Assembly (NCBI GenBank): GCA_038826135.1
Contig: JAWBON010000001.1
Span: forward strand, 22,812 to 54,811
DNA from: Candidatus Odinarchaeota archaeon
GTDB taxonomy: Archaea; Asgardarchaeota; Odinarchaeia; Odinarchaeales; Odinarchaeaceae
DNA: 32,000 bases
Direction of reading: 5' to 3'
In this document: piece after piece, positions 1 through 32,000 of the stretch
How the letters are laid out: each line of letters begins with the position of its first letter
How positions within the stretch are numbered: position 1 is the first letter of the stretch
Position numbers and translations under genes: made by a program
The notes under the pieces: generated by a model
The model's input: the letters and a program-made list of their open reading frames with translations, nothing else
The model's database searches: none
Told to the model about the DNA's origin: nothing

Positions 1-8
1 TTTCAACC

Positions 9-617
9 ATGATAAAAGAACAGGTTTACAATCTATCAGATCTTCATGAAAAAATAACTGTGGCTGAAAGAGAGCTTGAAAACATAAACTCAACTATTAA
101 AAACTACCGTTTAAACGAACTTTATGATAACATAAATAATATTAATACAGCTTTTCAGAAAATCGGTGAGGACACAAACACCCTGCTGAAAGATATGGAT
201 AATTTGAAAAAGCATCTTGAAACTATTAAGTCAACTCAAGATGAATATAATACAACCGCAGCCGAGTTATCTAAAAACATTAAATCCGCTATAAACACTA
301 GCAGCGATAAATTAATTAAAAACATTGAAGCCGGGTTTAACCGTGTGGGTAAAATAAGTCAAGAGCTGAAAAATCTAATTCCAGAAACTGTGAGAAACAT
401 TTTTCAAACCTATCAATCAGAGTTTCTAAACACCCAGGTGAAGTTGATTGAAGGATTAGAGGAGCGGTTAACTGAAAAAATAAATAAACTTTTAACAGAG
501 TTTTCAAAGCTGAAACCAGTAGAGGAGACGGGTAAAACCCCGGTTTCTAAAGAAGCTGAAGCGGCTGCTGAGAAACCTAAGGTTAAGAAAGCGGTGAAAA
601 AACGAAGCCCTAGTTAA
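9..617 (+). CDS. Hypothetical coiled-coil protein with Lys/Ala-rich C-terminal tail (may extend 5' beyond the window)
   Basis: 202-aa ORF with long heptad-like amphipathic helices and the tail AEAAAEKPKVKKAVKKRSPS. No family motif recognised. The frame is open to the window edge. Confidence 0.75.
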   Translation: MIKEQVYNLSDLHEKITVAERELENINSTIKNYRLNELYDNINNINTAFQKIGEDTNTLLKDMDNLKKHLETIKSTQDEYNTTAAELSKNIKSAINTSSDKLIKNIEAGFNRVGKISQELKNLIPETVRNIFQTYQSEFLNTQVKLIEGLEERLTEKINKLLTEFSKLKPVEETGKTPVSKEAEAAAEKPKVKKAVKKRSPS

Positions 618-621
618 ACCC

Positions 622-1650
622 TTATATGGAAGCTTCATCGCTTGATTTCAGAAACGCGTAGATAAACGATGAGATAAATATTATTGAAGTAAACCCTAGA
701 CTCCCAGTTAATATGATAATGTTAAACCTGTAAAGCAAGTCCACTACCAGGAACCCTGCTGCGACAAGAACACCGAGAAGTGTCAGATTACTGCCAGCCA
801 CTCCCAGCTTAAGTTTTACGATTATTAAAAAACCCATTAAAATCAAACTAGCTATATTGACATAATCGATTATATATGGCATATTACCTAACTGGGGAAT
901 CCAGAGATAAGCGAATAAAATAAACAGTGCTAATTCGAATCCTCTTATCCCCCAACCGGAGCCTGAGAAAGCATCACTTAATCTTCTTCTCGCAATCCAA
1001 TTATAAACAAACCATACAACCGAACCGATTGTCAGCGAGTTAACAACCCAGATTGAAAAAGCATAGATCAATCCCACTAAACCTTGCCAAGTATTCAATA
1101 TCCATAAGCTCAGCGGTAAATAAGCCTGGTAGAAGAAGAAGGATACTAGAACCGGTAAAAATAATATTAGCGAGAAAATAACAGCGGACACCGTTATTAG
1201 AACTCTTCGACCGTGAACCCATAACCCCTCCCTGCCAGCAACCAGCTGCCAGCCGAGTACTATTGTAGTGAATATTGACAGGGCTGGTGAAATAAACGGT
1301 AGAATAAAGAACCCCGCCACTGCAACTGCGTTAATACCGTAAAACAATAAGTATCTTAACGGAACAATTGATACCCTCTCACTCCATACACTGAACATAT
1401 TCGATAATCTATTCTTAAAAATATGTATTAAAATCAGCCATGGAGAGGATAAAATAATAGGGGTTATAATGAAATTGAAAAACATATTTAAATAAATGTT
1501 AGGCATAAGCGTGAATGATAAAGCTTGGATATCGCTGGAAACTATTAGAAGAGTGAAATACACGGGGATAAATAAGGCTGCTAAAAATATCAGTAACCTG
1601 TTTAATAGAAAACCCTTTATGTAATAAGGCACTTTAATCTCACTCTTCAT
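622..1650 (-). CDS. Hypothetical multi-pass membrane protein
   Basis: 342-aa ORF with roughly 9-10 hydrophobic segments. No recognisable family motif. Confidence 0.8.
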   Translation of the reverse strand: MKSEIKVPYYIKGFLLNRLLIFLAALFIPVYFTLLIVSSDIQALSFTLMPNIYLNMFFNFIITPIILSSPWLILIHIFKNRLSNMFSVWSERVSIVPLRYLLFYGINAVAVAGFFILPFISPALSIFTTIVLGWQLVAGREGLWVHGRRVLITVSAVIFSLILFLPVLVSFFFYQAYLPLSLWILNTWQGLVGLIYAFSIWVVNSLTIGSVVWFVYNWIARRRLSDAFSGSGWGIRGFELALFILFAYLWIPQLGNMPYIIDYVNIASLILMGFLIIVKLKLGVAGSNLTLLGVLVAAGFLVVDLLYRFNIIILTGSLGFTSIIFISSFIYAFLKSSDEASI

Positions 1651-1825
1651 TTAATATATTAAGAGTAATATCCGCCTCTTATACAATAAAAATATAACTA
1701 TTTAGTTAACCATTCAAATTATTATAGTAAAAGATGTTGAATACAAGTTTATCGCTAACTTATTATATATTTTTAAAATAACTTTTAAAGCGAATCAGAC
1801 TATTATACTCTGAAGAGGTTTTTAA

Positions 1826-2626
1826 ATGCCGAGCAGGTTTATTAGTAAACTTCAGAAAAGCTCTAAGGATAATGACTCGAAGATAATACTTGCACTGGAT
1901 ATCAGTTCAGAGTTAAAACTAAGCGAAAGAGTGAATTGGGATTCAGGGAAAAGAAAATTGTTTAAACAAGCCGCGGATGTTATCAATAAGATAGGGGATA
2001 AGATCGCAGGGGTTAAAATAAATAATCAGTTGATACTACCATTAGGGCTTTACGAGCTTATACCTGAAATTATTGATGTGATCAACTCTTGGCAGCTGCC
2101 TGTAATCGCTGATATTAAGATTAATGATGTAGGTCACACTAATGAATGGATCGCCAGACATTTTATGAACGCTGGCTTTGACGCTTTAATAGCTAATCCC
2201 TTCGTAGGCTGGACTGGTGGTTTAGATAAGGTTTTCGAAACAGTTAAAAACTATAATGGCGGTGTAATACTACTGGTTTACATGTCCCATCCAGGGGCTT
2301 CTGAAGGATTTAATCAAATTGTAATCGACTCTAGGACAGGTTTACAAAAACCTCAGTATATTCTCTTCGCTGAAAAAGCTGGTAAGTGGGGTGCTGACGG
2401 AGTTATAGTGGGGGCTACATCCCCGGATATTATTAGAAAAGTTCGCAGTGTGTTAGATGAGAATATCCTGATTCTCTCCCCCGGCGTCGGAGTGCAGGGT
2501 GGGGAAGGCGGGGAAGCTATTCGAGCCGGGGCCTCTTATATTATAATAGGCCGCTCACTCTTTGAATCAGGGGACCCTGTTCTCAAAATCAACGATTTTA
2601 ATAAACGTGTAAAAAGTGTTGAATGA
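1826..2626 (+). CDS. pyrF: Orotidine-5'-phosphate decarboxylase
   Basis: IILALD start of barrel, catalytic DIKINDVGHT (DxKxxDxxxT), GVIVGAT, SPGVGVQGG, IIGRSL. GAGG SD 7 nt before the ATG. Confidence 0.95.
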   Translation: MPSRFISKLQKSSKDNDSKIILALDISSELKLSERVNWDSGKRKLFKQAADVINKIGDKIAGVKINNQLILPLGLYELIPEIIDVINSWQLPVIADIKINDVGHTNEWIARHFMNAGFDALIANPFVGWTGGLDKVFETVKNYNGGVILLVYMSHPGASEGFNQIVIDSRTGLQKPQYILFAEKAGKWGADGVIVGATSPDIIRKVRSVLDENILILSPGVGVQGGEGGEAIRAGASYIIIGRSLFESGDPVLKINDFNKRVKSVE

Positions 2627-2635
2627 GAATTTCAC

Positions 2636-3532
2636 TCACAAGCTTTCACAAGGCTTTCTAGTAATATAGTTCATAACGGTGACAGCTACCACTATAATAA
2701 TAACCCCGATTATTCGGAACAAAGAGTAGGGTAGCAAAAACACTCCGCTGAATAATAGAATTATCTCTTCGCCGAATATGATAATAGAAATTATAACCGG
2801 GATAATTATTGAAAGCGCGTTAATTAAAGGTATAGATATGCATGCTCTACCCTGCGATAACGCTGTCTGTTTCAGTATGAATCCGAAAACTGTGAACAGC
2901 GCTAGACTCCAAAAAATAGGGCTCATAAAAAAATATAGTATTTTATCAGGGAAAGGTGTGGATGAGAAACCTTGGATACTCAGCCATTTAGTGAATACTT
3001 CCGCGATCCCGTAGGCTAATCCCGCGCTTAAAGAAATAGCATATTCCCCTCTAGTACCAGTGAATTTAAACAAGTTTAAGACAACTATCGCCAGTGATAG
3101 TAAAACTACTAATCCTATTAAAAAAGCTTCATTGATTACAGTCACCCCTGTGACTCTAGAATCATAGCTGAGTAATATAACACCTAAAATAATTAAGCTG
3201 ATAAAAAATGTCTCATGCTTTCTAAGCTTCTCTTTTAGAAAAACTAAGCTGAGAACAATTATTACCACTAAGTTAAGATTTATAATCGGTTTAACAACTA
3301 TAAGATCTCCGAGTGAAAGAGCCTCCACGTAAATAAACCATGCTATAACCCCTGTTATCATACCAGCTAGCCAGTAAAGATTTTTTAAAAGATTCACAAC
3401 CACTGAGATGAAATTTTTAAAAAACCCTTTCACCGTTAAAACCGTTAACTGGGTTAAACCTTTTTTCTGGAGTACATTACCTAAACCGAATAAGATCGCG
3501 GATAATACGGCAAGATAAATATACTCCCACAT
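2636..3532 (-). CDS. EamA/DMT-family membrane transporter
   Basis: 298 aa, about 9-10 TM helices in two repeated halves. LSAILFGLGNVLQKKGL and LKEKL motifs are typical of DMT proteins. Confidence 0.8.
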   Translation of the reverse strand: MWEYIYLAVLSAILFGLGNVLQKKGLTQLTVLTVKGFFKNFISVVVNLLKNLYWLAGMITGVIAWFIYVEALSLGDLIVVKPIINLNLVVIIVLSLVFLKEKLRKHETFFISLIILGVILLSYDSRVTGVTVINEAFLIGLVVLLSLAIVVLNLFKFTGTRGEYAISLSAGLAYGIAEVFTKWLSIQGFSSTPFPDKILYFFMSPIFWSLALFTVFGFILKQTALSQGRACISIPLINALSIIIPVIISIIIFGEEIILLFSGVFLLPYSLFRIIGVIIIVVAVTVMNYITRKPCESL

Positions 3533-3557
3533 TTTAAATCATTCCATACAACAGCGC

Positions 3558-4304
3558 TCACTGTTCAGCTGCTTTTTTACCCCAGGAATAGTTGAAGTAT
3601 CCTGCTGCCACCTGAGCTAACCCAGCGTGATCCGACCATATTCCTAGAAGAGGCTCATATAATATTATTAGCACTTCCCTCTGATCCACTATTACACCTC
3701 CCCCGAATAATTGGTCCACTGTTATAACGTCGGAGACTGTTTTTATTTTATCAACTATTTTATCAGCTTCAGATTTAGGTATCACGATAACAGTTTTAAT
3801 ACCTTTCAGTTTAGCTGTTTGAACAACGGGGAAAATAATCTCCTGGATGCCGGGTAGGATAAACGGTAATGCTATTAAAATATTTTTCTCCGCTTTACTT
3901 ATCATATCTCGTAGTTTAAATAACAGCCTCTCTTCCCCTCTTAAAATCCATATATCCGGTTTTTCAGTCTGGCTTTTCTTCAAATATATAGGCTCTAACT
4001 CCTCTATCAACTCTTTCTCTAACGAGTCAAGTTCAATTATCTTCCTGTTTTTAAGACTTTTAATCACGTCTGAAGGCGGCTTAGCTGTAAATTTAACCGG
4101 CCTACCAGCCTCCGCTTCAACCCATCTATTCTCCTCTAACTGGTGTAATAAATCGTAAACCTTGCTTTCAGGTACACCGCTTAGAAGACTAACCTGTTTA
4201 GCTGTTAAACCACCCTGCTGGATAAGGACAAGATATATCTTAGCCTGGTTTGATGTGAGTCCGAATCTCTTTAAATCCTTAAAAATCTTAGCCTCTAACG
4301 GCAT
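3558..4304 (-). CDS. TrmB-family transcriptional regulator
   Basis: N-terminal wHTH (FGLTSNQAKIYLVL...SGVPESKVYDLLHQLEENRWV) plus a C-terminal effector domain. Start moved from 4328 to the ATG at 4304 because GGAGG lies 7 nt upstream of it. Confidence 0.9.
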   Translation of the reverse strand: MPLEAKIFKDLKRFGLTSNQAKIYLVLIQQGGLTAKQVSLLSGVPESKVYDLLHQLEENRWVEAEAGRPVKFTAKPPSDVIKSLKNRKIIELDSLEKELIEELEPIYLKKSQTEKPDIWILRGEERLLFKLRDMISKAEKNILIALPFILPGIQEIIFPVVQTAKLKGIKTVIVIPKSEADKIVDKIKTVSDVITVDQLFGGGVIVDQREVLIILYEPLLGIWSDHAGLAQVAAGYFNYSWGKKAAEQ

Positions 4305-4410
4305 TAGAGGTCCTCCTTCGACTAACAATATTAAATAGGATTAATTATTTAAATGATTTCAATCATTATACTTGTAAAGTGTTGCCAGCTACCTGCTGAT
4401 AAGCTTAAAG

Positions 4411-5037
4411 TTGTGGGTTCTAATGTCTAGTGAAGAGAATAATAGTGGACGTAAGTCCACGGTTAATAAGTTAAGAGAATATCTTGCTATATCCGGTGTC
4501 GGTGAAATAGCTAGACGCTACTTTGTTATGAACGCGTTTGACGGTGTTCTGACAACTCTGGGAGTAATAATAGGGGCGTCCTCGACTAGTTCAATAAACA
4601 CTTTTTTCATTATCAGCGCGGTTCTAGGCGGAGCTATTGCTATGGCTGTATCCGGTGTATCAGGAGCTTATATGGCTGAGAAAGCGGAGAGGGAGCGTGA
4701 ATTCGGTGAGCTTAAAAAAGCATTGATAAGTGATTTGAAAGGCTCTATTCATGAAAAAGCTTTAAAGTTCGCCTCCCTCTATGTGGCGGTGGTGGATGGA
4801 GCGGCGCCTTTCATATCCTCTATTATAGTCTTATCCCCCTTCTTCGTTGCCCATATAGGTTTAATACCGCCTTTAATAGCGTTAATCATGTCAATTATAG
4901 TAACCACTATCTTCCTTTTCACATTAGGCTCCTACTTGGCTAAAATATCTAAAACTAATATTCTAATTTCAGGATTAAAAATGGTTTTAGCAGGTGTTAT
5001 AACAGCGGTAATAATATTTCTGGTAAGTTTACTGTAA
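4411..5037 (+). CDS. VIT1/CCC1-family metal (Fe/Mn) transporter-like membrane protein
   Basis: MNAFDGVLTTLG, AMAVSGVSGAYMAEKAE and about 5 TM helices. The real start may be the ATG at 4423. Confidence 0.85.
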   Translation: MWVLMSSEENNSGRKSTVNKLREYLAISGVGEIARRYFVMNAFDGVLTTLGVIIGASSTSSINTFFIISAVLGGAIAMAVSGVSGAYMAEKAEREREFGELKKALISDLKGSIHEKALKFASLYVAVVDGAAPFISSIIVLSPFFVAHIGLIPPLIALIMSIIVTTIFLFTLGSYLAKISKTNILISGLKMVLAGVITAVIIFLVSLL

Positions 5038-5177
5038 TTTTTAATTTCCGACTCGTTAATTTAAAATTGAATGAAACAGACGAGCCTGATTACTATTCTT
5101 CGCAAGTGTTAATATATTAAATAATTGGTTATATCACCTACCTTAAATTTATTATTGTATTTTTTTAATATTATATT

Positions 5178-6386
5178 ATGGAATTAAAATCGCTGGATGA
5201 AAAAACTCTTTTAGAAAGGGCTAAAAAACATATTTTTTCAACAGGTATAGGTGATGCTGCTTCAAGGCTGTGTCGTGAAAATACAGCTTACGGGCTTGCT
5301 AAAATTCAGCTCGTCCAGGAGGAGTATGGTTTCGAGCCTTCAGCTACATTTATATCAACTCCTGATGAGACCGTCACTAGAAATGTTGAGAGATGGCAGA
5401 ATGGTATAGGCTATGGTGGTAAAATTAGTTGGGGTGAAGGCTCTGATAAAATAATTTTCTTAGATGTTAAACCTAATTGTTGTGGAACACTTGTAGGAGG
5501 GTTAGATGAGTTACCTGAGCCGGCGTATATTATCAAACATCTTTACAAGCTTGAATCGAAGGATTTTATTATTGACGGGATACCTGTTAAATGGGATTTT
5601 AATGTCGGGAACCATTTTATCGATGTTTTTAAAACATCTCCAGGGGCTAGTGTAGATTTACCTGAATATGTTTTTATAATTCATTCATCAGCCCCTGAGC
5701 TTAAAAGTGAAACACCTTTAGGTATGGGGCTGTATTATAGTAAAAGCCCTAGTTTAAGCCGGATTATGAAGACTGTTAAAACAAAATTCGGGGACGCTAA
5801 AATAGTTTTAGACGGTGATGCTGAAGCATATTATGATTTCTACAAGCTCTCTGAGCGTTTCTCCGAGCAGAAGAGGCTGCTGGCTGCTAAAGAGATATTC
5901 GGTGATTTTAAGCTGATCTCTAGTAAGACTCATCAGGGTTTATTAAACTTTAATGAGGCGGTTTTAGGTTGTCATTATTCGGATGATACTGGTGGCGTAC
6001 TGTACCCTGTTACTTTAAGACCTGATTTACCGGCTTATCTTATTGAAGCTAAAAAAAGTTTTTCGAAAAACATGTTAGAAGCCTTAGGATTCTTTAATCG
6101 AGCTGAAGAGTTGGGTGTTTTAAACAGGCTTCTATCATTCAATTGTGTACCTCACGGGGGTGGATATAGTTTTCCAGACATGGTTACGGTGAAAGATATT
6201 ATTAATATTCGTGGTGAAAGATACTTTGTTATGGAGCTTCAAAACGAGTTAGGGTTAAAGATTTTTAACAACCCTGGTGAGTTACAGTTCATCTACAGGG
6301 GGCGTCAGGTGGTTATCAGCTCTGTTGAATTGGAATTAATCGAGTTAAAAGCTAAGCTTATACCGGAATACGTGTTGAAATTATAA
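5178..6386 (+). CDS. Divergent RtcB-superfamily (RNA 3'-phosphate ligase-like) protein
   Basis: RtcB-like motifs in the correct order: DVKPNCCG (cf. DINCG), VGNHF (GNHF), IIHSS (IHSG), THQ (HN), PHGGG (HGAG), C-terminal VLK. Judged by eye only. Confidence 0.65.
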   Translation: MELKSLDEKTLLERAKKHIFSTGIGDAASRLCRENTAYGLAKIQLVQEEYGFEPSATFISTPDETVTRNVERWQNGIGYGGKISWGEGSDKIIFLDVKPNCCGTLVGGLDELPEPAYIIKHLYKLESKDFIIDGIPVKWDFNVGNHFIDVFKTSPGASVDLPEYVFIIHSSAPELKSETPLGMGLYYSKSPSLSRIMKTVKTKFGDAKIVLDGDAEAYYDFYKLSERFSEQKRLLAAKEIFGDFKLISSKTHQGLLNFNEAVLGCHYSDDTGGVLYPVTLRPDLPAYLIEAKKSFSKNMLEALGFFNRAEELGVLNRLLSFNCVPHGGGYSFPDMVTVKDIINIRGERYFVMELQNELGLKIFNNPGELQFIYRGRQVVISSVELELIELKAKLIPEYVLKL

Positions 6387-6451
6387 TGCTTCAAATCCTC
6401 TATGAATATGTTTATTATTTATAAAGAATTTAAAAATAGAGTGGTGGTTCT

Positions 6452-6862
6452 ATGATGAGTAGCGGTTCTAGTATTGTAAGCGATATAAGAGATATACCGG
6501 GAAGCTCTTTTAAAATCCAAATAGAGAAAAAACCCAGCTCAGCTTTAATCAGAATATTACGCGGTTTGAAGGTGACAAAGGAGATTGAGATTGAACGAGG
6601 GGAGTTAACCAAGAATCGGGTTGTCACAATCATTCAATCCGAATTATTTATGCCTATCTCTCCTTTCAAAATTATGAAAATTGTTGAAGAGCTTTTCAAA
6701 AATATTGAAGATAAAGAAAAACAGGCCGCCTCCTTGGAATCTCAAGTAACCCCTATGGAAGGTTCTCCACCCACTCCTGAAAAAGAAGTGGTTAAAGAAG
6801 CTGAGCAATCTACTTCGGAGGCCTCTGCTAGCAGCGATGTGAGTGAAAATAAACCCTGTTGA
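6452..6862 (+). CDS. Hypothetical protein: small helical domain plus acidic/Ser-Pro-rich disordered tail
   Basis: 136-aa ORF with a GGTGG SD-like sequence upstream. Codirectional with the RtcB-like gene, 65 nt downstream. Confidence 0.65.
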   Translation: MMSSGSSIVSDIRDIPGSSFKIQIEKKPSSALIRILRGLKVTKEIEIERGELTKNRVVTIIQSELFMPISPFKIMKIVEELFKNIEDKEKQAASLESQVTPMEGSPPTPEKEVVKEAEQSTSEASASSDVSENKPC

Positions 6863-6925
6863 AATATCTTAAGCTTAAAGGCTTTTATAAAATAAAAATA
6901 GAGGGTTAGCCGAATACCGGCTGTT

Positions 6926-8125
6926 TCACTTCTTTGATTTTATGAACTCCTCTATTTTATCAAATGCGGTATTCAGCATTTCAGGTGGCGGTAGGAAAAC
7001 CGTTCGGAAGTGTCCCTCACCGGTTCTCGGGCAGAATCCTGATCCGAACACAACCACCACGCCTGTTTCTCTGAGCAGCTCCATCACGAACTCTTTGCTA
7101 TTAGGCCATTTTCCTTTAAGATCTATTTTCGGGAAAGCGTAGAAAGCTCCTTTAGGGGTAACGCAGCTGACACCGTCTATTTCATTGCATCTTTTAACAG
7201 TTAAATCTCTTCTAACTCTGAGTTTCCGATTCATTTCTATAAGATGGTCCTGCGGGCCTCTTAAAGCAGCTATAGCAGCGATCTGGAACGGGTGGGGTGC
7301 GCACAGTCTCACTCTGCCTTCTTTTTCAATATTTTTTCTGAGCTCAGTTAGCTTGTCTTCGGGATCATAGAAGTACATGTAGCCTAGTCTCCATCCTGGT
7401 GCTAGGTAAATTTTAGAGAATCCGTTGAATCCTATAACCGGCACGTCTTTAGCTATTGAAGCTGTGCTCACTATCTTCTCATCAAATGTCATTCTATCAT
7501 ATATTTCATCGCTTAACAGCAGCAGGTTATATTCACCTGCGAGGTTGATTATCTGTTTTACAACTTTTTCCGAGTATAATGCGCCTGTCGGATTGTTAGG
7601 GTTGATTAATACTAGCATTCTTGTTTTAGGTGTTATCTTCTTCCTTATGTCATCGATATCTGGTTGCCATCCATTATTTTCATCGCAATCGTATGTGACT
7701 GGTACAGCGCCGAAAAACTGGGCTATTGAAATATAAGGCGGATATGTCGGACCGGGCATTAAGACTTCGTCACCAGCTTCTGTGGCGGCGGCTATGACGA
7801 ATTGTAAAGCCTCGGAGACACCGGTTGTGATAAGCACATCTTCAACCGCTAACCCGCTAATATTATTATATTTTTTCTCTTTCTCAACTATTGCTTTTCT
7901 AAGCTCGTCAACACCGTTGGAGGCTGAGTAGCCGTTGTAACCTTCGTCGATAGCTTTCTTAGCAGCCTCCCTGAATACTTCAGGTGTCTTGAAATCATAT
8001 GCTATAGGGTCTCCGATGTTTAAGTATATCATCTTCTTACCTTTCTTTTCAAGCTCCATAGCGACTGCAGCGACGTCTCTAATAGCGTAGGTTAAATTCT
8101 TCACTCTATTGCTTATAAAAACCAC
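6926..8125 (-). CDS. PLP-dependent class I/II aminotransferase (alanine aminotransferase AlaA/AlaT type)
   Basis: LNIGDP, LINPNNPTGA, SDEIYD, GFSKIYLAPGWRLGY (PLP lysine), PKGAFYAF. Confidence 0.9.
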   Translation of the reverse strand: MVFISNRVKNLTYAIRDVAAVAMELEKKGKKMIYLNIGDPIAYDFKTPEVFREAAKKAIDEGYNGYSASNGVDELRKAIVEKEKKYNNISGLAVEDVLITTGVSEALQFVIAAATEAGDEVLMPGPTYPPYISIAQFFGAVPVTYDCDENNGWQPDIDDIRKKITPKTRMLVLINPNNPTGALYSEKVVKQIINLAGEYNLLLLSDEIYDRMTFDEKIVSTASIAKDVPVIGFNGFSKIYLAPGWRLGYMYFYDPEDKLTELRKNIEKEGRVRLCAPHPFQIAAIAALRGPQDHLIEMNRKLRVRRDLTVKRCNEIDGVSCVTPKGAFYAFPKIDLKGKWPNSKEFVMELLRETGVVVVFGSGFCPRTGEGHFRTVFLPPPEMLNTAFDKIEEFIKSKK

Positions 8126-8262
8126 TTTTATACACCTCTTAGCTTCCCTTGAATTTTTTTACTGTGATAAAATTATAGTTTGCTTTTCAGTTTAGATTTT
8201 CAAAGATATTAGTATATAAGGCTTTAGTGTTTTCGCTGATAATTAAAAAATCAAGGTATTTT

Positions 8263-8640
8263 TCAGTGCGGGTGACCGGTTTTTTTAGCTATTAATTGAA
8301 CGAAGATAAGTGTGAGGCTGATTAAAAATAATGTGCCTAATTGATACCCATTTAAAAGAGCGTAGCATTTTAACGCTATATCCCATATTAGCACAGCGGT
8401 TGTTAGATTATAGGCGTGGTCTTTTTTTCCTAAAAGATGTGAGCTGTTGATGAATTGAGCTGCTCCTAATGCGAAGAATACTATTCCCACAATTATAGTG
8501 GATTCACCGGTTATCATAGAAATAGAAGGGAACATGATTATTATAGCACCGGATACTATGCTTAAAGCACCGAGAAAAAGCATGAATAAACCCATTCCAC
8601 TATAATATTTCGGATGTACATCCATAATCTTATATTCCAC
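8263..8640 (-). CDS. Small hypothetical membrane protein (about 4 TM)
   Basis: 125-aa hydrophobic ORF with an AAGGTGG SD-like sequence upstream. Confidence 0.7.
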   Translation of the reverse strand: MEYKIMDVHPKYYSGMGLFMLFLGALSIVSGAIIIMFPSISMITGESTIIVGIVFFALGAAQFINSSHLLGKKDHAYNLTTAVLIWDIALKCYALLNGYQLGTLFLISLTLIFVQLIAKKTGHPH

Positions 8641-8736
8641 CTTGTTTTTGAACAGCTATTTGTGTTTTATGAAGGGTTATTTAATTGTTTCGAATACTGT
8701 CAGAGACTTTTAAACAAATTCTATGAGGTTTTAACT

Positions 8737-8970
8737 TTAAGGTCTCTTCCACTGATTATATGCTAGTTGAATATCCCTGCTGGTTACGGTTTTTCTCTTG
8801 GAATGGATTGATAATTCACCTGCTCTTTTAGCTATTTCTAAACCTATTTCCTCAAGTATTTTACCCAGCTCACTAGCAGCTTTCTCAGAAACTCTTTCAA
8901 CTTTCGCTTTTCTTATTAACCTATCTAATGGTGCTAACGGTATTATTCTCTCAGCTTTCTCTTTCGGCAT
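8737..8970 (-). CDS. Archaeal histone (HMf/HTk family)
   Basis: IPLAPLDRLIRKAKVERVS...HSKRKTVTSRDIQLA aligns without gaps to HMfB (R10, R19, H49, R52, K53, T54, D59 equivalents present). AGGTGA SD upstream. Confidence 0.95.
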   Translation of the reverse strand: MPKEKAERIIPLAPLDRLIRKAKVERVSEKAASELGKILEEIGLEIAKRAGELSIHSKRKTVTSRDIQLAYNQWKRP

Positions 8971-9090
8971 TCTATCACCTTAGCTTAAATTTCTTTTATA
9001 TAGTGGTTATAAATTTTCTTACTGTAACAGGGTTTTTAACTTTGTTGCCTAAGTTATACTTGTTAGATTATGTAAAAGTTTAGGTATTAC

Positions 9091-9627
9091 TTAGAATAAA
9101 AGCATTATTGAACCACCTAGTATTAATAATATGCCTTGTATTATGCATAACGCTCCAAGTATTATTGAAACCGCGGGGAAACCTAGTTTTTTTCCAATGA
9201 AATCTATTACTTCTTCAACTGCTTTAGCAAATATAAATATAACCGCCACTATTACTATGAAAACGGCTGCTATGATCCATGTGTTATGGATGAAGCCTGA
9301 TATGTAGAATGCAGCTACACCCCCCGCTCCCAGCGCTAGAAGACCCGCTAACGGCAGCTTAACCGTGGGAGCTAATGTTAAAGCTAATCCTGCTAATATG
9401 AAGATCACTATTGTAGCAGTATCCATGATTCCCCTGCTCCAACCGGACGCTACCACTATTAAATCTAAAATCCCTAATATGAATCCTATCGCAGCTAATA
9501 GTTTAAGCTTCCACTTCCACTCTTCTTTACCCGCCTTCCACTCGAATATGTCTAGGAGAAGGATTACCCCTGAGGCTATTAATATAATATTCGAGTAGCT
9601 TACAAGTGAGGATAATATATCCTGCAT
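9091..9627 (-). CDS. Hypothetical Gly/Ala-rich membrane protein (about 6 TM)
   Basis: 178-aa hydrophobic ORF with an AAGGTGA SD upstream. Lies 76 nt downstream of ilvD on the same strand. Confidence 0.75.
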   Translation of the reverse strand: MQDILSSLVSYSNIILIASGVILLLDIFEWKAGKEEWKWKLKLLAAIGFILGILDLIVVASGWSRGIMDTATIVIFILAGLALTLAPTVKLPLAGLLALGAGGVAAFYISGFIHNTWIIAAVFIVIVAVIFIFAKAVEEVIDFIGKKLGFPAVSIILGALCIIQGILLILGGSIMLLF

Positions 9628-9703
9628 TACAGGTCACCTTTAAGTTAATATTATATTTTAACAGTTAGCTAGTATAATAGTTATTCTATTAACTAGTTTT
9701 TTA

Positions 9704-11365
9704 TTATTTATCTTCCGCCGGGTTTGTAAACTTATTGTAATAGTATTCAGCGTATCTTTTAAGGTATCCCGCTGTTTTTGTTTCCGGTTTAACCCATTCT
9801 CTTCTCCTTTTAGCTATTTCACTTTCACCAACCAGCAGGTCTAGTATCCTATTCGGGATGTCTATTCTAATCCTGTCGCCATTTTTAACAAGGCTTATTG
9901 GTCCTCCTAAAGCAGCTTCAGGTGATACATGGCCTATGCATAAGCCTCTAGTCCCACCTGAAAATCTTCCATCTGTTATAAGAGAGACCTCCCTATCCAT
10001 TCCCCTTCCCATAAGATTCGCGGTGGGGGTGAGCATCTCCCTCATTCCCGGTCCGCCTATAACTCCCTCATATCTTATAACTATAACATCTTTAGGTTTT
10101 ATTTCACCTTTACAGATCGCTTCAGTAGCCTCCTCCTCGGAGTTGAAGACTTTAGCCGGTCCCTCATGAACCATGTTCTCAGGGTTCACCGCTGTCTGCT
10201 TCACCACGGCTCCTAGTGGGGCTAAGCTTCCTTTTAAAACAGCTATACCCCCCTCCTTATGGTAGGGTTTATCGACCGGTCTTATAATATTTTCATCGAT
10301 GATTTTGAAACCGTCTATCAGTTTCCCTAATGGTTTACCGGTGACGCCTACAGTGTTAAGGTTGAGTAGTTTTTTAAGTTGTTTGAGCAGAGCTGGAACA
10401 CCGCCCGCTTTCTCCATATCCCACATGGTGTAAGGGCCGCCTGGTCTCAGATTTACTAGGTGGGGGGTTGTTCTCCCTAACCGGTCGAATTCATCTATTT
10501 CTATTTTAATATTCAACTCCTCCGCTACCGCCGGTAAGTGTATGGTTGTATTAGTTGACCCCCCTATAGCCATGTCGACTCTAATAGCATTTTCAAAAGC
10601 CTCCCTTGTAAGTATATCTGAAGGCTTTAAATTCTCTTTTACCAGTGAAATAATTCTGACACCCGTTTCATATGAAATTCTAAGCTTCTTCGCTTGAACA
10701 GCGTGAGCTGTTCCGCAGCCTGGCAGTGACATGCCGAGGGCTTCCGTAAGACAGGCCATAGTATTCGCGGTGAAGCATCCGGCACAGCTTCCAGGACCCG
10801 GGCACGCGGAATCCTCAAGTTCTTTAAGCTCTTCTAAACTCATTTTACTGTTTTGGTAAGCTCCAATCGCTTCGAAAACTGTTATTACATCCGCAGGTTC
10901 TCCTTTAAACAAGCCGGGCATCATGGGGCCGCCTGTTATTACTATGCTTGGGATGTTTAATCTTGCAGCCGCTATCAGGTGGCCTGGTACAATTTTATCG
11001 CAGGAGGATATGAGAACCATGCCGTCAAACTGGTGGGCTTGAACCATCAGCTCCACTGAGTCTGCTATTAGATCCCTGCTGGGAAGCGACATTTTCATGC
11101 CGATGTGCCCCATCGCTATTCCATCACATATACCGATTGTGTTGAATTCTATAGGGGTGCCTCCGGCTGACGATATGCCTTTTTTAACCATTTCGCTGAG
11201 TGTTCTAAGATGTATATGTCCTGGTACTATCTCATTCCAGGAGTTTACAACCGCTATTAGAGGTTTCTCCAGTTCACTATCAGTTAACCCGGTGGCTTTT
11301 AGGAGTGCTCTGTGCGGAGCGTGTTCAACACCTTTCTTAATATTGTCGCTTCTCATCTTTACCAC
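9704..11365 (-). CDS. ilvD: Dihydroxy-acid dehydratase
   Basis: [50 protein letters not shown]. The start may be the ATG at 11356. Confidence 0.97.
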
Positions 11366-11366
11366 G

Positions 11367-12296
11367 TTAGTAGACTGGTGTAAGCCAGTGAAGATATTTT
11401 TTATTTCTACCGTTTACAGCCTCTAAGTACGCTTTCTGTATTTTTCTTGTTATCTCACCAGGTTTCCCATCACCTATGATTGTGGTGTCGATTTTAACAA
11501 CAGGGGTGACTTCCCCGGCTGTCCCGCATATAAATACTTCATCAGCCCTGTATAATTCGCTTCTAGTGAGATCGGTGACTGTGACGTTTATGTTGAGCTC
11601 GCTTTTAAATAATTGAAGTAAACTGTCACGTGTTATCCCTTCTAGAATAGATGCGTATAATGGTGGGGTGTAAACTTCACCTTTTCTTACGACGAATATG
11701 TTCTCCCCTGTTCCCTCGCTTATAAACCCTCTTTGGTCGAGCATGATGGCTTCAGTGTATCCTTTTTCAACAGCTTCTAACCGGGCTAGGACGGAGTTGA
11801 GGTAGTTGCCGCATGCTTTAGCCTCCGGGGGTAAAGCTCTAGGTGAAATTCTCTCCCAAGAGGATACTAGGCAGCTGATCCCTTTCTCCAGTACTCCTTC
11901 ACCCAGGTATTCTTTGAAAGGTATTACATATATGGCTGTGTTAACAGGGCTTTTCAGCGGATTCAAGCCTAGAGGCCCGTATCCTCTGTAGACTATTGGT
12001 CTTATGTAACAATTTTCTTTTATATTATTGACTTTTATTATATCTTTAATAGCTTGAGATAATTCCTCATACGTGTATGGTATTTTCATCCTGTATACTT
12101 TAGCTGAATTGTAAAGTCTCTCTAAATGTGCTTTTAAACGGAATATGTGAACGTTTCCGTTGAAAGCGTACCCTCTAAGCCCTTCAAAAACTCCTGTGCC
12201 GTAGTGTAATGCGTGAGTTTTAACATGGATGTTAGCGTCATCCCATTTCACTATTCTACCATCCATCCAAATATAATCCGCTTTTTCCTCGGACAT
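11367..12296 (-). CDS. ilvE: Branched-chain amino acid aminotransferase
   Basis: [23 protein letters not shown] (PLP Lys), [25 protein letters not shown]. Confidence 0.96.
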
Positions 12297-12339
12297 TTTT
12301 AGCGCCTCTTTAACAGGAGGTTTAATTTTACGCGTGTTT

Positions 12340-13323
12340 TTACTCTAATCCTATTTCGCGTCTAAGCTGGGCTCCAATCTTCTCTATCAGCCTCTTCTCC
12401 TCTTCAGCTCGAAGCTCACTGAGTTTACGGGAACCTTTCTGATACTCCTCTATCCATTCTTTAGAGAACTGTCCGCTCTGTATTTCTTTTAAAATTTTCT
12501 TCATATCCTCTCTTGTCTGCTTGTTTATGATTCTAGGCCCTCTTGTAAGACCTCCGTATTTCGCTGTGTTACTGACAGCCTCCCACATTCCTTTCAAACC
12601 TTTAGCGTATATCAGGTCAACTATTAGTTTCACTTCGTGGAGGCATTCATAATACGCCATTTCAGGCTGGTAACCAGCTTCTACTAGTGTGTCGAAACCG
12701 GCTTTGATAAGCTCTGTTAAACCGCCGCATAATACCACCTGCTCTCCGAACAGGTCGGTTTCAACCTCTTCTTTGAATGTTGTTTCTATAACTTGTACCC
12801 GTGTTAAACCGATAGCTTTAGCCATTGCTAGAGCTATTTTTTTAGCTGTACCAGAGTAGTCTTGAGCTACTGCCAGTAATCCAGGTACACCGAAGTTGTT
12901 TAAGTACTCTCTTCTAACAGCTTTCCCCGGTGCTTTCGGGGCTATCATAATTACGTCAACATTGTTTGGGGGTATTACCTGTTTGAAATGTATGTTGAAG
13001 GCGTGGCTGAATCCTAGAACCTTCCCGGCTGTTAAATTAGGTTTAATATCCTCTTCGTAAACTTTTTTCTGAGCTTCATCCGGTATGAGTATATGGATTA
13101 TGTCAGCTGTTCTAGTAGCCTCGCTTATGGGTAGTACTTTGAAGCCGTCTCTTTCAGCAGCTTCAGCGGTTTTACCTTTTCTCAAACCTATTATAACTTT
13201 AACCCCGCTATCCCTCATATTCATGGCTTGAGCCATACCCTGGTTTCCGTAGCCTATAACAGCTACGGTTTTGTTTTTTAAAATATTTAAGTCAGCGTCA
13301 GCATCCGTATATTTTTTAACCAT
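12340..13323 (-). CDS. ilvC: Ketol-acid reductoisomerase (class I)
   Basis: IGYGNQG, FSHAFNIH, APKAPG, ETDLFGEQVVLCGG, AYYECLHE, SNTAKYG. GGAGG SD 7 nt upstream. Confidence 0.97.
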   Translation of the reverse strand: MVKKYTDADADLNILKNKTVAVIGYGNQGMAQAMNMRDSGVKVIIGLRKGKTAEAAERDGFKVLPISEATRTADIIHILIPDEAQKKVYEEDIKPNLTAGKVLGFSHAFNIHFKQVIPPNNVDVIMIAPKAPGKAVRREYLNNFGVPGLLAVAQDYSGTAKKIALAMAKAIGLTRVQVIETTFKEEVETDLFGEQVVLCGGLTELIKAGFDTLVEAGYQPEMAYYECLHEVKLIVDLIYAKGLKGMWEAVSNTAKYGGLTRGPRIINKQTREDMKKILKEIQSGQFSKEWIEEYQKGSRKLSELRAEEEKRLIEKIGAQLRREIGLE

Positions 13324-13334
13324 TTAAACTCCTC

Positions 13335-13811
13335 CTATCTTTTCAAAGCTATTATACCGGATCTAACTATTTCCGTTACATATTTCTGTTCTATATGGTT
13401 TAGTATATGGTCTATCTCGCTGATGGGGCCGCTGATCTCTATCGCGTGTCCTTTAACATAGCTTACTAATGAGACGTTAGACTCCCTTGTTAACTGTTTG
13501 ATTTGTTCAAGAATATTCTCATGGTGGTTTTTAAGTTTAATTATAACTAGCTCTCTGACAACAGCCTCCTCAGCTCTTAGCTGAGTTATTTTTTTAACAG
13601 ATATCAGCCTGCTTAATAGGTTTCTCATAAACTTTGCTTTCTTAGGGTCTGCGTCAAATGACATTATTATTCGCGCTGTTCTCTCACTGAGCTCTGATGG
13701 CCCTACTGAGATTCTAGATATGTTGACAGCTCTTCTGCTGAATATGGAGACTACTCTCTGCATTACACCAGGCTCGTCGTCAACTATAAGTGAAAATATG
13801 TAATGTGGCAT
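13335..13811 (-). CDS. ilvN: Acetolactate synthase small (regulatory, ACT) subunit
   Basis: DDEPGVMQRVVSIFSRRAVNI ACT motif and C-terminal EIVRSG. Located between ilvB and ilvC. Confidence 0.9.
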   Translation of the reverse strand: MPHYIFSLIVDDEPGVMQRVVSIFSRRAVNISRISVGPSELSERTARIIMSFDADPKKAKFMRNLLSRLISVKKITQLRAEEAVVRELVIIKLKNHHENILEQIKQLTRESNVSLVSYVKGHAIEISGPISEIDHILNHIEQKYVTEIVRSGIIALKR

Positions 13812-13815
13812 CTTA

Positions 13816-15486
13816 TCACCCTATCATTTTATCGATCTGCCCCCCCGGTCTTACCATGGGGAAAACGTTGCATTCCCGGTCCACTTCAAAATCTATGACG
13901 GTTGTTTCACCTGATTTTATCGCCTCTATAAAGGCTTCCTCTATCTCAGAGCATCTGGTTACTTTAATACCTTTAGCACCGAACGCTTCAGCTAGCTTAA
14001 CGAAATTTGTTTTCTCCCCTAGGAACGTGTAAGAATATCTTTTCTCATAGAATAACTCCTGCCATTGTCTAACCATTCCAAGATACCGATTGTTTATTAT
14101 AGCCGCTATTACTGGTATATTATTCTCCACCGCGGTTGCCAGTTCATGGCATACCATTAGGAAGCTACCGTCACCTGCAACATCTATAACGGTACTGTCG
14201 GGTTTAGCTGCTTTAGCTCCTATAGAGGCTGGTAGACCGAAGCCCATTGTGCCTTGGCCGCCTGACCATATCACGGTTCTAGGTTTTTTAGGCTTATAGT
14301 ATAAGGCGGTCCACATTTCACATTGACCGACCTCTGTGACGACTATGTCGTTTTCCTTTAGAATCGAGTTCATCTTCTTTATTATAAGCGGCGGCTTTAT
14401 CGGGTGGCTTTCCTCAGGTTCAGGCAGCGGATTATCTTTCACTAATTGTTTAATTCTATCCATCCAGGGAGTGTTGTGTTTCTTTAACCCGGTTGTCTGC
14501 ATATAATATATCAGTGATTTAACTATTTCTTTAGCGTCTCCGATTATCGAAATATGGCTTTTAATATTCTTATCTATTTCAGAAGGGTCGATGTCTATGT
14601 GAATTATTTTAGCCTTAGTGGCGAAGGTTTTCTCATCCCCTGTAGCTCTATCATCGAATCTGCAGCCTACAGCTATGAGGCAGTCTGACTCCATTAAAGC
14701 ATAGTTAGCCGGCTTTGTACCATGCATCCCTATCATACCTAATGCTAGAGGATGATACTCTGAGATTGAACCTTTACCCATAAGTGTGGTAACCACTGGT
14801 GCGGGGAGCATCTCCGCGAGTGTTCTGATCTCCTCAGCTGCGTTTGAAATTATAACCCCGCCTCCGGCTAATATCACCGGTCTATCAGAATCCATTATCA
14901 TTTTAGCTATTTGTTTAATTCTTCTGAGACTTAGTATAGGAGTTTTACCTGTATAGAACTGCTTGTATAATATTTTTCTAGTAGCTTTTTTAGTTTGGAC
15001 ATCCTTCGGCAAATCTATATGAACTGGGCCGGGACGACCAGAGGTGGCTATGTCAAAAGCCATATTCATTATTCTAGGTAAATCGTTAACGTCTTTAACT
15101 AGGAAATTGTGTTTGGTTATAGGTATTACGAGGCTGTAAAGATCCGCTTCTTGAAAAGCGTCTTTTCCAATGTATTGAACTGGCACTTGTCCTGTAATAG
15201 CTATTACCGGTGATGAATCAGCGTACGCTGTTGAGATACCTGTTAAAAGATTAGTAGCGCCTGGACCTGACGTTGCAATCGCCACTCCAGGTTTTCCGCT
15301 AGCTCGAGCGTAGCCGTCTGCTGCGTGAGCGGCTCCCTGTTCATGTCTAACTAATATGTGTCTGATTGATTTTTCATCGTATAATTCATCATACAGGGGC
15401 ATTATAGCCCCGCCTGGCAGTCCGAAAACTGTTTTCACACCCCTGTTTTTAAGAACTTCTAACACTATTTCAGAACCGCTTAACAT
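13816..15486 (-). CDS. ilvB: Acetolactate synthase large subunit (biosynthetic type)
   Basis: FGLPGGAIMPLYD, RHEQGAAHAADGYAR, TSGPGATN, TPP-binding GDGSFLM...NN, LGMVRQWQ. The ATG at 15486 is preferred over the GTG at 15501. Confidence 0.96.
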   Translation of the reverse strand: MLSGSEIVLEVLKNRGVKTVFGLPGGAIMPLYDELYDEKSIRHILVRHEQGAAHAADGYARASGKPGVAIATSGPGATNLLTGISTAYADSSPVIAITGQVPVQYIGKDAFQEADLYSLVIPITKHNFLVKDVNDLPRIMNMAFDIATSGRPGPVHIDLPKDVQTKKATRKILYKQFYTGKTPILSLRRIKQIAKMIMDSDRPVILAGGGVIISNAAEEIRTLAEMLPAPVVTTLMGKGSISEYHPLALGMIGMHGTKPANYALMESDCLIAVGCRFDDRATGDEKTFATKAKIIHIDIDPSEIDKNIKSHISIIGDAKEIVKSLIYYMQTTGLKKHNTPWMDRIKQLVKDNPLPEPEESHPIKPPLIIKKMNSILKENDIVVTEVGQCEMWTALYYKPKKPRTVIWSGGQGTMGFGLPASIGAKAAKPDSTVIDVAGDGSFLMVCHELATAVENNIPVIAAIINNRYLGMVRQWQELFYEKRYSYTFLGEKTNFVKLAEAFGAKGIKVTRCSEIEEAFIEAIKSGETTVIDFEVDRECNVFPMVRPGGQIDKMIG

Positions 15487-15660
15487 ATTCAAAAAGACCA
15501 CTCTCCGGTGGGAAAAATATTCTGGTTTACAAATAATAGAGGTGAAAAACCGCAGTTTTTATTTTGGTTTGGAGGACGGGATTGAAAGGTAGCTTCTAGC
15601 CTAGATAATAAAGTAATTCCCCTTATCCAGGGGATTGACAAAGCTAGTCCTCCTTAACAT
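15487..15660 (-). promoter_or_regulatory. Candidate structured 5' leader of the ilv operon (nested stems, uORFs, oligo-T tracts)
   Basis: On the minus strand GGAGGAC pairs with GTCCTCC and TAGCTT with AAGCTA. Internal hairpin TCCCCT-GGATA-AGGGGA, hairpin AAAAAC-TGCG-GTTTTT, three T5 tracts, and a TATA-like TTTTTAAG at 15688-15681. Confidence 0.5.
15489..15641 (-). CDS. Candidate 50-aa leader peptide (uORF) MSIPWIRGITLLSRLEATFQSRPPNQNKNCGFSPLLFVNQNIFPTGEWSF
   Basis: AGGAGG exactly 7 nt before a TTG. The TGA stop lies 2 nt before the ilvB ATG. Six of the first 15 codons are Ile/Leu. Not in the ORF track. Confidence 0.4.
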   Translation of the reverse strand: MSIPWIRGITLLSRLEATFQSRPPNQNKNCGFSPLLFVNQNIFPTGEWSF

Positions 15661-15704
15661 CTCCACCACTATCACGCTCTCTTAAAAATAATGTATTTCT
15701 GTAT

Positions 15705-16412
15705 TTAACTTTTTCGTAGTCTTTTATGTCTAATCGTTTTCTTAACTTTTTTTACGGGTTCTCTATCTGTTTTATCAACGGTTTTCGAGGCTGCTAAAAA
15801 CCAGTATGCTTGGAATATTAAAGCTGCGATCATAATTATAATTCCGGCTGTTAAATAAATCATATATCCCGCCATAGAGGCTAGCATAAGAATAGCGGTT
15901 ATCGTTAAAACTTGTTTAAGTTGAAGATAACCTGTGAACTCTTTTACAGCTATGTAAAGCATTAGAATCCATACAACCAGATATATGATTAGAGGTGCTA
16001 GTGTAAAAGATGAAAGAATGTTAATCAAGTACACTATGTTTGAAACTGTTTCAGACTCGCCTATAATATTGGACGCTAAAACCACCAGTAGGCTAGCTCT
16101 GCTTATTTGGAGGGCTGTGTTTATGAGAACATACCATAAATACCCTTTCAGGAAGATTCGGGTTTTACCTGTGTTTTTGAAAATATACTCGTTCGGTGTT
16201 AGAATCTTATAGCTGAAATATATTATAAAAAGCAGTAGCGCCTCTGTCAAAATGATTATTAATAAAATAATGGTTGTAAGAAGTGTGCTGGGAGGGTAAA
16301 ATAATATTACAAGATGTGTAATATATATTAAGGCAACTACTAGACTGGAGAAAAATCCTCTAAGCGTTTTTTTAACGTTTTCACTAAGCTCGTCTTTTAG
16401 CAAAATCCCCAC
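15705..16412 (-). CDS. Hypothetical membrane protein (about 6 TM) with basic C-terminal tail
   Basis: 235-aa hydrophobic ORF ending VKKVKKTIRHKRLRKS. Confidence 0.75.
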   Translation of the reverse strand: MGILLKDELSENVKKTLRGFFSSLVVALIYITHLVILFYPPSTLLTTIILLIIILTEALLLFIIYFSYKILTPNEYIFKNTGKTRIFLKGYLWYVLINTALQISRASLLVVLASNIIGESETVSNIVYLINILSSFTLAPLIIYLVVWILMLYIAVKEFTGYLQLKQVLTITAILMLASMAGYMIYLTAGIIIMIAALIFQAYWFLAASKTVDKTDREPVKKVKKTIRHKRLRKS

Positions 16413-16516
16413 TTAAAATATGTTTATTTGAATTTAATACTTACTAAGCGTTAACCATCTATATTATTAATTATAAAAATAATAACTGTTTTTATATATC
16501 TCCGCGCTTTAATGGG

Positions 16517-16726
16517 TTAAATTTTTAATTTGTTATCGTCTCCGCCGTTGAATTTATTGTTAACTGTTAACTCTAACACGATATTATCTATTTCCCGGTC
16601 GAATTTCACAATCGGGCATAGGACGAAAACACATAATCCGTTTTCTTTAAGTTTACAGTTTTCCTCGCACCTGTTTCTGCACACTGATTTGAAATTAAGC
16701 CATTCTTCGAAGTCTCTTATATCCAA
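16517..16726 (-). CDS. Small Cys-rich protein, possible metal binder
   Basis: 69 aa with a CX3CX3CX7CX4C pattern. GGAGG lies 7 nt before the TTG start. Confidence 0.6.
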   Translation of the reverse strand: MDIRDFEEWLNFKSVCRNRCEENCKLKENGLCVFVLCPIVKFDREIDNIVLELTVNNKFNGGDDNKLKI

Positions 16727-16877
16727 TTTTCATCCTCCGCCCTTTTTAAGAACAACAAAAAGATTAGTTAACCTTCTTTTATTTAAGGGTTTGTTTAATA
16801 AGCGTAAAATATTATAGCAATCTGCTTATTAAGGAAGGATGAATAAATAATTATAGGCTTGTTAATGGTGTTTAAAT

Positions 16878-17453
16878 ATGGGTGGTAAGGAACCGTTAAT
16901 CAGCTTTGAAGCTCTTCTATCAGATATACTTAAAGGTGTGGCTGGTATTCAAAAAATGGTTGAGGAGCTTAACCGGAATTTAATTTCCTCACAGGAAGCT
17001 CAGAAAGAATCTATTATAAGTAGATTAGAACAGATGGAAACTTATTTCCACTCTATGAAGGAGACAACTGAGCTTTTAAACGAGTTGTTAGCAGAGTTAA
17101 GGATTTTGGTACCAACCCTGCATATAAATAAATTAATTGAAGAGGTTAAATCCGCTGGGTTCCAGGTTAAAAAAGAAGCTTCCACGGTGTCGGAGAAGTT
17201 TAGAGACTTCAGAGATGAGGCGGCTTATAATATTCAAACTAGAACCTCTCAGAAACAGGTTACAGCACCCGTTGAGGCTGAACCACCATTCTCCCCGACT
17301 CCAGCTTTGGAACCAGGCGTGCAGGAGGCGGCTTCTGAGAAGAAGGAGCCTGATGTGGTTTACAGCTCCAAGGTCCCATCCTATGTGAAGGAGAAGAAGA
17401 AGCCTAAATCAATATGGGCGGGGATTAGAGATGAAGAGGAGCAGGTTCAATGA
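16878..17453 (+). CDS. Hypothetical protein: N-terminal coiled coil plus Pro/Glu-rich linker and charged tail
   Basis: 191-aa ORF with heptad-like helices over about residues 8-95. ATGGTG SD-like sequence upstream. Confidence 0.8.
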   Translation: MGGKEPLISFEALLSDILKGVAGIQKMVEELNRNLISSQEAQKESIISRLEQMETYFHSMKETTELLNELLAELRILVPTLHINKLIEEVKSAGFQVKKEASTVSEKFRDFRDEAAYNIQTRTSQKQVTAPVEAEPPFSPTPALEPGVQEAASEKKEPDVVYSSKVPSYVKEKKKPKSIWAGIRDEEEQVQ

Positions 17454-17468
17454 ATTTGATTAATATTT

Positions 17469-17870
17469 TTATATTTTTCTCTCAAGTAAATCTGTTAACA
17501 ATCTGCTCATGCTGCTTAACTCTACAAGCCAAGCTATTGTTTTAAGCTCTTTGTAAAGTTTTCTGATCACCATGACCATTGCTTTATTGTCTTGTGAGAG
17601 TATCTTGTTTAAAACGTTTCGAAACTCTTCTATTGAATGCTGTTCTGTCGCTGTTAATTTGTTAATAAGATTTTTTCTAAACTCTTCGCTGCTCTGCTCT
17701 ATGCTAGATAATTTAGCCGTCATCTCCATTGATTTACTTTTCAACTCGGCTGTTAACTCCCCTACAGAGTCGCTTAGAGATTTTAAACCTGTGGCTAACT
17801 GGTCTATTTTATTATATATGTCCGATAAAGCTTGGGTTATGAATTTAACTGTTTCCTGAGGGCTTGTAAT
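17469..17870 (-). CDS. Hypothetical coiled-coil protein (probably 133 aa with an ATT start; ORF track gives 91 aa from 17744)
   Basis: The frame stays open 42 codons upstream of 17744 with helical sequence. AGGAGG lies exactly 7 nt before the ATT at 17870-17868. Confidence 0.65.
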   Translation of the reverse strand: MTSPQETVKFITQALSDIYNKIDQLATGLKSLSDSVGELTAELKSKSMEMTAKLSSIEQSSEEFRKNLINKLTATEQHSIEEFRNVLNKILSQDNKAMVMVIRKLYKELKTIAWLVELSSMSRLLTDLLERKI

Positions 17871-17886
17871 ATCAACCCCTCCTACT

Positions 17887-18285
17887 CTATTTTAATTTGT
17901 TAAGAGCTGTTTTAAGCTCGTTAAGTACGTTTGCGATATTTGTTTTCTTAAGCTCTTCACCTAAGGTTTCAGTCACCTTTTGCGCTTTCTGTAATATATC
18001 TTCAAGTTTATTTACATCAAAAATTGTTTTAATACCTGTTATGCTCTCCATCAGATTTCTAATAAGGAAATCTGTTTGCTGTTCGAACCTGGTCTGCATC
18101 TGCGCAGTCTTATCGGCGAGTTTATCTATTGAAAGCTGCATTTCAGCCATGCTTTTCTCGAATACAGGTATCAAACTGTTTTTAATATTGTTAGCAGCCT
18201 CTCCGAGTTTTATGTTAACTTCTTCAAGCTTGCTAATCAAAGAGTTAAATTTACTCCATATCGCTTGATCTTCACTGTCAACCAT
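17887..18285 (-). CDS. Hypothetical coiled-coil protein
   Basis: 132-aa all-helical ORF with an AGGCGA SD-like sequence upstream. Probably co-transcribed with 17469-17870. Confidence 0.8.
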   Translation of the reverse strand: MVDSEDQAIWSKFNSLISKLEEVNIKLGEAANNIKNSLIPVFEKSMAEMQLSIDKLADKTAQMQTRFEQQTDFLIRNLMESITGIKTIFDVNKLEDILQKAQKVTETLGEELKKTNIANVLNELKTALNKLK

Positions 18286-18451
18286 AAAGGTCGCCTAGGT
18301 GGAATCCTTTTTAGAATAGTTTTCTCACAGGGATCTTTCCCGTTAACATATATGGTGTTAATATATAAAAAATAGGCGGATGGCTACAGGTGATTTCGTA
18401 AAATTTCTAGCGCTAGCTTCTAGTATAAAAGAAAGGTTAACTTTAGAGTGT

Positions 18452-18688
18452 TTATTTAAGTCTTTTTATAAGATACACCCAGTAGCCTTCTTTCTCCTCG
18501 ACTTTAAGTAACTGGTTTCCTGTTCTCTCAGCCCATCTTGGAAAATCCTCTTTCGAACCCGGATCTGTTGACCATACTTCTAGGGTTTCACCTACATTTA
18601 TGCTCTGTATCTCTTTTTTAGTTTTTAAAATTGGTAGTGGGCATTGATCACCGCGGCAGTCTAGTTTTTTAACAGGTTTTTCACTCAT
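18452..18688 (-). CDS. tusA: TusA/SirA-family sulfur carrier protein
   Basis: LDCRGDQCPLPILKTKK (CPxP), TLEVWSTDPGS, DFPRWA. Confidence 0.93.
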   Translation of the reverse strand: MSEKPVKKLDCRGDQCPLPILKTKKEIQSINVGETLEVWSTDPGSKEDFPRWAERTGNQLLKVEEKEGYWVYLIKRLK

Positions 18689-18727
18689 TGGAATTCATCT
18701 CCAAATAATTGTTATGTCACACCACGT

Positions 18728-19174
18728 TTATATGAATAATGTGATATCCGCGTCAGCTGCCATGTCTATGAACGCTGCTGCTCCTAGAACTTTTTCAACC
18801 TCTGGAATAAGATCTTCTTTTTTAAGCCCCATAAGCTCCATTGTAGCTGAGCACGCGTATATGTGCGTGTTTCCTAACTCGACTGTTTGCTTAACAAGGT
18901 CTTTCAGATCAGGGAATCCGGCTTTCTTCATTTTACTCTTCATCATACCTGTACCTATACGCATGACTCCTGGTAGTTTAGCTGACTCTAATCCGCCTTT
19001 TTTAAGCAGATTTAGCCCCCAGAAAGTGAAGAATAAGTGTGTTTCAATATCTGATGCGCCGGCTGCTGCTGCTAATATGAATGGTGGATAAGCTTTATCT
19101 AATGTACCGCTGTGGACGATTATACACATTTTCTTGTTTTTTTCAGTTTTATTCATCTTGGTTTTCCCGCTCAC
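18728..19174 (-). CDS. DsrE2/YrkE-like (DsrE/F superfamily) sulfur-transfer protein
   Basis: HSGTLDKAYPPFILAAAA, LFFTFWGL, YACSATMELMG. Start placed at the GTG at 19174 from SD spacing (ORF track 19183). Confidence 0.85.
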   Translation of the reverse strand: MSGKTKMNKTEKNKKMCIIVHSGTLDKAYPPFILAAAAGASDIETHLFFTFWGLNLLKKGGLESAKLPGVMRIGTGMMKSKMKKAGFPDLKDLVKQTVELGNTHIYACSATMELMGLKKEDLIPEVEKVLGAAAFIDMAADADITLFI

Positions 19175-19298
19175 GTTTACCACCTTTTAAAATATTATTT
19201 TAATTTACATATTTATTCGTAAAGTTTTTAAATATTTCTGCTATAATTTAAATAATTTTAAAATAATAGGTTCTTAACCGAAAAATTTTTAACGGTGT

Positions 19299-19667
19299 AT
19301 GAAAATGGCGAAAATAGGTTTTCTTTTAATGACCGCCCCGTACACTCTTCAAAACTCTGACACTCTTCTAAAACTAGTTGAAACATTATTAAGCGAAGGC
19401 CACACGATAACGGGCATATACCTTTACGTGGATGGTGTTTACAACGCTAACAGAAAGATTGATCCCAAATCCCCTGAGGAGAGAAATATCCCCCAACTAT
19501 TTCAAAAACTAGCCGCTACCGGTGTTCCGGTGAAAGTGTGCCCTGTCTGCGCAAACTACAGAGGCATCGGCGAGGAGGACCTGATAGCTGGAGCTGAATT
19601 TGACGGTTTAGGCGGTTTAGCTGAAATATTCGAGGAATCTGATAAGATAATAACGTTCACTGGATAG
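19299..19667 (+). CDS. dsrE: DsrE/TusD-family sulfur relay protein
   Basis: LMTAPY, IYLYVDGVYNAN, VCPVCANYRG (active Cys), GLGGLAE. Confidence 0.85.
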   Translation: MKMAKIGFLLMTAPYTLQNSDTLLKLVETLLSEGHTITGIYLYVDGVYNANRKIDPKSPEERNIPQLFQKLAATGVPVKVCPVCANYRGIGEEDLIAGAEFDGLGGLAEIFEESDKIITFTG

Positions 19668-19674
19668 TGGTAAT

Positions 19675-20034
19675 ATGGATTCAGCTATAATAGTGTTCAG
19701 TAAAAGCCCCTACGGTCATATTAATATTATCGAGGGTGCTAGAGTCGCTCAAGGCCTACTTGTATTAGATAAAAATGTGGCGTGCGTGTTTACAGATGAT
19801 GGTGTGATAAGCTTACTAAAAAACCAGGAACCATCAGCGATAGGTGTGAACCCTGTTAAAATAGTGTTAACGTACTTGGTGAACTTGGGGGTTGAATTCT
19901 ACGCGCTGAAACACTCACTAGATGAAAGAGGATTAAGTAAATCAATGTTAGAGGACCAGTATAATGTTAAAATAATAAATTTAGATGAATTCACAGTTAT
20001 CCAGGATAAATTTGATACCGTGATATTCTTTTAG
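19675..20034 (+). CDS. dsrF: DsrF/TusC-family sulfur relay protein
   Basis: KSPYG, VFTDDGVISLLKNQEP, HSLDERGL. Directly follows dsrE. Confidence 0.85.
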   Translation: MDSAIIVFSKSPYGHINIIEGARVAQGLLVLDKNVACVFTDDGVISLLKNQEPSAIGVNPVKIVLTYLVNLGVEFYALKHSLDERGLSKSMLEDQYNVKIINLDEFTVIQDKFDTVIFF

Positions 20035-20045
20035 GAGAGACCGTT

Positions 20046-20372
20046 ATGAAGTCAACACTATATCTCTGTAATAAATCCCCTTATAATGTGAAAGGGTTTG
20101 AAACTCTTTTAAAAATGGTGAACGCTCAAGCAAACCGTGGGGTTAAAACCGGGCTAGCGCTTTTACAAGACGCTGTGGCCTGCATCACAGGGGAAGCTTC
20201 TAAAAAACTTAATGAGCTTTCAAAATCAGTGAAAATATATATTTTATTAGAGGATGTTAAGGCTAGGGGATTAGCGGATTTGAATTCAATAAGCTCTCCA
20301 GTCCTTGTAACATACAAGGAACTGGTGAACATCATAGTGAAAGAGTATGATCGTATTGTAAACTATTTATAA
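20046..20372 (+). CDS. dsrH: DsrH/TusB-family sulfur relay protein
   Basis: NKSPY, LLQDAV, LLEDVKARGL, VTYKELVNII. Third gene of the EFH triad. Confidence 0.85.
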   Translation: MKSTLYLCNKSPYNVKGFETLLKMVNAQANRGVKTGLALLQDAVACITGEASKKLNELSKSVKIYILLEDVKARGLADLNSISSPVLVTYKELVNIIVKEYDRIVNYL

Positions 20373-20381
20373 AATGAGTAA

Positions 20382-20828
20382 GTGAGAAGATTGAAGCTCG
20401 ATGAAAGAGATCAAAAGATAATAGAGATCTTAAAGAATAATGCTAGAACACCAGTTAAAGAAATAGCTGGGAAACTAGGCTTATCAGTTTCAACTGTTAG
20501 TTTAAGAATTAAAAACCTGGTTAAAAAAAATATTATAAAAGGGTTTAAAACTGTGATAAACCAGGCGCTTATAGAGGATGCCTGTCAGCTAGTTTTAGAG
20601 ATCGCTGCGGATAAAGCTGAGAACATTAATGAACTGGGTAAAGCGTTAAGCGCTAAAGAGAATATCTGCCTTGTTTTAAACATCACAGGGGAGTATGACT
20701 TTCTCGTCTTCAGCAAGTGTAAAGATTCGCTTGAAGGAGCCGCCTTCTTAAACGAGCTTAGGAAATTGAAAGGTGTTTCTAAAATCAAATCCCACTATGT
20801 TCTGCAGAAGTTGAAAGTCGAGTTTTAA
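20382..20828 (+). CDS. Lrp/AsnC-family transcriptional regulator
   Basis: LDERDQKIIEILKNNARTPVKEIAGKLGLSVSTVSLRIKNL HTH and a RAM domain with ITGEYDF. Confidence 0.93.
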   Translation: MRRLKLDERDQKIIEILKNNARTPVKEIAGKLGLSVSTVSLRIKNLVKKNIIKGFKTVINQALIEDACQLVLEIAADKAENINELGKALSAKENICLVLNITGEYDFLVFSKCKDSLEGAAFLNELRKLKGVSKIKSHYVLQKLKVEF

Positions 20829-20891
20829 CTAAAAGTTTTTAAAAAACGTAGTGTAATCAGTTATACTAAGAGTTTTATACGAGGCGTGTTG

Positions 20892-23800
20892 ATGGCGGCT
20901 TTAATCGCAGATGTTAAAGCTACTTTTTCGAAAGGTAATGAGAAATGGGTTTGGGAGAAAAAAACAGACGGCTGGGTTTTAGAAGGCATATATCTGGGTG
21001 GTAAAAAACTCGGATGGGAGAAAACCCCCGGTAACCTAATCGTCTACGAAAATAATTCAATAGTAAATTATAAACTTATCTTCGATCAAGTACAGGAAAC
21101 CCCGGATGGGTTAGTATTCTCTGGTTCAAATGAATTATACGAGGTTAAAAAAATCTGGTTTTTCGGTGAAGATACACCTAAACTTGTATTCGCGTTTAAA
21201 GCTAAGAAGCGTCTTGAAATAGATCTTTTAGAAGCTCCTGTTCTCATATACGCTCCTAAAAACCTCCTGTATTCCTTCATCGGCGGTTTAAGATACTCGA
21301 AGAACAGTTCATTCGATGTTGTAAACCGAGTATTCAATTTCCCCTATCCTTTTTCAACATATTATAAGGTGAAGATACCTCCCAGAGAGATAAACGGCTC
21401 CTGGTATAGAAGCTTAATATATTGTAAAATGCCTTTAGCCCTATATAATTCACGCAAATACTATTTTGGATTAATATTTAACCCTGTGGAGAAAACCAGT
21501 TCGGGAAGAGAGCTACTACACTCCATAAGATTTGATGGAGCCGGGTTAAAAACAGAAAACACAGTGTCCCTATCCTACTGCACTCATATGGTATATTCGA
21601 AGAGAAACATTTGGCTTGGACTGCCTTCTAAACCACGCCGTTTAAAAATCACGCTCAACCCTTTAGAAGAGGTTTACACAACTGTCAACTTCATATACGG
21701 TCTCGGTAAATGGTATGAGGCTGTGGAAAAATTCTTTAAAGTAAATCCTTTAACGGAACCACACCTGACCGTTGACCCTAAAACCGTGGCTTCTAAAACT
21801 AAAAACGCTTTCTGGAGAGCTTGGGAGAGCAGGCTTAAAACATTTCTGCAATTACCTTTTAAGCGAAGCCCGGGATTCTTACTCGAAAACCTTCTCTTCT
21901 CTCTCACATCATTCGACGCGGAGCGTCTCTCCAATTTCTACGACTATTATACTTTGACAGGTGACCGCGTATTCAAATACTGGGTTAACTGTTTGAGAAG
22001 TAATCTTCTAAGCAGGCGTGTAATAGAAGTTAAAAACAACTATAAAATATGGCATAATGGAATAGCTTTTAACGGCGTGACCGGTGAAGGTTATACTTAT
22101 CTCTGGACAGGTTACGCCGGTTACCCTGGCGGTCAAGCCACCATAGTCTTCCGCCTATTAGAATACTATTCTAAAAAGCTTCAAACAAGCGGTCTATCCG
22201 ACCAGCGGGTTTTAAATAATGCATTAGACGGTTTAGACTGGATTCTCTCAACACAGAAGCGTAACGGCGCCTGGAGGAGTGCTTTAAAAATATTTAGAGA
22301 ATACCCGGCTAGGAGAATCGACTACTCTCTTCAGGAATCGGTTGGTGGAAGCGCTGAATGCATAAGAGCTTTAATATTAGCTTTTAAACTGACAAGGGAT
22401 AGAAAATACAGAGATGCTGCTGTGAACGGTTTAAAATGGCTTAACGGTAAAGGAGAGTCCGTTCTAGGATATAACTATCTACGCGACGCTGGTGTATACG
22501 AAGAGGAGGGGATCTCTGCAATAGTGGCTGCTCAAGCTAATCTAGACGCTTATGAAGCTTTTCAAGACGACATATACTATAAATACTCGCTGATATGGGG
22601 TAAATATCTTTTAACATGGCATTATCTATGGGAGTCTGAAAGGTTAAAGATCAGGTTCGGCTTCGACCCATTATCGTGGTCAATAACACCTAGAGTAGCC
22701 CCATACGAGACCGCTATGGTCTTATCAGTATACTCTAGATTATACAAGCTCACTGGGGATGATTTCTGGAAGAAAATATTTATTCAAACATACAATAAGC
22801 TTTCAGAATTCCAGGAGTCTGACGGCGGCTTAAGTGAAACATACTTTTTCAACTATCTAAAAGGATTAGCGGAAATCCCTGTTCAACAAACATTCGCCGC
22901 TAACGAATTACTAAAAGCGTCAATACAGTACATGAACCTTGACAGTGTTATAAAATTTAATGTTGAAGGGGATAAGATAATAATAATTGAGAGAAACAAT
23001 CTTCTTAAAGAAATAATTCGAACAGGTAACATTCTCCAGGTAAAATTATCAAACAACTCTGATCACATAAGTCAACCGTTTAAACTCGTATCCAACATCC
23101 TAGATAAGAGCACAGTGTTCATCGCAGATAAAGAGGTCGCTTCCAGAAGAGGGTGTGAAGTCTACGGGCTTATGGTTAACGCTAAATCCGATACTCAGAT
23201 CACTATTAAAATGGAACCCTCTAAATCACCGTCACTAACCATGTATGGTGTAGAAGATTATTCAGCCGCTTATGATAGTAAGACTGGTTTATTAAAATTG
23301 GAATACACTGGTGGACAACCGCGATTAAATCTTATAAAAACCAGCCCGGGAAAAATATTTTTAACACTTGACCGTGATAAAGCAACTCTTATAGAGCTCC
23401 CCGGTGAAAAATTGAAAACTGTTAAAGTAAATCTCCCGCCAGGGCATCACACAGCTGAATTAAGTTTTTCAGATAAAACTGAGCTGAGAGACTGGGCTGA
23501 TACCGATTCAAGTATTAGAATACCTTTGTTAATATACCCTAAATTAATATCGAATAAAAGTGAAAGCCTGGTAAGGCTTAAAGCTGATAAAATTATACAG
23601 AGTGCTCCATTCCAGATTAAAAAATCGCTTATAAAATTTCTAAGAGGGAAAGAAGAGATCCCGTTCTATATTCCAGGTAAATCAGAAATACTTGAAAGCC
23701 AGGATGAGATTATATTAAAACTTAGATTAGATAAACCCGCTGTAAAAATTCACATGTATTACGGGTCTCAGAGCAGGTTTAAGCCTGAATCAGATTTGAA

Positions 23801-25805
23801 AGCTAACCTTGAAAAAGGCTGGCTTAACGTATTTGTAAAAGACGGTGCCAGGTGGATTAATCAGTTTACTATAAACAGGTTTGAAAAACCTGAGATAGTA
23901 TTCAACAGCGACTCATCTCATAGTGTAAGCTTAAAACTATCCTTCTGGGACGCTTACTCTAAAACCTCTAGGTTTTTAACCGGTATTCGCAAGGCTTTAA
24001 GAAAATACAGTTTAAGGCTTCTACTAGGTTTAGAAAACATAAGGGATCTATTATACGGCGTAGCTGATAGAAAAATTTCTGATACATTACGTGTTCAGAG
24101 CCTTGAAAAATTCAAGGTGAATAAATACTCTCTTCAAGCGGATTGCAACCCTGCTTTAAACTGTCTAATAGCGGATTACCGGTTTGAAACAGATCTCCAC
24201 AGGGTTATAGCGAAAATATACGTTTTAAAAAATAATAATAGCTTATATTTGGTTTTTAACCCCTTGAAAATCCGTGTTATGCAGGAGGATCTTAAAAGAA
24301 CCTGGCAGTCTCTCACACCGTTGATAACAGGCGACATTAAAGATTTCAAAAGCATCTCAACCAACGAGCTGCAGTTAACATTGAATAACGGTAAATCCAT
24401 TAAATGGATGATATTTGACAGTGATAGGACAACAGGCACAGCTATGGGGGCTATTAGATCAAATGTAAACAGTGTAGGCGTGGATGTCTCTCTTAAAACA
24501 AACTGGGTTCACGCCGGTGAATACTATCAGTATAGTTCTCTTATAGTGGAGGATGGTAAACAAGCAGTGGAGGGTGTGAATCATCTGGAGTATTTATGTA
24601 ATTTTTCATCAACAGATTATATTGCAGGAGCCGTGCAAACGCGTAAACCAGGGTTAGCAGCTGAATTAACAACACCTCAGACGATGACTGTTAAACCGTT
24701 AAAGATTGCTTTAATATATCCTGGAGCCGCTCACGGAATATACCATTATGTGCGTCATCTTAGAAATATGTTGAAGAAACAGGGTTTAATAGTGAAAGGA
24801 TTCTATTTCCCGGAGGAGAAGGTTACCAAGCCTATGATGAGTGATGATAAACCTTTAACAGTTAAATTGAAGATAGGTGAATTCTACTTTGTTTTACCTG
24901 ATAAAAAAGCATCTAACACGATTCTTGAAAAAGAATATAAGAAAGACCCGTTTGATATAATTCACCTTCACTGGCCTACCACAACCTGGGATAGTTATGT
25001 TTTCGAATTCGCGGAGAAGTATAGGCTTCCTTTATGCGTTAACCTGCACTACGCTCTATCACTTAGAGATGACGCTTACGGTCTTCTATCCCGGTTAATG
25101 TATAATATTAGTAAGCGCTACCTCAGGAAAAGTGATAGAATAGTTGTCACATCTAAAGCTCAGGAAAACTTTGTTAAAAGTTTAGGTTACCCTTCAGTCA
25201 CCCATATACCCACAGGGGTTGACGTCAACTATTTTAAACCCTGTGTGAAATTACCTAGTAAAATTAAAACTATACTATATGTCGGGCGAATCTCACCTGA
25301 GAAAAACGTTGAAGCCTTGATTAAAGCCTTTAAAAAATGTGATTTTAAAGGTGTACGCCTAGTTCTTGTTGGGAAGGGGCCTTTATTGAAACGGTTGAGA
25401 AGCAAGTATATTGGCGGCGATGTTTTATTCACCGGATATATCTCCGAAGCGGAGAAGCTTAAGTACTTGCAGAATTCAGATCTATTTGTAACAGCGACTA
25501 AAATGGAGTTGATGAGTATAGCTGTTCTTGAAGCTATGGCTGCGGGTCTACCTGTAGTAACCTCCAGGCTTGAAGCGTTCGAAGAATTCGTCACCAGAGA
25601 TGTGGGGAGAATGATAGAGTTAAACAAGGATTTTGAAGATAATCTAGCCGCTACTATGAAAGAGTTAATTGGCAACGATCGTTTAAGGGCTGCTATGGGT
25701 AAAGCTGCTCGGGAGAAAGCTGTCAGACTATGCTCATGGGATATTATAGGCGCCAAGTTTAAGAAACTGTACGAAAGTATGGTTCAACCCCATGTTAATC
25801 GTTAA
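20892..25805 (+). CDS. Large multidomain protein: beta-rich N-terminus, (alpha/alpha)6 six-hairpin glycosidase-like barrel, beta-rich middle, C-terminal GT4 glycosyltransferase
   Basis: The GT4 domain (from about 24684) has LKIALIYP, DIIHLH, ILYVGRISPEKNV, LVLVGKGP, ELMSIAVLEAMAAGLPVV (EX7E). The barrel has repeats such as AFKLTRDRKYRDAA, LYKLTGDDFW, QKRNGAW and QESDGG. GAGG lies 7 nt before the ATG at 20892 (ORF track 20886). Confidence 0.85.
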   Translation: MAALIADVKATFSKGNEKWVWEKKTDGWVLEGIYLGGKKLGWEKTPGNLIVYENNSIVNYKLIFDQVQETPDGLVFSGSNELYEVKKIWFFGEDTPKLVFAFKAKKRLEIDLLEAPVLIYAPKNLLYSFIGGLRYSKNSSFDVVNRVFNFPYPFSTYYKVKIPPREINGSWYRSLIYCKMPLALYNSRKYYFGLIFNPVEKTSSGRELLHSIRFDGAGLKTENTVSLSYCTHMVYSKRNIWLGLPSKPRRLKITLNPLEEVYTTVNFIYGLGKWYEAVEKFFKVNPLTEPHLTVDPKTVASKTKNAFWRAWESRLKTFLQLPFKRSPGFLLENLLFSLTSFDAERLSNFYDYYTLTGDRVFKYWVNCLRSNLLSRRVIEVKNNYKIWHNGIAFNGVTGEGYTYLWTGYAGYPGGQATIVFRLLEYYSKKLQTSGLSDQRVLNNALDGLDWILSTQKRNGAWRSALKIFREYPARRIDYSLQESVGGSAECIRALILAFKLTRDRKYRDAAVNGLKWLNGKGESVLGYNYLRDAGVYEEEGISAIVAAQANLDAYEAFQDDIYYKYSLIWGKYLLTWHYLWESERLKIRFGFDPLSWSITPRVAPYETAMVLSVYSRLYKLTGDDFWKKIFIQTYNKLSEFQESDGGLSETYFFNYLKGLAEIPVQQTFAANELLKASIQYMNLDSVIKFNVEGDKIIIIERNNLLKEIIRTGNILQVKLSNNSDHISQPFKLVSNILDKSTVFIADKEVASRRGCEVYGLMVNAKSDTQITIKMEPSKSPSLTMYGVEDYSAAYDSKTGLLKLEYTGGQPRLNLIKTSPGKIFLTLDRDKATLIELPGEKLKTVKVNLPPGHHTAELSFSDKTELRDWADTDSSIRIPLLIYPKLISNKSESLVRLKADKIIQSAPFQIKKSLIKFLRGKEEIPFYIPGKSEILESQDEIILKLRLDKPAVKIHMYYGSQSRFKPESDLKANLEKGWLNVFVKDGARWINQFTINRFEKPEIVFNSDSSHSVSLKLSFWDAYSKTSRFLTGIRKALRKYSLRLLLGLENIRDLLYGVADRKISDTLRVQSLEKFKVNKYSLQADCNPALNCLIADYRFETDLHRVIAKIYVLKNNNSLYLVFNPLKIRVMQEDLKRTWQSLTPLITGDIKDFKSISTNELQLTLNNGKSIKWMIFDSDRTTGTAMGAIRSNVNSVGVDVSLKTNWVHAGEYYQYSSLIVEDGKQAVEGVNHLEYLCNFSSTDYIAGAVQTRKPGLAAELTTPQTMTVKPLKIALIYPGAAHGIYHYVRHLRNMLKKQGLIVKGFYFPEEKVTKPMMSDDKPLTVKLKIGEFYFVLPDKKASNTILEKEYKKDPFDIIHLHWPTTTWDSYVFEFAEKYRLPLCVNLHYALSLRDDAYGLLSRLMYNISKRYLRKSDRIVVTSKAQENFVKSLGYPSVTHIPTGVDVNYFKPCVKLPSKIKTILYVGRISPEKNVEALIKAFKKCDFKGVRLVLVGKGPLLKRLRSKYIGGDVLFTGYISEAEKLKYLQNSDLFVTATKMELMSIAVLEAMAAGLPVVTSRLEAFEEFVTRDVGRMIELNKDFEDNLAATMKELIGNDRLRAAMGKAAREKAVRLCSWDIIGAKFKKLYESMVQPHVNR

Positions 25806-25816
25806 AAACTATCCGC

Positions 25817-26833
25817 CTATGTTTGCTCCATGTTTTTAATTATTTCCACGGTGAATTCTTTAGTTGACAGGGTTCCACCGATATCCGGGGTTTTTTTACC
25901 TTGAGCTAGGGTTTTGATTAAGGCTTTTTCAATTTTTTCAGCTGAAACCGACGCTTCACGGTCGCCGTGTTTTAAACCAATCCAATCTAGCATCATCTTT
26001 GCACTGAGTATCATCGCGGTTGGATTCGCATAGTTCTTATTTTTCATGCTGAAAGCCGCGCCGTGGACTGGTTCAAACATGCCTTTATCCTCACTTAGAT
26101 TCGCACCCGGACATAGACCTAAACCACCCTGCACCCATGAGGCTAAATCACTTAGAATATCACCGAACATGTTCTCAGTTAATATCACATCGAACTGTGA
26201 GGGGTTTTTAACTAGTTGATATGCACAGTTGTCCACGTACATTTCATTAATCTCTATCCCCGGATAGTTTTTACCAATATTTCTGCATATGTTTCTGAAG
26301 AACACGTCTGAGATTAAAACATTTGATTTATCCACTATGGTTAGTTTTCCTCTTCTCCTCGAAGCCTGCTCGCACGCGATTCTCATAATTCTCTCAGTAG
26401 CTTTCCTGGTTATTAGACGCGTGTTAAAAGCGAAATCCTCTTGAAGAGTCTCTATCCTAGAGTATAATCCCTCAGAGTTCTCTCTTACAATAAGCAGATT
26501 AACCTCTTCACCCTCATATAATCTGGATTTGACTCCCGGCAGGCTTCTAGCAGGTCTCAGGTTTACGAAGAGGCCTAACCCCTGTCTTAAAGGTAAAACC
26601 ACTTCTTTAGCAGTCTCCCCTGAAGGGCCTTTTAATATAAGCTCGCTTTCAGCCGCCGCGTTCAAGGTTTCTTTAGGCATAGCTGAACCGTATTTCTCCG
26701 CAGCCGCATCTCCAGCTTCGTAAAATGAGAATTCGAATCTCAAATTCGTGTTCTTTAAAACCTCTACAGCGGATTCAACTATACTTGGACCTATACCATC
26801 TCCCGGGATAACCATAACCTTGTATGTTCTCAT
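25817..26833 (-). CDS. leuB: 3-isopropylmalate dehydrogenase (isocitrate/isopropylmalate dehydrogenase family)
   Basis: IPGDGIG, LFVNLRP, VRENSEG, DKSNV, ENMFGDILSD, FEPVHG, ANPTAMILS. The leuB call rests on linkage with leuCD. Confidence 0.85.
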   Translation of the reverse strand: MRTYKVMVIPGDGIGPSIVESAVEVLKNTNLRFEFSFYEAGDAAAEKYGSAMPKETLNAAAESELILKGPSGETAKEVVLPLRQGLGLFVNLRPARSLPGVKSRLYEGEEVNLLIVRENSEGLYSRIETLQEDFAFNTRLITRKATERIMRIACEQASRRRGKLTIVDKSNVLISDVFFRNICRNIGKNYPGIEINEMYVDNCAYQLVKNPSQFDVILTENMFGDILSDLASWVQGGLGLCPGANLSEDKGMFEPVHGAAFSMKNKNYANPTAMILSAKMMLDWIGLKHGDREASVSAEKIEKALIKTLAQGKKTPDIGGTLSTKEFTVEIIKNMEQT

Positions 26834-26836
26834 ATT

Positions 26837-27346
26837 TTAACCTCTAACCTTGAATAATCTGTTTTTAAGATAGTTTACAAGACCACCGGCGTTTAATATC
26901 TCCATAAGGAACCCCGGTATCGGCTTCGCGTTCAAGCTTTCACCGTTAGATAAATTTTTTATCTCACCCGTGTCTAGGTTAACGCTCAGAGTATCCCCTT
27001 CACCTGTTATATTCGATATTCCTTCAGCTATTATCGCCGGTAATCCGATGTTAATAGAGTTCCTGTAGAATATTCTAGCTATTGAATCAGCTAGTATTAG
27101 TTTAATACCGGACTCTTTTAAAACTTCAGGAGCCTGCTGTCTGGAGCTGCCGGAGCCGAAGTTTCTACCAGCGACGATTATCTGAGCGCCTTGAGCAATT
27201 TTCTTATGGAATTCAGGGTCAATAGTCTCCATAGCATATTTCGCCATTAAGTTAATATTACTGCCGTAAACAAGTCTGTGACCGGCGATTATAACATCCG
27301 TGTCTATGTGGTCACCGTACTTGATTACTTTACTTTTAATCATCAT
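26837..27346 (-). CDS. leuD: 3-isopropylmalate dehydratase small subunit (archaeal LeuD/HacB type)
   Basis: GDHIDTDVII, AGRNFGSGSSRQQA, IARIFYRNSINIGLP. The substrate loop HRLVY resembles the IPMI-type YLVY rather than the homoaconitase YLRT. Confidence 0.88.
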   Translation of the reverse strand: MMIKSKVIKYGDHIDTDVIIAGHRLVYGSNINLMAKYAMETIDPEFHKKIAQGAQIIVAGRNFGSGSSRQQAPEVLKESGIKLILADSIARIFYRNSINIGLPAIIAEGISNITGEGDTLSVNLDTGEIKNLSNGESLNAKPIPGFLMEILNAGGLVNYLKNRLFKVRG

Positions 27347-28603
27347 CTAAAGATCCCTCGGATCGGTTATTCTACCAGTTACAGCTGAAGCTGCAACAGT
27401 CGCGGGTGAGGCTAAATACACTTTCGAAGCCGGGTCACCCATTCTCCCTTTAAAGTTACGGTTAGTTGAAGCTATAGCTATCTCACCTTTACCTAACACT
27501 CCCATATGCCCGCCTATGCAGGGCCCGCATGTTGGTGTTGAAACCGCGGCTCCTGCTTTAAGGAATATTTTCAGCAAACCGTTTTCAAGGGCTTTCATAT
27601 ATATTTTCTGTGTAGCTGGAATTATTATCAACCTCACGTTAGGGGCAATCCTTTTATCTCTTAAAATTCTCGCTGCAACCTGTAGATCAGAGTATCTGCC
27701 GCCTGTGCATGAGCCTATAACAGCTTGATCTATTTCAATATTATTCAGCTCCCTGGCGTTTTTAATATTAGAGGGCAGGTATGGCTCCGCGACTGTAGGC
27801 TCTATTTTCTCTGCTTCAAAATCTATAATCTCCTTATAATCCGCATCCTCATCGCTTTTAAACACGTTGAAGCCTCCTCTAACCCTGCTTTCAACATATT
27901 CTATTGTTTTCTCATCAGGGTTGATTACACCATTCTTAGCCCCCGCTTCAATCGCCATATTGCAGAGCACAAATCTCTCATCCATTGATAGACTTCTCAC
28001 CGTGCTCCCGTCAAACTCCATCGCCATATATAAAGCTCCGTCAACACCTATTCTCCCTATTATGTTTAAAATAACGTCCTTAGCGTAAACGAATCGTTTA
28101 AGCCTACCGTTTACATTAAATTTCACTGTTTCAGGAACCCTGAACCAGCATTTACCTGTAGCGAAAACCGCAGCCATTTCAGTTGTCCCTATTCCTGTGG
28201 CGAAAGCTCCAACAGCTCCATGTGTACATGTGTGACTGTCAGTCCCCACTATAACTATTCCAGGTCTAGCGAACCCCTCCTCAGGTAACATTACATGACA
28301 GATACCATGACTGCCTATCGGATAGTAATTTTTAATTCCCTGCTCTCGTACGAATTTATCCATTTCAAGGTAAAGATTCGCTGCTTCAATATCCTTTGCG
28401 GGTATAAAATGATCGGGAGTAACAACTATCTTGCTTCTATCCCATACTTGTTTTAAACCGATCTTTCTAAACTCGTTAGCAACCGGGCCGCAGAGTACAT
28501 CATGAGTTAACGCTATATCGATCTCTGCGTTCACAATCTCCCCTGGAGAGGTCTTCTTAAGCCCGCTTGCTTTAGCAAGTATTTTCTCGGTTATCGTAGG
28601 CAT
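27347..28603 (-). CDS. leuC: 3-isopropylmalate dehydratase large subunit (archaeal LeuC/HacA type)
   Basis: HD, GICH, GTDSHTCTHGA, CNMAIEAGAK, Fe-S ligands GSCTGGR and CGPCIG, STNRNFKGRMG. The ATG at 28603 follows an AAGGTG SD (ORF track 28612). Confidence 0.9.
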   Translation of the reverse strand: MPTITEKILAKASGLKKTSPGEIVNAEIDIALTHDVLCGPVANEFRKIGLKQVWDRSKIVVTPDHFIPAKDIEAANLYLEMDKFVREQGIKNYYPIGSHGICHVMLPEEGFARPGIVIVGTDSHTCTHGAVGAFATGIGTTEMAAVFATGKCWFRVPETVKFNVNGRLKRFVYAKDVILNIIGRIGVDGALYMAMEFDGSTVRSLSMDERFVLCNMAIEAGAKNGVINPDEKTIEYVESRVRGGFNVFKSDEDADYKEIIDFEAEKIEPTVAEPYLPSNIKNARELNNIEIDQAVIGSCTGGRYSDLQVAARILRDKRIAPNVRLIIIPATQKIYMKALENGLLKIFLKAGAAVSTPTCGPCIGGHMGVLGKGEIAIASTNRNFKGRMGDPASKVYLASPATVAASAVTGRITDPRDL

Positions 28604-28781
28604 ATAATGCACCTTAAAATGAATACAGTTATTAAAATATAACTTTTAGCCTTGATATACTCTACACAGCTTTAGTTTTTCGCAACTTAGCTGATATAGT
28701 TTACTTCACGGGGCAGACATATTCTTAAATATAAATTTTTGATATAATTATTTAGCGATTTAATCGCTTGGAGGTTATCAA

Positions 28782-28841
28782 GTGCCGTCTTGTACAAAAG
28801 GGAAGAAAAAAGAGAAAAAAGAGGAGAAAAAGAAAAAGTAA
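28782..28841 (+). CDS. Candidate 19-aa Lys-rich microprotein MPSCTKGKKKEKKEEKKKK
   Basis: GGAGG 7 nt before a GTG and a TATA-like TTAAATATAAA at 28725-28735. The purine tract reads only as Lys/Glu codons in this frame and ends in TAA. Not in the ORF track. Confidence 0.4.
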   Translation: MPSCTKGKKKEKKEEKKKK

Positions 28842-28994
28842 TTTAGCGGTCGCCTAATTTCCTAAAATACTAATACCACCAATAACTCTTTTTCTCCTTT
28901 ATTTACAATCAGGTCTTTTAAGTAAATGGGGTGTAATTTTATTTTTATTAATTAACTATCTTTAACTGTTATTTACTATATTGAATCTAGTTTT

Positions 28995-29378
28995 TTATGG
29001 AATAAGCAGTTTCACGTACTCTATTTTATTGCTGGTTATGTAACGGTTTACAAGCTCTTTTATTCTATTTGCATCGCCTTCTATTATGAATATTTCCAAG
29101 CATTTATTCTGTCTTGTTTGACTGTGTATTTGTGTGCGTATTATATCTGTGTATTCGTGTTTTAATTGGCTGACGAAGTTTTCAGCGTCATGGTCGTGTA
29201 TCAGTAATAGGACTGAGTGTATGGTTCCTTCTAGTTTTTCTTTTTCAACGCTGTCTGCTAGTAACATTCTTAAACCAGCTCTTACAAGTTCGGATCGGCC
29301 TGTGAATCCTAGTTCCTTGCGGAGTTTTTCTATTTGGTCGAGTATCCGCTGGTTTAATGATAGGCTGATTATTGGCAT
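28995..29378 (-). CDS. NikR-family (ribbon-helix-helix plus ACT-like) metal-responsive regulator
   Basis: IISLSL...GRSELVRAGLR RHH domain and C-terminal KHEY...IHSQ...KCLE metal-site region. Divergent from the metal ABC operon. Confidence 0.88.
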   Translation of the reverse strand: MPIISLSLNQRILDQIEKLRKELGFTGRSELVRAGLRMLLADSVEKEKLEGTIHSVLLLIHDHDAENFVSQLKHEYTDIIRTQIHSQTRQNKCLEIFIIEGDANRIKELVNRYITSNKIEYVKLLIP

Positions 29379-29382
29379 GATT

Positions 29383-29452
29383 TTAATAAGTTATTAAGTT
29401 ATTTATAAACCTAACCATAATTGTTATTAACAAAATATTTATAAGTTAATAA
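29383..29452. promoter_or_regulatory. Divergent promoter region with TATA-like boxes and inverted repeats (candidate operator)
   Basis: TTTATAAA at 29402-29409 (towards the regulator) and TTTATAAG at 29438-29445 (towards znuA). Inverted repeats TTAATAA-G-TTATTAA (29383-29397) and TTATTAAC-N13-GTTAATAA (29424-29452). Confidence 0.45.
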
Positions 29453-29471
29453 TTAATACTAACTTCCTGAT

Positions 29472-30341
29472 ATGCTAGATAAAAAAACGCTGGGCGGTGT
29501 AATAACACTTCTTATAATAACAACCGCAGGTGTAAGCTCATTTTTAATTCTATCAAACCCTCAAATAAACCCCGCAGGATCCAAGATAAGTATAGCAGTC
29601 ACTATACCGGTTCAGGCTGAAATCGCGGAAATGATCGGCGGAGGGCATGTTAAGGTGACTGTTCTCGTCCCTTCAGGAGCAGACCCACACTCCTACGAGC
29701 CAACTCCAAGCCAGTTAACCGAGCTCAGCGCCGCTCAAATATATTTCTTCATAGGTTCAGGTTTAGAGTTCGAATTAACCTGGTGGGATCAGATAACCTC
29801 TATTAACCCTAATATTCTATTAGTGAACGCCAGTGAAGGAGTAACTATAGAGGATAAAGACCCTCACATATGGACTTCACCGCGTAACGTTAAGATTATG
29901 GCTGAAAACCTGCATAAAGCTCTTTTACAATTGGATCCCTCGAACCAGGTTGACTATGACTCTAATCTGGCAGCTTATCTTAGAGCGCTTGATTTTCTAG
30001 ACAACTATGTTATGGAAAGTCTTGGAAACTATACTAACAGGGTTTTTTTAATATTCCACCCCGCCTTCAACTATTTTGCTAAAGCATACAATTTAACGCA
30101 GATAAGCATAGAGGAGGAAGGGAAACCTGTAACACCTCAATCACTTCAATGGGCTGTGGAAAACGCCAGCTTATATAATTTAACAATCGTGTTCGCGTCA
30201 CCGCAATTTGACACATCCTACGCTGAAACAGTGGCTGAGCAGATAAGCGGCCGCGTGGTTTTACTAAACCATCTGGATGAAAACTATTTTCTCACGATAT
30301 TAAGATTTGTAAGTTATCTTATTGAAGAATTCGAGAGTTAA
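29472..30341 (+). CDS. znuA: Zn/Mn-type ABC transporter substrate-binding protein (ZnuA/AdcA-like)
   Basis: N-terminal TM anchor. DPHSYEP, DPHIW and FHPAF supply three His ligands (Zn-type; PsaA has Glu at the third position). Confidence 0.85.
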   Translation: MLDKKTLGGVITLLIITTAGVSSFLILSNPQINPAGSKISIAVTIPVQAEIAEMIGGGHVKVTVLVPSGADPHSYEPTPSQLTELSAAQIYFFIGSGLEFELTWWDQITSINPNILLVNASEGVTIEDKDPHIWTSPRNVKIMAENLHKALLQLDPSNQVDYDSNLAAYLRALDFLDNYVMESLGNYTNRVFLIFHPAFNYFAKAYNLTQISIEEEGKPVTPQSLQWAVENASLYNLTIVFASPQFDTSYAETVAEQISGRVVLLNHLDENYFLTILRFVSYLIEEFES

Positions 30342-30352
30342 AGGTGATTTAA

Positions 30353-31111
30353 ATGAGTGGAGAGATTGTCTCGATTAAAAATATTTGGGTTAAATACGAC
30401 GGTTACAATGTTTTAGAGGATGTTTCACTATCAATATTTGAACATGATCTTTTAGCGGTTATAGGTGTGAACGGCGGGGGTAAGTCAACGCTTCTTAAAG
30501 TAATTGCTGGTTTAATCAAACCGTTTAAAGGAGAGGTTAAAGTTTTCGGTAACAGTCCTGAGAAAGCCAGAGATTTCATCGGATATTTGCCGCAATATAA
30601 TGTTTTCGATTTAAACTTTCCAATCACAGTTTTAGACGTGGTTTTAACAGGTATTCTCGGTAAAAAACTTCTTTTAAAAAATTACTCTAAAGAAGACCGG
30701 GAGGCTGCTTTCGAAGCCTTGAAAACTGTTAAAATGGCGGGTTTCGAAGATAGGAAGCTGGGTTCATTATCCGGAGGGCAGCTTCAACGTGTATTAATAG
30801 CGAGAGCGATAATTAAAAAACCTAGACTGCTGCTTTTAGACGAGCCGACGTCCAGTCTAGACTCGGATATGCAGAAATCATTTTACGAGCTGCTTTTAGA
30901 ACTTAAAAATAAGATGAGTATAATAATAGTCTCCCATGATATTGGTGTAATATCCTCCTATGTTGATAAAATGGCTTGTTTGAATAAACGCCTATATTAC
31001 CACGGTCCTGTTGAAGGGGCTTTAGCAACTCTGCAAGACGTTTACCAGTGTCCTGTTGAATTGATAGCTCACGGTGTACCTCACAGGGTTTTAGGGAGGC
31101 ATGAGGATTGA
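30353..31111 (+). CDS. znuC: Zn/Mn-type ABC transporter ATP-binding protein
   Basis: Walker [36 protein letters not shown]. Confidence 0.9.
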
Positions 31112-31929
31112 TATTCGAAATTTTCGCATACGGTTTTATGAGGAATGCTTTAATAGCCGCTATACTAGTTAGCATAGCATGCGGGGTTGTGGGGACACTG
31201 GTTGTTTTAAAAAAACTGGTTTTTATGAGCGGCGGCATCTCCCATTCAGCCTTCGGGGGGATTGGGTTAGGCTATCTTCTAGGTTTAAATCCTGTGTTAG
31301 TAGCGGTCCCCTTCAGCATAGCAGCCTCTCTGAGTATAGGTGTGATAGGTAAAAAAACAAGGGTCAGCGAGGATGTATCGATAGGAATAATGTGGGCGGT
31401 TGGCATGGCTGCTGGTATAATATTTGTTAACCTTGCTCCCGGATATGCTCCGGATCTTTTCAGCTACTTGTTCGGTAGTATTCTAACAGTTCCAGTCTTT
31501 GATTTAATGTTAATGTTCATATTAGACATGGTTATATTGATGATATTTCTCCTCTTCCATAAAGAGTTTTATGCAATGTCTTTTGATGAAGAGTTTGCGA
31601 AAGTTTCCGGCGTTCCTGTAAGAGCCTTATACTATACTCTCCTAGGAATGATCGGTCTTAGTGTCGTGATACTGATAAGAGTTGTCGGCATTATACTCGT
31701 TATCGCGCTTTTAACAATCCCAACCGTGATCAGCATGCAATTCACTCACGGAATCAAGAAACTGACGGTTTTATCAACTATACTCGGATTAGCGTCAACG
31801 ATTACAGGTTTATTGCTCTCATATATTTTCAATCTGACATCCGGAGCCACTATAGTGATGGTTTTAGCAGCAGCTTTTTTAATCTCTTCAACTGTTAAAC
31901 GTTTAAAACAGGTAAAAAACGTTTTTTAA
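31108..31929 (+). CDS. znuB: Zn/Mn-type ABC transporter permease
   Basis: [46 protein letters not shown]. Overlaps znuC by 4 nt. Confidence 0.9.
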
Positions 31930-32000
31930 ATTAACAAAGCTTATAAATAAATTATTTTATTGAATCTTCTAATCATATTCTTTATTTTCTGATTTGAAGG

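Follow-up and report, generated by a model that had tools for sequence, protein, structure and literature searches.

What occupies the long spacer in front of the ilv operon of Odinarchaeia, and does it sense amino acids or deliver ribosomes? The window analyzed is a 32,000-nucleotide stretch of DNA, positions 22812-54811 of contig C1 of G000, an Odinarchaeum-like Asgard genome of 1.26 Mb in 105 contigs. By Pfam, its minus strand encodes ilvB (15486-13816), ilvN (13811-13335), ilvC (13323-12340), ilvE, a class IV aminotransferase (12296-11367), and ilvD (11365-9704), in that order, the block as a whole spanning 9704-15486; all features described below are on this strand. Other Odinarchaeial loci likewise have the order ilvB-ilvN-ilvC(-ilvE). 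The gene 5' of the leader encodes a 235-residue membrane protein without a Pfam family and ends at 15705, leaving a gap of 218 nt before ilvB, and at all complete Odinarchaeial loci a long gap with no called gene inside it precedes ilvB. An initial annotation had proposed that the gap holds a 50-codon upstream open reading frame (uORF) acting either as a leader-peptide attenuator or by translational coupling.

For comparison, G000 was aligned with three sister species whose loci are collinear and whose IlvB proteins are 89-92% identical. A protein search with IlvB returned further Odinarchaeial enzymes at 92, 87, 78, 76, 76, 66 and 62% identity, and their contigs were fetched. Ten Odinarchaeial ilvB loci could thus be compared, with IlvB identities from 100% down to 66%: five within the genus (G000 to G003 and L137) and five lineages outside it (L129, L130, L131, L133 and L135). 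A single module was found 5' of ilvB at all ten: a BRE/TATA-like motif, Shine-Dalgarno (SD)-like motifs, an SD placed seven nucleotides before UUG-UC, a GC-rich hairpin, and an open frame. The eleventh locus, L136 (IlvB 62%), is cut by a contig end; its frame is open over all 108 nt present and ends at +13, and the gene caller called it too.

Trained on genus sequences alone, a covariance model recovers the module 5' of ilvB in L135, L129, L130, L131 and L133 (E-values 3.5e-11 to 0.008) and finds no module at two Bathyarchaeial ilvB loci, where an aspartate kinase gene is upstream. When 147 further Asgard genomes were scanned with a covariance model of the 103-nt genus element, no credible match emerged, the top one lying inside an unrelated gene, and a DNA-pattern scan of the genome contigs had matches in Odinarchaeial records only. 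In this genome the module occurs once. No Rfam family reached its gathering score, and a permissive scan of the leader gave a best E-value of 1.7. More distant ilvB loci (56% identity or less) were considered as module carriers and rejected because their upstream contexts are different. The small open reading frames upstream of ilvB at these loci encode coiled-coil proteins, DUF465-like as judged by eye, and are unrelated to the uORF; in L052, L057, L073, L067, L081, L108, L109 and L111-L113, which are probably bacterial, a coiled-coil gene of 69-95 residues overlaps ilvB at ATGA.

Conservation within the genus is concentrated in the 5' part of the leader. Positions 15615-15654 are invariant at 37 of 40 sites in the four genus genomes and rank second in conservation among the 40-mers of the 10.4-kb alignment. 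Only 20% of ilvB 4-fold sites are identical across these genomes, so neutral sites are near saturation, and the 5' block of the leader matches the best parts of the enzymes in conservation. The 3' two thirds of the leader are just 37% invariant, like other spacers.

The uORF itself begins at UUG (15641-15639) and has 50 sense codons and a TGA stop (15491-15489), occupying 15489-15641 and running into ilvB as TGA-AT-ATG. These coordinates, given in the initial annotation, were checked and are correct, and the frame is open in all ten loci, where it is 50-69 codons long (50, 55, 54 and 54 in the four genus genomes) and the remaining two frames hold 2-8 stops. Its stop falls between -4 and +26 nt from the called ilvB start. 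Dinucleotide shuffling gave probabilities of 0.013-0.10 per leader for an open frame, and for six effectively unalignable lineages, with values of 0.013-0.09 each, the product is 2.4e-9. Since the bodies of these six leaders align at no more than 51-61%, which in our judgement is close to what unrelated AT-rich sequence would give, they were treated as independent. Evidence from the genus alone is modest: shuffles give P values of 0.05-0.09 per genome, a conservative simulation of neutral drift puts the joint probability of the frame's staying open at about 0.03-0.06, and it is the more distant lineages that carry the case. Amino acid identity within the genus is nevertheless specific to the frame (43% vs 33% in the other frames; column-shuffle P = 0.0004), and there is a weak codon-position periodicity in codons 13-43 (22/16/21 variable columns). 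A metagenomic variant about 95% alike over the leader, with 11 differences across 216 nt, has lost one nucleotide, at 15507, and its uORF stop shifts to +17, as in the sister species. Two sequencing runs labelled metatranscriptomic, which are probably DNA and are stored as contigs, leave 15338-15681 uncovered and carry no information on expression, and no RNA source is listed for this part of the window. We take a uORF conserved both as a frame and as part of a module in every Odinarchaeial lineage examined to be real and, judging from these comparisons, probably translated. A second short frame noted earlier, starting with ATG at 15660, was discarded as a leader feature: the ATG is missing in the three aligned sister species and in the other Odinarchaeial leaders examined.

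Entry of ribosomes would be favored by an array of G-rich motifs. The uORF SD, AGGAGG (15654-15649), stands 7 nt before the UUG, as had been claimed; its GGAGG is invariant and the 7-nt spacing is fixed in all ten loci. Genome-wide, the distance from GGAGG to the start codon peaks at 7-8 nt, which fits the spacing seen here, and UUG opens 16% of the strong-SD genes of this genome. The UUG start is invariant across the ten loci. The second codon is UCN in each of them and its third base is free, with A, G, C and U all occurring. The main SD is preceded, within the putative 5' UTR, by the G-rich SD-like motifs GTGAT (15675-15671) and GGTGGAG (15667-15661); both can base-pair with segments of the typical 3' tail of archaeal 16S rRNA, and a role for them in initiation is likely. 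The SD-like set of the module can be written GUGAU, GGUGGAGG, AGGAGG. In most of the ten leaders a motif resembling GTGAT or TTGAT, and after it G(G/T)GGAGG, are found 1-6 nt 5' of the main SD, with GGTGGAG confined to this genome and GTGGT replacing GTGAT in G001 and L137. The 5' UTR at 15661-15675 and its equivalents in L129-L135 also contain four to six GG doublets spaced 1-9 nt apart (GG-U-GG-C-GG-U-GG-A-GG in G001), and such runs could, in principle, form a two-layer RNA G-quadruplex over the SD.

Just inside the frame is a GC-rich hairpin, UCCCCU-GGAUA-AGGGGA (15634-15618; uORF nucleotides +8 to +24), that the initial annotation had recognized as TCCCCT/AGGGGA. It is predicted at the same place in all ten leaders, beginning at +8/+11 and ending at +21/+24, and is still predicted when the RNA is folded at 75 C. 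The stems vary by lineage (UCCCCU/AGGGGA, UCCCCA/UGGGGA, ACCCC/GGGGU, CCCCU/GGGGG, GGCCC/GGGCC), so that letters change on both sides while pairing is kept; changes from U:A to U:G also occur. These stems were read from per-sequence folds, since loop lengths differ and the model-fitted alignment had local ends. The initial annotation had made its proposal depend on conservation of the stems or of the uORF in orthologous leaders, and both the hairpin and the uORF are conserved in the ten loci. The hairpin is also a perfect palindrome at the DNA level and may have a role there. An operator shared by a regulon was considered and rejected, as the intergenic DNA of this genome contains no second copy of the palindrome.

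Other proposed structures are not part of the common module. The initial annotation had suggested that GTCCTCC can sequester the uORF SD. This anti-SD is indeed present (15577-15571, 69 nt after GGAGGAC at 15653-15647, to which it is complementary) and encodes Pro-Pro at codons 23-24, and the duplex is significant in four leaders of the ten, with z-scores of -3.1 in G000 and -4.1 to -4.3 in G001, G003 and L137. In G002 and all five lineages outside the genus the helix is absent (z at least -0.8). It is a lineage-limited feature of four of the five genus members and lies outside the core module; a conserved anti-SD pairing of the kind that would mark an SD-sequestering riboswitch or RNA thermometer was not found among these leaders. 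As an aside, AGGACUAGCUU of the uORF entry site (15652-15641) can also pair with AAGCGGUUCU in codons 3-6 of ilvB (15484-15470), forming 10 bp with one bulge. This ilvB-start segment is the minimum free energy (MFE) partner of the entry site in G002, where the anti-SD has been lost, and in G003 a synonymous C-to-U change leaves a G:U pair in the helix. A TAGCTT/AAGCTA stem that had been thought to reinforce sequestration is private to this genome, and the three T5 tracts noted in the leader are real here and vary in number from 0 to 3 across leaders. Folding of the full leader is no better than that of shuffled sequences (MFE z = -0.18), the RNAalifold consensus contains only the hairpin, the lineage-limited SD:anti-SD helix and a weak 3' helix, and the consensus folds yielded no conserved terminator/antiterminator alternatives.

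Where is the promoter of this leader? The probable ilv promoter is the BRE/TATA-like motif CGAAAAAGTTAAATA at 15716-15702, conserved in ten loci of ten, which overlaps the stop codon (15707-15705) of the gene for the 235-residue protein. Its core, AA(A/G)AGTT(T)A(A/T)ATA, also written AAAAGTTAAATA, persists where the upstream gene differs and ends 60-93 nt 5' of the UUG. The TATA-like TTTTTAAG chosen in the initial annotation (15688-15681) exists, within a second AT-rich motif ATTATTTTTAAG (15691-15681) that is invariant in the genus; L130, L131 and L135 have variants with a T-rich run and TAAG, as do, in less clear form, L129 and L133. Because the motif at 15716-15702 is the better conserved of the two, transcription may start some 20 nt further upstream than was assumed. 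For the motif at 15691-15681 three roles are conceivable: it may serve as a second TATA box, form the AT-rich -10 region of the upstream promoter, or act as the oligo-T terminator of the upstream gene. Genome-wide profiles of TATA-to-start distance and of a leaderless signature were flat. A promoter immediately 5' of ilvB was rejected: AT-rich motifs exist there, but neither their quality nor their distance (15-26 nt) is conserved.

The 3' end of the leader merges with the ilvB start region, in which an in-frame TTG (15492-15490) and an ATG (15486-15484) are candidate start codons (15484-15492). The view that ilvB has no SD does not hold, for a conserved SD-like motif, GGAGAGTGG (15506-15498), stands upstream of it, with AAGGTGG, AAGGTGA and GGGAGAGTGA as its counterparts in other lineages, 4-9 nt 5' of an in-frame TTG or ATG. 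Its nucleotides are conserved even though different uORF frames read them. Having an SD-like motif of its own, ilvB may not depend on the uORF. In this genome the uORF stop and TTG 15492 share nucleotides in a TTGA; the junction in L129 is ATGA. The N-terminal alignment of IlvB relatives starts at the ATG. In L135 and L130 no ATG occupies the usual place and the called ilvB start is a TTG located 4-5 nt 3' of the SD-like motif, which suggests that the in-frame TTG may be the true start in the others (15492 here).

Does the uORF matter for its product or for the act of translating it? Outside the genus the peptide is unconserved and unalignable, and only Met-Ser and the residues imposed by the hairpin persist; SIPWIRGITL and the Pro-Pro of codons 23-24 are conserved within the genus only. 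A conserved peptide at a fixed stall distance, as in nascent-peptide arrest of the TnaC, SecM or fungal AAP type, was not found among the uORFs. Searches of 5.8 billion clustered and 1.84 billion representative proteins returned no homologue: the word-indexed search had no match, and the exhaustive profile search had two, both repeat-protein artefacts. Gene callers evidently miss this first cistron, since neither collection yielded a matching protein. Composition of the uORF follows the U-rich RNA, and Ile, Leu and Val make up 16-32% of codons across loci vs 27% in the proteome, that is, without enrichment; no tandem runs or clusters of these codons were seen in the uORFs, and none of their positions persists beyond the genus. 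The six Ile/Leu among the first 15 codons that had drawn attention to the leader are peculiar to this genome (P = 0.04), the relatives having four or five. Selection thus appears to bear on translating up to ilvB rather than on the peptide.

These data make very improbable the attenuation half of the initial proposal, in which stalling at Ile, Leu or Val codons switches structures or oligo-U termination and so raises transcription. It is true that a short leader open reading frame with its own ribosome-binding site precedes an ilv operon, and that this genome combines the Ile/Leu codons with three T5 tracts and an SD:anti-SD helix; but regulatory codons and structures fail together, the former being neither enriched nor fixed, and the leader offering no folding energy beyond chance, no conserved alternative helices, no anti-SD in six of the ten loci, no constant set of T5 runs, and no Rfam leader family. 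The coupling half fits the uORF, its SD-N7-UUG and its stop at the ilvB start. A small protein acting in trans, for instance a fast-evolving partner of acetohydroxyacid synthase, would explain why, within the genus, residues 1-11 match IlvB in conservation and codons 13-43 show frame-specific conservation. We nevertheless consider it quite unlikely, as length, C-terminus and frame relative to ilvB all vary, little beyond Met-Ser survives outside the genus, the protein collections searched yielded no homologue, and the amino acid composition is that of the RNA. Slimmer still are the chances of a purely non-coding element, be it a small riboregulator or a palindromic operator for a transcription factor, with a frame that is open fortuitously. 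The palindrome is perfect, and the 7-nt spacer and G-rich motifs, with their possible two-layer G-quadruplex, are conserved beyond what an SD needs. Chance would have to keep the frame open in six independent lineages (P about 2e-9), however, and stem letters vary with pairing kept, unlike a protein recognition sequence; moreover the palindrome has no other intergenic copy, the module is unique in the genome, and Rfam gives no match. A protein or ligand might act on the hairpin besides the uORF, which would be compatible with coupling.

A frame kept open across Odinarchaeia while its peptide is unconserved points to a cis-acting coupling leader and not to a bacterial-style sensor of Ile and Leu. 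We accordingly favor, as a probable though not secure explanation, a translated uORF that acts in cis by bringing ribosomes to the ilvB start, coupling its translation and shielding the transcript. As in coupled cistrons, the frame is open in 10/10 loci whatever the peptide, and the stop lies within about 30 nt of the ilvB start; the range over which coupling operates in Haloferax and E. coli covers stop positions of -4 to +26 nt (PMC10666635; PMC12548453). The strong conserved entry site (G-rich SD-like motifs, AGGAGG, 7 nt, UUG-UC) would recruit ribosomes, and the weak UUG together with the GC hairpin 5-8 nt past it would set initiation. As the hairpin lies inside the space that an initiating ribosome needs, it would have to open. 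Ribosomes would then translate 50-69 codons through a U-rich, G-poor leader, with amino acids largely free to vary, and terminate within the ilvB ribosome-binding region, the junction here being TTGA / TGA-AT-ATG. The likely outcome would be termination-reinitiation, or unmasking of a modest ilvB start site. Translation would also be expected to shield the oligo-U-bearing leader from premature FttA- or oligo-U-dependent termination; both the delivery of ribosomes by uORFs and FttA-dependent polarity on untranslated RNA are noted in a review (PMC12548453). What the comparison shows is that the module, the open frame, the hairpin and the stop position are conserved; the translation itself, the transcription start site, the sign of the coupling and any modulating signal we infer from sequence.

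The sign could be the opposite. Ribosomes translating or terminating on the uORF would cover the ilvB SD and start and prevent ilvB from initiating independently, with the hairpin and the UUG tuning repression. In every lineage the uORF crosses the SD-like motif and start codon of ilvB, in several it ends 13-26 nt inside the gene, and ribosome-mediated occlusion of ribosome-binding sites by uORFs has been described in bacteria (PMC13285730). The overlaps reach 26 nt past the called start, or 35 nt when counted from the upstream in-frame TTG, compared with the classic -4/-1, and longer overlaps lower reinitiation (PMC12548453). Yet the identical anatomy suits positive coupling, between which and repression sequence alone does not discriminate, and the canonical TTGA of this genome and ATGA of L129 are overlaps typical of reinitiation; a repressive uORF seems to us rather unlikely. 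Returning to positive coupling, an obligatory UUG followed by a hairpin that needs to melt would be an obvious control point. One speculative and doubtful extension is that, through these two elements, a cellular signal acts on uORF initiation and by that route on the translation of ilvB and on completion of the transcript; candidate signals would be initiation-factor stringency, temperature, a hairpin-binding protein or a metabolite.

How does this leader compare with known systems? It resembles coupled upstream cistrons, whose termination-reinitiation has been demonstrated in E. coli and Haloferax volcanii (PMC10666635; review, PMC12548453): a short open reading frame carries its own ribosome-binding site and stops next to or across the following start codon, the sequence of its peptide does not matter, and the anatomy is conserved across relatives. 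The Odinarchaeial pair differs in joining a leader open reading frame to the first gene of a biosynthetic operon and not two subunit genes, in having junctions from -4 to +26 nt and not fixed at -4/-1, and in its extra SD-like motifs, obligatory UUG and conserved hairpin after the start. The ilvL, ivbL and leuL leaders of Enterobacteria and the Corynebacterium ilvBNC leader (PMC11857589) share with it a short leader open reading frame before ilvB. Unlike them, it has no clusters of regulatory codons and no conserved terminator/antiterminator pair, it reaches ilvB whereas bacterial leader frames end well upstream, and its host, being an archaeon, lacks both Rho and bacterial intrinsic terminators. 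In Haloferax volcanii, small open reading frames in 5' UTRs, some of them conserved among relatives, are known from ribosome profiling footprints (PMC7261190), whereas the Odinarchaeial uORF, from an Asgard lineage, is supported by comparative sequence and has a conserved 5' module of defined composition.

Cis-acting leader open reading frames are textbook regulators in bacteria and eukaryotes; to our knowledge few are documented in archaea. Regulatory uORFs of eukaryotes reportedly have weak or near-cognate starts, and Kozak is said to have found that a downstream hairpin favors start recognition. The likeness lies in a non-AUG start that is kept, a stable hairpin close by, and an amino acid biosynthesis gene downstream; initiation here is evidently SD-directed, with no scanning, and nothing indicates homology. 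Starting at +8, within the ribosome footprint, the Odinarchaeial hairpin is more likely to be inhibitory, unlike the start-favoring hairpins of eukaryotes. A literature search found no report of a cis-acting leader open reading frame in Asgard archaea, and Rfam, the protein collections and the literature contained nothing describing the Odinarchaeial ilv leader. The case is well defined across a class, with an exact start, a fixed SD spacing, a hairpin with two-sided stem changes, and a peptide that drifts. In a lineage of Asgard archaea not in culture, it offers a concrete system on which to test translational coupling, polarity and control by the start codon. If uORF initiation does respond to a cellular signal, as in the speculative extension above, the leader would be a uORF-based circuit for amino acid control in the archaea most closely related to eukaryotes.

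Two further observations emerged from the alignment of the four genus genomes. Its most conserved 40-mer is at 13495-13534, inside ilvN, where 38 of 40 positions are invariant, third codon positions included; this may reflect an overlapping signal within ilvN. Codon-periodic conservation also exposed, in an apparent 450-nt gap, a gene for a 77-residue archaeal histone (8970-8737, minus strand; Pfam CBFD_NFYB_HMF, E-value 2.7e-12).

Follow-up and report, generated by a model that had tools for sequence, protein, structure and literature searches.

The mycobacterial methylmannose-polysaccharide pair consists of the GT4 glycosyltransferase ManT and the (alpha/alpha)6 endomannosidase MmpH (PMC9883506). 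These are separate actinobacterial proteins of ~430 and ~370 aa, encoded in a cluster with methyltransferases, whereas the protein described here (P0001) is one chain; moreover, MmpH has no flanking beta domains and no sequence-level family relation to the glycosidase-like module of P0001. Cgs sets a precedent for joining glycosyltransferase and glycoside-hydrolase-like domains in one giant polypeptide: it has a GT84 domain and a CY domain that is homologous to endoglucanases of family GH144 and processes the transferase's chain. Cgs is, however, polytopic in the membrane, its transferase is GT2-like and its sequences are unrelated, whereas P0001 is soluble, carries a GT4 domain, and has a module of a different, undescribed family.

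Among GT4 enzymes, the phosphatidylinositol mannosyltransferases PimA and PimB' share with the transferase domain of P0001 the GT-B fold, the EX7E motif and the GR..EK donor-binding motif, although the likeness to PimA is at the generic GT4 level only and P0001 has a family-specific insert. In the GpgS/GpgD/GpgF operon for glucosaminyl-phosphatidylglycerol, a GT4 enzyme and an LPG_synthase_TM flippase-like protein make, and are predicted to export, the membrane glycolipid GlcN-PG, with a deacetylase in place of the six-hairpin module (PMC12713373). P0001 and the neighbours of its homologues score far below the Gpg equivalog cut-offs. GlcN_PG_synth is the top NCBIfam match of the GT4 domain, and the equivalog model of the GlcNAc-phosphatidylglycerol synthase GpgS (NF053787), whose cut-off is 480, scores 88.5 bits, with only the C-terminal two-thirds of the model matched; the flippase-like neighbours of stand-alone modules match the GlcN_PG_flip model with 67 bits against a cut-off of 320 bits. 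The Odinarchaeia genomes searched, moreover, are without the flippase-like gene (see below).

The window, i.e. the whole stretch of 32,000 nucleotides that was analysed, comes from a 1.26-Mb Odinarchaeia MAG (93% complete). P0001 is encoded by a single uninterrupted + strand ORF (20886/20892-25805, from the ORF listing and translation) and is 1,637 aa long when translated from the 20892 ATG, the point from which homologues align, in agreement with the uninterrupted frame of ~1,640 aa without signal peptide or TM segment that the initial annotation had described. Indeed, no signal peptide or TM-like segment was detected in any stretch of 19 residues; hydrophobicity rises marginally at one place only, the EX7E helix of the GT4 domain, which is buried. 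An A/T-rich TATA-like run (20836-20846) and a GAGG (20881-20884), the latter 7 nt 5' of the ATG, possibly represent a promoter and ribosome-binding region, as judged by reading the sequence at the level of consensus. The features are the following:

20836..20884, + strand: possible archaeal promoter and ribosome-binding region (sequence reading, consensus level)
20892..25805, + strand: whole gene P0001, 1,637 codons and stop, a cytoplasmic multi-domain fusion protein
20892..21746, + strand: N-terminal beta-sandwich, aa 1-285 (AF2 model, pLDDT 92)
21756..22946, + strand: (alpha/alpha)6 barrel, aa 289-685 (AF2 model)
22221..22274, + strand: QW-like motif, aa 444-461, ending in QKRNGAW (profile search against PDB sequences)
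22482..22508, + strand: loop 3 on the long-loop face of the barrel, aa 531-539, RDAGVYEEE (conservation and model DSSP)
22953..23771, + strand: three small beta-sandwiches, aa ~688-960 (AF2 model, pLDDT 84)
23790..24614, + strand: beta supersandwich of the galactose-mutarotase-like type, aa ~967-1241; conserved as the module's C-terminal domain
24639..24701, + strand: variable linker, aa ~1250-1270, containing Met1265 (pLDDT <50 at the model end)
24702..25802, + strand: GT4 (GT-B) glycosyltransferase domain, aa ~1271-1637 (Pfam)
25506..25532, + strand: EX7E motif, E1539-x7-E1547 (sequence reading)

AlphaFold (AF2) models with a pLDDT of 92 for the N-sandwich and barrel, and of 84 for the beta-rich middle, place a beta-sandwich at the N-terminus, of which residues ~100-285, including the conserved FPYPFSTYYK loop, are common to stand-alone homologues. 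The barrel that follows is modelled with twelve helices in six hairpins, closed and with the long loops on one face, as in the six-hairpin superfamily. Much of this had been anticipated from the letters: a beta-rich N-terminus, a barrel at nt ~21800-22940, helix-hairpin repeats, two QxxxG motifs and ~550 beta-rich residues after the barrel. The repeats turn out to be 'LT(G/R)D' motifs situated precisely where hairpins 1, 3 and 5 make their tight turns (aa 357-358, 502-503 and 622-623 by model DSSP), QKRNGAW and QESDGG were both found (aa 455-461 and 641-646), and the beta-rich stretch, which is indeed about 550 residues long, is modelled as beta domains. Three of these are the small sandwiches, an Odinarchaeia-specific insertion of about 300 aa between the barrel and the C-terminal domain of the module, for which no alignment was obtained in the stand-alone homologues tested; the third is weakly similar in profile matches to DUF2341 (P0070) and to the N-terminus of DUF4861 (P0063). 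The last is a supersandwich that resembles galactose mutarotase in fold and displays the motifs SFWD.YS, ETD.HR, FNPL and TNWVHAGEY, with a helical hairpin inserted at aa ~1024-1055.

The N-sandwich, the barrel and this last beta domain, counted within the module from aa ~1000 to ~1225, form one three-domain module for which neither Pfam nor NCBIfam has a model. Its recognition as a unit, together with the gene-neighbourhood link to GT4 described below, is new relative to the initial annotation, which had proposed a barrel fused to a GT4: both of these are real, but what is fused is the whole module. The module is not limited to P0001 and, by profile search and by a related-loci search with a 10-sequence alignment, exists alone in many archaea as a cytoplasmic protein of ~830 aa (Thermoplasmatota, Aenigmatarchaeota, Archaeoglobaceae, and some bacteria). 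Its profile matched more than 25 stand-alone proteins over aa ~120-695, with E values down to 2e-183 and matches that begin at aa ~120, and the C-domain aligned with a probability of 99.0-99.5% in two archaeal homologues and of 72% in a bacterial one. All three domains are thus homologous between the fused and stand-alone forms, and since they occur together in the ~830-aa proteins they constitute one evolutionary unit. TM and signal segments are absent from all family members. No family in Pfam, NCBIfam or PDB sequences covers the N-terminal 1,270 aa (a phmmer search of all PDB sequences with aa 1-1275 as query returned 0 matches at E <= 1); the initial annotation had likewise not recognised the architecture as a described family.

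In terms of fold, the N-sandwich and barrel match GH94, GH116, GH63, GH15 and PL27 enzymes as a two-domain unit (Foldseek E 1e-8 to 5e-11 for GH94, GH116, GH63 and PL27), and the C-domain aligns with the supersandwich domains of three-domain GH/GP/PL enzymes; the absence of a family from these fold-search lists does not in itself exclude it. GH15, GH63, GH65, GH94, GH116, PL26 and PL27 have the same core order of beta-sandwich, (alpha/alpha)6 barrel and beta-sandwich. However, whole-chain TM scores are low (0.3-0.4), the sequence family is not shared, and the ~300-aa Ig-like insertion and the fused GT4 occur only in P0001. The GH76 alpha-1,6-mannanases (Bacteroides BT2949, PDB 4V1S; Bacillus circulans Aman6) show ~13% identity to the module and are secreted single-barrel enzymes, whereas the module is cytoplasmic with obligatory N- and C-terminal beta domains. 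PF03663 (GH76) gave no match at E <= 0.1 on P0001 or ten stand-alone homologues, and GH76 chains gave a marginal profile match (E ~0.007). GH76 enzymes are recognized by an adjacent catalytic Asp-Asp pair, and loop 3 of the module has D532 and E537-E539, a comparison at the level of loop content.

Conservation in the barrel is concentrated on the long-loop face, where R531, D532, E537, E649, W387 and W626 are conserved family-wide; R531, D532 and E537 of loop 3 are at least 90% conserved among 34 sequences, and from bacteria to archaea conservation is very strong for R531, D532, E537, E649 and R601, all on the same face of the barrel. On the basis of conservation and the model, R531, D532 and E537 are candidate catalytic or substrate-binding residues. 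The initial annotation would have been abandoned had a covering family existed or had the barrel lacked catalytic acids in a pocket; since no such family was found and conserved candidate acids lie on the long-loop face, neither ground for abandoning it exists. Q455 and G459 of the QW-like motif are at least 90% conserved family-wide as well, and this segment alone yields weak sequence matches to squalene-hopene cyclase and Pec_lyase. The cyclase match (E 1.8e-11) arises from one ~22-residue segment that hits each cyclase repeat. Class II terpene cyclases are recognized by multiple QW repeats, DxDD and a two-barrel architecture; with a single QW-like segment, one barrel only and no DxDD in the protein, we reject a terpene-cyclase reading.

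The module is joined to the transferase by a flexible linker that varies in length and sequence among aligned homologues and is modelled with low confidence. The GT4 domain had been described as a complete GT-B/GT4 with an intact EX7E, and its Pfam domains (aa 1285-1612) are all above their cut-offs: PF00534 with 101.9 bits (cut-off 26.4), PF13439 with 47.2 bits (cut-off 28.5), and PF13692 with 89.7 bits. E1539 and E1547 are invariant in 9 homologues, as is the donor-phosphate motif G1465-R1466...E1470-K1471. The closest solved relative is PimA (E 1e-22, 84 bits, query 80-366), and ManT (7QSG) matches at E 6.6e-11. The family-specific insert lies in the N-terminal half of the domain and is marked by the invariant GFYF.EE ... 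GEFYFVLP.

An unusual gene length, such as that of P0001, could in principle result from an assembly or annotation artefact in which two or more genes are wrongly joined. Length is, however, the only point in favor of such an artefact, which is effectively refuted and to which we attach practically no probability. The fused gene is present without internal stops in 7/7 Odinarchaeia-type genomes, including a closed chromosome, and in 0/294 other sampled genomes of the same phylum. Five further genomes, assembled independently and including a single-contig chromosome, have open frames of 1,577-1,652 aa without internal stops, and two more have a frame that is interrupted solely by the contig end. 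Moreover, eight fused database homologues, full-length or near so, share 38-66% identity, and the fused proteins form one clade (SH-aLRT 100%). At the contig level, nt 24684 is crossed without indels by a 2,570-nt contig (X1) and by a 258-nt contig from another sample (X2); bridging was counted from these two, and the junction lies outside the contigs of runs X3 and X4, to which no weight is attached here. The absence of a Shine-Dalgarno sequence before the Met at 24684, noted initially, holds, and this Met1265 is in addition not conserved across homologues. Mis-assembly or a frameshift is thus rejected, and the fusion is genuine. P0029, considered as a shorter form with a beta domain plus GT4, was rejected and is a contig-edge fragment of the full-length gene.

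In other archaea the module and GT4 are encoded by adjacent separate genes within clusters for glycan assembly, which constitutes a Rosetta-stone link and lends independent support to the idea that the two halves of P0001 work together. Around 37 stand-alone genes, 63 of the 65 immediate neighbours encode glycosyltransferases or flippase-like proteins (32 GT4, 7 GT2, 2 GT28-like and 22 LPG_synthase_TM flippase-like), 17 GT28-like genes are found at positions -2 and -3, and ten metagenomic contexts concur. The cluster also contains a protein of ~600 aa. Its 605-aa Thermoplasmatota representative was rejected as a counterpart of the fusion's middle part as there is no similarity; judged by language-model features only, it is a GT-C/PMT_2-like membrane protein, and its profile has no meaningful PDB sequence match. 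The GT4 genes beside stand-alone modules share only ~22% identity with the GT4 domain of P0001, and the order is reversed, with GT4 preceding the module in the operons and the module preceding GT4 in the fusion.

Most likely, P0001 combines two functions, the synthesis and the processing of a glycan; the initial annotation had proposed a bifunctional synthase/remodelling enzyme. Our preferred reading, to which we would give somewhat less than an even chance, is that of a single-chain cytoplasmic two-enzyme glycan machine acting on a lipid-linked acceptor. The C-terminal GT4 would be a retaining GT-B transferase of the PimA/ManT kind, moving sugar from an NDP-sugar to the acceptor, and the glycosidase-like module would hold the same glycan in a barrel funnel lined by R531, D532, E537, E649 and aromatics, where it could cut, transglycosylate or otherwise edit it, e.g. 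for priming, trimming or length control; the three inserted Ig-like sandwiches would lengthen the module. The acceptor would most likely be a glycan that is carried on a membrane lipid or a polyprenol and assembled on the cytoplasmic side of the membrane, because unfused modules cluster with GT4, GT2 or GT28-like, GT-C-like and flippase-like genes. Starting from the observed architecture, conservation, fusion and neighbourhood link, we infer that the barrel is catalytic, and likewise what reaction type and substrate it may have; hydrolases and epimerases match the fold equally well, and the fold therefore does not fix the chemistry. A more far-reaching version, possible rather than probable in our judgement, is that the module represents a new cytoplasmic carbohydrate-active family, probably an endo-glycosidase or transglycosylase that is the obligatory partner of GT4, GT2 or GT28-like transferases, in a hitherto unrecognized archaeal lipid-linked glycan or lipoglycan pathway. 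Under this proposal the cytoplasmic steps of the five-gene cluster of Thermoplasmatota, Aenigmatarchaeota and Archaeoglobaceae (GT28-like, GT-C-like, GT4, module and flippase-like) would have been compressed in Odinarchaeia into one polypeptide of 1,637 aa.

It could alternatively be hypothesized that the product is a soluble intracellular oligo- or polysaccharide, or a compatible solute, with no lipid carrier, made by an MMP-like cycle in which cutting yields primers that are then elongated, as with ManT and MmpH but with both activities on one polypeptide. P0001 is fully cytoplasmic, its gene stands alone among housekeeping genes, a flippase-like partner was not found in the Odinarchaeia genomes searched and the host is from hot springs, all of which would fit. 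Yet we consider such a product rather unlikely, as stand-alone homologues are almost always beside flippase-like and GT-C-like membrane proteins, which point to a lipid-linked, exported product for the module family, and as the closest solved GT4, PimA, acts on lipid. Nor does the MMP parallel extend to the beta domains at either end of the module, which MmpH lacks, or to methyltransferase genes, none of which is nearby.

Two further rivals concern the module itself. It might modify sugars and not be a hydrolase: as a lyase, or as an AGE-type or C5-epimerase-type epimerase or isomerase, it would alter the sugar or uronic acid that the transferase installs, and some family members do give weak Pfam/profile matches to D-glucuronyl C5-epimerase and Pec_lyase; the order of toroid and then beta-sandwich is also the layout of PL8, PL12 and PL15. 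AGE-type enzymes have a conserved catalytic His pair on the inner helices of the barrel, whereas no barrel His reaches at least 80% conservation in the 34-sequence family alignment (H577 is invariant within the Odinarchaeia group only), and the residues conserved family-wide are carboxylates, arginines and aromatics. Uronic-acid pathway genes were not seen nearby, and this reading appears improbable. Less probable still, and in our opinion very unlikely, is a non-catalytic module serving as a carbohydrate-binding scaffold or molecular ruler that keeps hold of the growing chain or positions the GT4, with GT4 as the only enzyme. The compact conserved charged set on one barrel face is more typical of an active site, and to our knowledge six-hairpin barrels of 400 residues are nearly always enzymes, even though a known catalytic motif could not be mapped on the module and the inserted Ig-like domains and flexible linker resemble spacers. 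One stand-alone homologue is located in a Wzt/ABC-type polysaccharide locus, and pathways of this kind are known to involve control of chain length, which would suit a ruler.

Knowledge of envelope glycolipids, lipoglycans and glycan carriers is sparse for archaea and essentially lacking for the Asgard archaea. Our results add a widespread glycosidase-like module, as yet without a name, that has genetic ties to glycosyltransferases and, in one class, is physically fused to GT4. Such fusions are a reliable sign that two activities act on one and the same molecule, and P0001, as one thermostable soluble protein with both predicted activities, consequently offers an experimental entry point. From there one could approach a candidate new carbohydrate-active family as well as the product of the conserved Thermoplasmatota five-gene cluster. 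No general concept is changed by this, since glycosyltransferase-hydrolase partnerships and fusions were already known from ManT/MmpH and Cgs.

The lipid-linked, exported reading rests on the homologues and not on this organism, since LPG_synthase_TM (PF03706) was not found in the genome of the window or in four relatives (78-98% complete, the four including a single-contig genome of 98% estimated completeness). A homologue of the GT-C-like protein of the cluster gives a weak match in the genome and is located elsewhere. The fused gene in Odinarchaeia is not in a glycan cluster. Within one family it lies next to dsrEFH-like genes, a regulator of the Lrp/AsnC type and leuBCD, and the order dsrEFH-like, lrp, fused gene, leuB is kept; in the other family the neighbours are different genes. 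Synteny is thus lost between families and gives no functional hint, with the exception of a sugar nucleotidyltransferase ~1.9 kb from the fused gene in genome G053.

The fusion of the module (N-terminal beta-sandwich, (alpha/alpha)6 barrel and C-terminal beta domain) with a GT4 glycosyltransferase domain is genuine. The giant gene is one open reading frame on the + strand, running from a GTG at 20886 or an ATG at 20892 to 25805, in a host genome of 1.26 Mb (105 contigs, 93% complete). We took ATG 20892 as the start because the homologue alignment begins there, and the product, P0001, then has 1,637 residues. Eight fused homologues (1,162-1,649 aa, 38-66% identity) were recovered by word-indexed search, all with GT4 domains, their sources being Odinarchaeia or 'Promethearchaeota' MAGs. 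Across 301 sampled genomes of the phylum, with the window's own genome counted among the positives, the module was found in 7/7 genomes of two families of one order and, with the same query, in 0/294 of the remainder. Every match in the positive genomes, one of which is a single-contig chromosome of 1.4 Mb, was an open frame without internal stops. The initial annotation had favored a true fusion since no SD was seen before the internal Met at nt 24684, and this view is borne out: there is no SD-like motif upstream of this residue (Met1265), which is unconserved among homologues, and mis-assembly is countered by a 2,570-nt contig of the probable source sample and a 258-nt contig of a different sample, both of which span the junction without an indel. 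The segment around Met1265 is variable in the alignment and of low confidence in the AlphaFold2 model, as expected of the linker that it appears to be.

The first 1,275 residues have no PDB sequence match, and Pfam outside the GT4 domain leaves a single sub-threshold trace of Pec_lyase at aa 491-517. Two AlphaFold2 models built from family alignments, of residues 1-720 (pLDDT 92, pTM 0.93) and 690-1275 (pLDDT 84), predict the following layout:

aa 1-285: beta-sandwich, packed on the barrel
aa 289-685: (alpha/alpha)6 barrel
aa ~688-960: three small beta-sandwiches
aa ~967-1241: larger beta supersandwich with an inserted helical hairpin

The beta-rich N-terminus, barrel and beta-rich middle proposed from the sequence alone are thereby recovered in the models, and the LT(G/R)D motifs, described as hairpin repeats, fall exactly on the two-residue turns within hairpins 1, 3 and 5. 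In Foldseek the sandwich and barrel align with two-domain enzymes of PL27, GH94, GH116, GH63 and GH15, and the ESM Atlas contains uncharacterised bacterial proteins similar to the model over ~640 residues (TM 0.72-0.77). Weak resemblance to DUF2341 and DUF4861 is seen in the third small sandwich.

The GT4 domain, the only part of P0001 recognised by Pfam (aa 1285-1612; PF00534 101.9 bits, PF13439 47.2 bits), is complete, as had been claimed, with an invariant E1539-x7-E1547 and a GR..EK motif. NCBIfam gives generic GT4 similarity only, far under every equivalog cut-off, and among solved proteins the domain is closest to PimA (E 1e-22), a sucrose-phosphate-synthase-like protein, PimB' and ManT (7QSG, E 6.6e-11). 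A strictly conserved insert, GFYF.EE ... GEFYFVLP, in the N-terminal half of the domain (aa 1300-1336, window ~24789-24899) falls outside the generic GT4 profile match and may be an acceptor-binding or docking element. An antisense ORF of 175 aa (25229-25756, -), wholly within the GT4-coding region, is probably a shadow ORF.

Searching 1.84 billion representative proteins with a profile of P0001 aa 1-1200 gave 65 matches, of which more than 25 are stand-alone proteins of 630-920 aa aligning over P0001 aa ~120-695 (E down to 2e-183). Two archaeal stand-alone proteins end in a region homologous to P0001 aa ~1000-1225 (profile-profile probability 99.0% and 99.5%; 72% for a bacterial one), and these two share with the fusion the motifs SFWD.YS, ETD.HR, FNPL and TNW.H.G.Y. 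What is conserved is thus a unit of N-sandwich, barrel and C-terminal beta domain, the classical three-domain order of many glycoside hydrolases, phosphorylases and lyases; in the stand-alone proteins examined, nothing corresponds to the three small sandwiches, to the GT4 or to residues 1 to ~100. Fourteen barrel residues are kept in at least 80% of 34 family members (R309, W387, N389, Y411, Q455, W461, R492, R531, D532, E537, S542, R601, W626 and E649). In the model R309 and R492 lie within helices and the others on or at the ends of long inter-hairpin loops, all of which are on one barrel face. This is the face that makes up the catalytic funnel of six-hairpin enzymes, so that with D532, E537 and E649 conserved there the barrel does not lack candidate catalytic acids in a predicted pocket. 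A Kyte-Doolittle scan of P0001 agreed with the initial annotation in finding no signal peptide or membrane segment, its sole marginal hydrophobic peak coinciding with the buried helix that carries EX7E in the GT4 domain. Both features are likewise absent from every family member checked, which argues that the module acts on the cytoplasmic side of the pathways in its gene clusters. Neither module nor fusion is described in Pfam, NCBIfam, PDB sequences or the searched literature, in keeping with the suggestion of an architecture outside described families.

A maximum-likelihood tree of 54 modules groups the eight fused proteins in a single clade (100% SH-aLRT), which under midpoint rooting is sister to the archaeal stand-alone clade and not nested inside it. 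The tree shows no sign of recent transfer of the fused gene and is consistent with fusion having occurred once, in the Odinarchaeia stem. A simple read-through origin was rejected, since the order is module then GT4 in the fusion but GT4 then module in operons, and the operon GT4s are only ~22% identical to that of P0001.

The gene neighborhoods link the module functionally to glycosyltransferases. A scan of species-representative genomes gave 40 stand-alone loci, mostly in Thermoplasmatota, the others in Aenigmatarchaeota, Archaeoglobaceae, a nanohaloarchaeon, a spirochaete and an unclassified archaeon with an 833-kb chromosome. Among 65 genes directly flanking 37 modules (crude gene calling, then Pfam scan) were 32 GT4, 22 LPG_synthase_TM flippase-like, 7 GT2 and 2 GT28-like genes. 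Positions -2 and -3 held 17 GT28-like genes and otherwise mostly one ~600-aa polytopic family without a Pfam match, whose language-model neighbors, at a score of 0.98, are PMT_2-type GT-C transferases; we treat this as no more than a lead. The recurrent arrangements, the first of which we did not find described, are:

L038:1204-9089 and about 20 similar loci (L031-L069) in Thermoplasmatota MAGs: five-gene cluster, usually in the order GT28-like (~355 aa), GT-C/PMT_2-like (~600 aa), GT4 (~322 aa), module (~830 aa), LPG_synthase_TM flippase-like (~359 aa)
L003:6228-13227 and L009:188-11038: distant modules beside GT2 (Glyco_transf_21-type) and one to three B12-binding radical-SAM genes

The picture is the same in ten metagenomic contexts of more divergent homologues. 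GT2/GT4 genes adjoin or overlap the module in 8/10, and a further one has a GT2 within the same operon; 2/10 contain HpnJ-like B12 radical-SAM genes, and 2/10 a Wzt ABC exporter or Wzx-type flippase. The radical-SAM genes of L003 and L009 match HpnJ or BchE best in NCBIfam, under cut-off, L003 additionally carries a flippase-like gene, and the arrangement recalls hpnI/J/L-type head-group pathways. At 2.5 kb downstream of one stand-alone module, an AEP-TOTE primase, a small SWIB-domain ORF and a phage-type integrase (L002:13146-18574) possibly constitute an integrated element.

The giant gene itself sits outside any glycan locus. Its surroundings, and the sole suggestive neighbor in the second family, are:

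9704-15501 (-): acetolactate synthase large and small subunits, ketol-acid reductoisomerase, class IV aminotransferase, dihydroxy-acid dehydratase
19299-20828 (+): three consecutive small DsrE/DsrE/DsrH-like genes, resembling a TusBCD/DsrEFH-type sulfur-relay set, then an Lrp/AsnC regulator, directly upstream
25817-28612 (-): isopropylmalate dehydrogenase, isomerase small and large subunits (leuB, leuDC), convergent, downstream
L017:12957-14120 (+), in G053 of the second family: sugar-1-phosphate nucleotidyltransferase carrying a left-handed beta-helix tail, on the opposite strand at a distance of ~1.9 kb from the fused gene

Branched-chain amino-acid genes thus lie on both sides of the region. 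The DsrE/DsrH-like, Lrp/AsnC and leu arrangement is kept in same-family relatives, the upstream order being seen in a closed relative genome, whereas the neighbors differ in the second family. The window's genome has seven GT4 matches in total and, elsewhere, a weak homologue of the GT-C-like cluster protein.

The most economical reading, which we hold tentatively, is a two-enzyme chain of a GT4 and a glycan-processing module. The GT4 domain would lengthen a glycan using an NDP-sugar, and the module would hold the same glycan in its funnel and cleave, transglycosylate or edit it, serving priming, trimming or control of length. The acceptor would most likely be a membrane-lipid-linked or polyprenol-linked glycan. 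The GlcN-phosphatidylglycerol system is known to combine a GT4 with an LPG_synthase_TM protein (PMC12713373), and its NCBIfam models are the best matches, far sub-threshold, of both the P0001 GT4 and the flippase-like neighbors. A precedent for transferase and processing domains on one giant chain is the cyclic glucan synthase Cgs, which joins a transferase to hydrolase-like domains (PMC10901819).

The best worked-out analogue is mycobacterial ManT/MmpH, in which a six-hairpin endomannosidase cuts mature polymer to primers that the GT4 re-elongates (PMC9883506), and both components resemble the halves of P0001. A soluble product made by such a cut-and-re-elongate mechanism is the first rival, and we consider it rather unlikely. 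The window's genome and four relatives (one single-contig, 98% estimated completeness) yielded no LPG_synthase_TM gene; with no such gene and no glycan locus, the Odinarchaeial product may be either lipid-linked and exported or a soluble intracellular glycan. The stand-alone proteins belong to no Pfam family and show sub-threshold traces only, of C5-epimerase, GH127, Pec_lyase or LanC models. Epimerase or lyase chemistry of the module seems improbable to us. That the module, with its conserved loop face, is a non-catalytic ruler or scaffold we regard as more improbable still. Neither the folds nor the general principle of pairing a glycosyltransferase with a processing hydrolase is new, and the two-enzyme chain is not conceptually surprising; the module is a promising candidate for a new family of carbohydrate-active enzymes and, with the fusion, a handle on an unstudied archaeal glycan pathway.

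Elsewhere in the window, ORFs of 125-235 aa at 18714-19183 (both strands), 15705-16412 (-) and 16878-17453 (+) have no Pfam match; two of them lie on opposite strands with nearly complete overlap, and likely at most one of these is real. At 28995-31929 a NikR-like regulator is divergent from a ZnuA/ABC-ATPase/ABC-3 metal-uptake operon.
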